Shown here: positions 1-64,000 of the stretch, in pieces | Position numbering within the stretch: the stretch's first letter is position 1 | Layout of the letters: each line of letters begins with the position of its first letter | NCBI GenBank assembly: GCA_025358305.1 | Contig: JANYJZ010000012.1 | Coordinates: forward strand, 9,022 to 73,021 | Length of the DNA stretch: 64,000 nucleotides | Direction of reading: 5' to 3' | Source of the DNA: Ignavibacteriota bacterium | GTDB lineage: Bacteria > Bacteroidota > Ignavibacteria > UBA10030 > SZUA-254 | Made by a program: the position numbers and the translations under genes | Notes under the pieces: model-generated | What the model was told of the DNA's origin: nothing | The model's input: the letters and a program-made list of their open reading frames with translations, nothing else | Databases searched by the model: none

Positions 1-602
1 ACAACGCTCTCCACCCGGATGTTGCCGCTGGATGTCTTCACGTCGATATCCCCGTCGACCGTATGCACCGCGATATCGCCGCGCGACGTGCTGAACCGGC
101 CGGTTCCCTTGATATCGCCGATCGTGACGCCCCCGCTCGAGGTGGAAAGCTCAACGAACCCTGTCGCGTTGTCAAGCTCGATGGCGCCGTTGGACGTTGA
201 CCCCTCGATCCTTCCGCTGAACGAGCCCAACAGTCGAATATCGCCGTGCGATATGTTCATCGCGGCGTCACAATGCGCCGGTATCTGGATGGTAAAACGG
301 CCCTTGCCCTGCATATTCCCGGCAGGAGTGTATCGTAGTTGGATGAGCGAGCCAGATTTGAAGATGCTCAGACTATCGAGATACTTGTCCTCGATACCCT
401 CGGCGGTAACGGACACCGTATTCTTATCCCACGAGTTGATGATGACGTCCCCCAGACGCACCTTGACCACCAATTTGTCTCCCGGGTCCACGGCAAAACT
501 CTTCGATCGAACATGGGCTCCGGTCACACCCTGTGCAAGACCCGCGATCGACAGAACGACGACCATCATGAATTCGAGGATACACGGGATCCAGCGTTTC
601 AT
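1..602 (-). CDS. DUF4097-like putative adhesin / beta-helix repeat protein, 3' end truncated by window edge
   Basis: The reverse-strand reading begins with ATG at 600-602, immediately after the anti-sigma stop. Translation: MKRWIPCILEFMMVVVLSIAGLAQG..VKVRLGDVIINSWDKNTVSVTAEG..GDIRL..GAIELDNATGFVELSTSSGG. It has a signal-like N-terminus and repeated short beta-strand units typical of DUF4097. These commonly follow ECF sigma/anti-sigma pairs. It is not in the ORF track because it runs off the window edge. Confidence 0.45.
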   Translation of the reverse strand, partial: MKRWIPCILEFMMVVVLSIAGLAQGVTGAHVRSKSFAVDPGDKLVVKVRLGDVIINSWDKNTVSVTAEGIEDKYLDSLSIFKSGSLIQLRYTPAGNMQGKGRFTIQIPAHCDAAMNISHGDIRLLGSFSGRIEGSTSNGAIELDNATGFVELSTSSGGVTIGDIKGTGRFSTSRGDIAVHTVDGDIDVKTSSGNIRVESV

Positions 603-603
603 C

Positions 604-1590
604 TTATTGAATATCCTGCAGGATCTCGCGGGCGCGCTGATTGATGTACTGATTATTGTCATACTTCGCTTCCTTCTCCAATACCTCAATGAGATGCGGT
701 TCCGAGGTCTTCATGTTCGTCGGTGGAAAAAGGGCGTCGATGGCTTCAGCTCTCAGCCCCTCATTGGGATCCTGCCGAAGAACCGAAAGGAGCCCTTCCT
801 TGATTTCTGCGTCCAGAGAGAATTTCTTGAGGGTCAGCAGAGCTTGCCGTCGCACGCCAGGATTATCATCGTACCGCATTGCTTCAACGAGGGCATGCTT
901 GATGCCGAGAGCCGATTCTCCCGGGTCGACGATGCTGATCGGAAGCTGCGACATCATCGCGTTGACGGCCCGCAACCGGACGCCCGGACTGCTTGCGTCG
1001 AGCAAGGCTCTCGCAAGAATGATCTGCATCTGAGGATCGTTCGAGCTTCCCTTCATCTGAATGCGACTGACGGCGTCAAAGGAGAGTTCCATCCTGCCGT
1101 CGCCTTCCTGTTCAGTGGCAAACTGAAGGTTCCTGACCTGAAGCGGACCGCGCAGCATCTGGGCGCTCCCCGACGTCAGCTGAATGAGATCGCCGTCCCG
1201 GCGGGTCTGCAGCTGGCCCGTGAACCATCCTGCGATCAGGCCGATCATGAGAATTGCCGCAGCGCCGAGCGCGATCACTGCCCTCGGACGGCCGATTATT
1301 GTGAAGACCCTGAAGGCTCCCCACGCCTGCCGGTCAAGGATCCGTGCATGTTCCGTCCCCCGGGATACTGCACGGCGGCGGACCGATCGGCGAATCTCCT
1401 GAAACTCGGGCTCGTTGACCTCCGCAGACTGCAGTGAATCGAACCGGCTATGAAATCTCTGGAGATCTTCATACTCCGAACGACACATCTCACATTCCGT
1501 CAAGTGCCGATCCAGCGCGCGCCGCTCAGAAGGATCCAATTCACCATAGAGAGCCAACTGGCTCATCTGTTTGAACCGCTCGTGCTTCAT
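604..1590 (-). CDS. anti-sigma factor, zinc-finger (HxxxCxxC) N-terminus, TM helix, HEAT/ARM-like C-terminal domain
   Basis: Taken from the ORF track (604..1671, minus). The likely start is the internal ATG at 1588-1590 (MKHERFKQMSQLALYGELDPSERRALDRHLTECEMCRSEYEDL), 13 nt after the sigma-factor stop, with an AAGGTGA RBS. It has a predicted TM helix (AILMIGLIAGWFTG) and sits directly downstream of the ECF sigma gene. Confidence 0.6.
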   Translation of the reverse strand: MKHERFKQMSQLALYGELDPSERRALDRHLTECEMCRSEYEDLQRFHSRFDSLQSAEVNEPEFQEIRRSVRRRAVSRGTEHARILDRQAWGAFRVFTIIGRPRAVIALGAAAILMIGLIAGWFTGQLQTRRDGDLIQLTSGSAQMLRGPLQVRNLQFATEQEGDGRMELSFDAVSRIQMKGSSNDPQMQIILARALLDASSPGVRLRAVNAMMSQLPISIVDPGESALGIKHALVEAMRYDDNPGVRRQALLTLKKFSLDAEIKEGLLSVLRQDPNEGLRAEAIDALFPPTNMKTSEPHLIEVLEKEAKYDNNQYINQRAREILQDIQ

Positions 1591-1603
1591 ATCATCACCT
1601 TTC

Positions 1604-2206
1604 TCATCGCATGTACTTTTTGAGATGCTTGCGCATGCGGTTTGTTCCCGTGAACAAATGCCGCTTGACACTGCCTTCGGAACATTTCATCATCTCGGCG
1701 ATCTCCCGTATCTTGTAGCCTTCGAAGTGCCGCAATGTGAACACCATGCGCTGTTGGGGGGACAACAGTGCCATCAGTTGGTGAACATGCGTGAGAGCAT
1801 CGCTATCGATGACGTGTTGATCCGTCCCTTGCTCACGCTGAGAGGACCTCGCAACAACGGTCCGATCAGCGTGATCATGAGGAGGATCATCATCAAGAAG
1901 GATGTCCGACCGACGATTCTGCAGCTTCAGCTGAGAGAGGCAGACGTTCACCGTGATGCGGTGGACCCACGTCGAGAACTTGCTGCGAGACTGAAAATCA
2001 GATATCCCACGGTATGACCGCATAAAGACCTCTTGATAGACGTCTTTCGCATCATCAGAATTCTGCATATAACTGAGTGCAATGGCGAAGACCTGCCTCT
2101 CGCATTCCTGGAAGAGTTGGCTGAATGCCGCCATGCTTCCGAGGGCGGCTTGTTGAATCAATTCCGCCTCCGTTTGGTCGAGAGGCGGCTTCCTCGAATT
2201 TATCAT
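1604..2206 (-). CDS. ECF-family RNA polymerase sigma factor (sigma-70 regions 2 and 4)
   Basis: ORF track protein of 200 aa with region-2-like FSQLF..VFAIALSYMQNSDDAKDVYQEVFMRSYR and region-4 HTH (LSPQQRMVFTLRHFEGYKIREIAEMMKCSEGSVKRHL). Confidence 0.85.
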   Translation of the reverse strand: MINSRKPPLDQTEAELIQQAALGSMAAFSQLFQECERQVFAIALSYMQNSDDAKDVYQEVFMRSYRGISDFQSRSKFSTWVHRITVNVCLSQLKLQNRRSDILLDDDPPHDHADRTVVARSSQREQGTDQHVIDSDALTHVHQLMALLSPQQRMVFTLRHFEGYKIREIAEMMKCSEGSVKRHLFTGTNRMRKHLKKYMR

Positions 2207-2765
2207 CCGTTGTTGGACATTTCAGGTGGGCAAATGGTTGAGGGCCAGGCGTCTCAAACGGAGATTCATGTTCGAGAGTTGCAACACTCTACTCCCGGAG
2301 GTTCACGCGGAAAGCGCAATAATCGCTCATTTCTGCTCATATGATGTGCCGGTTGAGGATGGCGCTCCCCCTCACCCCTCACACGCTGGCTCCGTTGGAT
2401 GTTACCTGATCGTTGCCGAGAAAAATGACGATTCTTTGGCAAGAGGTACAGTCTTGGGAGAGTTCGGTACTTCTCCTACGGGGTCACCGATGAGGGAGTT
2501 GCGTTGACCGGCACGGAGAGATCGTCCTATCGCAGGCCGAGGACACTTCTCCGGTTCGGTCTCTGGTCGCCTCCTCCGTTTCGACATTCAGAATCGGCTG
2601 CATGGCGGGGTTGGAGAGGATTCATCACGAGGTGTGTCTACGGCAGCGCAGGCCTCACGAAGCACCCGGTCGGATCAGGGGAAACGCGACTGGTCCGTGG
2701 AAGCCCGCGAAGGGACCCGCTGACGGTCTCCTTCCCCCAATGTGACCTGCACCGACGACGCAGCT

Positions 2766-5135
2766 TCACTCGTACCGGACGGAATCGACGGGATTGGCGA
2801 GCGCCGCCCTCACCGCATGGAGGCCGACGGTGAGGCAGGCAAGAACCACCGCCAGGAGCCCGGCGATGAAGAAATCGGCGACCCCGATATCGATCTTATA
2901 GGCGAAGCTCTGGAGCCATTTCGACATCATGTAGTAGGCGAGCGGCCAGGCGATGAGGTTGGCAAGGAGAACAAGTTTCAACAGATCCTTCGTCAGGAGC
3001 GTGACGATGCCGCCGATGGAGGCGCCCAGCACTTTGCGGATCCCGATCTCCTTCGTGCGCTGCACGACCGACTGCGACACGAGGCCCAGGAGGCCCAGGC
3101 ACGCGATGAAGACGCCGACAATGGTGAACCCGAGGACGATGGACCGAAGCCTCGTCTCGGCGATATAGAGGTTCCGGAAGCTCTCATCGAGGAAGTAGTA
3201 GTCGAACGGACGGCCCGGGGAGACGCGCTTCCACGTCTCCTCGACGAGCTTCAGCGCTTCGCGCTTGTCCCCGTGAGCGAGCCGCACCGAAATGTACTTG
3301 AAGAACGAGGGGTTCGGGTTGAGGTGTACAACGAGCGGCTCGATCTCAGAGTGAAGCGACGCGTAGTTGAAGTCCTTCACCACGCCGACCACCTCTCCCC
3401 CCCGCTTCAGCGACGGAAAATCGATATGCTTGCCCACCGGCGCATCCCAACCGAAGAGCGCCGCGGCCTTCTGATTGATCATGAACGCTCCGGACGTGTC
3501 CGAGGGATGGTCCCGGGAGAAGCTCCTCCCCTGCGCGATCTCGAACCCGAACACTTCCGCAAAATCCAGGTCCGCCAGTATCGTGCGGGGACCGTACGAC
3601 TTCTCGTGCGTCCCCTGGGGCTCCACCTCGGCGATGACGATCCTCTCACCCGGCACGCCCAAGGACGCCGTGACCGCCGCAATGGCGTGCTGCTTCAAGA
3701 GCTCCGATTTCAATGAGGTGTAGCGGTCCGCCGTGATGCCGCTGATCGGCATGACGAGGACCTGTTCGGTGTCGAGCCCCAGGTTTCTGGTCTGGATGAA
3801 GTCAAGCTGCCGTGATATCAGGAGCGACCCGATGATGAGTCCGATGGAGATCGTAAATTGAAGAACGACGAGCCCTTTGCGGAGGAGCGAGGCGGCCGAC
3901 GAGGGGGATTCCGCGCTGTAGCCGGAGCGCATGATCCGCACCGGACGGAACCGGGAGAGATAGAAGGCGGGATAGCTCCCCGCGCCGAGACCGACGACGA
4001 GGCTCACGCCGAGCACCGCCAGGAGCGGCAAGATCGTCCCGCCGCCGAAGAGCGACGCGTTGATGCCGGCGACCGCGTTGAACTCCGGCAGCATGAGCTC
4101 CACGAGTCCCACGGCGCAGAGCGAGGCAAGGAACGCGCTCAGGACCGACTCGCCGATGAACTGGGCGACGAGCTGCCCCTTGCGGGCGCCGAACGTCTTG
4201 CGCATCGCCACCTCACGGGCGCGCCGCATGGAACGGGCCGTCGAAAGGTTCACAAAATTAATGACCGCCAGGAAGAGAATGAAGAGCGCGACCGTCGAGA
4301 GGATATAGACGTACCGGATGCTCCCCTGTGGCTCGATCTCCTTCTCGCATTCGGAGTAGAGATGGATGTCGGCAAGCGGCCGGAGAGAGACCGCCAGGGA
4401 CGACGTATCGGGCGTCTGGGTCCGAAGCCTCATGATCTTCTCGATCGCGCCGGACATCGCGCCGAGATCGGCCCCGGGCCGCGCGAGAAGATACGTGTAC
4501 GCCAGCGACGCAGTCCACTGCATCTTTTCATCGACTTGGGCAATGGGGAACGAACTGAACGAGCCGAGAAAATCGAACGTGAAGTGGGACTGCGCCGGGA
4601 CGTTTTCCACGACGCCGGTGATCGTATAGTCGGCCGACCGGCCGGTCTGAACCTTCAGCGTCTTTCCGATAGGGTTCTCGCGGCCGAAGTACTTCTCCGC
4701 CATCGCCTGGGTCAGGACGAGGCTGTTCGGCGCTGTGAGGCACTTCTCCGGGTCGCCGGCAAGGAGTCTGTAGTGAAAGACCCGAAAGAGCGTCGAATCG
4801 GCGAAGAAGAACCGCTTCTCGGTGAACATCTGCTGTTCGTTCCCGATGAGCGCCCGGCTCACGCGGTTGAACCGGACGGCCTCCTCCACGTCGGGACGCG
4901 TCGAATTGAGAAACGGCGCGATCGCGAGCGGCGTCGCCGCCCAGTTGTCGACCTCGACGCGGTAGATCCGCCCCGCGTTCGGATCCTGGCGGTCGTAGCC
5001 CAGCTCGTAGAGCACGAAGAGCGAGATGAGGATGCAGCAGGCGATGCCGACCGCAAGTCCGGAGATCGTAATGAGCGAGTAGCCCCTGTGCTTCACGAGG
5101 TTGCGAAGGGCGATGTTGAAGTAGCTGCGAAACAT
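2766..5135 (-). CDS. ABC transporter permease, duplicated FtsX/MacB-type (paralog 1 of 3)
   Basis: ORF 2766..5183. Start set to the ATG at 5133-5135 (MFRSYFNIALRNLVKHRGYS), preceded by an AGGAGA RBS. The roughly 790 aa protein has an N-terminal TM, a periplasmic domain, four TM segments, and then the same module repeated. Its C-terminus is the FtsX-type ...PVDSVRYE. Confidence 0.85.
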   Translation of the reverse strand: MFRSYFNIALRNLVKHRGYSLITISGLAVGIACCILISLFVLYELGYDRQDPNAGRIYRVEVDNWAATPLAIAPFLNSTRPDVEEAVRFNRVSRALIGNEQQMFTEKRFFFADSTLFRVFHYRLLAGDPEKCLTAPNSLVLTQAMAEKYFGRENPIGKTLKVQTGRSADYTITGVVENVPAQSHFTFDFLGSFSSFPIAQVDEKMQWTASLAYTYLLARPGADLGAMSGAIEKIMRLRTQTPDTSSLAVSLRPLADIHLYSECEKEIEPQGSIRYVYILSTVALFILFLAVINFVNLSTARSMRRAREVAMRKTFGARKGQLVAQFIGESVLSAFLASLCAVGLVELMLPEFNAVAGINASLFGGGTILPLLAVLGVSLVVGLGAGSYPAFYLSRFRPVRIMRSGYSAESPSSAASLLRKGLVVLQFTISIGLIIGSLLISRQLDFIQTRNLGLDTEQVLVMPISGITADRYTSLKSELLKQHAIAAVTASLGVPGERIVIAEVEPQGTHEKSYGPRTILADLDFAEVFGFEIAQGRSFSRDHPSDTSGAFMINQKAAALFGWDAPVGKHIDFPSLKRGGEVVGVVKDFNYASLHSEIEPLVVHLNPNPSFFKYISVRLAHGDKREALKLVEETWKRVSPGRPFDYYFLDESFRNLYIAETRLRSIVLGFTIVGVFIACLGLLGLVSQSVVQRTKEIGIRKVLGASIGGIVTLLTKDLLKLVLLANLIAWPLAYYMMSKWLQSFAYKIDIGVADFFIAGLLAVVLACLTVGLHAVRAALANPVDSVRYE

Positions 5136-5201
5136 GGACGAGTCTCCTATCGGTAACTGTGTAATTGCGGGTGGTGCAACCAACCCCGCGTCTGCACGGC
5201 G

Positions 5202-7598
5202 CTATTCATATCGTAGCGATTCGACGGGATTGGCAAGGGCGGCCTTGACGGTCTGGACGCCCACGGTAAGCCACGCCGTACAGACGACCACCCCTCCGGC
5301 GAAGAGAAAGACGCCGGGATCGACCGGCTGATGATAGGCGAAGTTCTCCAGCCACGCGTTCATCGCGAAGTACGCGATCGGGACGGCGGCGCAGAACGAG
5401 AGGGCCACGAGCCAGGCGAAGTCCCTCGTCAGCATGAGGACGATATCGGGGACCGACGCCCCGAGGACCTTCCGGATGCCGATCTCCTTCGTGCGCTGCT
5501 CCGTCGTGAAGGAGATGAGGCCCAGAAGCCCGAGGCACGACAGGAGGATGGTCAATCCGGAGAAGACCCCGAAGACCTTCAACAGACGCGTCTCGGCACC
5601 GTACTGCGCTTCGACCTGCTGGTCCAGGAACGTGAAATCCAGCGGGTGGTTCGGGTCGAACCCCTTCCACTCCGACCGGAGAACGTCCAATGCCTGGTCC
5701 ATGCGGTCCGGGTTCGCGCGCATCATGAGAAAATCCTTCCCTTCCGGGCTCATCTGGAAAATGGCGGGCGCGATCTCCTCGTAGAGCGGCCGGAAATGGA
5801 AGTCCTTGATCACGCCCACGATGGTCAATTGCCGCCCGTCGTCAGGGCCCATGAACCACTCGAGCGACGCTCCGATCGCCGATTGCGGACTTAGCCACCC
5901 GAACCGGCGCACCGCGGCCTCGTTCACGACGATCGATCGAGTAGAGTCGCTCGGGAACTCGGGCGAAAAGAACCTCCCCGCGGCGAGCGTCATGCCGAGC
6001 GCGCCGGGGAAGTCATAATCGGTATGATAGGTATAGATATCCTGCTCGTTTTGTGTGTCCGCGCGCCGTGCGACCGCGATGCGCGACGCCGGATCGGCCG
6101 GCGTCCCGGAGGCGCAGGTCACGCTCCGTATCTCGGAGTGCCGCAGGAGCTCGGTCTTCAGGGTGTTGCAGTTCTCGCGGTCGTCGTCGGTCTTCAAGTG
6201 CACGACAAGGAGCTGCTCCTTGTCGAATCCGAGCCTCTTGTTCCGGATGAACTCCATCTGGGCGCTCACGATCGACGTGCAGGAAAGAAGGACGATCGAG
6301 AGCGTGAACTGCCCCACCACCAGCACCTGGCGAAGCCTGAGGCCCCGCGGTCCGCTCTTCGTGCCCCCTTTGAGGACGTCCGCCGGCTGGAACCGGGAGA
6401 GGACGAAGGCGGGATAGCTTCCCGCTCCGACGCCGACCAGGAGGGCAAGCGCGAAGAAGCCCGCCGCCACCGTCCAATCCTCGCCGAAACGAAGGGAGAG
6501 GTCCTTCTGCGCGAGTTCATTGAACGCCGGCAGCGCAAATTCGATCAGCGCGATCGCCACGCACGCGGCCGCAAGGGAAAGCAGCAGCGACTCGGCCAGG
6601 AACTGGAAGATGAGGTGGTGGCGCAACCCTCCCATGACCTTCCGGATCCCGACCTCCATCGCGCGCATCTGCGATCGCGCCGTCGCCAGGTTCATGAAAT
6701 TAAAGCAGGCCACCAGGAGAATGCCGCACGCAAGCGCCGACAGGAGATACATGTAGGCGACCGGACCGAGCTTCCCGACCGACTCACGCGCGTCGGCATG
6801 AAAGTGGATGTCGGCCAGCGGCTCCAGTCCCATCGAGATGCTCGGGAAATCCGACGGCGCGTCGGCGTAGTGCTTCTCGACGAACCCTGGCAGGCGGGCC
6901 TGGAGCGCTCCGAGCGACGCGTCCTTCTTCAGAAGGACGTACGTCGGATAGCTGAAAAAGAACCAGTTGGTGAGCCGCTGCGGGCCGAGGTCGGCGAAGG
7001 GGAGGATGAAGTCGGGCCTGAGGTGCGAGTTTGACGGGATATGTTTCAGTACGCCGGTCACCTGATAGTCGGCCGCTCCCCGCTCGATCCTGAGCGTCTT
7101 GCCCAGGGGATCCTCGTCGCCGAAGTACTTTTTCGCCATCTCCGCGCTTACGAGCACCGACTGCGGCGAACCAAGGGCAGTCGCGGGGTTCCCCTCCTGG
7201 AAGGGAAAGTCGAAGATCTCAAAGAGGCTCGGATCGGCGTAGTAGACTCCCGGTTCATAGAAGAGCTTGTCCCCCTGCCGGACGAGGATCGACGTCCAGG
7301 GCTCTGCGACGCGGGCGGTATTTTCGATCTCCGGCGACTCCGCGGCGAGTGCCGGACCCATCGGCGCGGCCGAGCGCGCGATCGGCGTCTCCTCCCCGCT
7401 GCGCCTGATCGTCAGCGCAAGGCGGTAGATCCGGTCGGCGTTCCGATGGAAGCGGTCATAGCTCACTTCCTGGCGGACGTAGAGGAGAATGAGCGCGGCG
7501 CACGCCATCCCGACCGCCAGGCCGGCGACATTGATGATCGTGTAGCCCTTTTGGCGGCGCAGATTGCGAAGGGCGACCTTGAGGAAACTCGTGAGCAT
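5202..7598 (-). CDS. ABC transporter permease, duplicated FtsX/MacB-type (paralog 2 of 3)
   Basis: ORF track protein of 798 aa. The N-terminus (MLTSFLKVALRNLRRQKGYT) parallels paralog 1, and the C-terminus is ...ANPVESLRYE. Confidence 0.85.
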   Translation of the reverse strand: MLTSFLKVALRNLRRQKGYTIINVAGLAVGMACAALILLYVRQEVSYDRFHRNADRIYRLALTIRRSGEETPIARSAAPMGPALAAESPEIENTARVAEPWTSILVRQGDKLFYEPGVYYADPSLFEIFDFPFQEGNPATALGSPQSVLVSAEMAKKYFGDEDPLGKTLRIERGAADYQVTGVLKHIPSNSHLRPDFILPFADLGPQRLTNWFFFSYPTYVLLKKDASLGALQARLPGFVEKHYADAPSDFPSISMGLEPLADIHFHADARESVGKLGPVAYMYLLSALACGILLVACFNFMNLATARSQMRAMEVGIRKVMGGLRHHLIFQFLAESLLLSLAAACVAIALIEFALPAFNELAQKDLSLRFGEDWTVAAGFFALALLVGVGAGSYPAFVLSRFQPADVLKGGTKSGPRGLRLRQVLVVGQFTLSIVLLSCTSIVSAQMEFIRNKRLGFDKEQLLVVHLKTDDDRENCNTLKTELLRHSEIRSVTCASGTPADPASRIAVARRADTQNEQDIYTYHTDYDFPGALGMTLAAGRFFSPEFPSDSTRSIVVNEAAVRRFGWLSPQSAIGASLEWFMGPDDGRQLTIVGVIKDFHFRPLYEEIAPAIFQMSPEGKDFLMMRANPDRMDQALDVLRSEWKGFDPNHPLDFTFLDQQVEAQYGAETRLLKVFGVFSGLTILLSCLGLLGLISFTTEQRTKEIGIRKVLGASVPDIVLMLTRDFAWLVALSFCAAVPIAYFAMNAWLENFAYHQPVDPGVFLFAGGVVVCTAWLTVGVQTVKAALANPVESLRYE

Positions 7599-7665
7599 CT
7601 CTTATCCTTTTGCTGAAGCAGTACACAATGTCATTCTCACCGCGCGCCGGTCGGCTGCGGAGGGG

Positions 7666-10038
7666 CTACTCATACCGAAGCGCTTCGACCGGATTCGAGG
7701 TCGCCGCCCGGAACGACTGCACGCCGACCGCGGCAAGCGCCGCAACGAGCGCCGCGGCGCCTGCCACGAGGAACGCCCACCAGGGCAGAGTCGTGCGGTA
7801 GGCGAAATTTTCCAGCCAGGCGTTCATGACGTACGCGGCGACCGGCCAGGCGAAGAGGTTCGCGAGCATGATCAGCCCGACGTACTCCCGCGAGAGCATG
7901 CCGATGATCCCCGCTACCGACGCGCCCAGGACCTTCCGGATCCCGATCTCCTTCGTCCGCTGGCGCACGGAGAGGGTCACGAGGCTCAGAAGGCCCATCG
8001 AGGCGATGAGGATCGCGACGAGCGAGGCCCAGCCGAGCATCGACCGGAATTGCTCCTCCCTCCTGTACGCCCGGTCGAACGTCTCGTCCAGAAAGAAGTA
8101 GTTGAACGGTGAGGAGGGCATGACCCTCGCCCAGACCTCCCTGATGGCGCCGAGTTGCGCCCGCATGTCCCCCGCCCGCACCCTGATCGAGACATCCTGG
8201 AAGCGGTCGAGCCAGGCCCGGTTCGTGATGATGAGCGGCTCGATCTTGTCGTGAAGCGTGGCGTAGTGAAAGTCCTTCACGACGCCGATCACAACGTGGT
8301 CGCCGTTCCGGCGGATCGTCTTGCCGACCGGATCTTTCCAATGCAGCTCCCGGGCCAGCGTCTCGTTGATGAGATATCCGTCCTTTTCGGCCGCGGACGC
8401 GCCGGTGAACGAGCGCCCCTGCGACATCGCGATCGCGTATGTCGACAGGAACGCCTCGTCCGCGTCGACGACGTGGATCATCATCGGGGAGAGGCTTCCC
8501 TGCGGGAAGTAGCCGTTGCTCGTGAACCCGTCGTGGGGCACATCGGAGGACGCGCAGACCGAGACGACCCCGGGGAGCTGCGCCAGCGCCGACTTGAGGG
8601 GTCCGTACCGCCCCTGGGCCTCGCCGCCGACGAGCGGAAGGACGAGGAGGTTGCTCCTGTCGAACCCGAGGTCCTTCGACCGTACGAACTCGAGCTGCCG
8701 TCCGATGACGATCGTGCCGATCACGAGCCCAATCGAGATGGCGAACTGGAGGACGACGAGGATGTTCCGGGATGTCCGCTTGAACGAGGCGGTCCCCCCT
8801 TTGAGCGTCCGCACGGCGTCCATCGACGAGAGGTAGAGGGCCGGATAGAGGCCGCTCGAGAGCGACACGACGAGAGAGATGCCAAAGAGGGTCCCGAGCA
8901 TCGGGACCGTCAGCCAAGAGCCCGGCGAGAGATCCCTCCCGGTGAGTTCGCCGAACGCGCCGGAGAGGAGTTCCAGCAGGAGGAGCGCAAGGGCGACGGC
9001 GATGCCGGAGAGAAGGAACGACTCGCCGAGGAACTGTGCGATGAGGCTCCACCTGCCCGCCCCAAGGACCTTCCGGATCCCGACCTCCCTCGAACGGGGG
9101 ACCGCCTGGGCGACCGCCAGGTTGACGAAGTTCACGCAGGCGATGAACAGGATGAGGAGGGCGATCGCGCCGAAGATGTAGAGGTCGCCGCGCAACGAGG
9201 CTGAATCCGCGTTGTAGCGGAGGTGGACCTCTTTGAGCGGCTGGAGATACGGCTCGTAGGAGACGCCGATGCCGGAGAGTTGTTTGTTGATGCTCTTCCA
9301 CATGAGATCGGGGAAGCGCCGTTCGACGGCCTCAGGCTGGGTGTGCTCGGCGAGAAGGACGTACGTGATGTACTGGTTCCCGCCGTTCCAGTCGAGAAAG
9401 AGGTCCGGCAGCCGGTAGAGCGTCGAGAACGAGACGAGCGCCTCGAACTGGATCTGCGAGTTGGCCGGAGGGGGATCCACCACGCCGGTCACCGTATAGG
9501 GGTTCTCGTTGTCGAGTTTCACGACCTGGCCCACCGGGTCGCTCCCGCCGAAAAGCCTGCCGGCGAGATCCCTCGTCAGGACGATCGAGAACGGCCGGGC
9601 AAGCGCGGTCCTCGCGTCGCCGCGAGCGAGGCTGAAGGAGAAGAGATCGAAGAGCGTCGAATCGACGAACGCGATCCCTTCGACCTTGAGCGCTTCGACG
9701 CTCGTGCGCGAGACGTAGGCCGGCCGGAGCGTCGAGAGTCTCGCGTAGTTCTCCACCTCCGGGAACTCCGCTTTCATCGCCGGACCGAGCGGGGGTGTGA
9801 ACTCGGGGTTGTCCCCCGTGACCGCGCCCCGTTCCTTCGATTGGACCGACACGCGGTAGAGCCGGTCCGCCTTGGCGTGGAACCCGTCGTAGCTCAGTTC
9901 AAACTGGATATAGAGGACGATGAGAAATGCGATCGCCAGGCCGACGGAGAGCCCGGCGACGTTCGTGACCGCATAGCCCGTGCGGTTCCGCAAGGAGCGC
10001 ACCGCGGTGCGAACGAAGGGTCCGATCTGCCAGTTCAC
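7666..10038 (-). CDS. ABC transporter permease, duplicated FtsX/MacB-type (paralog 3 of 3)
   Basis: ORF track protein of 790 aa with a GTG start. FVRTAVRSLRNRTGYAV parallels the other two paralogs, and the C-terminus is ...SNPVEALRYE. Confidence 0.8.
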   Translation of the reverse strand: MNWQIGPFVRTAVRSLRNRTGYAVTNVAGLSVGLAIAFLIVLYIQFELSYDGFHAKADRLYRVSVQSKERGAVTGDNPEFTPPLGPAMKAEFPEVENYARLSTLRPAYVSRTSVEALKVEGIAFVDSTLFDLFSFSLARGDARTALARPFSIVLTRDLAGRLFGGSDPVGQVVKLDNENPYTVTGVVDPPPANSQIQFEALVSFSTLYRLPDLFLDWNGGNQYITYVLLAEHTQPEAVERRFPDLMWKSINKQLSGIGVSYEPYLQPLKEVHLRYNADSASLRGDLYIFGAIALLILFIACVNFVNLAVAQAVPRSREVGIRKVLGAGRWSLIAQFLGESFLLSGIAVALALLLLELLSGAFGELTGRDLSPGSWLTVPMLGTLFGISLVVSLSSGLYPALYLSSMDAVRTLKGGTASFKRTSRNILVVLQFAISIGLVIGTIVIGRQLEFVRSKDLGFDRSNLLVLPLVGGEAQGRYGPLKSALAQLPGVVSVCASSDVPHDGFTSNGYFPQGSLSPMMIHVVDADEAFLSTYAIAMSQGRSFTGASAAEKDGYLINETLARELHWKDPVGKTIRRNGDHVVIGVVKDFHYATLHDKIEPLIITNRAWLDRFQDVSIRVRAGDMRAQLGAIREVWARVMPSSPFNYFFLDETFDRAYRREEQFRSMLGWASLVAILIASMGLLSLVTLSVRQRTKEIGIRKVLGASVAGIIGMLSREYVGLIMLANLFAWPVAAYVMNAWLENFAYRTTLPWWAFLVAGAAALVAALAAVGVQSFRAATSNPVEALRYE

Positions 10039-10096
10039 CGGCGCCCCGGCGTTGTCCTCGGCATGCGCGATCGCCCGCGCGTGCGGCGGCCCCCGG

Positions 10097-10786
<690 letters not shown>

Positions 10787-10837
10787 CTATCGCTCCTTGA
10801 GAGTGTATGGTGTGGCGGCGGGTCCGCGGGGGCCGAA

Positions 10838-11164
10838 TCAGGACCCCAGGGACCGCCGGAGATCGTTCAGCATATGGACGACAGGGTCCGCCTGGGTTTT
10901 GTTGAGTGTCGCAGCGTCTCTGGCCCGGACGAGCTGCTGTTCGAGGAGGCGGATCGATCGCTGCGCTTCGGCCAGGCATGTGCGCGAGTCCTTCCCTTCG
11001 TATCCCCGGGCGATCGTATCGAGGAGCGAGATCGACAAATGGCGGATCTCCCGGGCGACCGGTTCGGGAAGGGCCGAGCGCGACGAGGCGTCGGTCACGT
11101 CCAGGAGCACGCAGACGAGCGACCGGGCGATCTTCCAGCTTTCCGTCTCCCTGAAATCGGTCAC
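10838..11164 (-). CDS. small helical protein, possibly four-helix-bundle (23S rRNA IVS-like) family
   Basis: A 108 aa ORF with a GTG start sits between the HlyD and ATPase genes on the same strand. Its helical pattern (..SWKIARSLV.. ..ISLLDTIARGYEGKDSRTCLAEAQRSIRLLEQQLVRARD) loosely resembles TIGR02436-type four-helix-bundle proteins, which are often embedded in efflux operons. The family assignment is tentative. Confidence 0.4.
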   Translation of the reverse strand: MTDFRETESWKIARSLVCVLLDVTDASSRSALPEPVAREIRHLSISLLDTIARGYEGKDSRTCLAEAQRSIRLLEQQLVRARDAATLNKTQADPVVHMLNDLRRSLGS

Positions 11165-11200
11165 GGGGGTATTCCCTTCGAGATCCCGCCCTCCGGCGGG

Positions 11201-12508
11201 CTACTTCTTCAGGACGAGCTTCTCGTTGTCGCCGAAATTGTCGTAGCTCGACGTGATGACCTGCTCTCCCGGCTCGAGCCCTTCCAAGACCTCGAACGCC
11301 TGGGGGTTTTGGCGGCCGAGCTTCACGCTCCGCTTCACCGCGAACGACCCCGACCGGTCGACGACGTAGACCCACTGTCCCCCCGTCTTCTGGTAGAATC
11401 CTCCCCTCGGCACCAGGAGCGCTTCCGTCAGGTCGCCGAGCTCGAGCCGGACCTGGAGGGTCTGGCCGCGCCGGATCCCCTGGGGCGGCTTCCCGGCGAA
11501 CTGGAGGTCGACGTCGAAGCGGCCGTTCTGCACCTCCGGGTAGACCTTCGTGATCTTCAGGGAGTCGGTCGACGCGCCGAGCTCGAACTCGCCGGTCTGG
11601 CCCGGGTTGATGCGGGCGATGTAGAACTCGTCGATCGAGGCCCGGACCTTGAACGCGTCCAGGACGTCGATCTGGCCCAGTCGCTGGCCCGGGGACTTCG
11701 ATTCGCCGATCTCCGCATTGAGCGAGGTGAGCTGACCGCTGATCGGGGCCCTGAGGGTCAGGTTCTCCAGGTTCTGCTTCGTCATCTGGAGGTTCTCCTG
11801 GAGGCGCTTGATGGACTCGTCGAGCTGGACGAGCTGCGTGGCTCTGAGCACCGAATCCTGGCGGAAGTTCTCCCGGGCCAGGACCCGCCGGCCGAGCCAG
11901 TAGGTGTACTCCTCCTGGGTCTGCTTGAAGTCCTGGTCCGCGATGAGGCTCTTCTCGGCGAGCACCGAGTCGCGCCGGAAGAGCAGCCTTACCCGATCGA
12001 CCTGGTACTCCACGTCCGAGAGCTGCGTCTTGACGCTGATGGTGTTCTGCTCGATCGACAACCGGCGGTTCTCCGCGTTGTTGATCTGCTCGTACGAGAG
12101 CGCCTCGCGGTACATGACGTCGAGCTGGAGGTTCGCGTTCGCGAGCTTGATGATCGGATCCCCCTTCTTGACGAACTCGCCGGCGTCGACGAAGCGCTTC
12201 TCGACGCGCCCCCCCTCGATCGCGTCAAGGTAGAAGGTCTGGATCGGGAGTATCGTGCCGCTCACCGGCGTGTACTCCTGGAAGGGGGCCCGGCTCACCG
12301 TCGAGATGGTGATCTTTTCGGCCTCGACATTCAGGCGCGAGCTGCGGTCGGCGAAGATGAAGCTGTAAATCAGGACAAACAGCAGCGCGACGGCGCCTGA
12401 GACGTAGAGGATCCGCGTCCGGGTCCAGACCTTTTTTTCGAGCTTCCGGTCCATGCCTGACTGGCTCAGGTCGGTACCATGCTGCTTCTGATCGTTCATG
12501 TGGTTCAT
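11201..12508 (-). CDS. HlyD-family efflux/secretion periplasmic adaptor (membrane fusion protein)
   Basis: The 435 aa protein has an N-terminal TM (ILYVSGAVALLFVLIYSFIF), a long coiled-coil region, and lipoyl and beta-barrel segments. It is the first gene of the exporter operon. Confidence 0.85.
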   Translation of the reverse strand: MNHMNDQKQHGTDLSQSGMDRKLEKKVWTRTRILYVSGAVALLFVLIYSFIFADRSSRLNVEAEKITISTVSRAPFQEYTPVSGTILPIQTFYLDAIEGGRVEKRFVDAGEFVKKGDPIIKLANANLQLDVMYREALSYEQINNAENRRLSIEQNTISVKTQLSDVEYQVDRVRLLFRRDSVLAEKSLIADQDFKQTQEEYTYWLGRRVLARENFRQDSVLRATQLVQLDESIKRLQENLQMTKQNLENLTLRAPISGQLTSLNAEIGESKSPGQRLGQIDVLDAFKVRASIDEFYIARINPGQTGEFELGASTDSLKITKVYPEVQNGRFDVDLQFAGKPPQGIRRGQTLQVRLELGDLTEALLVPRGGFYQKTGGQWVYVVDRSGSFAVKRSVKLGRQNPQAFEVLEGLEPGEQVITSSYDNFGDNEKLVLKK

Positions 12509-12585
12509 CGCGCCTGCAAGTGTGGGCCGCCCCTTCCGACGCTCTCAAAAGACGCATCCAAGGGGAGGCGATTCCCCCAAATAGG

Positions 12586-12601
12586 TGCAATTTCCACGCC
12601 A
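12586..12601 (-). promoter_or_regulatory. sigma-54 (RpoN) -24/-12 promoter candidate driving the hlyD-ABC-3xFtsX operon
   Basis: The reverse complement of 12586-12601 is TGGCGTGGAAATTGCA. This matches the consensus TGGCACG-N4-TTGCA with correct GG-N10-GC spacing. It lies about 75 nt upstream of the hlyD ATG (12508) and divergent from the NtrC-type regulator gene. Confidence 0.55.
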
Positions 12602-12788
12602 GCCGGAAATCCTTCAATGGGGCCCTATTTCGGTGAAACCTTTCCGCCAACCGTCCGTTTTCATTACAGTAGGGTGTCTGTTATCGTACACCCCTGAAGA
12701 CCGCTTCCGGCCCGACCCAAGTCAGGCGGAATTCCTATATTGCACGTGCCGGCAGTTCCGCTACCACATTTACGACGCGATTTTTATA

Positions 12789-14168
12789 ATGCCACTCAAT
12801 AGGCTCGGCAACATTCTCGTCATCGACGACGATCCGGACGTGCTCCTGGCGGCGAGGCTCTTCCTCAAGCAGCATGCCGGCGAGGTCTCCGTCGAAAAGA
12901 ACCCGGCAGCGATCCCGGAGCTCATGAAGAACGGGAAGTACGACATCATCCTCCTCGACATGAACTTCACGCGCGACACCGGGAGCGGTCAGGAGGGGTT
13001 CTACTGGCTCGACAGAATCCTCGAGCACGACCCCCTGGTCGTCGTCGTCCTCATCACCGCCTACGGCGACGTCGACATGGCCGTCCGCGCGATCAAAGCG
13101 GGAGCGAGCGACTTCGTCCTCAAGCCGTGGCAGAACGAGAAGCTCCTGGCGACCCTTTCGGCCGCCATGTCCCTGCGGCGCTCCAGAGCGGAGATCGAAC
13201 AGCTCCGGTCGCGGGGGCGTCAGCTCGGCGAGGATCTCGACCACCGGTTCGGCGGGCTCATCGCCGGTTCGGCGGCGATGCGCGAGGTCCTCGGGACGAT
13301 CGAGAAGGTCGCCGGCACGGACGCCAATATCCTCATCCTCGGCGAGAACGGCACCGGGAAGGAACTTGTCGCCCGGGAGCTCCACCGCCGGTCCAATCGG
13401 GCCCAAGAGCCGTTCATCAGCGTCGATCTGGGGGCGGTCCCGGCGGGGCTCTTTGAGAGCGAACTCTTCGGCCACGTCAGGGGAGCCTTCACGGACGCCC
13501 GGGGCGACCGCGCGGGACGCTTCGAGACCGCATCGGGCGGGACGCTCTTTCTCGACGAGATCGCGAACCTCCCGCCGGAGCTCCAGGTGAAGCTCCTCGC
13601 CGTCCTCCAGAACCGCGTCGTTACACGGATCGGCTCGAACGCCGTCACGCCGATCGACATCCGCCTCATCTCGGCCACGAACAGGCCGCTCGCGGAGCTC
13701 ACCGAGGGCAAGCACTTCCGCCCCGACCTTCTCTACCGCATCAACACCGTGGAGATCCATCTCCCCCCGCTTCGGGAAAGGCGGGAGGACATCGCGCTCC
13801 TCATCGAGCATTTCGTGTCGCACTACGGCGGCAAGTACCAAAAGACGGGCATGCGCATCCCGCCCTCCACCATGGCGCGGCTCGAGCGCTACGACTGGCC
13901 CGGGAACGTCCGGGAGCTCGAGCATGCGGTCGAACGGGCCCTTATCCTCAGCGACGAGGACGTCCTCCGGCCGGAGGATTTCTTCCTCGCGGCCCCGGGG
14001 AAGCCGGCCGACCGATCCGCCCAGCCCGGCGCCAAGCTCGCCGAGGTCGAACGCGCCGCGATCCAAAAGGCGCTTGCGAAGCATGGCGGCAACATCACCC
14101 AAACCGCGCGCGAGCTGGGCCTGACGCGCACCGCACTCTACCGCCGCATACAAAAGTATGATCTCTAG
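12789..14168 (+). CDS. sigma-54-dependent Fis-family response regulator (NtrC-like): receiver + AAA+ sigma-54 activation domain + Fis HTH
   Basis: ORF 12585..14168. The ATG at 12789 gives MPLNRLGNILVIDDDPDVLL.. The receiver has DMNF. The AAA+ domain has GENGTGKE and the GAFTDA motif (sigma-54 interaction), ESELFGH and RERREDI. The C-terminal HTH is QTARELGLTRTALYRRIQK. Confidence 0.9.
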   Translation: MPLNRLGNILVIDDDPDVLLAARLFLKQHAGEVSVEKNPAAIPELMKNGKYDIILLDMNFTRDTGSGQEGFYWLDRILEHDPLVVVVLITAYGDVDMAVRAIKAGASDFVLKPWQNEKLLATLSAAMSLRRSRAEIEQLRSRGRQLGEDLDHRFGGLIAGSAAMREVLGTIEKVAGTDANILILGENGTGKELVARELHRRSNRAQEPFISVDLGAVPAGLFESELFGHVRGAFTDARGDRAGRFETASGGTLFLDEIANLPPELQVKLLAVLQNRVVTRIGSNAVTPIDIRLISATNRPLAELTEGKHFRPDLLYRINTVEIHLPPLRERREDIALLIEHFVSHYGGKYQKTGMRIPPSTMARLERYDWPGNVRELEHAVERALILSDEDVLRPEDFFLAAPGKPADRSAQPGAKLAEVERAAIQKALAKHGGNITQTARELGLTRTALYRRIQKYDL

Positions 14169-15501
14169 ATCGTTCCGGCTGCAGATCATCGTTCGGATCG
14201 CGATCCTCGCCCTTTCGCTCGGCGCGGCGATCGCGCTCGCGCTCGAGACGCAGCTCTACGCGACCGCGGCCCTCGCGGCGCTCCTGGCCGCCGTGCAGAC
14301 CTGGTCGCTCGTCCGGTTCGTCGAGCGGACGAACCTGGAATTGACGCGCTTCCTCCGGTCCGTCCGCTACGCCGATTTCTCACAGAGCTTCTCGTCGAAA
14401 GGCCGGGGCCGGTCGTTCGACGAGCTCAACGCCGCCTTCACCGAGGTGGTCGACGCCTTCCAAAAAGCCCGCGCCGACAAAGAAGAGCACGCGCAGTACT
14501 TTCAGATGGTCGTTCAGCACATCGGCATCGGCCTCATCGCGTTCACGCCGGAGGGGGAGGTGACGCTCTTCAATACGGCCGCCAAGCGCCTCCTCCAGAT
14601 GCCCCAGCTCCGGACGCTCGACGGGCTTACGGCGCTCGGCGCGGATCTCGCCGGCACGCTTCGGTCCATGCGCTCCGGCGACAGGTCGTTCGTACAGGTG
14701 GAGGTCGGCGGCGAGCAACTGCAGCTCCTCGTCTATGCGCGGGAGATGAAGCTGCGGGAACGGCACATGACGCTCCTGTCGATACAGAATATCCGCACGG
14801 AGCTTGACGAGAAGGAGATCGAGGCGTGGCAGAAGCTCATCCGGGTGCTGACGCACGAGATCATGAACTCCATCACGCCGATTTCGTCGCTCGCCTCGAC
14901 CGTTCGCGGCATGCTCGCGGACGGGCCCCGGGACGGCGCATGGACGCCGGAGTCCGCGCGCGACATCCGGAGCGCCATCGAAACGATCGAGAAGCGAAGC
15001 CAGGGGCTCCTCCACTTTGTCGAGGCGTACCGGAGGCTCATGCGGACACCTTCGCCGGTGTTCCGGATCGTGCGGGTGTCGGAGCTGTTCGAACGGGTGG
15101 GGCGGCTCATGGAGAGCCGGTTCAAGGAGAGCGGCGTCTCGTTCTCGGCGCACGTGGAGCCCGAAAGTCTCGAGCTCACGGCCGATCCGGAGCTCATCGA
15201 GCAGGTTCTCATCAACCTCCTGGTGAACGCGCTCGAAGCGGCGCACGGGCAGGGAGAAAAGACGATCCGGCTCGTGGGCCGGATGGGAGATCAGGGCCGG
15301 GTGTTCGTCGAGGTGAGCGACAACGGACCCGGGATCCCGAAGGAAGTGCAGGATAAACTCTTTATACCGCTCTTCACCACGAAGCCGAACGGCTCCGGGA
15401 TCGGGCTGAGCCTCTCCCGGCAGATCATGCGTCTCCACCGGGGTTCGATCTCCGTCCGTTCGGAGCCCGGGGTTGCGACGACGTTCGTCCTGCGGTTCTA
15501 A
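14158..15501 (+). CDS. sensor histidine kinase, intramembrane-sensing type (2 TM, no sizeable periplasmic domain)
   Basis: The 447 aa protein overlaps the regulator stop by 11 nt. It has two N-terminal TM helices separated by a short loop. The H-box is LTHEIMNSITPI. The HATPase_c motifs are present (N: LLVNALEA; G1: DNGPGIP; G2: GSGIGLSLS). Confidence 0.85.
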   Translation: MISRSFRLQIIVRIAILALSLGAAIALALETQLYATAALAALLAAVQTWSLVRFVERTNLELTRFLRSVRYADFSQSFSSKGRGRSFDELNAAFTEVVDAFQKARADKEEHAQYFQMVVQHIGIGLIAFTPEGEVTLFNTAAKRLLQMPQLRTLDGLTALGADLAGTLRSMRSGDRSFVQVEVGGEQLQLLVYAREMKLRERHMTLLSIQNIRTELDEKEIEAWQKLIRVLTHEIMNSITPISSLASTVRGMLADGPRDGAWTPESARDIRSAIETIEKRSQGLLHFVEAYRRLMRTPSPVFRIVRVSELFERVGRLMESRFKESGVSFSAHVEPESLELTADPELIEQVLINLLVNALEAAHGQGEKTIRLVGRMGDQGRVFVEVSDNGPGIPKEVQDKLFIPLFTTKPNGSGIGLSLSRQIMRLHRGSISVRSEPGVATTFVLRF

Positions 15502-15511
15502 CTGTAACGGC

Positions 15512-17626
<2,115 letters not shown>

Positions 17627-17710
17627 GTTACTATTTCCACCTTTCGAGGAGTAAATCGACCAGCCTGACTCTTAAATGGATACGCCGAGGTCGCCTGACG
17701 ATGGGCGGCG

Positions 17711-18037
17711 CTATGCGGCATGTACGGCATCGAGTACCGCTTTGGGATGCTTCGCGACGATGCATAACAGGATCCTCGCCGGGCCTTCTGGTTTGCGCCT
17801 TCCTTGTTCCCAATTCCGAAGTGTTCCGAGGCTGATGCCCAAGAGCATGGCAAACTTCTCCTGCGTAAGGCCCAGCCGCCGTCGGATACCCGGTACATCG
17901 GGATCATCCATGACGGACCTGCGGCTCGGGGCCTTCCTACCCTTGAGGATGGCGCCGGCCTGCTCAACGCTGCTCAAAAGCTCATCAAATGTCGACTTCT
18001 TCAATTCTTCTCCTCGTGAGGGGGAATGTCTCCGCAT
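17711..18037 (-). CDS. HTH XRE-family transcriptional regulator, HigA2/NadS (COG2944)-type
   Basis: ..STFDELLSSVEQAGAILKGRK..DVPGIRRRLGLTQEKFAMLLGISLGTLRNWEQGRRKPEGPARILLCIVAKHPKAVLDAV closely follows the COG2944 antitoxin-like regulator pattern. No cognate RelE/HigB-like toxin ORF is evident adjacent to it. It lies in the low-GC tract. Confidence 0.75.
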   Translation of the reverse strand: MRRHSPSRGEELKKSTFDELLSSVEQAGAILKGRKAPSRRSVMDDPDVPGIRRRLGLTQEKFAMLLGISLGTLRNWEQGRRKPEGPARILLCIVAKHPKAVLDAVHAA

Positions 18038-18052
18038 TCACCTAGTGGGAAA

Positions 18053-18069
18053 ATACGCCATTGGCGTAT
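18053..18069. promoter_or_regulatory. perfect 17-bp palindrome ATACGCCATTGGCGTAT, candidate operator of the HTH regulator
   Basis: Read directly from the sequence. It lies 16 nt upstream of the HTH gene start codon (18035-18037), in the 174-nt gap between the primase-helicase stop and the HTH gene. Confidence 0.45.
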
Positions 18070-18210
18070 CGTAGTCAAGTCGATAAAAGGGGAATCCTTG
18101 GATCCAGAGGCCTTGAATCGATCAATGACCCCACGATCCATCGTTGAGATCGGGTAATTCGCAGGGCAGATTCTTCAGGCAAACAGCAATGTTCCAAAGT
18201 GGTTATCCCT

Positions 18211-20439
18211 TTAGAATGGTAAATCGGGTTCATATTCCGGCATCGGTCCGATTTTCGCATGCATCTTCTTGTAGTATCGTTCTCGTTGTTTGTACTGCTT
18301 TTCCAGGAATGGAATGTTTTTGTCTCGATAATCGATGATCCGTCTTTCTATACCAACGTCCCGTAATCTGCCGATGTATTGCATCAGCTTTCCTTCGAAT
18401 GAAAAGGGAAAAGCGAGAACGAGACATGATATTCCTTGAAAATCAAACCCTTCACCAAAGAACTGGCCGGTCGAAAGCACAGCACGGTAATGGCCATCTT
18501 CAATTTGCTTGAACTTCGATTTTCGGGATGGGGGAGAATCATCACCAGAAATTACAATCGTCTCGCACCTTCCCTTGAGATATAGATCGAGAACTTCAAG
18601 ATGTTCCTTTCGTTCGGAGAGGACGAGCACCTTTTTCCCCTGTTCGGTCTCTCGCAGAATGTCCTCAACGATCATTTGATTGCGGCCTGAGTCGAAGCAA
18701 ACGACCTTCGCCAGCAGCTGAAAGAGGTCGGTCCGGAACTTGAACGGGATAGCAAGCTTTGTTTGGCGGACGATCACTTCTGGAATCGAGCTCGATTTTA
18801 GGGAGGCGGGCATGAAGTCGGATGCTTCAACCCGCGCGACGATCTCGCCGATATACAGAAAGATCAAATCCTCGTCATTATGTTTGCGGTGAGGCGTTGC
18901 CGTGAGTCCATAAAGATATCGCGGATTAAGTTGGCTCACAACCTTTCGAAATGTCGACGCCGGAATATGGTGGCACTCATCGACGACGACAGTACCGAAC
19001 TGACTCTGCAGATCGTCGAAGCTACTCTTCCGCCCTAGACTCTGTAGCAGTGCTACCGTTATCTCACGACCCACCTTCTTCCTCGCTCCGGAGCATTCCC
19101 CGATATGTGCCTTGTCGATACCGAGAAAAGACTGTATCCGTTCAATCCACTGATCCATGATCTGTTTACGATGTACAAGAATCAGCGCGGGCAGGCCTCT
19201 TCTTGCGATTAGTTCCAGCCCCATAATCGTCTTACCGCTTCCGGCGGGTGCAACAATGACGCCCTGTTCTACACCCAAAGCAGACTGCACCGCCGTTTGC
19301 TGGGCCTTCGTGAGATTTATTGAACTTTTGAACCCAGCGCGAGGATAGTCCGGGCGGGCTGCACGAATCTCGTGTGCGATTCCTTGATCTCGCAAGAAAC
19401 TCAATAGCTTCTCAAGGAATCCTCTTGGTAGGAGTACATTACCTTCCGACTCGTCTATCAACTTGAAGTATTTTTGTACCTTGTACACAGACTTACCGAT
19501 TCGGCGCTTGGAAAGATACTCTGTGTTTAAGAAATTCAATTCCTCTTTCAGAAACTGTATGAGCCCGGATCTGAGTTGTGAGCGAGCAAGAACGAGCTGC
19601 TTTCCGACAGAAATTACCAACGGGCCACCTTGAGACTCGGCCTGCGAATAATTCCCCTGCTTCTGCGAAAAGAGCTTCATATAAATCTCATCAAGCTCGC
19701 CAGGAAGATAGCGCCTTGCTTCTTCCAAAAACCTCCATTGATCCGGGTACGGATTTCCTGACTGTAAATCGATGAAGACCGAATTCCCCATAGCGACGGA
19801 ACCGCCTTGCATTGGCAGTGCGATCAGATTCCCGAATCCATGCGCTGAAACCGAATCCTGGTTAGGAAAGAGGCGGTCAAAACTCACCTCTTTTTCGAAT
19901 TCAGAAATGTCGAAAGCCCTTCGAATGAGTTCAAGCCCAATCCGCCGACTTTTCTGACAAGGATATGGCTCATCGAAGAACAACCAGATGTGTCCGCCGT
20001 TGCCTGATCGGGAACGTTCAAGATAGGTGGTGAGTCCGAGCTGACTACACTCGCCGATGAGCATACCTGCTTCTGCCTTCCAGTTTGCACCATCGAAGTC
20101 AGCAGCAAGAAAAACAGACTCATTTGATCTCAACACCGGATAGATTCCGACAACGAGAGACCCGAGAAGATGCTTCCGCACGACTTCAGGTGTAAGAGGC
20201 AGCAACCGCTTATTTTCAAAATTCTTCAGCGAGCCCCCGAGCCGCTTGTGCGATATGAACTCTTCCCAATTGAAATCGTACGCGGGGCTGTATCCAGATC
20301 GACCGTCTTTTTCCCACCGACGGGCGTACGCATCTGATCGACCTCGGAAAAGGGTCATCAACAGTTTGATTTGTCGATCAGTTGGAGGGATCATGGAGGC
20401 ATTTTCATCGATTCCTTTGGCTCGGTCATCTCGAGACAC
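18211..20439 (-). CDS. fusion protein: N-terminal archaeo-eukaryotic primase (AEP/Prim-Pol)-like domain + C-terminal SF2 DEAH-box helicase
   Basis: The 742 aa protein starts at GTG, or alternatively at ATG Met16. The N-terminal half carries LFRGRSDAYARRWEKDGRSGYSPAY, the acidic DxD motif (FLAADFDGANW), sxH (SGNGGHIWLFF) and FGNLIALP. These are AEP catalytic-motif analogues. The C-terminal half has Walker A (VAPAGSGKT), DEAH-like (VVVDECHH), motif III (GLTATP) and helicase-C (LSTGQFFGEGFDFQ.. GRLRD). The coding GC is about 45% against about 65% in the flanks. Confidence 0.8.
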   Translation of the reverse strand: MSRDDRAKGIDENASMIPPTDRQIKLLMTLFRGRSDAYARRWEKDGRSGYSPAYDFNWEEFISHKRLGGSLKNFENKRLLPLTPEVVRKHLLGSLVVGIYPVLRSNESVFLAADFDGANWKAEAGMLIGECSQLGLTTYLERSRSGNGGHIWLFFDEPYPCQKSRRIGLELIRRAFDISEFEKEVSFDRLFPNQDSVSAHGFGNLIALPMQGGSVAMGNSVFIDLQSGNPYPDQWRFLEEARRYLPGELDEIYMKLFSQKQGNYSQAESQGGPLVISVGKQLVLARSQLRSGLIQFLKEELNFLNTEYLSKRRIGKSVYKVQKYFKLIDESEGNVLLPRGFLEKLLSFLRDQGIAHEIRAARPDYPRAGFKSSINLTKAQQTAVQSALGVEQGVIVAPAGSGKTIMGLELIARRGLPALILVHRKQIMDQWIERIQSFLGIDKAHIGECSGARKKVGREITVALLQSLGRKSSFDDLQSQFGTVVVDECHHIPASTFRKVVSQLNPRYLYGLTATPHRKHNDEDLIFLYIGEIVARVEASDFMPASLKSSSIPEVIVRQTKLAIPFKFRTDLFQLLAKVVCFDSGRNQMIVEDILRETEQGKKVLVLSERKEHLEVLDLYLKGRCETIVISGDDSPPSRKSKFKQIEDGHYRAVLSTGQFFGEGFDFQGISCLVLAFPFSFEGKLMQYIGRLRDVGIERRIIDYRDKNIPFLEKQYKQRERYYKKMHAKIGPMPEYEPDLPF

Positions 20440-20509
20440 TTGAGTGTGTCGTAAGAGGGTTAGTTGTGCCGCTATGCCAACTTGAGGATGTTTCGATTGC
20501 AGAACGTGT

Positions 20510-22774
20510 TTACGGCTTCTCGAGTCCTACTTTCCGCAGCAGTTCATGATATCGTGGGTCGCCGTGAAATCTACGCATTTTCCGGTCAACCTTCAGGTTC
20601 ACCAAGGTCTCCGACCGGATCGCGTACGCCTTGTCGAGCCACTCGAACGCCCGGTCCATCTCTCCGAACTCCGCGTAGATGATCGCGGCCGCCCTGTAGA
20701 GCGGTCCGGCGATCTCGCCTTCGGCGAACGCCTTCGCGAGCAGCGCTTCCGCCTCCGCCCTGTTCCCCGCCGCCGCGTGGACGTAGGCGTTCCAGACATG
20801 CCCTTCCTGAGCGTTCCCGGTGAGCTTCGCCCAGCGCTCGTTCTCGGCGATCGCCTCGCGGATCATCCCTTTTCCCTGGTAGGCGACGGCGAATAGACGG
20901 TACGCCACCACGAAGTTCGGGTCGATCTCGAGCGTCTTCTTCCCGTACTCGATCGCCTCGTCGTACCGCCCGGCGTAGTAGTACATCATGCCGAGGTCCT
21001 TCAGAATGGCCGGAGAGAGCGGGTCGAGCTTCGCGGCGATCGTCATTTCGGCGATCGCCTCGTCGACGCGGTCCATCGCAAGGAACCACTCGGCGTACCA
21101 GTGGTGCGCCGTGGCGTAGTTCGGGTTCAGGTAGATCGAGAGCCGGAACTCCTTCTCGGCCTTCGCCCAGTCCCAGTCGTAGAGCATGATGAGGCTCGCC
21201 AGGGAGGCCCTGGCCTCCCCCAGCTGGTCGTCGAGCTCGAGCGCCCGGGTGACGGCCGCCTTCGCCTTGGGGTAGGTGTCCTGGCGGGAGACTCCCGGAT
21301 GCTCGACGAGGATGTTGTAGGCGTCCGCGAGCCCGGCCCACGCCTGCGGATAGAGCGGATCGGCGTCGATCGCTTCGGTGAAGAACCGTATCGCCGCAAG
21401 GATCCCCTTCTTGTTGCGCTTGTTCCAGAAGAACCGGCCCTTCAAATACAACTGATACGCCTCGGTGTTCTTCGTCGAGCGGCGCTTGAGCTTCTTCTTC
21501 TCCCCCGGGGTGAGCCGGAGCTTCAGGGCCTTGACGATCTTGGCGGCGACGGTCTCCTGGATGTCGAAGATGTCGTCCATCGTCCCCCGGAACGTCTCCG
21601 ACCACTGGTAGCTGTCCTTGCTCGCGTCGACGAGCTGCGTCGTGATGCGCAAGTTCTTCCCCGCCTTCCGGATGCTCCCTTCCAGGAGATACTGCACGCC
21701 GAGGTCGGCGGCGATCTCCTTCGAGGTCTTCTCCGAGCGGTCGTACTGCACGACCGACGTCCTGGAGAGGACCCTGAGGGTCCCGAGCTTCGACAAATTG
21801 GCGGTGATCTCCTCGGTGAGGCCGTCGCTGAAGTACTTGTTGTCCTTCTCCGGGCTGATGTCGGCGAACGGCAGGACGGCGATCGACCGGACGGCGGCGG
21901 CGGCCGGGTTCTTCAGGCCCGATTCGAGGCGCTTGAGATCGTCGATGAGCGCGCCGGCGTCGGGGAACCGGACTGCCGGGATCTTTTCGAGGCACCGGTC
22001 GATGATCTTCTGGAGCACGTCCGGGATCTCTATCCCGAGTTCGGCGGCGGAGCGGTGCTTGTCGTGCGTGATGGCGTACATGAGCGCCTGGGGATACTCT
22101 CCCGCGAAGGGGCGGGCTCCCGCGACCATCTCCGAAAGAATGACCCCGAACGACCAGAGGTCGCTCTCGCGGCCGATCTCCCCTCCCTGCACCTGTTCCG
22201 GCGACATGTAGGCGATGGTGCCGGCGAAGACGCCGTCGAGGGACCCGGCCGCACGATCGGCGCTCCGGGCCAGGCCGAAGTCGGTGATCTTCGGGACCTC
22301 GTCCGCGGTCAGGAGAATGTTCTCCGGCTTCATGTCGGCGTGGACGACCGACTTCTTGTGGGCCGCCTGAAGGCCCGCGGCGATCTGGAGGGCGATCTTT
22401 ATCGCCTTTGGCAGGGGTATCGGGCCGGCGTCGATCCAGGACCGCAGGCTTCGCCCTTCGACGTACTCCATGACGAGGAACTCCTCACCCTGGGCTTCAT
22501 GGACGTCAAAAACGGAGCAGATATTGGGATGGTTGATCGCGGCGGCCGAGCGCGCCTCCCGCAGGAGCTGCGTGTGATCTTCCGCCGAGCCGGAATCGGC
22601 CGGGGGAAGGAACTTCAGCGCGACGACGCGGTCCAGCCTGGTGTCGTGCGCCTTATAGACGACGCCCATGCCCCCTTCGCCGAGCTTTTCGAGGATCTTG
22701 TATTGCGAGATCGTTCTGCCGATCGTTGGATCCGGCACCCTTCCAGTGGGGTACTGATGCCAAACCTGTTCCAT
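20510..22774 (-). CDS. serine/threonine protein kinase with TolB-N-like domain and TPR repeats (paralog B, non-RD: HADMKPENIL)
   Basis: Same architecture as paralog A. The catalytic loop is VHADMKPENILL (Arg of the HRD motif replaced by Ala). DFG and SPE are present. The TolB-N-like segment is SIAVLPFADISPEKDNKYFSDGLTEEITANL.., followed by TPRs. Confidence 0.9.
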   Translation of the reverse strand: MEQVWHQYPTGRVPDPTIGRTISQYKILEKLGEGGMGVVYKAHDTRLDRVVALKFLPPADSGSAEDHTQLLREARSAAAINHPNICSVFDVHEAQGEEFLVMEYVEGRSLRSWIDAGPIPLPKAIKIALQIAAGLQAAHKKSVVHADMKPENILLTADEVPKITDFGLARSADRAAGSLDGVFAGTIAYMSPEQVQGGEIGRESDLWSFGVILSEMVAGARPFAGEYPQALMYAITHDKHRSAAELGIEIPDVLQKIIDRCLEKIPAVRFPDAGALIDDLKRLESGLKNPAAAAVRSIAVLPFADISPEKDNKYFSDGLTEEITANLSKLGTLRVLSRTSVVQYDRSEKTSKEIAADLGVQYLLEGSIRKAGKNLRITTQLVDASKDSYQWSETFRGTMDDIFDIQETVAAKIVKALKLRLTPGEKKKLKRRSTKNTEAYQLYLKGRFFWNKRNKKGILAAIRFFTEAIDADPLYPQAWAGLADAYNILVEHPGVSRQDTYPKAKAAVTRALELDDQLGEARASLASLIMLYDWDWAKAEKEFRLSIYLNPNYATAHHWYAEWFLAMDRVDEAIAEMTIAAKLDPLSPAILKDLGMMYYYAGRYDEAIEYGKKTLEIDPNFVVAYRLFAVAYQGKGMIREAIAENERWAKLTGNAQEGHVWNAYVHAAAGNRAEAEALLAKAFAEGEIAGPLYRAAAIIYAEFGEMDRAFEWLDKAYAIRSETLVNLKVDRKMRRFHGDPRYHELLRKVGLEKP

Positions 22775-22775
22775 C

Positions 22776-22804
22776 TTGACATTAAGTAATACATTTGTTA
22801 TAAT
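22776..22804 (+). promoter_or_regulatory. consensus sigma-70 promoter TTGACA-N17-TATAAT for the mazE/doc pair
   Basis: TTGACA at 22776-22781, a 17-nt spacer, then TATAAT at 22799-22804. This is 27 nt before the antitoxin ATG at 22831, with an AAAAGG RBS between them. Confidence 0.55.
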
Positions 22805-22830
22805 TCAAGAAACATCAAAAGGTCTCGCAT

Positions 22831-23055
22831 ATGCTTAAAACCACGATTCGCCGTGTCGGCAACAGCCTCGGAATTACACTGCCGAAGACAATCGTCGAGA
22901 ACTATCATCTCGCCGAAGGCGATGAATTTCATCTCGTTGAAACAAGAGAGGGTGTCATACTTACACCATTCAGTCCAAAATTCGCTGAATGGGTCAAGGA
23001 ATATGAGCGCACCAATAAGAAGTTCCGCAACACGCTCAACGCGCTTGCAAAGTAA
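22831..23055 (+). CDS. AbrB/MazE/SpoVT-family antitoxin (Phd-like partner of Doc)
   Basis: The 74 aa protein has MLKTTIRRVGNSLGITLPKTIVENYHLAEGDEFHLVE, a swapped-hairpin AbrB/MazE-type fold signature. Its stop overlaps the Doc start. GC is low. Confidence 0.8.
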   Translation: MLKTTIRRVGNSLGITLPKTIVENYHLAEGDEFHLVETREGVILTPFSPKFAEWVKEYERTNKKFRNTLNALAK

Positions 23056-23453
23056 TGGCTACACGTTTTATACCCACCGACATCGTCCTGATCATTCACA
23101 CCTCCCTGCTCCAGCAGTACGGCGGCGAACCGGGTCTCAGGGACGCTGGCCTGCTTGATTCCGCACTCGCGCAGCCATCGATGTCGTTTGGCGGAAAGTA
23201 CACGCACAAGACGCTATTCGACAAAGCCGCTGCATACGGCTTTCATGTCTGCAAGAATCATCCATTCGTGGACGGAAACAAACGTGTTGCCCTCGCCTTG
23301 ATGGATATCTTTCTTCAGAAGAATGGATGGGAAATATCGTCGTCCGAGGAGGAAGCGTACACTATGATGATGGATCTCGCTTCCGGGCAGCTGCGAAAAT
23401 CCCAACTCTCCGCCTGGCTTAAACAGCACTGCTCACGGTTGCCCCGCAACTGA
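23055..23453 (+). CDS. doc: type II toxin Doc (death-on-curing, Fic/Doc family)
   Basis: A 132 aa protein with the Fic/Doc motif HPFVDGNKRVALA. Its ATG overlaps the antitoxin stop. Confidence 0.9.
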   Translation: MATRFIPTDIVLIIHTSLLQQYGGEPGLRDAGLLDSALAQPSMSFGGKYTHKTLFDKAAAYGFHVCKNHPFVDGNKRVALALMDIFLQKNGWEISSSEEEAYTMMMDLASGQLRKSQLSAWLKQHCSRLPRN

Positions 23454-23473
23454 GGTCCATTCGGGGGAAGAGC

Positions 23474-23956
23474 CTACGCCTCCGACACCAATTTCTCCAG
23501 GTCGAGCGGGTGCGTGAACATCTCCAGCGAGCCGTCCGGCTGCAGGGGCCACTCGTCCTTCGGCCGGTCTCGGTAGAGCTCGACGCCGTTCCCGTCCGGG
23601 TCGTCGAGATACACGGCCTCCGAGACGCCGTGATCCGAGGCGCCCGTCAAAGGGTAGCCCGCATCGACAAGCCTCTTGACCGCCACCGCGAGGTCCTTCC
23701 GCGTCGGGAAGACGATCGCCGTGTGAAAGAGCCCCGCGCTCCGGACCGGGGCCGGGGGCGCGCCCTTCGAGTACCAGGTATTGAGCCCGATATGGTGGTG
23801 GTAGCCGCCGGCGCTGAGGAAGACCGCCTGGTCGCCGTAGTGCATCGTCACCTCGAACCCGAGGAGATCTCTGTAGAAGGCGATCGAGCGCTTCAGATCG
23901 GCGACCTTCAAGTGCACATGCCCGATGTGGGTCTTGGGTGGAATAACGTAGGTCAT
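23474..23956 (-). CDS. VOC-family (glyoxalase/extradiol dioxygenase-like) protein
   Basis: ORF 23474..24097. The start is placed at the in-frame ATG at 23954-23956 (MTYVIPPKTHIGHVHLKVADLKRSIAFYRDLLGFEV..). The upstream TTG-initiated extension looks non-coding. Confidence 0.75.
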   Translation of the reverse strand: MTYVIPPKTHIGHVHLKVADLKRSIAFYRDLLGFEVTMHYGDQAVFLSAGGYHHHIGLNTWYSKGAPPAPVRSAGLFHTAIVFPTRKDLAVAVKRLVDAGYPLTGASDHGVSEAVYLDDPDGNGVELYRDRPKDEWPLQPDGSLEMFTHPLDLEKLVSEA

Positions 23957-24115
23957 ACCTCCATTGTACGAAAGAATCGACCCTTTTTCAACCCCTCGGC
24001 CGGGCCAGCAATCTTGAGACTCAGTAAAACTTTTTGTATCTTTCTCTCCGTCATTTCCCCCCTTTTCGTCCCGACGGGGGCTTCTTAAGTTCATCAACTC
24101 GAAAGGCTTCGCCCT

Positions 24116-24595
24116 GTGGAACGCGGAATCACCCTACTCTTCCATTTTCTCGGTTTTGGCCTCCTCATGACCGCCACGGTCGCCGGGTTCATCCTCGACC
24201 GGCAGTACCGCAAGGCCACGGACCTGAAGTCGAAGGCGACCATCCTCAGGTCCTCGAGACCCATCGGCATCATCAGCCCCATCGGCATCCTCATCCAGCT
24301 TCTTACGGGCATCGGCAACATGCATAACCTCGGCCTCAGTCTCATGGACACCGGGTGGCTCGCCTGGAAGATCATGTTCTTCGCCATCGCCTCGATCAGC
24401 GGCATCCTCTTCGGCATCACCGCGCGCAAGCGCGGCGCGCTCGTCGGTCAGATGGCCGCCGGCACGCCGCCGGCGGACGCGGAGAAGATCTTGAAGGGGT
24501 TCGACAACCAGATGTCGCTCTTCTATGTCGTCATGCCGATCCTGATGCTTCTGATCCTCTCGCTCTCGATCTACGGCCGATTGGGAGGGCAATAA
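24116..24595 (+). CDS. hypothetical integral membrane protein (4 predicted TM helices)
   Basis: The 159 aa protein is hydrophobic with four predicted TM helices. It is co-directional with and abuts the ALDH gene. Confidence 0.5.
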   Translation: MERGITLLFHFLGFGLLMTATVAGFILDRQYRKATDLKSKATILRSSRPIGIISPIGILIQLLTGIGNMHNLGLSLMDTGWLAWKIMFFAIASISGILFGITARKRGALVGQMAAGTPPADAEKILKGFDNQMSLFYVVMPILMLLILSLSIYGRLGGQ

Positions 24596-24597
24596 GC

Positions 24598-26100
24598 GTG
24601 CGCGAGTACGGACTCTATATCGACGGCACTTTTTCACCGGCCGCATCGGGCCAGACGTTCGACTCGGTCAATCCGTTCAACCAGTCGGTCGTCGCAACGC
24701 TCGCCCGCGCCGGCTCAGCCGACGCCGACCGGGCCGTCCGCGCAGCCCGCAGCGCCTTTGACAATGGCCCTTGGACGAAGATGTCCAAGGAAGAGCGCAG
24801 CGCGCTCCTCAAAGCCGTCGCCGACAAGATCACCGAAAAGAAAGCGCTCTTCGAGACTCTCGAGGTCGAAGACTCCGGCGGAACGATCAAGAAGGTGAAG
24901 GAAGACGTCTACCTGAGCGCCCGGGCGATGAGCCTCTTTTCCAAGATGGCCTTGACCGACCCGCTCGAGCAGCTCGACGGCGTCTCCCGGCCCGGCTTTT
25001 CACAGAATTATCTCCTTCGGGAGCCCGTCGGCGTCGTCGCTGCCGTCACTCCCTGGAACTTTCCCTTGAAGATGGCCGTCTGGAAGCTCGGACCGGCCCT
25101 TGCGGCCGGGAACACCGTCGTCCTGAAGCCCTCGGAGCTCGCACCCTGCTCGGCCATGGAGCTCGCGCAGATCTTTCACGATGCAGGATTTCCCAAAGGA
25201 GTGGTGAACATCATACCGGGGTTCGGCGAAGAGGCTGGAGCGCCGCTCGCCGCCCATCCGATGGTCGACAAAGTGACATTCACCGGCTCCACAGCCGTCG
25301 GACGGAAGATCATGGCTGCAGCGGCCGCAACGTTAAAAAAGTGCACGCTCGAGTGCGGCGGCAAGTCGGCGAACATCGTCTTAGGCGACGCCGACCTCTC
25401 GATCGCCCTCGACGGCGCCCTCTACGCGATCTTCTACCATCAGGGCCAGTGCTGCGAGGCGGGAACGCGGCTGTTCCTTCCAACGGCCATGCACGACGAC
25501 TTCGTTGCGAAAATGGTCGACAAGGCCCGCAGGATGAAGCTCGGCGACCCGACGGACCCTGCGACCGACATCGGCCCCGTCATCAGCGCCAAGCAGCGCG
25601 ATACGATACTGAGATACATCGAAAGCGGCATGAAGCAGGGGGCGATGCTCGCCACCGGCGGCAGCGCGCCGAAGGATCCGGCGCTCGCAAAAGGCAACTT
25701 CGTCGAACCGACGATCTTCACCGGCGTCCGGAACGACATGACGATCGCCCAGGAAGAGATCTTCGGGCCGGTGCTTTCGGTGATACCCTACACTGACGCT
25801 GACGACGCCGTGCGCCAGGCGAACGCGTCGATCTACGGCCTCGCCGCCGGCGTCTGGTCGCGCGACAAGGAGAAGGCCGCGGCCGTCGCCCGACGCTTGC
25901 GAGCTGGCACCGTCTGGATCAACGAATGGCACCTCATGAACGAAAAGGCCCCCTTCGGCGGCTACAAGCAGAGCGGCGTCGGCCGCGAGTTCGGCCTGGA
26001 GGGGCTCCACGAGTACAGCGAAGCGAAGCACGTTCACGTCGACGAGGCGGGCTTGCGGGAAAAGCGCCCCTGGTACGACACCGTCATCCCGAAATCGTAG
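24598..26100 (+). CDS. NAD(P)-dependent aldehyde dehydrogenase family protein
   Basis: The ORF frame 24355..26100 is used. The GTG at 24598 (VREYGLYIDGTF..) follows the previous stop by 2 nt. ALDH motifs are present: VTFTGSTAVGRKI, catalytic Cys in QGQCCEAG, and ELGGKS-like TLECGGKSANIV. Confidence 0.9.
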   Translation: MREYGLYIDGTFSPAASGQTFDSVNPFNQSVVATLARAGSADADRAVRAARSAFDNGPWTKMSKEERSALLKAVADKITEKKALFETLEVEDSGGTIKKVKEDVYLSARAMSLFSKMALTDPLEQLDGVSRPGFSQNYLLREPVGVVAAVTPWNFPLKMAVWKLGPALAAGNTVVLKPSELAPCSAMELAQIFHDAGFPKGVVNIIPGFGEEAGAPLAAHPMVDKVTFTGSTAVGRKIMAAAAATLKKCTLECGGKSANIVLGDADLSIALDGALYAIFYHQGQCCEAGTRLFLPTAMHDDFVAKMVDKARRMKLGDPTDPATDIGPVISAKQRDTILRYIESGMKQGAMLATGGSAPKDPALAKGNFVEPTIFTGVRNDMTIAQEEIFGPVLSVIPYTDADDAVRQANASIYGLAAGVWSRDKEKAAAVARRLRAGTVWINEWHLMNEKAPFGGYKQSGVGREFGLEGLHEYSEAKHVHVDEAGLREKRPWYDTVIPKS

Positions 26101-26131
26101 CATCATCCATCATTCACACGGAGACACCATC

Positions 26132-27133
26132 ATGAAATCGATTCTTGCAGCGTCCCTCTTGTTCGCGTTCATCCTCGCCGGCTGCTCGAAGCCGCCCGTG
26201 ACCCCCTTGGCGGTGGGCGAGATGAACGACTACCGCGACGTGGGATACGGCTTCAAGTTGAAGTACCCCAAGGAGTGGAAGCAGATGGGCACCGCCGGCG
26301 CCGCGGTCTTCGCCGCGAGCCAGGACGTCGTCGACAAGTTCCAGGACCCCGCCTCGGGCCTTGAAGGAGGCAAAGTGAGCGCCTCGATCATCAAGCTCGA
26401 AGGCAAGACTGCCGCCGAGATCACCGCGGCAGGCAAGGACGAGCTGAAGCAGACCTGGCAGACCGTCGAGGTCCAGTCCGACGCCCCCATGACGATCTCG
26501 GGCAAGCAGGCCGTCCTGGTGAGGTACAGCGTCCCGGTCACCTCGAAGAAGAAGATCTACGGCGCGGACTTCTACGTCGCCGGCGACACGGCCGTGTACA
26601 AGCTCTCCACCATGGCGTTCGGCGAGGACCAGGCGACGATCAACTCCGCGATCTTCGACGCGATGGTCAACTCGTTCGAGATCCCGGTCGTCGTCGCGAA
26701 GGTCGCCGATCGGTGGAATGCTTCTGCGAATATGGAGACCTACAAATCCGACTACTTCACGATGCAGTACCCCGACAATCTGGAGTTCGTCCAGGTCGCG
26801 AAAGGCGACAAGGACCTCGCGATGGAGATGCGGGCCGACCGGCGCGACTGTTCGATCCATATCGACGTGTTCGGCGCCAAGAAGCTCACCGTCGACAAGG
26901 TCTGGGACCAGAACAAGGGGAAGTACAAGGCGAAGGGGACCGGCAATACGACCATCGACGGCGAAAAGGCCTTCTGGGTCGATTATACGCCGATGGCGAG
27001 CATCTCGAGCCGCGCGTATTTCGTGGTGAAGAACGACAAGGTCATCCGGACGACGGTCAACTACTTCGCCCCCCAGAAGGACATCTATTTCACGGTCTTT
27101 GAAAACTCTGTCAAATCCATCAAACTGAAGTAG
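26132..27133 (+). CDS. hypothetical lipoprotein with two repeated beta-rich domains
   Basis: Signal peptide plus lipobox (FILAGC|S). The sequence has an internal repeat (..YKLSTMAFGE.. / ..YFVVKNDKVIRT..). Confidence 0.6.
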   Translation: MKSILAASLLFAFILAGCSKPPVTPLAVGEMNDYRDVGYGFKLKYPKEWKQMGTAGAAVFAASQDVVDKFQDPASGLEGGKVSASIIKLEGKTAAEITAAGKDELKQTWQTVEVQSDAPMTISGKQAVLVRYSVPVTSKKKIYGADFYVAGDTAVYKLSTMAFGEDQATINSAIFDAMVNSFEIPVVVAKVADRWNASANMETYKSDYFTMQYPDNLEFVQVAKGDKDLAMEMRADRRDCSIHIDVFGAKKLTVDKVWDQNKGKYKAKGTGNTTIDGEKAFWVDYTPMASISSRAYFVVKNDKVIRTTVNYFAPQKDIYFTVFENSVKSIKLK

Positions 27134-27147
27134 CCTGACGCTAAGGT

Positions 27148-27182
27148 CCGCGCCCCGTTCAAGACGGGGCGCGGCCGATTTT
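27148..27182 (+). terminator. rho-independent terminator
   Basis: The stem CCGCGCCCCG (27148-27157), loop TTCAAGA and stem CGGGGCGCGG (27165-27174) are followed by CCGATTTT. It begins 15 nt after the lipoprotein stop. Confidence 0.6.
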
Positions 27183-27226
27183 AGGACGCTTCAGACCCGC
27201 TCACACACGATAACAACGGAAATACC

Positions 27227-28936
27227 ATGGACATCAAGCACCGGACCGTCCTCGTCCTCGGCGGAGGCGGATTGGTCGGATCAGCGATCTGCCGTAAACT
27301 CGTAGAAGAAGGGCCGAAACGTATCATCGTGACGGCCCTTGTTCGTTCTGAGGCGGAAGAGGGCGTCAAAGCCCTCCGCAAAGAGTTCCCCAACAAGCCC
27401 GCGTCGTACTTCGTCCCCTGGTGGGGCAACATCTTCGTGCGCCATGACCTCAAGGATATGCGGCGCGAGGACATCCTCGACGACCCGAAACTGCGCGCCA
27501 CTCTTGTCGGCGACATGCTCGACGAACTGAACGAGAAGAAGCTCGAGCAGACGACGCTCTACCGGCTCCTCAGAACGTACAAGCCCGACATCATCATCGA
27601 CGGGATCAATTCCGCGACCGCGATCGCCTACCAGGACATCTTCCAGACGGCGCGCGGACTCCTCCAGACCCTCAATAGCGGCGCCGTGGCTCCAAAGGCC
27701 TCGGCCGTGAAGGAATCCGCCGAGCGCCTCCTCTGCACGCTCTACGTGCCCCAACTCATCCGCCACGTGCAGATCCTCTACCGGTCGATGCATTTATTCA
27801 AGACGACGATCTACGTCAAGATCGGCACGAGCGGCACGGGCGGCATGGGCTTGAATATCCCCTACACGCACAGCGAGGAGCGCCCCTCGAGCGTGCTCTT
27901 GTCAAAATCAAGCGTAGCGGGCGCCCATACGCTCTTGTTGTTCCTCATGGGCCGCACGCCCGACGCGCCGATCACGAAAGAGATCAAGCCCACGGCCGCC
28001 ATCGCCTGGAAGCGCGTCGCGTACGGGGAGATCCGGAAGCGCGGGAAGCCGATCGAACTCTTCGACTGCCCCCCGGCGAAGGGATTGAAGCTCGGCACGA
28101 CCATGCCCTTGAACATGAAGAACTTCGCCACGCCGATGCACGACACGCTGAAATCCGTCTTCATCGACACGGGCGAGAACGGCCTCTTTTCCCGGGGCGA
28201 GTTCGAGGCCATCTCCACGCCGGGACAGATGGAGTTCGTCACGCCGGAGGAGATCGCCGACGACGTCGTCTACGAGATCAAGGGAGGAAACACCGGCCGG
28301 GACATCATCAATGCGCTCGACAACGCCACCCTCTCCCCCACCTACCGGGCGGGATACTTATTTCAAAGCGCCAACAATCAGATCATCGAGCTCGAGAAGA
28401 AGCACAAGGTCGACAGCGTCGCCTTCGAGATGCTCGGGCCGCCGCGCCTCTCGAAACTGCTCTACGAGGCGTACCTGTTGAAACTCACCTGCCGGTCGAT
28501 CTCGGGGGCCGCGCGGCAGAATCCGGCGGCGCTCTCGAAGGGCCTCGCGCGCCTTATTACCAAGAACAAGAAGCTCCGAGTGCAGATCATCTCGATCGGG
28601 ATACCGATCTTGATGCCCGACGGCAAGACGCTCGTCCGGGGGAACTCCATCAAGATCCCCCCTCCCCAAGCCGATAACAGCGTGCCGGTGACCAGCAAGA
28701 ACATCAACCACTGGGCGCACGACGGGTGGGTCGACCTCCGGCCGGCCAACATGAAGGTCTGGGTCGCGCGGCTCAAGAACATCATGAAGACGGCGAACGC
28801 CATCCCCGACGACTGCACCGGGTCCCGGTATCTCAATGACCGGAAGTTCTGGAACGATTTCAAAGAGATCGATCCGGGAAAGATCGCGGGCTGGATCTTC
28901 AGCTACGAGGAAAAAGGGATGCGCATGAAGGCGTAG
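27227..28936 (+). CDS. NAD(P)-binding Rossmann-fold protein of unknown function (569 aa)
   Basis: The N-terminal motif is TVLVLGGGGLVGSAICRKLVEEG. The large C-terminal region has no family I can name from the sequence alone. Confidence 0.55.
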   Translation: MDIKHRTVLVLGGGGLVGSAICRKLVEEGPKRIIVTALVRSEAEEGVKALRKEFPNKPASYFVPWWGNIFVRHDLKDMRREDILDDPKLRATLVGDMLDELNEKKLEQTTLYRLLRTYKPDIIIDGINSATAIAYQDIFQTARGLLQTLNSGAVAPKASAVKESAERLLCTLYVPQLIRHVQILYRSMHLFKTTIYVKIGTSGTGGMGLNIPYTHSEERPSSVLLSKSSVAGAHTLLLFLMGRTPDAPITKEIKPTAAIAWKRVAYGEIRKRGKPIELFDCPPAKGLKLGTTMPLNMKNFATPMHDTLKSVFIDTGENGLFSRGEFEAISTPGQMEFVTPEEIADDVVYEIKGGNTGRDIINALDNATLSPTYRAGYLFQSANNQIIELEKKHKVDSVAFEMLGPPRLSKLLYEAYLLKLTCRSISGAARQNPAALSKGLARLITKNKKLRVQIISIGIPILMPDGKTLVRGNSIKIPPPQADNSVPVTSKNINHWAHDGWVDLRPANMKVWVARLKNIMKTANAIPDDCTGSRYLNDRKFWNDFKEIDPGKIAGWIFSYEEKGMRMKA

Positions 28937-28960
28937 AGAGCATCAGGATGGAACGACAAA

Positions 28961-28998
28961 GCCCTCCGGCAGCCTGGCTGCCGGAGGGCTTTTCATTT
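28961..28998. terminator. bidirectional hairpin terminator between convergent genes
   Basis: GCCCTCCGGCAGCC / GGCTGCCGGAGGGC inverted repeat (28961-28989) followed by TTTTCATTT. A T-rich run is also present on the opposite strand. It lies between the stop of 27227..28936 (+) and the stop of 29015..30433 (-). Confidence 0.55.
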
Positions 28999-29014
28999 AC
29001 GGAGAAACGAACTC

Positions 29015-30433
29015 TTACTTCAGGAGCATCATCCGCCGAGTCTGCTGGTAGAAGGAACTCTGGTCGCCGACGCCCTGCGCGGAGATCTTGTAGAAGTAGA
29101 TCCCGGAGGTGAGCGCCGAGGCGTTGAACTCCACGCTCTGCTCTCCCTCGTCGAGTGACTCGTTGCTGTACAGGGTGGCGACCTCCTGGCCGAGCATGTT
29201 GTAGACCTTCAGCGTTACGAGGCTCGCTTCGGGGAGCGAGAACTCAAGGGTCGTCGTAGGGTTGAACGGGTTCGGATAGTTCTGACGCACTTCGAACTGC
29301 GCCGCCATTTCGTCGATCACGGACGCCTGGTTGCGCGGGACGGTGACCGGCGGGAGGCCGATGGTCGTATGGAGGAACGGCACGGCCGTGATGGGCTGCG
29401 CCCCGGCAAGGACGAAGGGTTCGAACGAGACCGCTTCGTACGGGCCGTTGAACGCCTGGTTGATCATCGAGAGGGTCTGGTCCTGGTTCACGTACGCCGT
29501 CGGGGAGTACTGGCCGCAGAACGTGAGCATTGAATCGCTCCGCAGGGCGATCTGGCGGATCGTCAGGCCGTTATTCGGATCGGAGCCGTCGGACGGATTG
29601 CTGTAGAGGAGGTCGCCCAAGCGGCTTTCCGCCGGGTCGGTCGGCTCGGTGACGGAGCCGTCGTTCGCCAGCACCGCGAGCTTCAGGGCGTGGAGTTCGC
29701 CTTCAAGGTGGTTGTTATGCTTCTTCGCCGTAAGGTTCTTTTTGACGCCGATGAACGGCTTCATCTCTCCGGAGCTCGCGACGATGTGGTCGAAGCAGCG
29801 CGGCGCGCCGGTCTGGGGGAATTCGCTCTTCGTGTAGGCGAGGTCCCGGATCATGCCGAATCCCTGATCTTTGTCCGTCGGGAGCCCGAGGGTCAGTCCG
29901 ACGGGACGGATGACGAGGTTCTTGTAGATGTAGAGGAGGACGTTGCCGCCGTTCGGCTGAATGAAGACCTGCGCGTCGGAGGTCGACTGGAGCTTGATGC
30001 CGGTGTTCGTCCGACGGACGCCGGCGGCGTCCGTCCACCACCAGAAGTTGACCTGCGTCCCGGGCTTCTTGGTGTCAAAGACGGCCGTAAAGGTGATCGA
30101 GTCGCCGCTGTTCACGCCGGGTCCCATGAGGTCGGCCACCATCTTGTTGATGGTCACCTTTGTGAAGTGGCCCGAATCCTCGATGGCAAGGACGGGAGCG
30201 CTGAAGATCGCGTGCATACCGTACACCGGCCCGAAGCGCGGGTTCACGAACGTGAAGCTCACGCGGCTGCCGAGGATCTTCCCCGCCTTGGCCTTCTTCT
30301 GCGCAAGGTCGTCCTGGAGGAACGTCCGGTACTTTGTCTGCGCGCTCGAGAGCGCGACGATGCAGAGTGTGAGGGCGACGAGCAGCAGCACAAACCGCCC
30401 CAGAATTCCCCGGGAATTGTTAGCGTGGCGCAT
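29015..30433 (-). CDS. secreted protein with type IX secretion system C-terminal sorting domain (Por_Secre_tail)
   Basis: ORF 29015..30517. The start is set at the ATG at 30431-30433 (MRHANNSRGILGRFVLLLVALTLCIVALSSAQ, a signal peptide). The C-terminus, NYPNPFNPTTTLEFSLPEASLVTLKVYNMLGQEVATLYS..GIYFYKISAQG, is a classic T9SS CTD. Confidence 0.75.
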   Translation of the reverse strand: MRHANNSRGILGRFVLLLVALTLCIVALSSAQTKYRTFLQDDLAQKKAKAGKILGSRVSFTFVNPRFGPVYGMHAIFSAPVLAIEDSGHFTKVTINKMVADLMGPGVNSGDSITFTAVFDTKKPGTQVNFWWWTDAAGVRRTNTGIKLQSTSDAQVFIQPNGGNVLLYIYKNLVIRPVGLTLGLPTDKDQGFGMIRDLAYTKSEFPQTGAPRCFDHIVASSGEMKPFIGVKKNLTAKKHNNHLEGELHALKLAVLANDGSVTEPTDPAESRLGDLLYSNPSDGSDPNNGLTIRQIALRSDSMLTFCGQYSPTAYVNQDQTLSMINQAFNGPYEAVSFEPFVLAGAQPITAVPFLHTTIGLPPVTVPRNQASVIDEMAAQFEVRQNYPNPFNPTTTLEFSLPEASLVTLKVYNMLGQEVATLYSNESLDEGEQSVEFNASALTSGIYFYKISAQGVGDQSSFYQQTRRMMLLK

Positions 30434-30597
30434 GGACGTACTCCGTGTAAGATCGAACGTGGTGGATTTCGGTGGAACGAGTGTACTATAATTTAGAGAA
30501 AAGAGGGAAAAAGTCAAGCCTTTATTCCTCTTTTCGGGAGAGTTTTACTGAATTATCCGCCGCCTCACTTGGAGGCGCTAGGGAGGGCGGAAAAACG

Positions 30598-31849
<1,252 letters not shown>

Positions 31850-31857
<8 letters not shown>

Positions 31858-33079
31858 AGCGCAAGGCCTCCACGGGATCCATCTTGGCGGCGCGGTATGC
31901 CGGCATGAACCCGGAGGTCAGGCCGACGATGAGCGACACCATGATCGCGATGAAGACGATCGACAGGGGCATCGTCGCCCCGAGATCGAATGCGGAGTTC
32001 ATCAACTGCACGATGATGAACGCCAGAAGGAGTCCGATGAGCCCGCCGATGAGGCAGATGACCGCGGCCTCGATGAGGAACTGCATGAGGATCGTCCGGC
32101 GCCGGGCGCCGATCGCCTTCCGAATGCCGATCTCCTTCGTCCGCTCGGTGACCGAGACGAACATGATGTTCATGATGCCGATGCCGCCGACAAAGAGCGA
32201 CAGCCCCGTGATGAAGAGCCCGATCGCGCCGACGACGAACGTAAACTGCCCGAACGTTTCGGTGAGGATCTCCTGGGAGTTGATGCTGAAGTTGTTGACC
32301 TTGCCGGGGGTGAGCCGCCGGAGCGAGCGCATGATCCCTTCGATCTCGACCTTCGCATCTTCCATCTTCGGGATCTCCGCGACCCTGACGTTGATCGTCA
32401 CGAAGGCGTGGTTGCCGAAATGGCTCTGGAACGAATGGATGGGGACGAACACGCGCGAATCGGTCGTGAACTGGCCGAACATGCCGCCTTGCTTCTCATA
32501 GACCCCGAGGACGGTGTAGGGGAACCCGCCGACCTTCAGCTCCTGGCCGATCGGGTCGGCGTTCGGGAAGATCGTCTCGGCGATCGTCGCCCCGATGACG
32601 CAGACCGGGCGGCCGCCGTTCGACTCCTCGGCGGAGAAGAAGCGTCCGTCGATGTCCTTGTTCCCGGAGGCGTTGTTGTACTGATCGGTCGTGCCGGTGA
32701 CGAACGCGTCCTCGAGCGAATGCTTGCTCGTCGAGACCTTCGCCCTCCGGACAACGACGGGAGCGACGGCCGTCAGGAGCGAGGCTTTGCGCTCCAGGAC
32801 GGGGGCGTACTCGAGCTTCATGTCGGGGCGGTTCCGAATGAGGTCCCAGTCGTCGTTCGACACCCACGGAAATTTCTGGACGTACATGACGTCGGTCCCG
32901 AACGCCTTCGCGCTCCGGTCGAACGCCGCGTTCAGGCCGTCGATGGCGGTCGCCATCCCCGTGACGGCGAAGATGCCGATGATGATCCCCAAGGTCGTCA
33001 AGACCGAGCGCATCTTGTTGCCCCGGATCGCCCGGAAGGCGATGATGAGCCCTTCTTTGAGTTCGGTCAGAAAGTACAT
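31850..33079 (-). CDS. ABC transporter permease, MacB/FtsX family (second, non-identical permease)
   Basis: The 409 aa protein has the same architecture as the previous permease. It overlaps the downstream permease by 8 nt. Confidence 0.85.
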
Positions 33080-33089
33080 AGGCGCCCCC

Positions 33090-33818
<729 letters not shown>

Positions 33819-33868
33819 GACGTCTGCCTTTATGAAGTGCGCTGGTGAATGTTCTCTCGTAACGGGGC

Positions 33869-35134
33869 TTAGGACCCGGTCGCCTTGTTGTCCGGCTTCT
33901 TCTTGTCCTTCTCGATGCGGGCCTTCGCGCCGTCCTCGAGCTCGCGGTTGATGGCCTTGTAGCTGCCGGAGACGACCTCTTTCCCCTCCTCGATGCCGGA
34001 GAGGATCTCCGTGTACTGGTCGTCCGAGATGCCGCGCTTCACTTCCACCGACTTCACGGCGTTGTTGTCGAACAGGAACACGACCTCCTTGGGCTTCTCC
34101 GCCTTCACCTTCGGCTTCACGTCGTTCGCGGCCTGGGCGTCGCCGCCGTCGGACTGCTTCATGTCGCCTTCGCCCATCTTCTTCTGGGAACGCGTCGTCA
34201 CGGACTGGACGGGGACCGCCAGGACGTTCGTCCGGGTCTCGGTCTCGATCGTCGCGGTCATCGACATGCCGGGCCGGAGGATGACGCCTTTGTCCATGAC
34301 GCGGATCTTCACTTCAAAGTTCGTCACCTCTTCCTGGGTGCCGAGGCCCTTCGTTTTCGCGGAGTTCGCGATCTCGTAGACCACGCCGACGAGCTTCTTG
34401 TCGGGAATGGCGTCCACTTCGATCCGGGCGGTGTCGCCGACCGAGATCAAAATGACGTCGTTCTCGCCGACGTCCACCCGGGCTTCCATCCGGGAGAGGT
34501 CCGCGACCGTCATGACGTTCGTGCCCTGGAACTGGCTCGTCCCGAGGACGCGCTCCCCGAGTTCGATGGAGAGCGCGCTGATCGTGCCTTCCATCGGCGA
34601 GTTGATCGTCGTCTTATAGAGGTCCTCGCTCGACTGCTTCAGCGCCGCGGCAGCCTGGTCGTACGACGCCTTCGTCACTTCGTACGAGGTCTTCGCCTGC
34701 TCCAGTTCGGAGTCGGAGATGAGGCCCTTGGTAAAGAGCTCCTTCGCGCGCTTATGCTCGGACTCGCTCCGGTTGAGGCTCGACTGCGCGGAGGTGAGGC
34801 CCGCGTTCGCGCGGTCGCGCATGGCGATGTACGTATCGGGCTTGATCTTCATGAGAAGGTCGCCCTTCTTCACGCGCATCCCCTCCTTCACCGGGAGGGC
34901 GATGACCTCGCCGCTCACCTCGGGCGAGATGACGACCGCCACCTCGGGATAGATCTTCCCGGTCGCGGTCACCGTCTGGGTGATGGTCCGGCGCTGGACC
35001 TTCTCGGTCTCGATGCTGAACACCGGCTCCTTCTTCGAGCTCAGAACGACGATCGCTGCCAGAACCAGGACGGCGGCTATCGCGACCGAAAATATGATGA
35101 TCTTCTTCTTGGACTTCTTACCATTCGTTGCCAT
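33869..35134 (-). CDS. efflux transporter periplasmic adaptor (MacA/RND membrane-fusion-protein family)
   Basis: The 421 aa protein has an N-terminal TM anchor, a lipoyl/alpha-hairpin/beta-barrel layout, and a Lys/Asp-rich C-terminus. Confidence 0.85.
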
Positions 35135-35158
35135 ACGTTCCCTCCGGGAATGCCGGGA

Positions 35159-36514
35159 TTATTTAGTGATTGTGCCGAGAGCGAACTCGGCCTGTGTTTT
35201 CGAAAGTAAGTAACCGATCACCGCGTTCACCTTGTTCGAGAGCGCGGTCGTGTAGTTCGCGTTCGCGATCAACAGGTCCAGGAGCGTGCCGGCGCCGAGG
35301 TTGTACTTCTCTTCGGCGATCTTCCGGTCCATCTCCGCGGACTGCACGCTCGTCTGCGTCACCATGACCTGCTTCTCCGACGACTCGAGGTCCAGGAGCG
35401 CCTTGCGGATGTCGACGGCGATCTGGCGCCGGGCCTGCTTCAGGTTCTCGTCGGCGTTCCGGCGCGAGACCTGCGCCTGTTCGATCGAGTTTTGGGTCGC
35501 GAACCCGCTGAAGAGCGGCAGGCTCACGTTGAGGCTCACGTTGAGGCCGCGGTTGTCCGTCAATCCGCTCCACTCGTCGTTCGAGTAGCCGAACGAGCCC
35601 GAGGCGCTCACGGTCGGCAGATGGCCGGCGCGGGCGATCGTCACCGAAGCTTCTGCCGCGTTGACGTTCTCGGCCGTGGCGAGGTAATCGGGCCGGCGTT
35701 CGACGCCCGTCTTGACGAGGTCGTCGTAGTTCTTGAACTTGGCGTTCAAGGGGGCGAACTCCGTCGTGTCGATCGCATCGGGGATCCCGGTGACGTCGAC
35801 CTCGTAGTCCCCCTCGAACTCGATGCCGAGGTACGCGACTAGGTCGGCCTTCGCCTTTTCAAAATTGTTCTGGGCTTGGATCAGGGCGAGCTCGTCGCTC
35901 CCGGACTGGACCTGCTGCCGGTAGACGTCGGCCAGGGCGACGGCGCCGACCTTGTTCGATTCGGTGATGCGCTCGAGCTGGCGGGTGCTCCGCTTGAGGT
36001 TCTCCTCGGACACCTTCAGGAGCTGCCAGTTTCGGACGACGTTCAAGTACAATATATGCGTCTGATAGACCGTGTTCTGCTCCGTCCGGGAGAGCGTCAG
36101 CTTCGAGGCGCTCTCGTTCGAGTTCGCCCGGGAGACGTTCGACGTGTTGGCGAACCCGTTGAAGATCGTCAGCCGGGAGCTGATGCCGGCGTTGAAGTTG
36201 TTCGACGCGGAAAAGGAGTTCCCCGCAGGGTAGGTGATCGGGATGCCGTTGACGACCGTCGTCCCGCCGGGGGTGTTCCTCCAGCTCTGACTCCGGGAAA
36301 ACCCGGCGTTTGCGTCCAGGGTCGGCAGGAGGCTCCCCGACGCCGCCGTTGAGGCGGACTGGGAGGCTTCGTAGGAGTTCTGGGCCTCAATGATGCTGAT
36401 GTTCTTTGAAAGTGCGAGATCGACCGCGGATTCGAGGGTAAGGGTCTTCTGCTGCTGCCCGGAGGCAGCCAGAGCAAAGGTGAGGATGAGGAAACACAGA
36501 CGTTTCATAAACAC
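35159..36514 (-). CDS. TolC-family outer membrane efflux protein
   Basis: The 451 aa protein has a signal peptide. It has the two-fold repeated TolC pattern of alternating coiled-coil and beta segments (..LDLALSKN.., ..NLKQARRQIAVDI..). Confidence 0.85.
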   Translation of the reverse strand: MFMKRLCFLILTFALAASGQQQKTLTLESAVDLALSKNISIIEAQNSYEASQSASTAASGSLLPTLDANAGFSRSQSWRNTPGGTTVVNGIPITYPAGNSFSASNNFNAGISSRLTIFNGFANTSNVSRANSNESASKLTLSRTEQNTVYQTHILYLNVVRNWQLLKVSEENLKRSTRQLERITESNKVGAVALADVYRQQVQSGSDELALIQAQNNFEKAKADLVAYLGIEFEGDYEVDVTGIPDAIDTTEFAPLNAKFKNYDDLVKTGVERRPDYLATAENVNAAEASVTIARAGHLPTVSASGSFGYSNDEWSGLTDNRGLNVSLNVSLPLFSGFATQNSIEQAQVSRRNADENLKQARRQIAVDIRKALLDLESSEKQVMVTQTSVQSAEMDRKIAEEKYNLGAGTLLDLLIANANYTTALSNKVNAVIGYLLSKTQAEFALGTITK

Positions 36515-36618
36515 AGCTCCTTAGAATCGATGAATAACAACGAGATAGGAGTCCGAACGAGACTACCCATGGTTAACGATTTGCGGTGAAAAAAGTTACA
36601 ACCGGCGAGAAAATAATG

Positions 36619-38019
36619 TCAGGAGTGTTCGAGGATGACCTGGTCTTTAATTTGAAGCAAAAACGCTAGTGCGCTGTCATGTTCATTGGGGATCTGGCCC
36701 TCCAGAATCGCCTCTTCTATCCTGGTTTTCAGTATGCCGACGAGGATGCCCGGACCGATACCGCAAACCTCCATGATCTCCTCGCCGCGCACCGGGGGCT
36801 GCCAGTTCCGCAAGCGATCCTTCTCCTCGACCTCCTTCATCTTCTGCATGACAATATCGTAATTTTTCAGGTAACGGGCAACCTTTTGGGAGTTCTGGGA
36901 GGTAATGTCCGCGCGGCAGAGTATCATGAGATCGTCGATCTCCGGACCGGTTTCGAAGAGCAAGCGCCGGACGGCGGAGTCGGTCACGACCTCGCTCACC
37001 AAGACCATGGGCCTCAAGTGGAGCCGGACGAGCTTCTCGACGTAGGGGAGGCGCTCCATCGGGAGGCGCATTCGGCGGAAGATCGACTTCATCATCCTCG
37101 CCCCGAGGTCCTCGTGTCCGTGGAAGGTCCACCCTATCCCCTCCTTGAACGCCTTGGTTCGCGGCTTGGCGATATCGTGCGCGAGGGCGGCGAACCGAAG
37201 CCACACGTCGTCGGTTTGGTCGCAGATGTTGTCAATGACCTTCAGCGTATGAAGGAACACATCCTTGTGGTGGTAGTCCTTGCGCTGCTCGACGCCGACC
37301 ATGTCGACGAGCTCCGGAAAGACGAGCTTCGCGAGCCCGGTTGCATAGAGAAGCTTCAGCCCCACCGAAGGCTTCGGCGACGCGAGGATCTTCATGAACT
37401 CTTCGGTGACGCGCTCCTGGGAGACGATCGTGATCCGCTTCGCCATCCTAGCGACCGCGTCCAGGGCGGCCGGGTCGACGGTGAACTGCAGCTGCGACGC
37501 GAAGCGCACCGCCCGCATCATTCTGAGGGGATCGTCGTCGAACGTCTTCGCCGGATCGAGCGGGGTCCGGAGGATCTTCGCCTCCAGGTCGGCGCGTCCG
37601 CCGAACAGGTCGGTGAGCGTCCCCCAGCCCCCTGTGTTGATCGACGCGGCCAGGGTGTTCACCGTAAAATCGCGCCGGCCGAGGTCGCTCGCGAGCGAGG
37701 CGCTCTTGACCGATGGTTTCCGAGACTCCGACGCGTAGCTCTCCTCGCGCGCGGTGACAAACTCGATCTTCCCTGCGTCGAGAGGAAGCATGGCTGTGCC
37801 GAACTTCTCGAAGACGACGACATTCGCATGGAACTCCCGTGCCACCGTCCGAGCGAGCGCGGGACCGTCCCCGACGACGACGATATCGATGTCGGTAACT
37901 TCCTTCCCGAGGAGCCTGTCCCGGACGTAGCCCCCCACGACGTACGCCTCGGCCTTCTCCCGGTCGGCGATCGCGCCGATCTGTTTCAGAAGGTCATTTT
38001 CGAGTTCCATGCGGGTCAC
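36619..38019 (-). CDS. CCA tRNA nucleotidyltransferase / poly(A) polymerase-family protein with HD domain
   Basis: PolyA_pol head motif GGYVRDRLLG..DIDIVV..RRDFTVN, and an HD domain (HHKDVFLHTLKV..HDIAKP). Confidence 0.85.
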   Translation of the reverse strand: MTRMELENDLLKQIGAIADREKAEAYVVGGYVRDRLLGKEVTDIDIVVVGDGPALARTVAREFHANVVVFEKFGTAMLPLDAGKIEFVTAREESYASESRKPSVKSASLASDLGRRDFTVNTLAASINTGGWGTLTDLFGGRADLEAKILRTPLDPAKTFDDDPLRMMRAVRFASQLQFTVDPAALDAVARMAKRITIVSQERVTEEFMKILASPKPSVGLKLLYATGLAKLVFPELVDMVGVEQRKDYHHKDVFLHTLKVIDNICDQTDDVWLRFAALAHDIAKPRTKAFKEGIGWTFHGHEDLGARMMKSIFRRMRLPMERLPYVEKLVRLHLRPMVLVSEVVTDSAVRRLLFETGPEIDDLMILCRADITSQNSQKVARYLKNYDIVMQKMKEVEEKDRLRNWQPPVRGEEIMEVCGIGPGILVGILKTRIEEAILEGQIPNEHDSALAFLLQIKDQVILEHS

Positions 38020-39005
38020 AGGTTCATTTTCTGCTGTTGGATCCGTTCCATGATGTCGTGCGCGATCTGGAGCGCCTGGAGGCCTTCCAGGGCGGTGACG
38101 ACCGTCGGCGTGTCGTCCAGGACCGACCGGGCGAAGAGCTCGAGTTCGTACTTCAGCGCGTTCACCTCTTTGATCTCCGGCTGCTCGTAGACGATCTTCC
38201 GGTGCTTTGCGCCCGATTCGATCTTCCCGAGCATCATCGTCGAGGTGGCCGAGGGGTCGTCCTCGTCGACCAAGCGGAAGACCTCCGCCAGGCCTTCGGA
38301 GAAGTCGACCGAGATGTACGCGTCCTTCTGGAACATCCGCATCTTGCGCATCTTCTTCTGCGAGATGCGGCTCGCGGTGACGTTGGCGACGCAGCCGTTC
38401 TCGAACTGCAGACGCGCGTTCGCGATGTCGAGGTTGTCCGAGACGACGGAGACGCCGTTCGCCTCGATCTTCGCGACCGGAGAGCCGACGAGGCTGAGGA
38501 TGATATCAATGTCGTGGATCATGAGGTCCAGGACGACCGCCACGTCGGTCCCGCGCGGGTTGAACTGGGAGAGCCGGTGCGACTCGACGAACATCGGCCG
38601 GACGTTGTACTTTTCCAGGGCGAGGATCGCGGGGTTGAACCGCTCGATGTGCCCCACTTGGACCTTTACCCGCTTCGCGGCCGACCGGTCGACGATGGAG
38701 CGCGCTTCAGGGATCGTCGTCGTGATCGGCTTCTCGATGAACACGTGGAGGCCCTTCTCGATCGCCTGGAGGGCGATCGCGGCATGCGTCTTGGTGGGCG
38801 TGACGATGCTGACGGCCTTCACGCTAGCGAAGAGTTCGTCGAGCGAACCGAAGGCGCGCGTGCCGCACTCCGCGACGACCGCGGCGGCCCGGGCGGGGTC
38901 CTCGTCGAAGACGCCTGTGAGCTGCACCGAGGGGATATCCGCGTACATCTTCGCATGGAGAGAACCCAGATGCCCTGTTCCGATGACTCCGACCGGCAGC
39001 GTCAT
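38016..39005 (-). CDS. Gfo/Idh/MocA-family NAD(P)-dependent oxidoreductase
   Basis: N-terminal Rossmann GVIGTGHLGSLHAKMY.. and the EKP motif (VFIEKP). Its start overlaps the CCA-enzyme stop by 4 nt. Confidence 0.85.
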   Translation of the reverse strand: MTLPVGVIGTGHLGSLHAKMYADIPSVQLTGVFDEDPARAAAVVAECGTRAFGSLDELFASVKAVSIVTPTKTHAAIALQAIEKGLHVFIEKPITTTIPEARSIVDRSAAKRVKVQVGHIERFNPAILALEKYNVRPMFVESHRLSQFNPRGTDVAVVLDLMIHDIDIILSLVGSPVAKIEANGVSVVSDNLDIANARLQFENGCVANVTASRISQKKMRKMRMFQKDAYISVDFSEGLAEVFRLVDEDDPSATSTMMLGKIESGAKHRKIVYEQPEIKEVNALKYELELFARSVLDDTPTVVTALEGLQALQIAHDIMERIQQQKMNL

Positions 39006-40570
39006 TGTGCCTCCTTCAAGTGAATGTCCGCACTCGCGACCTGGTAGACCGTATAATAGTCCTGCCGCATCTTGAGCAGTCCAATTCGGTAGAACGGCTT
39101 GGAAAAGAGCGGGACGAGCGAAGGGTTCGCTGCGAGCGCGTTCGGCTCCTCGGCCCGGTGGACGACGTAGTTCACGGTGCAGTAGGGGGCATAGAGCCGT
39201 TCATCGGCGATCTGTTTCAGTTCCGCTCCCTCTCGGACGTACGGGATAAGCCCAGGGGTCACCAGTCCCGCGGCGTCGCAGATCCGTCTGTCGGAAAAAT
39301 AGCCGACCGCGCCGATGTCCCACGCGAGAACCCCCTCGTCGGGGCGCGTGTGCTCCTTCAGCCAGTGGCCGATCGAGACGAGCGACGTGTTCATCCCCGA
39401 CTCGAACGCCTCGATGCCCGGCGCGACGATGAGCCGGTAGGTCACCTGGCTCTGGACGACAGTGAGGCCCGCAAAGATGATCACGCCGGCATACGCGAAG
39501 CGCTGGAAGCGCGAGCGCATGAGCGTGCCATAGAGATAGAGATACGCGACCAGCACGAGAAACGGCGTCACCAGGAGCATATATCGCGATACGACCGTGA
39601 CGTTCCTCAGAAGATAGAGCACCGGAAGGGCCGCCGCCCACCCGAGGCCAACGAGGCTTTGGCGAAAATAGAAGAACCGATCCTCCTTGGTCGCCGTCCG
39701 GAGCTTCCTCCAAAGGAGGACGCCGCAAGAGAGAAGGCCCACAACGACCACGCCGTCCGACGCCGCGACGATCGATCCGATGTTCCAGATCCCTCCTTCG
39801 ACCCGGGCAAGGCCCATGCCCGAGGGCGACTTGGCGAGCGCGGTGTTCGGTATGATCGTCCCGAAGTTGATGTAGGCGTAGACGAGCCACGGCGCGAGGA
39901 TCGCCGCATAGACGACCGCGAGCTTCATCGTCAAACCGGCCGCCGAACGCTTGTCATGGGAGTTCACGAAGATGTCGGCGGCGATAAAAAAGACGAACAG
40001 CACCGCCTCCGGCCGGACGAGCGCCAAGAGCGCCGCCATAACGACCGAGAGGAGATACTCGTTTCTCAAGCAGAAGACGAACGCCGCCAGCACGAGAAGA
40101 ACGGAGCACGAGGTCTCCATCCCGCTTCCAGCCCAGCGCAGGAGCCAGATATTCAAGGAGAACGTGAGGGTCGCCAGCATCGCGACGACCATGTCGCGTA
40201 TGAGCTCGTACGCCGCGAGGTAAAAGAGGATGACCGCGCCGCTCGCCATGAGGAGGTCGATCGCCTTCGCGGCGACCGCGAGGTCGATCCGGAGGACGCC
40301 GCCGAGGGCAATGACGAAGAGCCACAAGGGGCTCGTGACGCCGTACGTCGGGTCGCCCGCGTTGAAGGCGACGCCGTTCCCGTGGACGAGGTTCTTCGCG
40401 AACTGGAGGTAGATGAACGTGTCGTCGGGCGTGTACCCGAAATGACCGCTCGCTGTGAAGTAGAACATCAGGACGAGCACCGGCAGGAGCGCCATAAGGA
40501 GCCGCTGTATCCATGCCTGGTCGTTCAAAGGACTCCCGCCCCCTGCTTTCCGGCCATGGGAAGGAGCCAC
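39002..40570 (-). CDS. glycosyltransferase family 39 / ArnT-PMT-like membrane glycosyltransferase
   Basis: A polytopic membrane protein of about 520 aa with PMT_2-like loops. The GTG start at 40570 overlaps the HAD gene stop by 46 nt. An internal ATG at 40495 is an alternative start. Confidence 0.7.
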   Translation of the reverse strand: MAPSHGRKAGGGSPLNDQAWIQRLLMALLPVLVLMFYFTASGHFGYTPDDTFIYLQFAKNLVHGNGVAFNAGDPTYGVTSPLWLFVIALGGVLRIDLAVAAKAIDLLMASGAVILFYLAAYELIRDMVVAMLATLTFSLNIWLLRWAGSGMETSCSVLLVLAAFVFCLRNEYLLSVVMAALLALVRPEAVLFVFFIAADIFVNSHDKRSAAGLTMKLAVVYAAILAPWLVYAYINFGTIIPNTALAKSPSGMGLARVEGGIWNIGSIVAASDGVVVVGLLSCGVLLWRKLRTATKEDRFFYFRQSLVGLGWAAALPVLYLLRNVTVVSRYMLLVTPFLVLVAYLYLYGTLMRSRFQRFAYAGVIIFAGLTVVQSQVTYRLIVAPGIEAFESGMNTSLVSIGHWLKEHTRPDEGVLAWDIGAVGYFSDRRICDAAGLVTPGLIPYVREGAELKQIADERLYAPYCTVNYVVHRAEEPNALAANPSLVPLFSKPFYRIGLLKMRQDYYTVYQVASADIHLKEAQ

Positions 40571-41199
40571 GAGGAGAATTCCCGGACGTCGTGGAACGTG
40601 TCGGTGACGCCGAGGCGCAGGACCTCCGCCTTGCCGTAGGAGTCCCAGAGGACGGAGGCGATCGCGACGCCACTCTCGCGCGCGGCGGTGACGTCGGCGA
40701 CCGCGTCGCCGACCATGAGAGCCTCTTCCGGGGCGATCTTGAACGCGTCAAGGATCAGGCGGATGCCGTCGGGCGAGGGCTTGTGGTTCTGCACGTCGCT
40801 CCCGGTGACGATCTTGTCGAAGTATTTCAGGACGCCGAACTTCTCGAGCGTCGTGATGGTCGACTTCCTCCCCTTCCCGGTGAACATGCCGATGCGCACG
40901 CCCTTGCCCTTCAGGGACCGCAAGAGCTCCGGAATGCCGGCGTGGATCGTCGCCATCTCGTCGTGGTGCTCTTCGTAGAAGCGGTAGAAGTCACTCATCG
41001 CGGCCTTGAGCTGCTCCTTCCCGACGAGCCGCTCAATGGCGATCTCCTCGGGCGGGCCGAACGTGGCGACGATCTGCTGCTGGGTGAAGACCTTTCGGAG
41101 ATACTTACCGATGACATGGTTGAATGTGGCGTAAATCAGCTCATTTGTTTGGCTGACAGTGCCGTCGAGGTCGAATATGACGCAGGAAAATCGTTTCAT
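40525..41199 (-). CDS. HAD-superfamily hydrolase (phosphoglycolate phosphatase-like)
   Basis: Motif I FDLDGT. Motif III lysine and motif IV (GDAVADV) are present. Confidence 0.8.
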   Translation of the reverse strand: MKRFSCVIFDLDGTVSQTNELIYATFNHVIGKYLRKVFTQQQIVATFGPPEEIAIERLVGKEQLKAAMSDFYRFYEEHHDEMATIHAGIPELLRSLKGKGVRIGMFTGKGRKSTITTLEKFGVLKYFDKIVTGSDVQNHKPSPDGIRLILDAFKIAPEEALMVGDAVADVTAARESGVAIASVLWDSYGKAEVLRLGVTDTFHDVREFSSWLLPMAGKQGAGVL

Positions 41200-41319
41200 A
41201 ATGGGAAAAATATACGCAAAAAGCGGTGAAGGAGCAAAGGCGGAAGGATCGGAAAACCCCCTTGGATCCGAGGAGCAATGGGACCCGGCGTGCGAGTGCG
41301 GAAAACGCCCGTATTGCCC

Positions 41320-41348
41320 TTGACAACCGCTGGTCTCTTCGGTACATT
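41320..41348 (+). promoter_or_regulatory. candidate sigma-70 promoter TTGACA-N17-TACATT
   Basis: TTGACA at 41320-41325 and TACATT at 41343-41348. It is upstream of the small hydrophobic ORF at 41422. Confidence 0.3.
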
Positions 41349-41421
41349 ACCTCACAACGTCCAAGGCGAGCTGGGGAGGAAGGTCAAGGGGACGACACCC
41401 GATATTTTCGAGGAGGATTCT

Positions 41422-41520
41422 ATGCGGATACGTCATCCAAGCAGTGTCATGACAACGCTGGGAGTCGCCGCATGCACTCTTCTCATGGTGATAACGCGCG
41501 TTCGGCGCTTCGACGAATAA
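41422..41520 (+). CDS. small hydrophobic peptide (32 aa, one predicted TM helix)
   Basis: MRIRHPSSVMTTLGVAACTLLMVITRVRRFDE is preceded by a strong GAGGAGG RBS 7 nt upstream. The stop falls 12 nt before the next gene. It is the in-frame inner part of ORF 41278..41520. Confidence 0.3.
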   Translation: MRIRHPSSVMTTLGVAACTLLMVITRVRRFDE

Positions 41521-41532
41521 CATAGGACAATC

Positions 41533-41856
41533 ATGAGCGCCCGATTTCAGCAGGTCACTCTTCGCGTCTTTCAGTATACCCTCGCGTTGGTCGTCCTTCT
41601 GCTCAGCATCAAGACCGCGGTGCATAGGATGTTTGATGAGCCGCGCAGCCTCCACACCATCCTCCTTTCCGGTTTCGCGGGATTGGAGGCGTGCGCCGCC
41701 GTCTTCTTCGTGTTCCGGAGCACCATGAAACCGGCCGGATATGCGCTGTTGGGACTCTTTGTCTTTGCGTTCTTCTTCCACGGGTTGCATGGCGACTGGA
41801 ACTTGCCGCTGCTGGTGTTCGCATCTGGTGTGGCCGTGGTGCTCGCACAGCGCTAG
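41533..41856 (+). CDS. small integral membrane protein (3 predicted TM; DoxX-like)
   Basis: A 107 aa hydrophobic protein. It is opposite to the longer but compositionally implausible minus-strand ORF 41347..42033. Confidence 0.5.
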   Translation: MSARFQQVTLRVFQYTLALVVLLLSIKTAVHRMFDEPRSLHTILLSGFAGLEACAAVFFVFRSTMKPAGYALLGLFVFAFFFHGLHGDWNLPLLVFASGVAVVLAQR

Positions 41857-41976
41857 CGATGGAACATGGCTCCGCTTTTGAAGCTCATGACGGCCGTTGC
41901 AACGCTCATTCCTTGACGAACAGGAATCGCAGAGGGCCATCCACACCGCGGCCCGGTTCATAGGAGGATCATCGGG

Positions 41977-42444
41977 ATGAAGACACGACTTGGCGTCCTG
42001 TTGCTGGCGCTCTCTGCGGCGGGATGTCTTCACAAGCCTCTCCCCGAACCGGCATCGGCCGAATACGAGGACTCCTCCACCGGCATCAAATCGTACTCTA
42101 CAGTATGGACCTCAAGTCCAAACGGCACGGTTCCGTACCCCGATGATTCACTCAGGGTGTTCCTGCATAGCTGGTCCGCCTGGTCCGCCGATGTTGTGAG
42201 GCATTCCAGCTCGTACTCGCCTCAAACGGGCCTTTCGTTCAAGGTTCCCCATACCAGCCCGGTGTCGTTCAAATTCGCCTCGTGGGATGGTCGTATCGTG
42301 ACCCGGGCGATCACGGATACGTTGGAGACGGGCAAGTACGTTCTCACGCTCGGACCGCCGAACATCTTGCCGTCCGGTGCGTACATATGGCAGTACCGCG
42401 TCGGCGATTCCACAACCACGCGAAAGTTCCTCATCATGCGGTAG
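41977..42444 (+). CDS. lipoprotein with T9SS-like C-terminal tail
   Basis: Signal peptide and lipobox (LSAAGC). The C-terminus, GKYVLTLGPPNILPSGAYIWQYRVGDSTTTRKFLIMR, resembles a T9SS/FlgD-Ig-like sorting tail. Confidence 0.5.
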   Translation: MKTRLGVLLLALSAAGCLHKPLPEPASAEYEDSSTGIKSYSTVWTSSPNGTVPYPDDSLRVFLHSWSAWSADVVRHSSSYSPQTGLSFKVPHTSPVSFKFASWDGRIVTRAITDTLETGKYVLTLGPPNILPSGAYIWQYRVGDSTTTRKFLIMR

Positions 42445-42518
42445 GTCCAGGAGGCCGCACCTTCGCCGGGCGTTGCCGAGGTAAGGGTCGATGTCGTATG
42501 TATTCGTTTGGAGGAATC

Positions 42519-43286
42519 ATGATCGGTGATCATCTCATGCGTGCGGCGGGACTTGCCCTTCTGCTCGTTCTCGCCGCGGCCCCGTCTCGGGCCCAAGACC
42601 AGTGGAGCTGGCCGGACAAGCCGGTCAACCTCCAGGTCCTCCCCCAGACTTGGTCGGGAGAACGGCTGTCCCCCGTCATGAAGGGGTTCACGAACGCCCT
42701 CGGCGTGCGCTGCTCGCACTGCCATGTCGGGGACGAAGGAAAGCCCCTCTCGACGTATGATTTTGCGTCAGACGTCAACCCGAACAAGGATCGCGCCCGC
42801 GAGATGTACCGGATGCTCGGGGACATCAACACGCACCTGAAGAACATCACGCCCAGCGGCGACGCGCGCGTCAATATGTGGTGCAATACGTGCCACCGCG
42901 GAAGGCCGAAGCCGAACACGCTTTCGGAAGAATTGGGCGAACGGTACAGGGCGAAAGGCGTCGATGCCGCCCTTGCGCACTACGCAGATCTTAAGAAGGA
43001 GTACTATGGAAGGGGCGCGTACGATTTCGGCGAGAGCTCCCTGGACGATTTCGGCGACGACCTGCTCGGGAAACACGATGTGCAAGGCGCGGTACGGGTA
43101 CTGCGGTTGAACGCGGACGCATTTCCAGGATCGCCGGACGCGTGGGCGCACCTCGCAGCAGCGTGCATGAAGGCCGGGGACCCGAAGATGGCCCGGCGAT
43201 ATTACCGCAAGGTGCTCGCCATTGATACGCGGAACGACGACGCCAGAGAAATGCTCAAGAAAATAGAGAACGTAGGCGGCAAATGA
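42519..43286 (+). CDS. diheme c-type cytochrome with C-terminal TPR-like helical region
   Basis: ORF frame 42282. The ATG at 42519 follows a GGAGGA RBS. It has a signal peptide and two CxxCH motifs (CSHCH, CNTCH). Confidence 0.75.
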   Translation: MIGDHLMRAAGLALLLVLAAAPSRAQDQWSWPDKPVNLQVLPQTWSGERLSPVMKGFTNALGVRCSHCHVGDEGKPLSTYDFASDVNPNKDRAREMYRMLGDINTHLKNITPSGDARVNMWCNTCHRGRPKPNTLSEELGERYRAKGVDAALAHYADLKKEYYGRGAYDFGESSLDDFGDDLLGKHDVQGAVRVLRLNADAFPGSPDAWAHLAAACMKAGDPKMARRYYRKVLAIDTRNDDAREMLKKIENVGGK

Positions 43287-43315
43287 CAAGGAAGCGTATC
43301 TATCTCATCTGACCC

Positions 43316-44218
43316 ATGAACGAGGACGCTCACGTTCACTCCGTCATACGGCGCTGGCGCCGCCTTCCAGCGGTCGTCCGGGCCCTTCTCGCCGGGGCTG
43401 TCGCGGGCGCCGCGGGTTCGCTCCCCTGGTCCCTGTTCGCATCGGCGAACATCATGTATGGCTCCGCCGTGCCATGGGCGGTCATCCCAACGGCGCTCTA
43501 CCTGTACCTCTACTGGCGATACGTCCAGGGAGAGTGGTGGCCCCGATCGACCGCGGACGCGCGGCGATCAAGCTCCCGCATGAACCGTCTGCCGGAGAAC
43601 GTCTGGGGCGCGGCTCTTCTTGCCGGCGCCGTCGGACTCGCCGCCATTGTGCTGTATCAACGCGTCATGAGCCGGCTCGTCACCCTCCCGCCGCAAACAC
43701 GCCCGGATCTTTCGCAGATGCCGCTCCCCACCGTCATGCTCCTGGTGATCATGAGCGCCGTGGTCGCGGGGGTCGTCGAGGAGATATCCTTCCGCGGCTA
43801 CATGCAGAAACCGATCGAAGAGCGGCACGGACCGGTCCTCGCCATCCTTGCGACCGGCGCCATGTTCGGGTTCGCGCATTTCAATCACCCGGAAGTGACG
43901 ATGATCCTCCTGCCGTACTACATCGCGGTCGCCGCCGTCTACGGCGCGCTCGTGTATTTCACGAATTCCGTCTTCCCGAGCATGGTCCTCCATGCTGTCG
44001 GGAACATCCTGGGGAGCATTGACCTCTTCACGCGGGGCCGATCAGAATGGCAGGCATCTGCCGCCGCCGGTCGGCTCGTCTGGGAAACAGGGCCTGACCC
44101 GTCGTTCTGGCTCTCCCTCGGAGGATGCATCATCGTGGGTGTCGCCGCCGCGTTTGCCTTCGCCAATCTGCGCAATGTCGCACGGGGGTCGGCCGTACCT
44201 GCGGCCTCTCTTGACTGA
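43316..44218 (+). CDS. CPBP-family intramembrane metalloprotease (CAAX protease-like)
   Basis: Motifs EEISFRG, FGFAH and HAVGN in a polytopic membrane protein. Confidence 0.8.
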   Translation: MNEDAHVHSVIRRWRRLPAVVRALLAGAVAGAAGSLPWSLFASANIMYGSAVPWAVIPTALYLYLYWRYVQGEWWPRSTADARRSSSRMNRLPENVWGAALLAGAVGLAAIVLYQRVMSRLVTLPPQTRPDLSQMPLPTVMLLVIMSAVVAGVVEEISFRGYMQKPIEERHGPVLAILATGAMFGFAHFNHPEVTMILLPYYIAVAAVYGALVYFTNSVFPSMVLHAVGNILGSIDLFTRGRSEWQASAAAGRLVWETGPDPSFWLSLGGCIIVGVAAAFAFANLRNVARGSAVPAASLD

Positions 44219-44278
44219 CATCGTGAACTTTCGTATATCGACGTTATCCAATAGTCCAACGCAAGGAGATGGAACCGT

Positions 44279-44740
44279 ATGACCGGACAGCTTCTCGAAA
44301 CATGGGAGATCCACAACAGGATCAACCTGTACCTCCTCGCCGCGATCAAGGAGGCTCATCTGGCTGACATCGCTTCGTCGAAGGGACGGAGCGTGGGTGG
44401 GCATTTTGCGCACCTGCATAATGTCCGGCTCATGTGGCTCAACGCCGCGGACGCCGAGCTCCTCAAGGGACAGACGAAGTTCGAGATGGAGATGAAGGTC
44501 ACGAAGAAGGCGCTCGCCTCCGCTCTCGCAAAGAGCTCGCGAGGCGTCGCACAGCTCCTGGACCGAAGTTTCAAGGAAGGCAAACTCAAGGGGTTCAAGC
44601 CCCACCCGTCGGCATTCCTGGCGTACCTCATTTCCCACGAAAGCCACCACAGAGGGCAGATCATGCTCGCATTGAAGCAGTCGGGCCACGCGGTGGACAA
44701 GAAGATTCAGTATGGCATCTGGGAATGGGGTTCCCGGTGA
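44279..44740 (+). CDS. DinB-family (DinB_2) four-helix metal-binding protein
   Basis: HFAHLHNVRLMW and ISHESHHRGQI motifs. Confidence 0.8.
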   Translation: MTGQLLETWEIHNRINLYLLAAIKEAHLADIASSKGRSVGGHFAHLHNVRLMWLNAADAELLKGQTKFEMEMKVTKKALASALAKSSRGVAQLLDRSFKEGKLKGFKPHPSAFLAYLISHESHHRGQIMLALKQSGHAVDKKIQYGIWEWGSR

Positions 44741-44805
44741 CCGGCGCGGGATCAAGCCACATCGGGAAGAATGACAACGACCCATCACGAACAACGACTT
44801 CTTCC

Positions 44806-46218
44806 ATGAAGAAGATCTTCATCGCAGTCGTACTCCTCCTTGTCCTCGGCGCAGGCTGCTTCGCGCAGGAGAGAGCATCGAGGATCGATTCGCTCATGCG
44901 CACACTGGCGGAGCGGGGCCAGTTCAACGGAAGCGTCCTCGTCGCCGAACAGGGCACGGTGGCCTTTGAAGGCGGATTCGGGAAGGCGGACAAGGAGCAC
45001 AACATCGAGTTCACGGCCTCCACCCCCTGCTACCTCGCCTCTCTGACGAAGCAGTTCACGGCGATGGCGGTGATGATGCTCATGGAACGGCACAAGCTCT
45101 CCTACGACGACCCGCTCTCGAAGTACTTTTCCGCGTTTCCGCCGTACGCTCGGTCGGTCACGATCCGGCACCTCCTCAATCACGTGTCCGGAGTGCCGGA
45201 GTATGTCAGCCTCGGCCTGGAGCATCCTGGCCTCACCAACGCCGAGGTCCTCCGCGCGCTGGTGAAACAGGACTCCCTCGGGTTTCCGCCGGGGAGCAAG
45301 TTCGAATACAGCAATTCCAACTACGTGCTGTTGGCGTTGATCATCGAACAGGTCTCCGGCGAGTCGTACCGGGACTTCATCGAAAACAACATCTTCCGCC
45401 CTCTCGGCATGGATCACTCGTTCGTCGCCGACGGGTCGCCTCGGACGCAGCCTCTCCGGGCGCGGGGATACACGAGGTTTGGGGACCTCGACGATTACAA
45501 CCTCGCGACCGTCGGCGAAGGCGGGATCTACTCGACCGTACAGGACATGTTCACGTGGGATCAGGCGCTGTACACCGAAAAGCTTGTCCACACGTCTACA
45601 CTGGGTGAAGCGTTCACGCGTCCAAAACTTGCCGATGGAAGCAAGTCGGGCTACGGGTTCGGCTGGGGGCTCGCTGATGTGGACGGCGAGACGGTCACGT
45701 CGCACGCGGGGAGATACGGCGGGTTCAACACGTATATCAAGCGCTTTCCGAGGGAACGGAACAGCGTCATCTTCCTGACGAACCATGGTTTTAAGAGTAT
45801 GGGCGCGATCGGCAACGCGCTCATCAGTATACTGAACGACAAGCCATTCGTGCTCCCGAAACGCTCGATCGCCGAATTATTGTACAAGATCTACTCGTCC
45901 GACGGGATGGCGCCCGCGCTGCAGCGATACCGATCATTGAAGACAGGGAACGACACGACATACGATTTCAAGGAGTCGGAACTCAACGAACTCGGCTACG
46001 AGTTTCTCGGGTTGAAACAGACGAGTGAAGCGATCGAGGTCCTCAAACTCAACGCGGAGGAATATCCGGCCTCGTCGAACGTCTACGACGGCCTGGGCGA
46101 AGCCTACATGGACCACGGCGACAACGAACTCGCCATCCGGAACTACAAGAGGTCGCTGGAACTCGATCCCGGCAACACCAATGCCGCCGCCATGCTGAAG
46201 AAACTCCATGCACAGTGA
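44806..46218 (+). CDS. serine hydrolase of the beta-lactamase/PBP4 family with C-terminal TPR repeats
   Basis: ORF frame 44434. The ATG at 44806 gives MKKIFIAVVLLLVLGAGCFAQ (signal peptide). It has the SxxK motif (ASLTKQF) and YSN. C-terminal TPR repeats are present. Confidence 0.85.
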   Translation: MKKIFIAVVLLLVLGAGCFAQERASRIDSLMRTLAERGQFNGSVLVAEQGTVAFEGGFGKADKEHNIEFTASTPCYLASLTKQFTAMAVMMLMERHKLSYDDPLSKYFSAFPPYARSVTIRHLLNHVSGVPEYVSLGLEHPGLTNAEVLRALVKQDSLGFPPGSKFEYSNSNYVLLALIIEQVSGESYRDFIENNIFRPLGMDHSFVADGSPRTQPLRARGYTRFGDLDDYNLATVGEGGIYSTVQDMFTWDQALYTEKLVHTSTLGEAFTRPKLADGSKSGYGFGWGLADVDGETVTSHAGRYGGFNTYIKRFPRERNSVIFLTNHGFKSMGAIGNALISILNDKPFVLPKRSIAELLYKIYSSDGMAPALQRYRSLKTGNDTTYDFKESELNELGYEFLGLKQTSEAIEVLKLNAEEYPASSNVYDGLGEAYMDHGDNELAIRNYKRSLELDPGNTNAAAMLKKLHAQ

Positions 46219-46275
46219 CGACATGCGAAGCGTAGTGTCGCCCGCATATCGATACACAGAGAAAGGATCCACAAA

Positions 46276-46884
46276 ATGAAGACGCTCATTTCCTCCCTCT
46301 CGATCGTCCTCCTCGCGGCGATGCTCGTCTGCAGCCTTCCGGGCCAACAGAAGGCAAAACCGTTCCTCCCCTTCGGTATCTTCCTGGCGAGCGTCGAGGA
46401 GGGGGCCCGGATCTTCACGCCGGTGCGCCTTCTCCCGTTCGACCATCCGGAGTCGATGGGGCATCAATTTCCCAACGCGCTCCAGCTCTTCGGCACGGAA
46501 TTTCAGACCATCATCTGGCTCGGGCAGCAATCGGGGTACCAGTTCGGCACGACGCTTCATCGATACCCGATGGAACCCTCTCCCGATTGGCCGTATCCGG
46601 AATTTTCCCAACTTCCCGATTCGAATGCACTCAGGTCCGCCCCGCCCGTCCGGCGGCCGAAGAGCGATGCGCCCCTGAAGGGCCTCCGGGCCGTCTTGTT
46701 CGTGAACCGGGAGCCCGTCGGCTTCGTCGTCGACACCCGCGGCCTCACGCTCGAGGAACGCGGGATGAAGCGCGCCACTTCCATGGGCTTGGACCTCAGC
46801 CGGGCGGAGTTCCTCGCTGCCCTCAGCAAGGCGGCCGTCTTCCTCAAGAGCCGCGACACCTGTTCGGTGATCTTCGCGCTCTGA
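46276..46884 (+). CDS. hypothetical secreted protein
   Basis: Signal peptide MKTLISSLSIVLLAAMLVCS. No recognisable family. Confidence 0.5.
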   Translation: MKTLISSLSIVLLAAMLVCSLPGQQKAKPFLPFGIFLASVEEGARIFTPVRLLPFDHPESMGHQFPNALQLFGTEFQTIIWLGQQSGYQFGTTLHRYPMEPSPDWPYPEFSQLPDSNALRSAPPVRRPKSDAPLKGLRAVLFVNREPVGFVVDTRGLTLEERGMKRATSMGLDLSRAEFLAALSKAAVFLKSRDTCSVIFAL

Positions 46885-46961
46885 AGACGAGTCCAGCGTT
46901 CGCCGGCAGCGGGTCAACGAAATCACTATACTAGTACACGACATCCATCCAGGAGAATGCC

Positions 46962-47633
46962 ATGGTTTCGTCAACTGACGATCCGCGCGACCGCAAGCGC
47001 GAACCGGTCAAGTTTCTCGTTTTTTCCGCCTCCATGAGGAAGGACTCCCTCAACTCGCGGCTTGCGCGCTTGGCCGCGCGCACGATCGATGCGCACGGAG
47101 CGAAGGCCGACCTGGCCGAGATGAGGGAGTTCGACTGCCCCTCGTTCGATCAGGACGCCCAAGAAAAGATCGGCCTTCCCCAAGGCGCGCAGCAACTTCA
47201 GAAGCGGCTCGAAGCGAACGATGGGTTCATCATCTCGTCGCCCGAATTCAACGCCTCGATGCCCGGCAACCTTAAGAATGCGATCGACTGGGTCTCGCGG
47301 TTTCGGCCGCAGCCCTTTAACGCCCGTCACGCCCTCCTCCTATCCGCTTCGCCGTCGATGGTCGGCGGAAACCGGGGGCTGTGGGCGCTTCGGATGCCGC
47401 TCGAGCATCTCGGTGCGCGGGTGTTTCCCGACATGTTCTCTCTCGCCTCGGCCCATCAGGCCTTCGACCCCAACGGGAACATCGCCAATGCGCCGCTGGC
47501 GAAACGTTTCGAGGACAACATCGTCGCGTTCATGGACCTGGTCGAGGCCGCGAAGAACTATCCCTGCATGAAGAAGGCGTGGGTCGAGTTTCTCGGAGAG
47601 CACCCCGGAACGCCGGCCGACCGCGTGGAATAG
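46962..47633 (+). CDS. NAD(P)H-dependent FMN reductase-family oxidoreductase
   Basis: Flavodoxin-like, with FSASMRKDSLNSRLA .. GFIISSPEFNASMPGNLKNAIDW. Confidence 0.8.
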   Translation: MVSSTDDPRDRKREPVKFLVFSASMRKDSLNSRLARLAARTIDAHGAKADLAEMREFDCPSFDQDAQEKIGLPQGAQQLQKRLEANDGFIISSPEFNASMPGNLKNAIDWVSRFRPQPFNARHALLLSASPSMVGGNRGLWALRMPLEHLGARVFPDMFSLASAHQAFDPNGNIANAPLAKRFEDNIVAFMDLVEAAKNYPCMKKAWVEFLGEHPGTPADRVE

Positions 47634-47759
47634 TCCGACCGTGCTGCGCGATACAACTTCCTCAACCCGCCGGAATGGGCGGGGGCGCCTCGGTCTGAAT
47701 GGAACTTCGTCACACAAAGAACATCACGGCATCACACCAAACTACGAAGGAGGCGAAGT

Positions 47760-48320
47760 ATGAACATCTTCCGGCATTCGGAACGAAGGGCTTTCGCGAT
47801 CGGCATGACGATCCTCTTCTGCGGTTGCTCGTCGACGCACGCAATCCGTTCGGCCGCCTCGCAAGACTCGTTCACGATTGAAAAGATGAATCACGAGCTT
47901 CAGGACGAGGACGCCGTGATCGAGATGCGCGACGGCAACGTGATCGCCGCACGCGATGTGACAGCGACGCACGATTCCCTCTCATGGCACGACGAGCGCC
48001 GCGGAGAGACGTCGAACGCAGACCTACGAGGAGTACGGCGGATCATCAAGAAGGACCATCCCCGCGGCGCACTCGACGGCCTGGAACTCGGATTCCCCAT
48101 CGGCGGCCTTGTCGGCGTGATCATCGGCAGCGCCCTCCACATTCAGGGAACGGCTGAAAGCGGGAGCCAGAACGGCGGCTTCGGCGCACTTGTCGGGCTC
48201 GTTCTCGGAGGCGGAACCGGCTTGATCTTCGGCCCCATCACAGGACTGGTCATCGGGCATAGCGATATCTACGAGTTCCCACTGAATACTTCAAGCGATT
48301 CCTTAGGGACCAGGAGGTGA
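47760..48320 (+). CDS. lipoprotein with C-terminal glycine-zipper membrane segment
   Basis: LFCGCSS lipobox. The C-terminus is GGLVGVIIGSAL..GGFGALVGLVLGGGTGLIFGPITGLVIG. Confidence 0.55.
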   Translation: MNIFRHSERRAFAIGMTILFCGCSSTHAIRSAASQDSFTIEKMNHELQDEDAVIEMRDGNVIAARDVTATHDSLSWHDERRGETSNADLRGVRRIIKKDHPRGALDGLELGFPIGGLVGVIIGSALHIQGTAESGSQNGGFGALVGLVLGGGTGLIFGPITGLVIGHSDIYEFPLNTSSDSLGTRR

Positions 48321-48336
48321 GAGGGTCGGCGGAAAT

Positions 48337-48364
48337 TTGACAAATGTACGTGAAGTAGTATATT
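48337..48364 (+). promoter_or_regulatory. candidate sigma-70 promoter TTGACA-N16-TATATT
   Basis: TTGACA at 48337-48342 and TATATT at 48359-48364. A leader of about 195 nt precedes the DUF4242 ATG at 48565. Confidence 0.35.
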
Positions 48365-48564
48365 CCATCATACCCCCGCACAGTTGCATGAAGACCCGGT
48401 GCGAGACTCGGCTCGCCGGTAGAAGCGTACGACCCTTGTAGCGCTGTTCCTAGTGCGGAGTGTGCACAGAGTTCATCGGATGTACATCTCTCTTGTAACG
48501 GCAACTCCGTCGGGTGAAACGCACCCGGCGATCTCTCAGAATCAACAGGGAAGGGAACTACCAT

Positions 48565-48840
48565 ATGCCACGTTACATCATCGAACGGAACATACCCGGA
48601 GCGAGCTCGCTCTCGGCGAACGAGCTCAAAGGCATTTCCCAGAAGTCCTGCGGCGTCATCACGAAGATGGGCCCGCAGATCCAGTGGTTGCATAGCTATG
48701 TCGCCGGAGACAAGGTCTATTGCATCTATATCGCCGCGAACGAGAAGATGGTCCGCGAGCACGCGCAATTGGGCGGCTTCCCCGCAAATGTCGTCTCGGA
48801 GATCACGTCGATCATCGACCCGATCACCGGCGGCGCTTGA
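48565..48840 (+). CDS. DUF4242-family small protein
   Basis: MPRYIIERNIPGASSLSANELKGISQKSCGVITKMGPQIQWLHSYVAGDKVYCIYIAANEKMVREHAQLGGFPAN matches the DUF4242 pattern. Start is Met18 of ORF 48514. Confidence 0.7.
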   Translation: MPRYIIERNIPGASSLSANELKGISQKSCGVITKMGPQIQWLHSYVAGDKVYCIYIAANEKMVREHAQLGGFPANVVSEITSIIDPITGGA

Positions 48841-48886
48841 GCCGTGCGCGGACCGGGGGCATCCGGTCAAGAGTCCCTGCATCTGC

Positions 48887-49363
48887 ATGAGTGATCTGAT
48901 CTATCGGCGGGCCGGGATCGGCGACGTCGACGCTATGGCGAACATCCGCGCCCAGGTGTGGGGAACGGAGGCATTCTGGGAGGAGCGCATTTCCGGCTAT
49001 CTCCGCGGCGACTATCATCCCCAGCATGCACTGAAGCCGCGCGTCGTCTATCTTGCGCTCGATGACGAATCCTCCAAGGGGTTCATCGCAGGACACCTCA
49101 CGCGCAGATACGGCTGCGACGGCGAACTCGAGTGGCTGAACGTCGTTCCGGAGTCGCGGGGAACCGGCGTCTCTGCGGAACTCTTACGGAAGCTCGCGGC
49201 ATGGTTTGCGGCACAACACGCATCGCGGATCTGTGTCGATGTCGATCCCATGAACGAGCATGCGCGGACATTCTACACACGGCACGGGGCATCCAGGCTC
49301 AACGACCACTGGCTGGTCTGGGACAACATCGCGGTTATCGCCGCCGGTCGGTCGGCGGACTGA
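48887..49363 (+). CDS. GNAT-family N-acetyltransferase
   Basis: ORF frame 48698. The ATG at 48887 gives MSDLIYRRAGIGDVDAMANIR. It has the acetyl-CoA motif SRGTGVSAELLRKLAAW. Confidence 0.8.
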   Translation: MSDLIYRRAGIGDVDAMANIRAQVWGTEAFWEERISGYLRGDYHPQHALKPRVVYLALDDESSKGFIAGHLTRRYGCDGELEWLNVVPESRGTGVSAELLRKLAAWFAAQHASRICVDVDPMNEHARTFYTRHGASRLNDHWLVWDNIAVIAAGRSAD

Positions 49364-49519
49364 CCGCCTGTAGGATCCCGGGCATTGGATGTTGTGCCAA
49401 TGAAGCTTGTTTTATAATCACAGAGTCGCGAAGAAGGTTGCCTGCACCGTCTTGAGGGCGGCGGCGCGCCTTCCCCGCGTATCTCACCCATACATCCAGC
49501 TCACTTAAAGGAGACTTGC

Positions 49520-50563
49520 ATGAAAGCGTTGATTCAATTCCTTGCCATCGCCCTCTGCGTTCTGCTTGTCGCGGCCGCAGCGTCGGCGCAGATCACGATA
49601 ACATCGACAGACGTCGGGCTCGTGTTCAGTCCGGGGCACTCCTTGACCTCGAAGATCGACACTGCGACGAAGACCCTGAACATCGGCACGCTCGGGGCCT
49701 CGAATTGGGACTTTAGTTCGATCGTTTCCAATTTCACTACGTCGGCCACGGTCGTCGCGCCCGACACGACATTCTTCTTCAGCGAGTTCCCGTCGGCGAC
49801 GGTCGCGGAGAAGGCCGGCGGCGTCTACAGTTACTTCCAGCTCGCAACGGACCTTGTCATGCTTGGATCGGGGTTCACGGTTCCGTTCGATGCGCGCCTG
49901 AAGTTGAATCCCGGGGAGACCGTGTACAAGCTCCCGATGACCATGGGCACGAGCTGGACCTCCTCGTACGTCGAAACGACGAAGGTCGCGTCACTCGGGA
50001 GCACGACGACGCGGGCGTACACTCGGGACAATGTCGTCGACGCGTTCGGCAACATGACGCTTCCCGGAGGCGCCATCTTCGCCGCCTTGCGCTTGAGGGT
50101 CGACACCAAATCGGGCAGCGGCCCATCGTACTTCCGGACGATCACGTACCAGTACATCGCAAAGAACGGCGCCGGCGTCTTCGTGTTCCCAGCCGATACG
50201 AGCCAGGCGAGCACGGGAGTGATCAGCGTGAGCAACAGTAGTTGGAACGGCCCCATCGTAGGAACGTCCGTCGAAGAATCGCCCGGCACGGGACTTCCGT
50301 TGGAGTTCGGACTCGCACAGAACTATCCTAACCCGTTCAATCCTTCGACGACGATCCCGTTCTCCGTCGACCGGACCTCGCTCGTCAGCTTGAAGATCTA
50401 CGACGTCCTCGGCCGTGAGGTCGCGACGGTGGTGTCGGAACAACTTTCGCCGGGAAGATATTCCGCGCGGTGGGACGCGTCCGGATTGCCGAGCGGCGTG
50501 TACATGTACCGCCTCCAGGCGGGATCGTCAACGGCTGTAAAATCACTCCTCTTGGTCCGATAG
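49520..50563 (+). CDS. secreted protein with T9SS C-terminal sorting domain
   Basis: Signal peptide. The C-terminus, QNYPNPFNPSTTIPFSVDRTSLVSLKIYDVLGREVATVVS..GVYMYRLQAG..KSLLLVR, is a classic Por_Secre_tail. Confidence 0.75.
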   Translation: MKALIQFLAIALCVLLVAAAASAQITITSTDVGLVFSPGHSLTSKIDTATKTLNIGTLGASNWDFSSIVSNFTTSATVVAPDTTFFFSEFPSATVAEKAGGVYSYFQLATDLVMLGSGFTVPFDARLKLNPGETVYKLPMTMGTSWTSSYVETTKVASLGSTTTRAYTRDNVVDAFGNMTLPGGAIFAALRLRVDTKSGSGPSYFRTITYQYIAKNGAGVFVFPADTSQASTGVISVSNSSWNGPIVGTSVEESPGTGLPLEFGLAQNYPNPFNPSTTIPFSVDRTSLVSLKIYDVLGREVATVVSEQLSPGRYSARWDASGLPSGVYMYRLQAGSSTAVKSLLLVR

Positions 50564-50742
50564 GCGACCGCGGCGCCTCCCCATTCCTTCCTCTGCCACG
50601 ACCGGAGCGCTTGTATGCCAGCGCTCCGGTCGATCCGGGGCAGGCGGACCGCCTTCGTCCGGAACATTCAGTACACTTCACATGGAACGCGTTCATTGCC
50701 AGATCCGCGCGTTCTCTTGACGCACCGTCATACGGAATCATC

Positions 50743-51252
50743 ATGCCATTCACTACGATACTCAGCATCCTCTCCACGACCGCCATCTTCGCTGGCGGCA
50801 TCTTTGCCGCCGTGCAGCTCCGACAGCTCAACCGGCAGCGGGTCCGGGATTCGGCGATGCAGATGCTCCATGTCTTCCAGACCCGCGAGTTCATGGACGG
50901 CTACGAGGTCATCTTCAATCTCCCCATGGGGCTTTCGAAGGCCGAGATCGAGGCGCGCGTCGGGGACCGCATGGTCTCCGTCCTCGTCGTCCTCGGGACG
51001 TTCGAAAGCCTCGGCATCCTCGTCCATCGGGGGGAGGTGCGGCTGGAGCTCATCGACGATTTTTTCAGCGGCGGCATCATTCTCGCCTGGAAGAAGTTCC
51101 AAAATTACATCGTGGGAGTGCGCGAGCTCAACAAGCGCGACACCTTTGGAGAATGGGTCCAATGGCTCGCCGAACAGTTCGAGAAGCGCGAACAAAAGAA
51201 TCCCGCTGTCCCGGCCCATATCGCCTATCGCGACTGGACGGAATCGAAGTGA
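50743..51252 (+). CDS. hypothetical protein with N-terminal TM anchor
   Basis: ORF frame 50470. The ATG at 50743 gives MPFTTILSILSTTAIFAGGIFAAVQL. The rest is soluble. Confidence 0.5.
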   Translation: MPFTTILSILSTTAIFAGGIFAAVQLRQLNRQRVRDSAMQMLHVFQTREFMDGYEVIFNLPMGLSKAEIEARVGDRMVSVLVVLGTFESLGILVHRGEVRLELIDDFFSGGIILAWKKFQNYIVGVRELNKRDTFGEWVQWLAEQFEKREQKNPAVPAHIAYRDWTESK

Positions 51253-51402
51253 ACGCAGCGGTCGTCGAATCCGCCGCGGAGTTTTCACTGACCGAGGGAA
51301 TGACGTATTTTGTCTCCGACAATGCCAGCTCGCACAAGAGCTATTCCGAGCGGGGCGTCAAGCTGCTGATCATAGATGGGGAATTCTTGCAATGAGGAAC
51401 GG

Positions 51403-52140
51403 ATGAAGACGATCGGGCTTATCGGCGGCATGTCGTGGGAGAGCACCGTGCTCTACTATCAGACGCTCAACCGGACGGTGCAGCGGCGACTGGGAGGATC
51501 GCACTCCTGCCAGTGCCTGCTCTACAGCTTCGATTTCGAGGAGATCGCCCGGCTGCAACACGAAGGCCGGTGGGACGTTCTGGCCATGCGCATGGTCGAC
51601 GCCGCGAAGCGCCTCGAAGCGGGAGGCGCGGACCTCCTCCTCATCTGCGCCAACACCATGCATAAGGTCGCCGACGAGGTCCACCGAAGCGTCGGCATCC
51701 CTTTGGTGCATATCGTCGACGCCGCTGCCGAACGCATACAGGAACGCTCGCTGAGCACGCTCGGACTGCTCGCGACGCGCTACGCGATGGAGGAAGGGTT
51801 CCTGAGGGACAGGTACCGGGAGCGCTTCGGCATCGAGACTCTCATTCCCGACGAAGCGGAACGGGCCGACATCCACAGGATCATCTACGAGGAGCTCGTC
51901 CGGGGCATCACGACCGAGGCCTCGAAGCGCAGGTTCATCGAGATCATCGCCCGTCTTGTGGAGCGCGGGGCCCAAGGGATCATCGCCGGCTGCACGGAGA
52001 TCGAAATCCTCATTCAGCAGGCCGACATCGCAGTAGAATTGTTCGCGACCGCGAAGCTCCACGCCGAAAAGGCCGTCGAGCTCGCGCTCGCCACCGACGA
52101 CGACTCACCCACAAGACAGGGAACGCCATGGATAAAGTGA
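51403..52140 (+). CDS. aspartate/glutamate racemase-family protein
   Basis: MKTIGLIGGMSWESTVLYYQ.. and the second half-site GCTEI. Confidence 0.8.
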   Translation: MKTIGLIGGMSWESTVLYYQTLNRTVQRRLGGSHSCQCLLYSFDFEEIARLQHEGRWDVLAMRMVDAAKRLEAGGADLLLICANTMHKVADEVHRSVGIPLVHIVDAAAERIQERSLSTLGLLATRYAMEEGFLRDRYRERFGIETLIPDEAERADIHRIIYEELVRGITTEASKRRFIEIIARLVERGAQGIIAGCTEIEILIQQADIAVELFATAKLHAEKAVELALATDDDSPTRQGTPWIK

Positions 52141-52487
52141 ACATCGCCCACAAACTCTCGCGCTTCAGTGATCACTGGAACCCGCGCATCGTCGGGGAAC
52201 TCAACGGCCAGCATGTGAAACTCGTGAAGCTCAAAGGCGAGTTCATCTGGCATTCGCACGACGACGAGGACGAACTCTTCTACGTGCTCAAGGGGGAGCT
52301 CCGCATGGAGTTCCGGGACCGCGCGGTCACGCTTCGGGAGAACGAGTTCCTCATCGTCCCGCACGGCGTCGAGCACCGGCCCGTGGCGGCGGACGAGGTC
52401 TCCCTCATGCTGTTCGAACCGAAGACGACGCTCAACACGGGCAACCAAGCGAGCGATCGTACCCGAACGCACCTGGAGTCGATCTAG
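52128..52487 (+). CDS. cupin-domain protein
   Basis: A 119 aa protein with cupin motifs (HSHDDEDELFYVLKG.. ..PHGVEHRP). Confidence 0.7.
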   Translation: MDKVNIAHKLSRFSDHWNPRIVGELNGQHVKLVKLKGEFIWHSHDDEDELFYVLKGELRMEFRDRAVTLRENEFLIVPHGVEHRPVAADEVSLMLFEPKTTLNTGNQASDRTRTHLESI

Positions 52488-52548
52488 ACCCCGTTCTCAC
52501 AGCCGAAGACCCCCTCCAAGGAACGCCCCTGCACATCCGCAACCCCGC

Positions 52549-52575
52549 GCTTGACCCACCGTGCTTGACCCACCG
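52549..52575. repeat. tandem direct repeat 2 x GCTTGACCCACCG (1-nt spacer)
   Basis: Copies at 52549-52561 and 52563-52575. Each embeds a TTGACC -35-like hexamer. It lies in the gap between the cupin and NAD(P)H-binding genes. A second short tandem, ATCCTATC x2, is at 52664-52680. Confidence 0.5.
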
Positions 52576-52704
52576 CAAGGCCCACGTGCTTTTGCCCTAG
52601 AATTTTCGTACCTATATCGTACAACCCAGCTGAATTCGGTTTATTTTAGGGCTCTATGGCGCTATCCTATCATCCTATCACCACTGCGAACGACCCGATC
52701 TCGG

Positions 52705-53373
52705 ATGGCCATTAACGCTGTCATCTTCGGCGCCACCGGCATGGTCGGCGAGGGGGTGCTCCACGAGGCCCTCCGTGACCCGGCCGTGGGATCGGTCCTC
52801 GCTATCGGACGCCGTTCGTGCGGCGTGGCGCATCCGAAGCTGCAGGAGATTATGCATTCCGATTTCCTCGACTATGCGGCCATCGAACCCCGGCTTCGTG
52901 GATACGACGCCTGTTTCTTCTGCCTCGGATCGACATCGATCGGCAAGAACGAGGACGAGTACCGCAGGATCACGTACGACTTCGCGCTCGCGGCGGCGAC
53001 AACGCTCGCCCGGCTCGATCCGGCAATGACCTTCTGCTACGTCTCCGGCGCCGGGACCGACACGAGCGAACAGGGCCGCACGATGTGGGCGCGCGTCAAG
53101 GGGAAGACGGAGAACGACCTAATGAAGCTCCCATTCCGGGCGGTGTATGTCTTCCGGCCCGGATTCATCAAACCGACGCCGGGGCTCAAGAACGCGTTTC
53201 TCGTCTCCAAGATCATCGCTCCAGCATACCCCCTCCTGGAAGTCGTGTTTCCGAACTGGATGAGCACGCTCGAGGACGTCGGACGCTCGATGATCCGCGT
53301 CGCCACCGGAGGCTACACGAACAAGATCCTTGAATGTTGGGACATCGCAACTCTTGCACGTTCAGCGGCGTGA
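52705..53373 (+). CDS. NAD(P)H-binding (NmrA/atypical SDR-like) protein
   Basis: ORF frame 52561. The ATG at 52705 gives MAINAVIFGATGMVGEGVLHEAL (Rossmann). Confidence 0.75.
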   Translation: MAINAVIFGATGMVGEGVLHEALRDPAVGSVLAIGRRSCGVAHPKLQEIMHSDFLDYAAIEPRLRGYDACFFCLGSTSIGKNEDEYRRITYDFALAAATTLARLDPAMTFCYVSGAGTDTSEQGRTMWARVKGKTENDLMKLPFRAVYVFRPGFIKPTPGLKNAFLVSKIIAPAYPLLEVVFPNWMSTLEDVGRSMIRVATGGYTNKILECWDIATLARSAA

Positions 53374-53402
53374 TCGTGAACAGCCATTCTTAACAGACGA
53401 CG

Positions 53403-53864
53403 ATGAAACCGGAACGATTCGACTACATCTATCTTCTCTTCGGGATGCTCTGCGGGTTCCTCATCGGAACTTCCGTCGGGCAGGAGTCGGCGATCATCGC
53501 GCGGCGGATGCTCTTCGCGGCCGCGATCATGTTCGTCGCGCTCTTCTGGCGGCGCATCGAATCAAAGGCCCACAAACAGCACCTCCTAGAGTGGGACGAC
53601 ATCGAGGAGCGCGGCAAGTGGCAATTCATCCTCGTGCGCTATGTGCTCGTCCGCGGCATCGTGTTCGTCGTCCTCCTCATCGGCCCGGCCCTCTCGACGC
53701 TCAAATTCACGATCAACACAATCTCCATCCTCGTCTTCGCGGGCAGCCTCCTCATCTCGATCCTCCTCTATCTGGGGCACGAGGAGTGGTCCGACTGCGT
53801 CCAGGAGATGGAGATCCTCGCATTGAGGCAGACGGGGGAGTTTATCGCGTCAAACAAGAACTGA
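53403..53864 (+). CDS. hypothetical membrane protein
   Basis: 153 aa with about four hydrophobic segments. Confidence 0.45.
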   Translation: MKPERFDYIYLLFGMLCGFLIGTSVGQESAIIARRMLFAAAIMFVALFWRRIESKAHKQHLLEWDDIEERGKWQFILVRYVLVRGIVFVVLLIGPALSTLKFTINTISILVFAGSLLISILLYLGHEEWSDCVQEMEILALRQTGEFIASNKN

Positions 53865-54049
53865 GATCTTCACGGTGAACCGTCACGCCACATTTCACGT
53901 GCGGTCGTTCAATAGCGATCTTGGGTTCGCGGGCTCGTTCTGTCTCGCCCGGAACACGGTATCGTCTTCCATTGAAGGCAGGTCGATTGGACACACATAG
54001 CAGTGGCAGTATGAGACTCATCGCTCGCTTCTGCGGAAGAAAGTAACCC

Positions 54050-54487
54050 ATGAACGCACGAACAGCTTCCCTTGTCGCCCTCCTCGGTGCCGTCGTCGGC
54101 ATCCTCGCGCTCTTCCAGTTGCACCGTCTCATCGCGGCGGGGCCCTTCTGGCTTGCTTTCCAGATCCTCGCCGTGGGACTGATGATCTGGGCGCGGATCA
54201 CGTTCGGCAAACGAAGCTTCCATGCCGCCGCGGACCCGACGGCAGGGGGTCTCGTGACGACGGGGCCGTACCAGTACCTGCGCCACCCGATCTACGCCGC
54301 AGCGAACTACGTCGTCTGGGCCGGCGCGCTCTCAGAGCCGAACGCGCAAGCCCTCGGTGCCGCGACCGTGGTCACGCTCTGTTTGATGGTCCGGTTGCTC
54401 CTTGAGGAACGACTCGTCGCCGTCGCCTATCCGGAATACGCGGCATACGCGGCACGGACGAAGCGCCTGATCCCGTACGTCTTCTGA
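54050..54487 (+). CDS. isoprenylcysteine carboxyl methyltransferase (ICMT/PEMT)-family membrane methyltransferase
   Basis: LVTTGPYQYLRHPIYAA motif, characteristic of this family. Confidence 0.75.
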   Translation: MNARTASLVALLGAVVGILALFQLHRLIAAGPFWLAFQILAVGLMIWARITFGKRSFHAAADPTAGGLVTTGPYQYLRHPIYAAANYVVWAGALSEPNAQALGAATVVTLCLMVRLLLEERLVAVAYPEYAAYAARTKRLIPYVF

Positions 54488-54598
54488 CGCCGCTTCCCAT
54501 CGGCACCCTTGACTTTCACGGTCCGACTCAGCACATTAAAGAACAGTATTGCGAAGAGACGACATGAGAACACACAACGCGCGACGGCGGGGATCCCG

Positions 54599-54934
54599 GT
54601 GATCGACATTTCCACGGGCGAACATTACCGCTGGGGGGACGGCTGCGACGGATGGCACCTCGTGCGGTCCGACGGCTTGAGCATCATCCAGGAGGTCATG
54701 CCGCCCGGGACGGCGGAAACGCGGCACTCCCACGAACGCTCGCGGCAGTTCTTCTTCGTGCTCGCCGGCCGGATGACGATCGAGTGCGACGGGACTCGCC
54801 ACACGTTGGACCAGCGGCAGGGCCTCGAGATCGCCCCGGGCGCTCCTCATCAGGTGTTCAACGAATCGTCCGAGCCGCTCCATTTTCTCGTGGTGTCGAG
54901 CCCTCCAAGCCACGGCGACAAGTTCCCCCGGTAG
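54599..54934 (+). CDS. cupin-domain protein
   Basis: ORF 54509 (TTG). A GTG at 54599 is more plausible as the start. Cupin motifs HSHERSRQFFFVLAG .. PGAPHQV. Confidence 0.6.
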   Translation: MIDISTGEHYRWGDGCDGWHLVRSDGLSIIQEVMPPGTAETRHSHERSRQFFFVLAGRMTIECDGTRHTLDQRQGLEIAPGAPHQVFNESSEPLHFLVVSSPPSHGDKFPR

Positions 54935-54996
54935 CATGGAGTGCGGCGGACAACAGAAACAAGCAGGCAATACGTGCTTCAACGACGACCGACAAT

Positions 54997-55890
54997 ATGA
55001 AGATCAGCACAACGTTCAGGACATACCGGAGGCCCATCCTCCTCGCCCTCTCCTTCGTCCTTATCGAGAAGACCGCGTGGATCCTTGAGCCGACGCTCTT
55101 CGGCAACGTCATCGATGCGATGATCGACGCGTTGGCGGTCCCCGCCCTGAGCTCTCCGACCGTCCCCCTCCTCATCTGGATCGGCGTTTTCGGCATCAAC
55201 TCCGGCGTCGGCACCTACCGACGGTCGAAGGTCGAGAAGATCTCGCTGTCGATCTACAACGACCTCGCCGTGAACATCGCCGGGGAGGTCCAGCGCGGCG
55301 CCCTCGACGCCTCCCGGGCCTCCGCGCGCGCCGTCCTCACGCGCGACATGATCAGTTTCTACCAGTTCCGGGTCCCGGACATCATGGAACAGGTCATCGA
55401 CGTCGGCGGCGCGATCATCGCGCTCACGTTCTTCGACTGGAGGCTGGGCGCGACGTGCGGCACGATCCTCCTCCCGCTCTTCTTCATCAGCCGGTTCTAC
55501 AACAGAAGGGTGTCGCAATACCAGAAGCAGATCCATGACCACCAGGAGGACGTCTTCCGTATCTATTCGTCGAACGACAGCGAGCTCGTACGGTCCTACT
55601 ACGACGAGATCGCAGTCTGGAAGCAGAAGATCGCGAACGCGGGCGCACTCAATTTTGGGCTCCTTCGGATGTTCCTCCTGGGCATCTTCCTCATCATTCT
55701 CTGGGTCGCGATCGATCTCGACAACTTCACCACCGGCAACATCTATTCCATCGCGGCGTATGTCTGGACGTTCATCACCTCCTCGGAGTACCTCCCGGAG
55801 CAGCTGGAGAGCTGGACCTCCATGAAGGAGATCACCGGGCGGCTCGAATCAGAGGAAGCGCCGGTCGCCCCTCTGAGCCCCGGCACCTGA
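54997..55890 (+). CDS. ABC-transporter-type six-TM membrane domain protein without a fused ATPase
   Basis: ORF frame 54652. The ATG at 54997 gives MKISTTFRTYRRPILLALSFVLIEK. The protein is ABC_membrane-like. No NBD is encoded adjacent. Confidence 0.55.
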   Translation: MKISTTFRTYRRPILLALSFVLIEKTAWILEPTLFGNVIDAMIDALAVPALSSPTVPLLIWIGVFGINSGVGTYRRSKVEKISLSIYNDLAVNIAGEVQRGALDASRASARAVLTRDMISFYQFRVPDIMEQVIDVGGAIIALTFFDWRLGATCGTILLPLFFISRFYNRRVSQYQKQIHDHQEDVFRIYSSNDSELVRSYYDEIAVWKQKIANAGALNFGLLRMFLLGIFLIILWVAIDLDNFTTGNIYSIAAYVWTFITSSEYLPEQLESWTSMKEITGRLESEEAPVAPLSPGT

Positions 55891-55951
55891 GCGCGCCAGC
55901 GCACGAAGGCGGCCGGCGGCGGTCAACCATCACCACCGGAAGGCAAATGAC

Positions 55952-56464
55952 ATGAAACGGTACGCGTTCCTCCCGATCATCCTCATCGCGGCGATCTCCT
56001 GGCCAGCGCAAACGCAGGCGCAGGACCGCCTCTGGACGGTCATAACCGCCTCGTACGATACGCTTTCCTCCTGCTCGCTCGGACTGCTCGACAATGGCAC
56101 ACTCCGGCTTGTGTGCGGCAGCTCTTCCAGCCGCATTCCGGTCGACTCCGTTCGGAGCCTGACCCGGCCCGGCACGTCGCACTTCTGGACAGGCGCCGGG
56201 TACGGTACGCTCGGAGGAGCGGTCCTGGGCGGGATCATCGGCGGGGCCACGTACGAAAAGCCGAACTCTACCAGCGGATTCACGCTCGACTTCGGACCCG
56301 GCTTTAACATCGTCGGAGGGGCGATCGCAGGGGCGGTCGGCGGGTTCCTCGTCGGAGGTGTCATCGGCGCCACGAGCGGCGGCGACGAGGTTCACGACAT
56401 CATGCTCGAAACGCACGCCGCGAAGGTGCGGATCCTGACCGATCTCGCCGGCGAGAAGAACTGA
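55952..56464 (+). CDS. secreted glycine-zipper protein
   Basis: Signal peptide. GYGTLGGAVLGGIIGGA .. IVGGAIAGAVGGFLVGGVIGATSGG. Confidence 0.45.
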   Translation: MKRYAFLPIILIAAISWPAQTQAQDRLWTVITASYDTLSSCSLGLLDNGTLRLVCGSSSSRIPVDSVRSLTRPGTSHFWTGAGYGTLGGAVLGGIIGGATYEKPNSTSGFTLDFGPGFNIVGGAIAGAVGGFLVGGVIGATSGGDEVHDIMLETHAAKVRILTDLAGEKN

Positions 56465-56506
56465 CATGCCGGAGCGTATGATCAGCGCCGTGTCCCTTCC
56501 GAGAAC

Positions 56507-57223
56507 ATGCCGATGACCGAAGTCTGGCTCCTCATGATCCTCGTGGCCTGGGTCGCGTCGACCATTTCAGGGATCGCGGGGTTCGGCGGGTCGCTCATCG
56601 TTCTCCCGGTCTTCACCCATCTCGTCGGAGCCAAAGCGGCGATCCCCATCCTCACCGTCTCCTGGCTCATGGGCAACTTTTCCCGGGCCGTCTTCGGCTT
56701 TCGCGACATCCGGTGGAAGCCCGTGGCCTACTTCAGTGCGGGAGCTCTGCCCGCAGCGATCATCGGGTCGCGGCTCTTTATCGAACTTCCGACCGGGCTC
56801 ATCATGCGGGGGATCGGGATCTTCCTCCTCCTGGCCGTCGCGGCCCGGCACACGCCTCTCCTCCGGGAACTCGCACCCGGCTGGCTCGTCCCCGTCGGCG
56901 CCCTCGTGGGGCTCCTCTCCGCACTCATCGGCAGTGCGGGCCCGCTCGGAGCGGCGGCTTTTCTCAGTCTGAACCTGCCGCCCCCGGCCTACGTCGCGAG
57001 CGAGGCGGTCACTGCGGTCGTCATGCACCTGACGAAGACCGTCATGTACGAGCAGTACAACCTCATTTCCAAGCAAGATTTCGAGATGGGGGTCGTCCTC
57101 GGCCTGGCGATGGTCGCTGGGTCGTGGACATCGAGGAGGTTCATCACGAAGATTCCCGGCCGGTGGTTTGCCATTGCCGTCGAGCTTCTCCTGGTGGGTG
57201 TCGCCATTTCGCTCATCGTGTAA
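56507..57223 (+). CDS. sulfite exporter TauE/SafE-family membrane protein
   Basis: A two-fold repeated 4-TM pattern with GFGGSLIVLP and GSAGPLGAAAFL motifs. Confidence 0.8.
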   Translation: MPMTEVWLLMILVAWVASTISGIAGFGGSLIVLPVFTHLVGAKAAIPILTVSWLMGNFSRAVFGFRDIRWKPVAYFSAGALPAAIIGSRLFIELPTGLIMRGIGIFLLLAVAARHTPLLRELAPGWLVPVGALVGLLSALIGSAGPLGAAAFLSLNLPPPAYVASEAVTAVVMHLTKTVMYEQYNLISKQDFEMGVVLGLAMVAGSWTSRRFITKIPGRWFAIAVELLLVGVAISLIV

Positions 57224-57347
57224 GCCACTTCAACGCGCCGCCTCGGCCGTGGCTGGATGGAAATCCTGAGGCAAAATACGTACATTACGCCGAACAGGGA
57301 GAACATTCGGCCACAAGAGCGCTACCAACTTTCTGAAAGGATCCGCC

Positions 57348-57821
57348 ATGATCATGGTCCTTTTGATACCTCTCACGCTGGGGCTTACCGCCCTTCCATC
57401 CGCCCCCCTTTCGCAGCACCAAAGCGCCGCGAACGCCATCGCGGCCAAGAATGCCGCCGACAGCATCAAGTACTTCATCAAGATCGTCCCGCATGACTCC
57501 GCCACGGACGAGCACATGCCGTCCGCCTCCGGCGACGAGTTCGTTCCCGTCGACCAGCAGCCCATACCGGTCAAACAGGTCGACGGCCGGTACCCCGCCG
57601 GCGACCCTCTGGCGCGAACCACGGCCACCGTCTGGGTCCGAGGCCTCATCGGGAAGGACGGTTCCGTCGGCACGGTGAAGGTCATGCGGAGCGATGCTCC
57701 GCGTCTCGACGCGGCGGCCATCGCCGCGGCGAAGCAGTGGCGCTTCACGCCGGCATTCATTGCGGACAAGCCGATCGCCGTCTGGGCCGCGTTCAAGATC
57801 CGCTTCCATCCCACATACTAA
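57348..57821 (+). CDS. TonB C-terminal domain-containing protein
   Basis: The C-terminus, VWVRGLIGKDGSVGTVKVMRSDAPRLDAAAIAAAKQWRFTPAFIADKPIAVW, resembles the TonB_C fold. Confidence 0.7.
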   Translation: MIMVLLIPLTLGLTALPSAPLSQHQSAANAIAAKNAADSIKYFIKIVPHDSATDEHMPSASGDEFVPVDQQPIPVKQVDGRYPAGDPLARTTATVWVRGLIGKDGSVGTVKVMRSDAPRLDAAAIAAAKQWRFTPAFIADKPIAVWAAFKIRFHPTY

Positions 57822-57850
57822 CCACGCGACACCGGCAAAGGAGCCTTCTA

Positions 57851-58222
57851 ATGAGAATCAACTACGCGATCGTCTTCGTCAGCGACATGAAGCGCAGCGT
57901 CGCGTTCTACCGTGACGTCTTGGGTCTCGCATTGAAGTTCGAGTCCCCTGGGTGGTCCGAGTTCCTCACCGACGGGGCGACGCTCGCGCTCCATGCGGGC
58001 GAGGGACCAGCCGTCCCGGGCTCCGACCCGCTCCACGTCCCGCCGGGCCGCTGCCGACCGGGGTTCAGCGTGCCGGATCTCGGCGCGTTCCATGCGCGGA
58101 TGCTCGAGCACCGCGTGGTCTGCGTCGAAGAACCGAAAGAGGTGTTCGGTGCCCGCATCGCCCAGTATCTTGATCCCGACGGCCTCGGAATCTCGGTCGG
58201 CGAGGAACGCCGGGGGCCATAA
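57851..58222 (+). CDS. VOC-family (glyoxalase I-like) protein
   Basis: ORF frame 57737. The ATG at 57851 gives MRINYAIVFVSDMKRSVAFYRDVLGL. Confidence 0.75.
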   Translation: MRINYAIVFVSDMKRSVAFYRDVLGLALKFESPGWSEFLTDGATLALHAGEGPAVPGSDPLHVPPGRCRPGFSVPDLGAFHARMLEHRVVCVEEPKEVFGARIAQYLDPDGLGISVGEERRGP

Positions 58223-58274
58223 GGGGTATTTTCATGAAACCAAGAACCATGACGTACACAATGAGAGCAACAGC

Positions 58275-58634
58275 ATGAAGCCGTATTCCGCACTGCACCT
58301 GAGCCCGATGGTCCCCTCGACGAACATCCCGGAGACCGTGCATTTTTTCGAGAAGCTTCTCCAGTTCACCGTGGTGAGAGCCTCCGAAAGCTACGTCGTC
58401 CTCACGAAGGACGGCGTCATGGTACACATCATGAACGCGGGCGCCGTCCTGCAGGAACAGGACGTGTACCTCGAGGTCGATGACGTGGACTTCGTCTGGA
58501 GCTCGATCAGGGAACACGTTCAGGGCATACGGGTACGGGAGCCATTCGACCGCGAGTACGGCATGCGCGAACTCCACATCGTGATACCGCATTCCGGATC
58601 TCTCCTGTTCATCGGCCAGGTCATCGGCAAATAG
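58275..58634 (+). CDS. VOC/glyoxalase-bleomycin-resistance-like protein
   Basis: ORF frame 57993. The ATG at 58275 gives MKPYSALHLSPMVPSTNIPETVHFFEKLLQF. Confidence 0.65.
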   Translation: MKPYSALHLSPMVPSTNIPETVHFFEKLLQFTVVRASESYVVLTKDGVMVHIMNAGAVLQEQDVYLEVDDVDFVWSSIREHVQGIRVREPFDREYGMRELHIVIPHSGSLLFIGQVIGK

Positions 58635-58670
58635 CCGCAGCGTACGCGACACATCCAGACGAGGCGTTCT

Positions 58671-59180
58671 GTGAGCAAACACGACACAAAGGATCTCAAA
58701 AAGTGCCTAAAGCCGTTCCCGCTGGAAAAGCAGAAGATCGCCTTCCGGCTCCGCTCGTTCGTCTGGGACCTCTATCCGAAGGCGAACGAGCTCATTTACG
58801 ACAATTACAACGCCGTCGCCTTCGGCTGGTCGACCTCGGACAGGGTGAGCCACGTGTTCTGCACGATCGCCGTCGGGCGGTCCTCGGGGAACATTCACTT
58901 CGGCTTCTATTGGGGATCGAGGCTCACCGACACGAAGAAGATGCTCCTTGGTGAGGGAAACCAGTACCGGTACATCCTCGTCCACTCCATGGAGGATTTT
59001 CCGGCCGCCTACATGAGGTCGCTCATGAAGCAGGCGCACCGGTATTCGCTCTCCCGGATGAAGTCATCGGACATCGTGCTGGAGGGGGCGACGATCCTCA
59101 AGTCGGTCTCGGCCGTGAAGCGGAAGAAGCCTCAGGCTCCCCGGAAGACCGCACTCATCAGTGCAAAGAAGCGAGCGTAG
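58671..59180 (+). CDS. DUF1801 (YdhG-like) domain protein
   Basis: 169 aa. The ..LRSFVWDLYPKANELIYDNYNAVAFGWS.. pattern is typical of DUF1801. Confidence 0.65.
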   Translation: MSKHDTKDLKKCLKPFPLEKQKIAFRLRSFVWDLYPKANELIYDNYNAVAFGWSTSDRVSHVFCTIAVGRSSGNIHFGFYWGSRLTDTKKMLLGEGNQYRYILVHSMEDFPAAYMRSLMKQAHRYSLSRMKSSDIVLEGATILKSVSAVKRKKPQAPRKTALISAKKRA

Positions 59181-59183
59181 GGT

Positions 59184-59858
59184 ATGCCTCCCGCACGCGC
59201 TGGGCCGAGCAAGTTCCGCCCCCTCCTCTTCCAGGTCATTCTCGTTCTCTGTTCAACGCTTTTGCCGGTGCATGCCTTAGCGCAGGATGACTCCGACGTG
59301 CCCGATTTTTGGATCGGCCTGGAGGCCGGCGAAGGACTGGCGAGCGCGATCTGCGCCGGCTGCGGCGAATCCGGCATGCAGGCCGGCACGACCGGTAATG
59401 TCTACCTCGGGTTCGGCGTCGGCGACCAGGTGCTTCTCGGCGTGCAGGTGTCGGATTGGATCGACCATGGCGGAATGTACAGCCAGCGCGAAGACAAGAT
59501 CAGCCGGGGGCATTTCATGTTCGTCGGCTATTACTATCCCTGGAAACGGGTCCCGGCGTTCACCAAGCTCGGCTTCGGCCTCTCCTCCTTCAATGCGATA
59601 GATCGGTACCAACCGGCGCTCAAAGGCACGAACGGTCAGGATCTCGTGAGTTCGGTCCATAGCGACGGCCCCGGGATCCTCGTCGGAGCGGGTTACGAGA
59701 TCTTCGTCTCGAAGAGAGTCGCTCTCGTTCCCTCGCTTTCGTATTTTTACGGCCGGCACTCCGAACTGACATTCGACACCACCCACCTCCTCGCGGAGCA
59801 CGCCACGCTCCACCTCATTGAGTTCAACCTCGGCATCATGTTCCACGCCGACCGGTAG
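59184..59858 (+). CDS. outer-membrane beta-barrel protein (OmpW/porin-like), putative
   Basis: Signal peptide. It has alternating hydrophobic beta-strand segments and a C-terminal aromatic residue (..GIMFHADR). Confidence 0.5.
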   Translation: MPPARAGPSKFRPLLFQVILVLCSTLLPVHALAQDDSDVPDFWIGLEAGEGLASAICAGCGESGMQAGTTGNVYLGFGVGDQVLLGVQVSDWIDHGGMYSQREDKISRGHFMFVGYYYPWKRVPAFTKLGFGLSSFNAIDRYQPALKGTNGQDLVSSVHSDGPGILVGAGYEIFVSKRVALVPSLSYFYGRHSELTFDTTHLLAEHATLHLIEFNLGIMFHADR

Positions 59859-59861
59859 TCG

Positions 59862-59890
59862 GCGAACGATCCTTCTGCGAACGATCCTTC
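59862..59890. repeat. tandem direct repeat 2 x GCGAACGATCCTTC (1-nt spacer)
   Basis: Copies at 59862-59875 and 59877-59890. It starts 4 nt after the stop of the beta-barrel gene and about 80 nt upstream of the aldolase gene. Confidence 0.5.
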
Positions 59891-59972
59891 GGGCTGTGAT
59901 TTTCCGTTCTCGCGCCTTTTTCGTATATTTGGCCTGCATATCGGAGTTCTCTTCTACACTAAAGGAGTTTCC

Positions 59973-61031
59973 ATGAATATCAGCGAAATTGAACAATTAC
60001 TTGGCGCCGACGCCAAGAACCTTCTCACCCACACCGCCAAAGGGATCCCAAAGGCGATGATCACGCTCCCCGGACCGGACTACGTCGACAGAGTGTACGC
60101 CCTCTCCGACCGTCCTACGCCGGTCCTGAAAAGCCTCAACTGGATCATCCACCAGGGAAGGCTCGCACACACGGGATACGTCTCGATCCTTCCCGTCGAC
60201 CAGGGCATCGAGCACTCCGCGGGCGCGTCGTTCGCGCCGAACCCGATCTATTTCGATCCCGAGAACATCGTGAAGCTCGCCATCGAGGGGGGCTGCAACG
60301 CCGTCGCCTCGACGCTCGGCGTCCTCGGATCGGTCTCGCGGAAGTATGCCCACAGGATACCGTTCATCATGAAGTTCAACCATAACGAGTTCATCTCGTA
60401 CCCCAACTCGTACGACCAGATCCTCTTCGCACGCGTGAAGCAGGGATTCGACATGGGCGCGGTCGCCGTCGGCGCAACGATCTACTTCGGTTCCCCCGAA
60501 TCGAAGCGCCAGATCCAGGAGGTCAGCCTCATGTTCCAGCAGGCGCATGAGCTCGGCATGGCGACGATCCTCTGGTGCTACCTGCGGAACAATGCATTCA
60601 AGACGCCCGAGAAGGACTACCACCTCGCGGCGGACCTCACCGGACAGGCGAACCACCTCGGCGTCACCATCGAGGCCGACATCATCAAGCAGAAGCTCCC
60701 GGAGAACAACGGCGGCTTCGAGGCGCTGAAGTTCGGCAAGACGAACAAGAAGGTCTACACGGAACTCACGACCGACCATCCGATCGACCTCTGCCGTTAC
60801 CAGGTCGCGAACTGCTACATGGGAAAGGCGGGCCTCATCAACTCCGGCGGTGAATCAAAGGGTGCGTCCGACCTTGCCGATGCGGTCCGCACGGCGGTCA
60901 TCAACAAGCGCGCCGGCGGGATGGGGCTCATCTCCGGCCGGAAGGCGTTCCAGCGTCCGATGAACGATGGGGTGAAGATCCTCAACGGCATCCAGGACGT
61001 CTATCTCTGCAAAGAGGTGACCGTAGCCTGA
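59973..61031 (+). CDS. class I fructose-bisphosphate aldolase (DhnA/FbaB-type)
   Basis: 352 aa. The DhnA-family pattern is present (..[12 protein letters not shown].., ..[10 protein letters not shown].., ..ADIIKQKLP..). The Schiff-base lysine is expected near IIKQK. Confidence 0.8.
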
Positions 61032-61137
61032 TCGCTTGAACTCAACGCGTGCGATATGCGCCAGGGGGCGCATATCGCACGTTCGTTTTATCGCCCGCGC
61101 GCACTGTGAGCGCGCCGGCACACTCTCGGAGCCGTAC

Positions 61138-62310
61138 GTGATAAAATCCATTACTTTGAAGAAGCACGAGGACCGGCGCATCCTGTCCGGACACCTCTGG
61201 GTGTTCAGCAACGAGATAGCGGCGATCGAAGGCGAACCCGCCGCGGGGGACATCGTCACCCTGCGCAACCACGGCGGCGCGCCGATGGGAAAGGGGTTCT
61301 ACCACCCGGGGTCGCTCATCGCGTTTCGGCTCCTGACGCGCACGGACGAGGAGATCGACTTTCAATTCTTCCAAAAGCGGATCGAACGCGCCATCGCCCT
61401 CCGGGCGCTCCTCTATCCGCAGGCGAAGTCCTACCGGCTCGTCTATGGCGAGTCCGACTTCCTCCCAGGGCTCATCATCGACAAGTACCACCAGTACCTC
61501 TCCGTGCAGACGCTATCGTACGGCATGGACAAGCGCTTGACGCTCATCTGCGACGTCCTTGAAGCGCTTTTGAAGCCGAAGGGGATCGTCGAGCGGAACG
61601 AGTCGCAGATCCGCCTGCTCGAAGGGCTCGAAACGAAGAAGGGGATCGTCCGGGGCACGGTCGGACCGGTCACCATCGAGGAGAACGGGATCTCGTACGA
61701 GATCGACATCTTGGAGGGCCAGAAGACCGGCTTCTTCCTCGATCAGCGGGAGAACCGCCTGGCGCTCCGGCGGTACAGCAAAGGCGCCTCGGTCCTCGAC
61801 TGCTTCTGCAACGACGGCGGGTTCGCGCTCAACGCGGCCCACGCGGGCGCGAAGCACGTGACGGCCGTCGACGTCTCGGAGACGGCGGTCGCGCGAGCCT
61901 CGGCGAACGCCGCACTGAACGGCCTCGCGAAGGGCGTCACGTGCGTGGCCGCGGACGCGTTCGAGTACCTCAAGGGGGCCATCGCGGCGAAGAAAGAGTT
62001 CGACGTCATCAACCTCGACCCTCCTTCGTTTGCGAAGAGCAAGAAAATGGTGAGCACCGCCAAGCGGGGGTACAAGGATCTCCACGCACTCGCGTTCCAG
62101 CTCATGCCGAAGGGCGGGATCCTCGCCAGCTCCTCCTGCTCGTACCATATCGAGGAGCCGACGTTCCTCGAGATCGTCCACCAGTCGGCCCAGACGGCGG
62201 GCAAGACCGTCCGGGTCCTCGAATGGCGCGGCGCCTCCCCCGACCACCCCGTCCTTCCCGCCATGCCTGAAACGAGGTATCTAAAATTCGGAGTATTTCG
62301 GGTGGAATAG
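61138..62310 (+). CDS. rlmI: 23S rRNA (cytosine1962-C5)-methyltransferase RlmI-like class I SAM-dependent methyltransferase
   Basis: ORF frame 61036. The GTG at 61138 gives ITLKKHEDRRILSGHLWVFSNEI (the PUA-like N-terminus typical of RlmI). The SAM motif is LDCFCNDGGFAL, and DPPSFAKSK is present. Confidence 0.8.
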   Translation: MIKSITLKKHEDRRILSGHLWVFSNEIAAIEGEPAAGDIVTLRNHGGAPMGKGFYHPGSLIAFRLLTRTDEEIDFQFFQKRIERAIALRALLYPQAKSYRLVYGESDFLPGLIIDKYHQYLSVQTLSYGMDKRLTLICDVLEALLKPKGIVERNESQIRLLEGLETKKGIVRGTVGPVTIEENGISYEIDILEGQKTGFFLDQRENRLALRRYSKGASVLDCFCNDGGFALNAAHAGAKHVTAVDVSETAVARASANAALNGLAKGVTCVAADAFEYLKGAIAAKKEFDVINLDPPSFAKSKKMVSTAKRGYKDLHALAFQLMPKGGILASSSCSYHIEEPTFLEIVHQSAQTAGKTVRVLEWRGASPDHPVLPAMPETRYLKFGVFRVE

Positions 62311-62398
62311 CCTTCTTCCCGGCGGCATTGACTTTCGCCGGATTCAGAAGTATATTTAAGATGTGCAAGCGATCTTTTGCCGCCAGGATGATTTCATC

Positions 62399-63091
62399 GT
62401 GAAAGCCTCCCTCATATCGTCGTTGCTCCTGCTCCTCTCCCTCGGAGAGCTTAGCGCGCAGGGACAGATCCCCTCCGCTCCGCAGTTCCGTCCCGACTCC
62501 ACGTCGGTCCTCGGCGCGTTGCGCGAACCGGCGGCGCCGGCGTTCGTCACCCCGACGTCGGCGTGGGGCGTTGATCTGTTCATCTCCAACGGCGGGTTCG
62601 GCCTCGGCTCGTTCTTCCGCCACACGTACAACGAGGACCTCTACGGGTACGTCGACCTCTCGTTCTCCGAAGCGAAGGACGACGATGAGAAGGACTTCGT
62701 CGACATCTACGGAAGGCTCGTCACGCCCGGGAAGATCAACCGCTTCATGGTCATCCCCGTCTTCGCCGGTGTCGAGCATCGATTGTTCCGCGACGACATC
62801 GTCGACAACTTCCGTCCGTTCGTGAACGCCGCGGCCGGACCGGCCATCCTCTACGTCTTCCCCGCTGACCAGGAATACTTCACGGCGCTCAGCAACGGCC
62901 ATGCCGTCGTCACGGCGGGCGGGTATGTGGGATTGGGGGCGTACTTCGGGTCGGAGCGCTCGAGCATCCTCGGCCTCAACGTGCGCTATTACTACGTACC
63001 CTATCCGGCGGGGATCGAAGGCATGCAGGGTGTACAGAAGAAGCAATTCGGCGGGTTCTACATCACGATCAAGTTCGGGAGCGCCTGGTAG
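62399..63091 (+). CDS. secreted/outer-membrane beta-barrel protein, putative
   Basis: ORF 62363. The GTG at 62399 gives the signal peptide VKASLISSLLLLLSLGELSAQG. The terminal aromatic residue (..FGSAW) is beta-barrel-like. Confidence 0.5.
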   Translation: MKASLISSLLLLLSLGELSAQGQIPSAPQFRPDSTSVLGALREPAAPAFVTPTSAWGVDLFISNGGFGLGSFFRHTYNEDLYGYVDLSFSEAKDDDEKDFVDIYGRLVTPGKINRFMVIPVFAGVEHRLFRDDIVDNFRPFVNAAAGPAILYVFPADQEYFTALSNGHAVVTAGGYVGLGAYFGSERSSILGLNVRYYYVPYPAGIEGMQGVQKKQFGGFYITIKFGSAW

Positions 63092-63098
63092 GCCGCGC

Positions 63099-64000
63099 TC
63101 AGCGGGTTCTCTTCTTCGTCAGATACTTCTGCAGAAACTTTCCCGTGTACGACGCGTCGATCGCCGCGATCGCCTCGGGCGTGCCCTCTCCCACGAGCAT
63201 CCCCCCTCCGTCGCCCGCTTCGGGGCCCAGATCGATAACCCAGTCGGCGCACTTGATGACGTCCATGTTGTGCTCGATGATGAGGATCGAATTTCCCTGC
63301 TCGATGAGGGCGTCGAAGCACGCGAGAAGCTTCGCAACGTCGTCGAAGTGGAGCCCTGTCGTCGGCTCGTCGAAGATGAAGAGCGTGTGGCGGTCCTCCT
63401 CCTGGTTCGCGAGATGGGCGGCGAGCTTCACCCGCTGCGCCTCACCGCCGGAGAGCGTGCTCGCGGCCTGTCCGAGGCGGATGTAGCCCATCCCGACGTC
63501 GTCGAGGACGCGCAGCCGTTTCGCAACGCGCTTCCCCGAGGCGTGCCCGGAGAAGAACGCGACCGCTTCGGTGACCGTCATGCCGAGGACGTCGTCGATG
63601 TTCTTCTCCCGGTACCGGACCTCGAGGATCTCCTTCTGGAACCGCTTCCCCTTGCAGACCTCGCACGTCAACTCAATGTCGGCGAGGAACTGCATCTCGA
63701 TCGTCTGGATCCCGCTCCCCTCGCAGGTCTCGCACCGCCCTCCCGGAACGTTGAACGAGAACGACCCTGGCGTGTAGCCGTGGATCTTCGCGGCGGCCGT
63801 CCCGGCGAAAAGGTCCCGAACGAGGTCGAACGCCTTGAGGTACGTCGCAGGGTTGGACCGAGGCGTTCTGCCGATGGGCGACTGGTCGACGAGTTCCACG
63901 GCATCGATGAGGCCGTCCCCCTCGATCGAGCGGTGCGCCCCGACGTGGTCCGCGTACCCGTCCTTCGCCCGCTTCAGCCCGGCGTAAAGGACGTCATGGA
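63099..64000 (-). CDS. uvrA: excinuclease ABC subunit A (UvrA), C-terminal part; gene continues beyond the window
   Basis: ..KDGYADHVGAHRSIEGDGLIDAVELVDQSPIGRTPRSNPATY.., zinc-finger CETCEGSG..CEVCKGKRF, ABC signature LSGGEAQRVKLA and Walker B IFDEPTTGLH. The frame stays open to position 64000. Confidence 0.9.
   Translation of the reverse strand, partial: HDVLYAGLKRAKDGYADHVGAHRSIEGDGLIDAVELVDQSPIGRTPRSNPATYLKAFDLVRDLFAGTAAAKIHGYTPGSFSFNVPGGRCETCEGSGIQTIEMQFLADIELTCEVCKGKRFQKEILEVRYREKNIDDVLGMTVTEAVAFFSGHASGKRVAKRLRVLDDVGMGYIRLGQAASTLSGGEAQRVKLAAHLANQEEDRHTLFIFDEPTTGLHFDDVAKLLACFDALIEQGNSILIIEHNMDVIKCADWVIDLGPEAGDGGGMLVGEGTPEAIAAIDASYTGKFLQKYLTKKRTR

Follow-up and report, generated by a model that had tools for sequence, protein, structure and literature searches.

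What kind of transporter is formed when one ABC ATPase is encoded together with three large permease genes, and how is its expression controlled? These questions are raised by a locus in a 64-kb window (the whole stretch of DNA analysed here). We found a module in which a two-component sensor and a predicted sigma-54 promoter are combined with an efflux pump of the MacAB-like kind, for which three alternative permeases of the fused type are encoded. Such exporter/sensor modules are widespread in Bacteroidota and allied phyla. In the literature, no experimental study of a sigma-54-switched MacAB-like multi-permease module was found. The gene order that had originally been predicted for the minus strand (HlyD adaptor, small helical ORF, single ATPase, three permeases) was recovered with all genes at or near their predicted positions. 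Similarly, the domain calls agreed with the predicted sigma-54 activator, which carries the GAFTDA motif, and with the histidine kinase, both encoded divergently from the exporter. The genes are the following:

2766..5135, minus strand: permease 1, third in the operon, fused double-FtsX protein of 789 aa counted from the ATG at 5135 (Pfam, two MacB_PCD and two FtsX domains)
5202..7598, minus strand: permease 2, second in the operon, fused double-FtsX protein of 798 aa (Pfam and NCBIfam matches)
7666..10038, minus strand: permease 3, first after the ATPase, fused double-FtsX protein of 790 aa with a GTG start (Pfam, NCBIfam, hydropathy)
10097..10786, minus strand: the single ABC ATPase of the operon, MacB/LolD/FtsE/DarD type, 229 aa (PF00005, E 9e-36)
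10838..11164, minus strand: small four-helix-bundle ORF of 108 aa, 23S rRNA IVS protein/Avd-like family (PF05635, PRK12275)
11201..12508, minus strand: MacA-like membrane-fusion (periplasmic adaptor) protein of 435 aa (Pfam HlyD_3 and HlyD_D23)
12789..14168, plus strand: sigma-54 activator response regulator of 459 aa with REC, AAA+ and Fis-type HTH domains (Pfam)
14158..15501, plus strand: histidine kinase of 447 aa (AlphaFold model, fold and profile matches)

Each of the three permeases carries two PF12704 and two PF02687 domains, in agreement with the two FtsX modules per chain that had been predicted. The ORF of permease 1 reaches a TTG at 5183; its start was placed at the ATG at 5135 because the family N-terminus fits there. 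Hydropathy analysis of this protein revealed eight segments in a 4+4 pattern, and eight transmembrane helices were counted for the permeases both by hydropathy and in the AlphaFold model, with only about 15-25 residues between TM4 and TM5. In the model of permease 2 (pLDDT 82.6, pTM 0.75), the order is TM1, periplasmic domain, TM2-4, TM5, second periplasmic domain and TM6-8, and there are two coupling helices without a linker TM pair. Fold searches returned MacB, LolCDE and YbbP at the top, and MacB halves superpose on each half of the model. The best solved match was E. coli YbbP (9GE6), which aligned over the full length (E 2e-19) at a sequence identity of only 14%. The YbbAP system shares with our exporter the fused pseudo-symmetric permease, the two periplasmic domains, the two coupling helices and the separate ATPase. 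However, YbbP has 10 TM helices including a linker pair (TM5-6), whereas 8 helices without a linker were modeled here, and YbbAP involves a single permease gene and pairs with the TesA hydrolase instead of a membrane-fusion adaptor. YbbP binds two copies of YbbA (PMC12646458). In our family, the coupling-helix motif R..E(V/I)G(V/I)RK..GA was invariant in both halves of 33 sequences, including all three paralogues. Permease 1 is 36-38% identical to permeases 2 and 3. The predicted sharing of one ATPase by three permeases fits the retention of both coupling-helix motifs in all paralogues. Since each permease is built as a pseudo-dimer within one chain and has two coupling helices, a pair of ATPase molecules should associate with it, and we infer an ATPase:permease stoichiometry of 2:1.

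The original description of these permeases as ADOP-like holds only loosely. Like members of the ADOP family (TIGR03434), they are duplicated FtsX proteins with a length of about 800 aa, but their scores were 277 (permease 1), 354 and 316 bits, compared with a cut-off of 622.3. Proteins of the ADOP family typically occur as orphans, with no ATPase encoded next to them, whereas here the ATPase gene (10097-10786) and the adaptor gene are located in the operon with the permeases.

For the ATPase, the top NCBIfam matches were DarD, the MacB nucleotide-binding domain, FtsE and LolD, all of them below the equivalog cut-offs. The adaptor scored 134.6 bits against TIGR01730, which is above the cut-off of 94.9; its nearest solved sequences are those of MacA (3fpp and 5nik, E 5e-15), and hydropathy indicated one N-terminal TM helix (residues 33-51). 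With the MacAB-TolC systems (Type VII ABC) of E. coli, Acinetobacter baumannii and Aggregatibacter actinomycetemcomitans, the exporter therefore shares the MacB/LolD-type ATPase, a permease of the FtsX fold in which a periplasmic core domain lies between TM1 and TM2, and a MacA-like adaptor that carries a TM helix at its N-terminus. In contrast to these systems, the permease is a two-module single chain, a separate ATPase is common to three permease genes, the operon contains no gene for a TolC-like outer-membrane factor and regulation is assigned to a sigma-54 two-component system. [quoted passage not shown] Elsewhere in the window, an OEP-family gene was found at 35159-36514, where it belongs to another MacAB-like operon.

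Adaptor, ATPase and fused permease also form the three-part set of the DarBCD system (NF038008, NF038010, NF038007), and after ADOP the best named NCBIfam matches of permease, adaptor and ATPase were DarB, DarC and DarD. The exported product could thus alternatively be self-made (a peptide, lipid or glycolipid), as in DarBCD (darobactin) or DevBCA, with the sensor pair timing its production instead of responding to a toxin. We consider such dedicated secretion unlikely, since the scores were far below the equivalog cut-offs (DarB, 84-142 vs. 700; DarC, 222 vs. 450; DarD, 281 vs. 375) and variable multi-permease arrays suit a broad specificity more than a single cargo. Moreover, no darobactin biosynthesis genes are present here, and no biosynthetic genes flank the operon at this locus or at the related loci L081, L088 and L090. 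The exporter probably acts in efflux or detoxification.

The 108-aa ORF matched PF05635 (23S_rRNA_IVP) weakly and below the Pfam cut-off (E 6.8e-4), and PRK12275 with an E-value of 9e-6. A PF05635 gene occupies the equivalent position in L088, and a similar ORF was observed there in L001 (BLAST match only, no Pfam scan). The ORF is missing from most loci, L081 and L090 included, and is probably not a core part of the module.

Control of the exporter operon probably involves the following elements between the two divergent transcription units:

12509..12575, minus strand: predicted 5' untranslated leader (from promoter geometry)
12586..12601, minus strand: sigma-54 -24/-12 promoter TGGCGTGGAAATTGCA, with GG at 12600-12599 and GC at 12588-12587 in canonical spacing
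12651..12669, minus strand: second conserved upstream block CTGTAATGAAAACGGACGG, kept in L081, L083 and L085
12674..12691, no strand assigned: palindrome GTGTACGATAACAGACAC of the form GTGTnCG-N4-CGnACAC, 90 bp upstream of the -24 element

When compared with the sigma-54 consensus TGGCAC-N5-TTGCW (GG and GC 10 nt apart), the -24/-12 element matched at 9 of 11 positions with intact GG and GC; the two deviations result from TGGCGT in place of TGGCAC. Such a site is not above chance when taken alone, as the scan of the window yielded 12 matches at two mismatches with 16 expected. A single site of this quality might be coincidental, in which case a promoter of the housekeeping type would drive the exporter operon, and the target of the adjacent sensor pair would be something else; the sigma-70-type scan does not span Bacteroidota-type promoters, which also leaves room for this explanation. 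However, the element lines up with CTGGC..G.A..TTGCA in four relatives. Transporter-facing, GG/GC-anchored matches of at least 9/11 were present in 21 of 52 intergenic regions (0.83 in shuffles), and across the 52 loci we counted 38 TGGCAY sites in the transporter direction when 5.3 were expected. Among these sites, anchored on TGGCAY alone, the -12 G was present in 37 of 38. We therefore count the element as significant because of its position and conservation and not because of its single-site score, and on these grounds the sigma-54 element predicted upstream of hlyD was retained. An independent computational study reported that, in Bacteroidia, sigma-54 promoters are enriched upstream of genes for FtsX permeases of COG0577 (PMC12316311). 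Transcription would start at about 12575, which is 12 nt downstream of the -12 GC. The leader contains a 10-bp inverted repeat (12526-12535/12560-12569), which is not conserved in the relatives.

The upstream palindrome was conserved as well. GTGT-N10-ACAC was found in 14 of 55 intergenic regions (0.2 expected), and when up to one mismatch was allowed, 31 of the 55 regions carried it, compared with a shuffle mean of 4.9 (maximum 11). Most of these matches are located 80-105 bp upstream of the promoter. The 90-bp distance at this locus falls within the 80-150 bp range expected for an enhancer. At this locus, 12674..12691 is the only match to GTGTNCGNNNNCGNACAC with one mismatch in the 64 kb; four others appear at two mismatches, which corresponds to the chance rate. 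The palindrome is likely to be the upstream activator sequence bound by the NtrC-type regulator, and the neighboring block at 12651..12669, which reads TGTAACGAAAACGGACG in L090, is probably a weaker second activator site. Considering an element conserved in position and sequence, an orientation-specific enrichment that is strong across phyla and a conserved palindrome at enhancer distance, a coincidental promoter match appears extremely improbable. Judged by this conservation at the sequence level, the prediction that the adjacent NtrC-type system controls the exporter operon through sigma-54 is well supported. No rpoN was detected among the window ORFs scanned against Pfam, a scan that covered only part of the ORFs beyond about 39 kb.

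The regulator matched the Pfam families Response_reg, Sigma54_activat (E 2e-63), AAA_lid_14 and HTH_8. Its start, previously put at 12585, was moved to the ATG at 12789, and the 459-aa product is also called in public assemblies. Scores remained below the equivalog cut-offs of AtoC (362 vs. 714), ZraR (333 vs. 760) and NtrX (307 vs. 600). With NtrBC, AtoSC, ZraSR and NtrYX, the system shares an activator made up of REC, AAA+ and Fis-HTH. The sigma-54 promoter and the palindromic enhancer that lies about 100 bp upstream are further common features, both being predictions here. It differs from them in that the GAFTGA loop reads GAFTDA throughout the family (D at position 5 in 74 of 76 orthologues), that the kinase lacks a periplasmic domain and contains just two TM helices, and that the target is an ABC exporter and not nitrogen, acetoacetate or zinc genes.

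The kinase gene overlaps that of the regulator by 11 nt. Its product is arranged as TM1, a 4-residue loop, TM2, a HAMP-like helix-loop-helix, PAS, DHp and catalytic domain. In the AlphaFold model, helices comprise residues 2-30 and 35-71, followed by a PAS-type beta/alpha unit (124-211), DHp (216-294) and the catalytic domain (303-446). The PAS-like domain spans residues 122-212 approximately, and PAS Pfam models matched 12-14 of 23 kinase orthologues. The longest fold matches were PAS/LOV-DHp-CA kinases and VicK, and the profile aligned to VicK over positions 40-449. The AtoS model aligned from residue 106, that is from the PAS domain onward, and scored 149 bits compared with an equivalog cut-off of 646; relatives carry the JGI label NtrY. 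Hydropathy and the AlphaFold model agree with the original prediction of two TM helices with essentially no periplasmic sensor, as only about 4 residues separate them. In contrast, the original claim that the sequence shows no sensor domain on the cytoplasmic side was incorrect. With its PAS domain and HAMP-like segment, the protein is not a sensor-less intramembrane kinase of the BceS type, and a cytoplasmic sensor domain is a finding that had originally been named as refuting the proposal.

These data bear on the question of whether the kinase, lacking a ligand input of its own, docks on the transporter and reads its activity, as in BceRS-BceAB of Bacillota, but via NtrC and sigma-54 in place of OmpR and sigma-70. 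Expression would then be tuned to transport demand. Both systems encode an FtsX-family fused permease and a separate ATPase beside a two-component system, and both kinases have two TM helices with a minimal external loop, which at about 4 residues leaves no periplasmic ligand site here. The TM and juxtamembrane segments of the kinase are well conserved (for instance invariant D73, F74, Q76 and F78), the sensor pair is tightly and divergently linked to FtsX-type transporters, and BceS needs BceAB to sense (PMC5985334). However, the cytoplasmic PAS domain, which BceS lacks, weakens the Bce analogy. BceB, which works without an adaptor, has a single external domain and 10 TM helices, whereas our permeases, with 8 TM helices and two periplasmic domains each, are accompanied by an adaptor, and BceR is of the OmpR type and acts with sigma-70, whereas our regulator is of the NtrC type.

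Comparison of related loci provided additional evidence. In 42 of 50 loci, the sensor pair is divergent from MacB-type exporter genes; at the other 8, and at L089 in a separate look-up, no transporter adjoins the sensor pair, which speaks against flux sensing and also counts against a dedicated exporter switch. The three-permease architecture recurs in L081, L088 and L090, where the ATPase is 86-89% identical. Between relatives, ATPase, adaptor and sensor pair share 59-89% identity, but the permeases are mostly non-orthologous and reordered; orthologues of permease 2 are 55-62% identical, and that of permease 3 in L090 (48%) occupies another array position. Bce transporters and kinases co-evolve (PMC5985334). 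Here, permeases are swapped while the kinase remains 59-67% identical, which argues against a co-evolved kinase-permease pair. Bce-like flux sensing at this locus is possible but unsupported, and we regard it as unlikely. A modified version for Bacteroidota and allied (FCB-group) bacteria appears rather unlikely: in this Gram-negative counterpart, the minimal-loop kinase would dock on the conserved MacAB-like chassis (the ATPase or the adaptor TM helix) and not on the permease, pump load would be reported via sigma-54, and the permeases would be exchangeable specificity cassettes shuffled between genomes.

The most probable interpretation is that the locus encodes a MacAB-like exporter of the envelope (Type VII ABC) whose expression is induced by a dedicated sigma-54 two-component switch. 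According to this model, the membrane-anchored kinase would autophosphorylate on a signal that it senses either within the membrane or on the cytoplasmic side of it and pass the phosphate to the NtrC-type regulator. The latter would oligomerise on the GTGTnCG-N4-CGnACAC palindrome and the adjacent weaker site, about 90 bp upstream, and would use the energy of ATP for opening the complex of sigma-54 RNA polymerase formed at the -24/-12 promoter. The MacA-like adaptor, the ATPase and the three alternative permeases would then all be translated from a single transcript. Each permease would be a fused pseudo-dimer in which 8 TM helices are combined with a pair of coupling helices and two periplasmic domains, while the outer-membrane duct would be supplied from elsewhere. 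In this way, three different pumps would operate on one energising and adaptor chassis, and they may widen the range of compounds that these bacteria can expel from the membrane or the periplasm.

The gene map of the original prediction was borne out by an ORF listing and profile searches, and two start coordinates were corrected.

Genes of the exporter operon and of the divergent sensor pair
11201-12508, minus strand: MacA-like membrane-fusion protein (adaptor; profile search), first in transcription order
10838-11164, minus strand: 108-aa four-helix ORF with a weak 23S_rRNA_IVP match, between the adaptor and ATPase genes
10097-10786, minus strand: the one ABC ATPase of the operon, MacB/LolD/FtsE type (profile search)
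7666-10038, minus strand: permease 3, first after the ATPase; two MacB_PCD and two FtsX matches
5202-7598, minus strand: permease 2; two MacB_PCD and two FtsX matches
2766-5135, minus strand: permease 1; two MacB_PCD and two FtsX matches
12789-14168, plus strand: NtrC-type regulator (459 aa) with REC, sigma-54-AAA+ and Fis-HTH domains and a GAFTDA loop
14158-15501, plus strand: histidine kinase (447 aa), overlapping the regulator gene by 11 nt

According to the ORF listing, the minus-strand genes are separated by gaps of just 18-66 nt and thus, these six genes are consistent with a single operon. The regulator start was corrected to the ATG at 12789, which yields a 459-aa product matching the calls in public assemblies, and with this start the divergent intergenic region comprises 280 bp. 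For permease 1, position 5135 is the most likely start. Downstream of this gene, a 560-nt gap (2207-2765) separates the operon from an ECF sigma factor gene (1604-2206, minus). We looked for a permease pseudogene in this gap and did not find one; other gene remnants, Rfam matches and a convincing terminator were also absent from it, and an Rfam scan over the window returned zero matches.

The kinase belongs to a very large family: of 8,000 candidates scored, at least 7,998 proteins reached E <= 1e-20, and full-length relatives with 45-70% identity are numerous among them. For comparison, we fetched 80 related genomic loci from Bacteroidota, including isolates of the Marinilabiliales (e.g. Anaerophaga, Labilibaculum, Plebeiibacterium), and from Ignavibacteria, Latescibacterota, KSB1, Zixibacteria, Cloacimonadota, Kryptoniota, Gemmatimonadota and others. 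The upstream sequence available reached 5 kb or more in 50 loci, and in 42 of these, MacB-type exporter genes were encoded divergently from the regulator-kinase pair. Bacteroidota, Ignavibacteria, Latescibacterota, KSB1, Zixibacteria and related phyla carry the module very commonly. Three loci (L081, L088, L090) reproduce the window layout with three fused permeases each. Some Latescibacterota loci carry permeases beside the sensor pair with neither adaptor nor ATPase there, and at locus L089 no transporter was found near the pair. The four-helix ORF (23S rRNA IVS protein/Avd-like family) recurs at the adaptor/ATPase junction in L088 (6647-7000, same position, 31% identity), and a similar ORF is present in L001; it is absent from most loci. 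As these were the only two instances at that position among the related loci examined, we rejected it as a core part of the system.

Upstream of the adaptor gene, a -24/-12 element (TGGCGTGGAAATTGCA, 12586-12601, minus) is located 77 nt from the ATG, and its GG and GC show canonical spacing. In the window, this pattern matched 12 times at two mismatches (16 expected); taken alone, the promoter match in the window is no evidence. In the closest relatives fetched, whose kinases are 67-70% identical, the aligned element reads CTGGC..G.A..TTGCA. When we analyzed the 52 related loci in which the divergent intergenic region was defined, GG/GC-anchored matches of at least 9/11 pointing toward the transporter were detected in 21 (shuffle mean 0.83, maximum 4), and TGGCAY occurred in transporter orientation in 38, compared with 5.3 in shuffles. 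When sites were anchored on TGGCAY alone, the unselected G of the -12 element was found in 37 of 38 sites, with C or T as the next base. This comparative evidence argues convincingly for a genuine sigma-54 promoter, and the transcription start that would follow from its geometry agrees with the predicted one near 12575. Sigma-54-like sites of at least 9/11 facing the regulator gene were found in 9 of the 52 loci (0.83 in shuffles), e.g. in the divergent intergenic regions of L004, L010, L012, L030 and L034, and none was present in the window; because of these sites, the sensor pair may be autoregulated in some lineages. A scan of the intergenic region and the operon 3' end for sigma-70-type promoters and terminators gave nothing useful, Bacteroidota promoters being outside the scan's model. 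The predicted adaptor 5' leader contains a 10-bp inverted repeat (12526-12535/12560-12569, 90% complementary, 24-nt loop), for which the aligned relatives show no conservation.

Alignment of the intergenic regions revealed one block that is better conserved than the promoter, with an 18-bp palindrome at its core (GTGTACGATAACAGACAC, 12674-12691). When palindromic half-sites were scanned without bias, GTGT-N10-ACAC stood out, occurring in 14 of 55 regions (0.2 expected), and with at most one mismatch it was present in 31 (shuffle mean 4.9, maximum 11). A scan of the intergenic regions for TGT-N12-ACA showed no enrichment. The consensus reads GTGTnCG-N4-CGnACAC, and the palindrome is mostly located 80-105 bp ahead of the -24 element, at the distance that is classic for enhancer-binding proteins. 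In the 64-kb window, GTGTACGATAACAGACAC is the sole match with one mismatch, and four further matches with two mismatches correspond to the chance rate. The palindrome is followed by a second conserved block (CTGTAATGAAAACGGACGG, 12651-12669), which recurs even in L090 (kinase 59% identical). Palindrome and second block are strongly co-conserved with the regulator across phyla, and both are candidate sites to which it may bind. The textbook sigma-54-contacting loop is GAFTGA; 74 of 76 regulator orthologues carry GAFTDA (or GSFTDA, GAYTDA), and the Gly-to-Asp substitution is family-wide.

Comparison of the three loci with the window layout separated a conserved chassis (regulator, adaptor, ATPase) from exchangeable permeases.

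Amino acid identity between the window and three loci with the same layout
L081: ATPase 89%, adaptor 82%, regulator 76%, kinase 67%; no permease pair above 40%
L088: ATPase 88%, adaptor 74%, regulator 70%, kinase 61%; permeases 31-38%
L090: ATPase 86%, adaptor 69%, regulator 70%, kinase 59%; permeases partly orthologous

One-to-one permease orthology was not found with L081 or L088, and with L090 it was partial and the order differed: counted in transcription order, its first permease and the second one of the window are orthologues with 62% identity, its third is a 48% orthologue of the window's first (permease 3), and its middle one lacks a counterpart in the window. Orthologues of permease 2 with 55-62% identity occur in several lineages. 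The permease types are therefore old, and they have been assorted and reordered on a conserved chassis. This pattern supports the earlier idea that multiple permeases expand the substrate range. In many related operons, a further ATPase gene of greater divergence is present, in some cases after the last permease (in L090 at 17824-18483, 56% identical to the window ATPase; also in L010, L013, L015, L020 and others); the operon in the window has one only.

The three permease paralogues share 36-38% pairwise identity. In the AlphaFold model of permease 2 (pLDDT 82.6, pTM 0.75), eight transmembrane helices form two 4-TM repeats joined by merely a short cytoplasmic link, with large periplasmic domains after TM1 and TM5 and short coupling helices after TM2 and TM6. 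The best solved match was E. coli YbbP (9GE6); MacB halves, LolCE and BceB came next. Both YbbP and BceB have ten transmembrane helices, including a linker pair, and each binds two copies of its ATPase (PMC12646458, PMC5985334), and a 2018 review of the MacB family lists fused forms exclusively with linker helices. Thus, the modeled direct fusion with eight helices is a topological variant. Across 33 sequences, among them all three paralogues, neither half shows variation in its coupling-helix motif, which fits a single ATPase serving all three permeases. The designation "ADOP-like" holds only loosely: the TIGR03434 scores of the permeases (277-354 bits) are below the cut-off of 622. The scores for the DarB, DarC and DarD profiles (darobactin exporter) are likewise below their cut-offs. 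We consider dedicated export of a self-made product improbable.

For the histidine kinase, hydropathy and the AlphaFold model confirmed the predicted two-helix membrane topology (residues 2-30 and 35-71, loop of about four residues). Residues 56-121 form a HAMP-like helix-loop-helix undetected by Pfam. The statement that this kinase lacks a cytoplasmic sensor domain was wrong. In the model, residues 124-211 fold into a unit of two strands, a helical part and three strands (pLDDT 70-85), which precedes the DHp and catalytic domains. The longest structural matches were PAS/LOV-DHp-CA kinases (YF1 4gcz, SB2F1) and VicK, a HAMP-PAS kinase with which the family profile aligns across positions 40-449; the alignment with the AtoS model begins at residue 106, and PAS Pfam models match 12-14 of 23 kinase orthologues (best E 2.8e-5). 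We therefore assign a PAS unit to residues 124-211, and the original prediction had itself named a cytoplasmic sensor domain as a finding that would refute intramembrane sensing. The kinase is at least as similar to ArcB-like or WalK-like enzymes, which are membrane-anchored and have a cytoplasmic PAS domain, as to BceS. The reassortment of permeases on a conserved chassis argues against a co-evolved, Bce-type interface between kinase and permease. We consider Bce-like flux sensing, in which the kinase would read out transporter activity, unlikely. Taken together, the original observation was confirmed and its interpretation partly so: the conserved promoter and palindrome support the sigma-54 wiring, but the PAS domain speaks against an intramembrane-sensor kinase.

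The window contains a second, canonical MacAB-TolC-like operon (30598-36514, minus), with no adjacent sensor pair and no upstream sigma-54 match.

Genes of the second MacAB-TolC-like operon
35159-36514, minus strand: OEP/TolC-like gene
33869-35134, minus strand: HlyD adaptor
33090-33818, minus strand: ABC ATPase
31850-33079 and 30598-31857, minus strand: two single-module 4-TM FtsX permeases

This operon could provide the outer-membrane duct that is missing from the sigma-54 operon. Convergent with the histidine kinase gene is a gene (15512-17626, minus) for a Ser/Thr protein kinase with a C-terminal TPR array, which has a 36% identical paralogue at 20510-22774 (minus). We excluded the Ser/Thr kinase gene beside the histidine kinase from the system because other loci do not conserve it next to the sensor pair. 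The two paralogues flank a low-GC island (17711-20439, GC 0.48-0.50 vs about 0.62-0.65 nearby), which codes for a 742-aa protein in which a TOTE conflict-system archaeo-eukaryotic primase domain (PF22548, E 6e-75) is fused to a ResIII/DEAD helicase. A small neighbouring ORF (17711-18037) resembles, by eye, an XRE-type HTH protein. This island is probably an acquired defence element. T9SS sorting domains are also encoded in the window, in keeping with an origin in Bacteroidota or the FCB group.

We regard it as fairly probable that the module is an inducible, enhancer-dependent sigma-54 exporter of the MacAB-like type. Our confidence is high for the regulatory wiring, moderate for a role in efflux or detoxification and low for any statement on the kinase signal. 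Our literature search yielded no experimentally characterised MacB/FtsX exporter under sigma-54/NtrC control and no experimental work on the module, kinase or enhancer. The one relevant study is computational (2025, PMC12316311); it found that COG0577 FtsX-type permeases of Bacteroidia and Opitutia are enriched for predicted sigma-54 promoters upstream and presents this as the first sigma-54 link to this ABC family. Each component comes from a known family. For the combination of a sigma-54 two-component switch and a defined enhancer palindrome with a MacA-like adaptor, a single ATPase and arrayed 8-TM fused permeases, the literature searched held no experimental characterisation. The palindrome together with the -24/-12 element constitutes a testable regulon signature, and the acceptance of divergent permeases by one chassis of ATPase and adaptor represents a natural experiment. 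For environmentally and medically relevant Bacteroidota, the module is a candidate inducible resistance or export system.

Follow-up and report, generated by a model that had tools for sequence, protein, structure and literature searches.

The primase-helicase island

This locus raises the question of whether two adjacent genes in a low-GC island, one for a Prim-Pol–helicase fusion and the other for an HTH protein, act as a single module, and of what the larger protein does. The island occupies 2.9 kb (17.63–20.51 kb) of the 64-kb window, by which we mean the whole stretch of DNA analysed, and lies between two kinase genes. As had been proposed, GC falls here, and no other part of the window has so deep a trough: in 400-nt windows, the GC fraction is 0.43–0.54 at 17.8–20.6 kb and 0.62–0.67 in the flanking genes. 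By gene, GC and GC3 are 0.491 and 0.525 for the primase-helicase and 0.582 and 0.673 for the HTH protein, compared with 0.634 and 0.868 for kinase 1 and 0.640 and 0.886 for kinase 2; GC3 is thus 0.53–0.67 in the island genes against 0.85–0.89 in native genes. The composition of the island is foreign, and its DNA was most probably acquired horizontally.

Both flanking genes encode Ser/Thr kinases with TPR repeats. They had been described as native, high-GC duplicated genes, and their composition is indeed native (GC3 0.87–0.89), but the two proteins are only 36% identical and must therefore be old paralogues and not the products of a recent duplication. Traces of integration, which it had been suggested should be sought, were not evident: there are no integrase genes, att repeats or other element genes within the island and no tRNA genes, and a search for an empty-site genome that would prove insertion or fix the island ends found none. 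A MazE–Doc pair lies 2.4 kb from the primase-helicase gene, past a kinase gene.

The island consists of two unrelated accessory units, each horizontally acquired. We are highly confident of the structural part of this reading, namely the independence of the two units, their domain identities and the assignment of the HTH protein as an orphan antitoxin. To the whole reading, which includes a defence role for the primase-helicase, we give a probability of about 0.58.

Domain structure of the primase-helicase

The larger unit lies on the minus strand. The mechanical ORF (18211–20439) encodes 742 aa from a GTG at 20439 and holds every motif quoted in the original prediction (LFRGRSDAYARRWEKDG, FLAADFDG, GGHIWLFF, GSGKT and DECH). 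Because the homologues begin at the position of Met16, the likely start, placed by alignment to 21 of them, is the ATG at 20394, giving a coding sequence of 727 aa (18211–20394).

Residues 23–251 of the 742-aa ORF (19687–20373) form the AEP, or Prim-Pol, catalytic domain. They cover the whole of the Pfam AEP-TOTE model, PF22548, with a score of 252 bits (E = 6.2e-75) against a cut-off of 27 bits. Invariant in the family alignment are the residues of the DxD motif (D114 and D116), the sxH motif (H150) and the acidic motif III (D188/D195); DxD, H150, GSGKT and DECH are unchanged in all 22 aligned sequences. The PADLOC model for cas-associated PrimPol matches the domain at 4e-65, and a profile search matches the Prim-Pol domain of Marinitoga CAPP (PDB 7nqd) with E = 7e-19. 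CAPP Prim-Pol structures also head the Foldseek results, with TM scores of 0.74–0.76, and further matches are to Prim-PolC and the LigD polymerase domain.

A conserved linker follows (residues ∼252–373; 19321–19686), for which there is no Pfam match and in which the confidence of the structure model is mixed. Its invariant columns, 300–342, form the block ELNFLNxEYxxKxxxGKxxYxxxKxFxLxxE...PRGFL, and its C-terminal part aligns with the region ahead of the archaeal XPB helicase core, the XPB/Rad25 alignments beginning at profile positions 329–342. The remainder is an XPB/Rad25-like SF2 (DExH) helicase core spanning residues 374–691 (18367–19320), with matches to ResIII (4.5e-27), DEAD and Helicase_C and, in a profile search, to archaeal XPBII in the PDB (9e-30). 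Walker A (GSGKT, 400–404), motif II (DECH, 487–490), motif III (TATP) and motif VI (QYxGRxxR) can all be recognised. PADLOC has no full-length model for the fusion, and its restriction-enzyme models match the helicase core only. As judged from its sequence, this is a single intact gene in which all of the catalytic residues are present. Both halves of the predicted fusion are confirmed, the N-terminal domain belonging to exactly the family that Pfam and RefSeq name TOTE AEP and the C-terminal part being a complete SF2 helicase.

Relatives and genomic neighbours

Full-length homologues are 59–79% identical to the primase-helicase, and the closest of them (60–79%) come from Patescibacteria, Ignavibacteria and Bacteroidota. 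One that is 63% identical carries the RefSeq label 'TOTE conflict system AEP domain-containing protein'; the family is therefore already named, and what is new here is one more member. We found no defence assay in the literature on any member of the Prim-Pol–helicase family.

The neighbours of these genes are distinctive. Among 120 immediate neighbours, PADLOC families recur as follows: SoFic, 14 (best E = 2e-118); PDC-S04, 14; PDC-S24, 12; RhuM/PDC-S05, 4–5; and AbiEii, 4–5. The PDC-S24 neighbours are SLFN_AlbA_2 proteins with or without HATPase_c_4. By comparison, 120 control ORFs from the same loci, at a distance of 4.5–8 kb, include at most two members of any one PADLOC family. A gene for a SoFic-like Fic, Schlafen/AlbA_2, RhuM or AbiE protein lies within 400 bp in 40 of 76 loci. 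The primase-helicase gene of the present window has no intact toxin partner directly beside it; its neighbour is a decayed toxin–antitoxin remnant, described below.

Replication or repair as alternative functions

The primase-helicase might instead have initiated the replication of an integrative element that has since decayed, or of a small plasmid, with the toxin–antitoxin operon as its addiction module. Pairs of Prim-Pol and helicase are classical replicases of mobile elements (PMC5862659; PMC11724360), and toxin–antitoxin modules (AbiE, RelE/NadS, HigBA and HipA) recur beside the relatives. An integrase or recombinase gene is found within 6 kb in 15 of the 76 loci, and a distant Escherichia coli homologue resides within an AlpA–YfjI(DUF3987)–Gp2-like integrative island. 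The mean column identity of the subfamily across phyla, 72%, is unusually high, and this too fits a gene of a recently spreading selfish element. Finally, at one related locus, L013, the toxin–antitoxin genes precede the helicase gene, the reverse of the order here, and a circle opened at different points could explain the permutation.

We nevertheless consider this origin unlikely. Besides the absence from the island of the element genes and att repeats listed above, the relatives share no DNA similarity past the ends of the ORF, and none of their contigs that we retrieved is circular. A search of 50,697 phage genomes gave no full-length match to the primase-helicase, and IMG/VR contributes just two distant full-length matches among 80 loci kept. 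On plasmids there are 91 full-length matches, every one on a plasmid of at least 47 kb; on Pantoea pDSJ06, the one plasmid found to have a replication gene near the match, this gene is the plasmid's own IncFII RepA. The neighbours found most often are Fic and Schlafen-like genes rather than genes for partition or mobilisation. The protein shares with the pRN1 ORF904 type and with AgaPP plus PriCT–DUF3987 helicase modules the coupling of a Prim-Pol to a helicase and a mobile spread (PMC5862659; PMC11724360). Those modules, however, have SF3, DUF3987, MCM or RepA-type helicases and, for origin binding, PriCT or winged-helix domains. The present helicase is of the XPB- or HsdR-like SF2 type, unlike the SF3, SF4 or MCM helicases of known Prim-Pol replicases, and no PriCT domain was detected in the Pfam search. 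It had been recognised from the outset that homologues serving as replication initiators would turn the case towards a mobile element; none was seen in that capacity in phages or small plasmids, and a conflict or defence function is accordingly favoured over a replication module.

Less likely still is an accessory role in DNA repair or damage tolerance, in which the task of the XPB-like helicase would be to open damaged DNA, and that of the Prim-Pol to re-prime or to fill gaps. Mycobacterial Prim-PolC has comparable re-priming and gap-filling activities. The helicase resembles the repair helicases XPB, RadD and UvsW, the Foldseek matches to Prim-PolC and the LigD polymerase domain point the same way, and the Prim-Pol domains of AgaPP and PPRT have repair activities (PMC11724360; PMC12439943), those of AgaPP being translesion synthesis and microhomology-mediated end joining (PMC11724360). 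However, the scores against the equivalog models fall far under their cut-offs (90 versus 610 bits for XPB and 53 versus 720 bits for RadD), the gene is foreign in composition, has a patchy distribution that reflects horizontal transfer, and lies beside toxins and defence candidates, not beside ligase, Ku or nuclease repair partners such as Bax1.

An orphan antitoxin downstream of the primase-helicase gene

The HTH gene lies downstream of the primase-helicase gene on the same strand, 206 bp away. Its ORF (17711–18037, minus strand) has a Pfam HTH_3 match and resembles MqsA-C, YiaG and NadS. The likely start is a TTG at 18004, preceded by GAGGAG, and the resulting 97-aa protein (17711–18004) scores 60.2 bits against the NCBIfam NadS model, whose cut-off is 60; the proposed COG2944/HigA2-type assignment holds. 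Upstream is a sigma-70-type promoter (18050–18078, minus strand) with −35 TTGACT (18078–18073), a 17-nt spacer and −10 TATTTT (18055–18050). Overlapping the −10 box is the palindrome ATACGCCAATGGCGTAT (18053–18069), a perfect 8-1-8 repeat of which the island has one against 0.17 expected from shuffles.

Comparison with related loci identifies this arrangement. At L013, the identical 17-mer operator and −35 box stand upstream of the gene for a RelE-like toxin, which is followed by an antitoxin 82% identical to the HTH protein. L013 and most of 58 metagenomic toxin–antitoxin loci share the layout TTGAC(A)–N4–5–palindrome–TATAAT-like box–N6–8–toxin ATG. The exact sequence TACGCC-N3-GGCGTA is present in 18 of the 58, and nearly all related toxin–antitoxin loci have TACG[CT]CAWTG[GA]CGTA or a near variant ahead of the toxin. 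A toxin gene lies directly upstream of the HTH gene in 70 of its 80 closest relatives. Here its site (18005–18044, minus strand), as read from the sequence by comparison with L013 and the toxin consensus, is vacant: a TAG stands where the relatives have the toxin ATG, 8 nt past the operator, and after it come a 12-codon stub, VNAETFPLTRRR, and at once the antitoxin start. The likeness of the stub to the toxin N-terminal consensus, MVIIETPIFTRR, is suggestive only, the HMM search being not significant. No toxin remnant was found elsewhere in the 64-kb window, and with its toxin missing the HTH protein is an orphan antitoxin. The second unit (17711–18078, minus strand) is thus what is left of a RelE-like toxin/NadS-type antitoxin operon. 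It resembles type II operons with RelE-like toxins and COG2944 (NadS, HigA2, YiaG or MqsA C-terminal-type) antitoxins in meeting the NadS cut-off and in keeping the promoter and palindromic operator, and differs from them in that the toxin gene is gone, leaving the antitoxin and its autoregulatory site. Most likely, the HTH protein would repress its own promoter only.

The original prediction had paired the two genes as a novel module in which the HigA2-type HTH protein would use the palindrome to regulate a primase-helicase 'effector' in the manner of an antitoxin. They do share a strand, a short spacing and one low-GC island, and at L013 the 82%-identical protein is likewise beside a primase-helicase. 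L013 is, however, alone in this among the 80 primase-helicase relatives in genomes: the other 79 lack this HTH gene, and at L013 it sits upstream, behind its own RelE-like toxin. Conversely, no primase-helicase gene flanks any of the 80 closest HTH relatives. The GC3 values of the two genes differ (0.525 and 0.673), and the conserved operator, although a genuine perfect palindrome between the genes as had been noted, belongs to the promoter of the HTH gene, downstream of the helicase gene, and does not link the two. The pair is therefore not conserved, and the neighbourhood counts largely refute the two-gene module, which we now regard as very improbable: the supposed new pairing is an ordinary toxin–antitoxin operon minus its toxin. 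The HTH protein is neither a regulator nor a partner of the primase-helicase.

Comparison with TOTE and CAPP systems

TOTE, expanded as TPR, OB, TBP and Effector where Aravind, Iyer & Burroughs 2022 is cited in PMC12458937, had been suggested as a name that might apply to the gene. The name suits the AEP family, since PF22548, which is named after these systems, is matched in full and the 63%-identical homologue bears it in RefSeq, but the system itself is absent. No gene for a TPR-OB or TBP protein lies within about 10 kb of the primase-helicase, and neither family recurs among the neighbours of its 80 relatives, where the gene is alone or beside Fic, Schlafen-like, RhuM or AbiE genes. A canonical TOTE system drawing its TPR part from the flanking kinases, to which the family name and the TPR repeats of both flanking genes might point, is the least probable reading of all, for these repeats are joined to Ser/Thr kinases, whose composition is native, and not to an OB or cold-shock domain, and the kinases are missing from 80 of 80 other genomic primase-helicase loci. 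The primase-helicase is a stand-alone gene, outside any TPR-OB–TBP–effector system.

A further likeness is to the CAPP_A-class 'CAPP-Helicase' and its non-CRISPR homologues, which have the same architecture as well as a homologous AEP domain that gives the best structural match. [quoted passage not shown] 2021, PMC8211822). The present protein differs in scoring 78.7 bits against the 200-bit cut-off of the NCBIfam model 'CRISPR-associated primase-polymerase type A1', and no cas1, cas2 or Argonaute gene or CRISPR array was found here.

A probable role in conflict with invading DNA

Two groups of defence systems offer parallels. In the type I and III restriction translocases (HsdR/Res) that come with Fic/Doc, RhuM or AbiE as embedded second-line toxins, the core is of the same ResIII type, and the same toxin families adjoin the relatives of the primase-helicase; restriction–modification operons are known to carry RhuM and Fic/Doc toxins as add-ons (PMC3710099). 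The difference is that a Prim-Pol here takes the place of the nuclease domain and that methyltransferase and specificity genes are lacking. DRT7/UG10 (PPRT), a validated defence protein containing a Prim-Pol domain (PMC12439943), protects against phages and has a secondary part in damage tolerance (PMC12439943; PMC9226505). It too is one large protein joining an AEP/Prim-Pol, related at the superfamily level, to a second nucleic-acid enzyme; there the second enzyme is a reverse transcriptase, extended by a long C-terminal domain, and not an SF2 helicase.

Overall, we infer that the primase-helicase is probably a conflict or defence enzyme acting on invading DNA. A mechanism can be proposed from the domains present. 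The helicase/translocase would open foreign duplex DNA or track along it, and the Prim-Pol would then prime de novo and extend DNA on the exposed strand. The replication of the invader may be derailed as a result, or the DNA products may work with second-line toxins, which in the relatives are encoded next to the gene as SoFic-like Fic, Schlafen/AlbA_2-ATPase, RhuM or AbiE proteins.

A Prim-Pol–helicase fusion with conserved catalytic motifs

The large open reading frame of the low-GC island (18211–20439, minus strand) encodes 742 residues and contains all the motifs quoted in the original prediction. Since the N-termini of 21 homologues coincide with Met16, the start is likely to be the ATG at 20394, giving a protein of 727 residues; the public gene calls on an identical Logan contig (L001, 3624–4209) start the gene at Met28 (715 residues). 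The anticipated N-terminal archaeo-eukaryotic primase (AEP) domain was borne out by HMM search: the Pfam family AEP-TOTE (PF22548) matches residues 23–251 with 252.2 bits against a cut-off of 27 (E=6e-75), covering model positions 2–229 of 230. The residues of AEP catalytic motifs I (DxD), II (sxH) and III (acidic), D114, D116, H150 and D188/D195, are invariant in 22 sequences, and the GGHIW segment aligns with GYHIW of the Marinitoga CRISPR-associated Prim-Pol (CAPP). The complete SF2 helicase expected at the C-terminus is likewise present, with the Pfam families ResIII, DEAD and Helicase_C spanning residues 374–691. It contains both RecA-like domains (ResIII and Helicase_C), and the alignment shows no variation in motifs I, II, III and VI (GSGKT, DECH, TATP and QYxGRxxR), features that define an SF2 DExH helicase. 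Because the DxD motif, H150, GSGKT, DECH and motif VI do not vary, both the primase-polymerase and the helicase activities look intact, as judged from the alignment.

A family profile searched against the PDB matched the Marinitoga CAPP Prim-Pol domain (7nqd) over residues 66–245 at 7e-19 and, in the helicase part, archaeal XPBII at 9e-30; the single sequence retrieved 7nqd with E=2.7e-12. The full-length AlphaFold model is weak, with a mean pLDDT of 60.8 and values below 50 in helicase lobe 1, since its input was limited to close homologues. Its AEP core is good and, as the trustworthy part of the model, was the only part relied on in the fold search, where the best Foldseek matches were CAPP Prim-Pol structures (TM 0.74–0.76), followed by XPB and UvsW. 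The PADLOC model for cas-associated PrimPol is matched at 4e-65.

The 7nqd profile, Foldseek and PADLOC comparisons agree in relating the AEP domain to the catalytic domain of the Msp and Db CAPPs, which are DNA-dependent DNA primase-polymerases by experiment and lose activity on mutation of the DxD motif (PMC8211822). The window gene differs from the CAPPs in having neither cas1/cas2 nor a CRISPR array: there is no Rfam CRISPR repeat, tandem repeat or spaced repeat in the 64 kb, and within about 10 kb there are no cas genes, the neighbours being kinases, transporters and toxin–antitoxin genes. With the NCBIfam CAPP type A1 model the protein scores 78.7 bits, short of the 200-bit cut-off. A 'CAPP-Helicase' type has been listed, and the non-CRISPR homologues of CAPP are mostly fusions of Prim-Pol and helicase, typically found in mobile elements (PMC8211822). 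Likeness to XPB/Rad25 is restricted to the helicase core, and at 90 bits against the NCBIfam equivalog cut-off of 610 bits an identity with XPB was rejected; the helicase is 'XPB-like', not XPB.

Many Bacteroidota homologues are longer, at 975–1145 residues (several loci among L039–L080, for instance L040, 7959–11369; L041, 10176–11378; L047, 9909–11360). Their C-terminus is extended by about 280–400 residues without a Pfam match, a stretch that the window protein lacks and that in some genomes is a separate downstream open reading frame.

Relation to the TOTE conflict system

A homologue 63% identical to the window protein is named in RefSeq as 'TOTE conflict system archaeo-eukaryotic primase domain-containing protein'; the protein family is therefore already known and named. 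The acronym denotes TPR, OB, TBP and Effector according to PMC12458937, which cites Aravind et al. 2022. As a name for the AEP domain family the TOTE label holds (PF22548 and RefSeq), but as a description of the locus it does not, and a TOTE system was rejected: TPR-OB and TBP are both missing locally (about 10 kb), and neither recurs among 80 relatives. More precisely, no TPR-OB (cold-shock) fusion occurs among the Pfam-scanned open reading frames within about 10 kb of the gene; the sensor kinase, the response regulator, an aldehyde dehydrogenase and a small membrane protein were judged by visual inspection instead. The TPRs nearby are fused solely to native Ser/Thr kinases. A TBP domain is found neither among the scanned open reading frames of the window nor among the top 25 neighbour families of the relatives, and no TPR-OB family recurs among the 120 immediate neighbours of the 80 relatives. 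What does lie within about 10 kb is a set of MacB/FtsX permeases, an ABC ATPase, an HlyD protein, a two-component system, the two kinases, a MazE–Doc pair, a glyoxalase and a T9SS-sorted protein.

The HTH gene is an orphan antitoxin

Downstream of the primase-helicase, as had been described, lies an HTH gene of antitoxin type. The small open reading frame (17711–18037, minus strand) encodes an HTH_3 protein of the NadS/YiaG/MqsA-C type; the better start is the TTG at 18004, behind GAGGAG, and the 97-residue protein predicted from it scores 60.2 against the cut-off of 60 with the NadS model NF041265. It is 54–84% identical to the 80 closest metagenomic relatives fetched. Directly upstream of 70 of these is a RelE-like toxin (74 have room for one), and a primase-helicase occurs in the flanks of none of the 80, at least 1.5 kb being covered upstream in 31 loci and at least 1 kb downstream in 44. 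Approached from the other side, an HTH homologue adjoins the primase-helicase in only one of 80 relatives, the Bacteroidota MAG locus L013, where it lies upstream of that gene as the second member of an operon, after a 105-residue RelE-like toxin with which it overlaps by 4 nt. These counts dispose of the suggestion that the two genes form a new toxin–antitoxin architecture.

The perfect palindrome reported between the genes is there: ATACGCCAATGGCGTAT at 18053–18069 has 8-1-8 symmetry. The island contains no other such palindrome, the expectation from shuffled sequence being 0.17. The identical 17-nt palindrome occupies the same promoter position in L013, where the region upstream of the toxin reads TTGACA-N4-ATACGCCAATGGCGTAT-ATTCTAAT-ATG. 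The window promoter (18050–18078, minus strand) has TTGACT as its -35 box (18078–18073) and TATTTT as its -10 box, which the predicted operator TACGCCAWTGGCGTA overlaps, as in promoters of this toxin–antitoxin family. The conserved layout across toxin–antitoxin loci is a -35 box, TACG[CT]CAWTG[GA]CGTA lying over a TATAAT-like -10 box, 6–8 nt, and the toxin ATG. Rather than tying the HTH gene to the helicase, as the original prediction had it, the palindrome corresponds to this conserved operator in L013 and related loci, and it is unconnected with the primase-helicase, which lies upstream of the promoter.

In the window the place of the toxin ATG, 8 nt past the operator, is taken by TAG, and the antitoxin start follows 40 nt further, only 48 nt from the operator. 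Between the TAG and this start lies a 12-codon stub (VNAETFPLTRRR) reminiscent of the toxin N-terminal consensus MVIIETPIFTRR; the likeness is not statistically significant and is at most suggestive of a toxin remnant. Neither tblastn nor a 48-sequence toxin HMM run in all six frames gave a significant match to such a remnant in the window, and on these searches and the 48-nt gap we rejected the presence of a toxin directly upstream. As the promoter and palindrome have been kept and the toxin is gone, we regard the HTH protein as an orphan antitoxin with a predicted autoregulatory promoter–operator. It probably goes unannotated in public records, since the gene calls on L001 (3624–4209) omit its open reading frame.

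Composition, flanks and insertion

The low-GC island was confirmed by 400-nt GC windows and by GC3 gene by gene. GC content is 0.43–0.54 over about 17.8–20.6 kb against 0.62–0.67 on either side, which makes the island the deepest trough of the 64-kb window. GC3 is 0.85–0.89 in native genes (the two kinases, the sensor kinase and an NtrC-like regulator), 0.525 in the primase-helicase and 0.673 in the HTH gene, and it divides native from foreign genes cleanly. The proposed horizontally acquired two-gene module keeps its foreign composition and loses its pairing. Overall, we conclude, with a probability of about 0.9, that the island holds two independent horizontally acquired units, namely a stand-alone CAPP-like Prim-Pol/XPB-like helicase and a toxin-less remnant of RelE/NadS type.

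The flanking kinases, both Ser/Thr kinase plus TPR proteins, had been taken for duplicated genes. They share only 36% identity and are old paralogues from a family with very many members in this lineage. In a search for an empty site through orthologues of kinase 1, the contigs of the 78% and 63% identical relatives were inspected; neither is syntenic, and one carries a tandem kinase pair, but a different pair from that of the window. No convincing direct or inverted repeats, integrase or tRNA genes were found at the island boundaries. A 19-nt direct repeat (17640–17658 and 18208–18226, 15/19 identical, 79%) brackets the 568-bp toxin–antitoxin remnant, with one copy at the 3′ end of the primase-helicase open reading frame and the second immediately upstream of kinase 1. 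The repeat could be the footprint of cassette insertion, yet it is within the chance expectation of the repeat search. On the contig of the closest relative (L167, 140–225; 79% identical), the primase-helicase start codon abuts a frameshifted 5′ fragment of about 16 codons (...GRIVSHYRILEKL) from a Ser/Thr kinase of the same family as the flanking kinases, and a weaker likeness of seven codons to this fragment (ATGACCGAGCCAAAGGAATCG) is seen in the window at 20401–20421. These fragments could reflect a shared insertion neighbourhood or target preference, or the mere abundance of such kinases.

Elsewhere in the window, tandem paralogous MacB/FtsX-type ABC permease genes with an ABC ATPase and an HlyD-family gene (2770–10040 and 30600–33100) repeat at a spacing of 2.4 kb with 60–85% DNA identity in blocks, and constitute a native, expanded cluster of efflux/lipoprotein-release type. 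A type IX secretion sorting domain (Por_Secre_tail) is encoded in the gene at 29015–30517 (minus strand); this and the kinase homologues named Ignavibacteriae/Bacteroidota assign the host, unusually GC-rich at 61%, to the FCB group.

Genomic neighbours of the primase-helicase family

The 120 open reading frames within 400 bp of the gene in 80 genomic relatives (43–68% identical) form a small set of families. Fic proteins (PADLOC SoFic, best E 2e-118) account for 14 and are the commonest direct neighbours; 12–14 are Schlafen/AlbA_2 proteins (PDC-S04, PDC-S24), most with HATPase_c_4; RhuM (PDC-S05) and AbiEii contribute 4–5 each; and among the singletons are HipA, a UvrD-like helicase and a STAND-like ATPase. 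In 40 of 76 evaluable loci the primase-helicase directly adjoins one or more genes of the Fic, AlbA_2, RhuM or AbiE type, usually on the same strand, and an AbiEi–AbiEii pair stands directly ahead of a 68%-identical relative. In the same loci, 120 control open reading frames taken at a distance of 4.5–8 kb include at most two members of any one PADLOC family. RhuM-like and Fic/Doc proteins are known as second-line toxins inside restriction–modification operons (PMC3710099). An integrase or recombinase lies within 6 kb in 15 of the 76 loci.

Beyond kinase 2 the window has a second small islet of low GC3 (0.53 and 0.65) at 22831–23453 (plus strand). It encodes a MazE/AbrB-type antitoxin (74 residues) and a Doc/Fic-family toxin (132 residues) with a 1-nt overlap, apparently an intact type II toxin–antitoxin pair, 2.4 kb from the primase-helicase.

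Defence or replication

We rather favour the view that the primase-helicase is a conflict or defence enzyme, a reading whose mechanism is drawn from domains and neighbourhoods. The helicase would open foreign DNA in a process coupled to de novo priming and DNA synthesis by the Prim-Pol, and the adjacent toxins in relatives might back these activities up. PADLOC-DB v2.0.0 gives no full-length match to any described anti-phage component; its matches are at domain level, to cas-associated PrimPol and, through the helicase core, to type IV restriction enzymes and PbeA. The nearest precedent for a Prim-Pol domain in defence is DRT7/PPRT, a validated defence protein that also has a role in damage tolerance (PMC12439943; PMC9226505).

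The main competitor, which we consider unlikely, is that the enzyme replicates a mobile element. Characterised replication modules do combine Prim-Pol and helicase (PMC5862659; PMC11724360), cross-phylum conservation of the protein is very high (72% mean column identity), the gene order of L013 is permuted relative to the window, and toxin–antitoxin neighbours recur. The E. coli homologue, moreover, sits within an AlpA–YfjI(DUF3987)–Gp2-like island. Such homologues, on plasmid records NZ_CP010208.1 (L082) and NZ_CP124742.1 (L084), are distant full-length relatives (34% identical) whose sole annotation is 'DEAD/DEAH box helicase family protein', in a conserved order AlpA–YfjI(DUF3987)–inovirus-Gp2-type–helicase. 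This arrangement is typical of P4/CP4-like integrative islands. These E. coli proteins may represent the AEP family that Iyer et al. 2005 called 'Z1568-like'. Against a replicative role, a search of 50,697 phage genomes gave no full-length match, only matches to the helicase domain, and the 80 loci retained from IMG/VR include just two full-length matches, both of 34–35% identity. The 91 PLSDB plasmids with full-length homologues (about 28–35% identity) are all at least 47 kb, and the one from Pantoea that was examined encodes an IncFII RepA of its own. Homologues acting as replication initiators of phages or small plasmids, the finding that would have told against defence, were not found in these surveys. 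DNA similarity among relatives stops at the ends of the open reading frame, and no repeats, integrase or tRNA mark the island. Fetched contigs showed no terminal overlap, and with the plasmid sizes this led us to reject a small circular plasmid. An accessory role in repair or damage tolerance seems more improbable still.

Returning to the defence reading, one extension of it is tentative and in our estimate doubtful. The primase-helicase might be the core of a widespread class of restriction-like immune modules in which an AEP replaces the nuclease of an HsdR/Res-type translocase and works with interchangeable adjacent second-line toxins (SoFic-like Fic, Schlafen/AlbA_2-ATPase, RhuM, AbiE). 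Immunity would then come from illegitimate priming and synthesis on invader DNA, not cleavage, and the window copy would be a minimal one whose toxin partner has decayed.

Significance

Once dissected, the island is ordinary, and the claims of a new toxin–antitoxin architecture and of a TOTE system both fall: the HTH protein is an ordinary orphan antitoxin, and the primase-helicase adds one more member to a family that is known and named but uncharacterised, with at least 531 confirmed matches among species-representative genomes of Patescibacteria, Bacteroidota, Ignavibacteria and Proteobacteria. The literature searched yielded no experimental test of the Prim-Pol–helicase family. Two features unstated in the literature searched may be new: the tight, control-backed association with SoFic-like, Schlafen-like, RhuM and AbiE genes, and the lack of full-length phage matches.

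The family is characterised by this absence from phages, by its restriction to large plasmids among plasmids, and by restriction-associated toxin families bracketing the gene in about half of the loci examined. With the neighbour association and the phage absence, a defence role can be put directly to the test in cultured strains. Cultured carriers of the primase-helicase with a partner gene include Christiangramia antarctica KCTC 52925 and Chitinophaga sp. sic0106 with Fic, Dysgonomonas sp. Marseille-P4361 with RhuM, and Flavobacterium sp. ZT3R18 with AbiE and Fic, so that an experiment is feasible. If the primase-helicase were proven to be an immune enzyme, it would represent defence by AEP priming and polymerisation, and would provide a function for the non-CRISPR relatives of CAPP.
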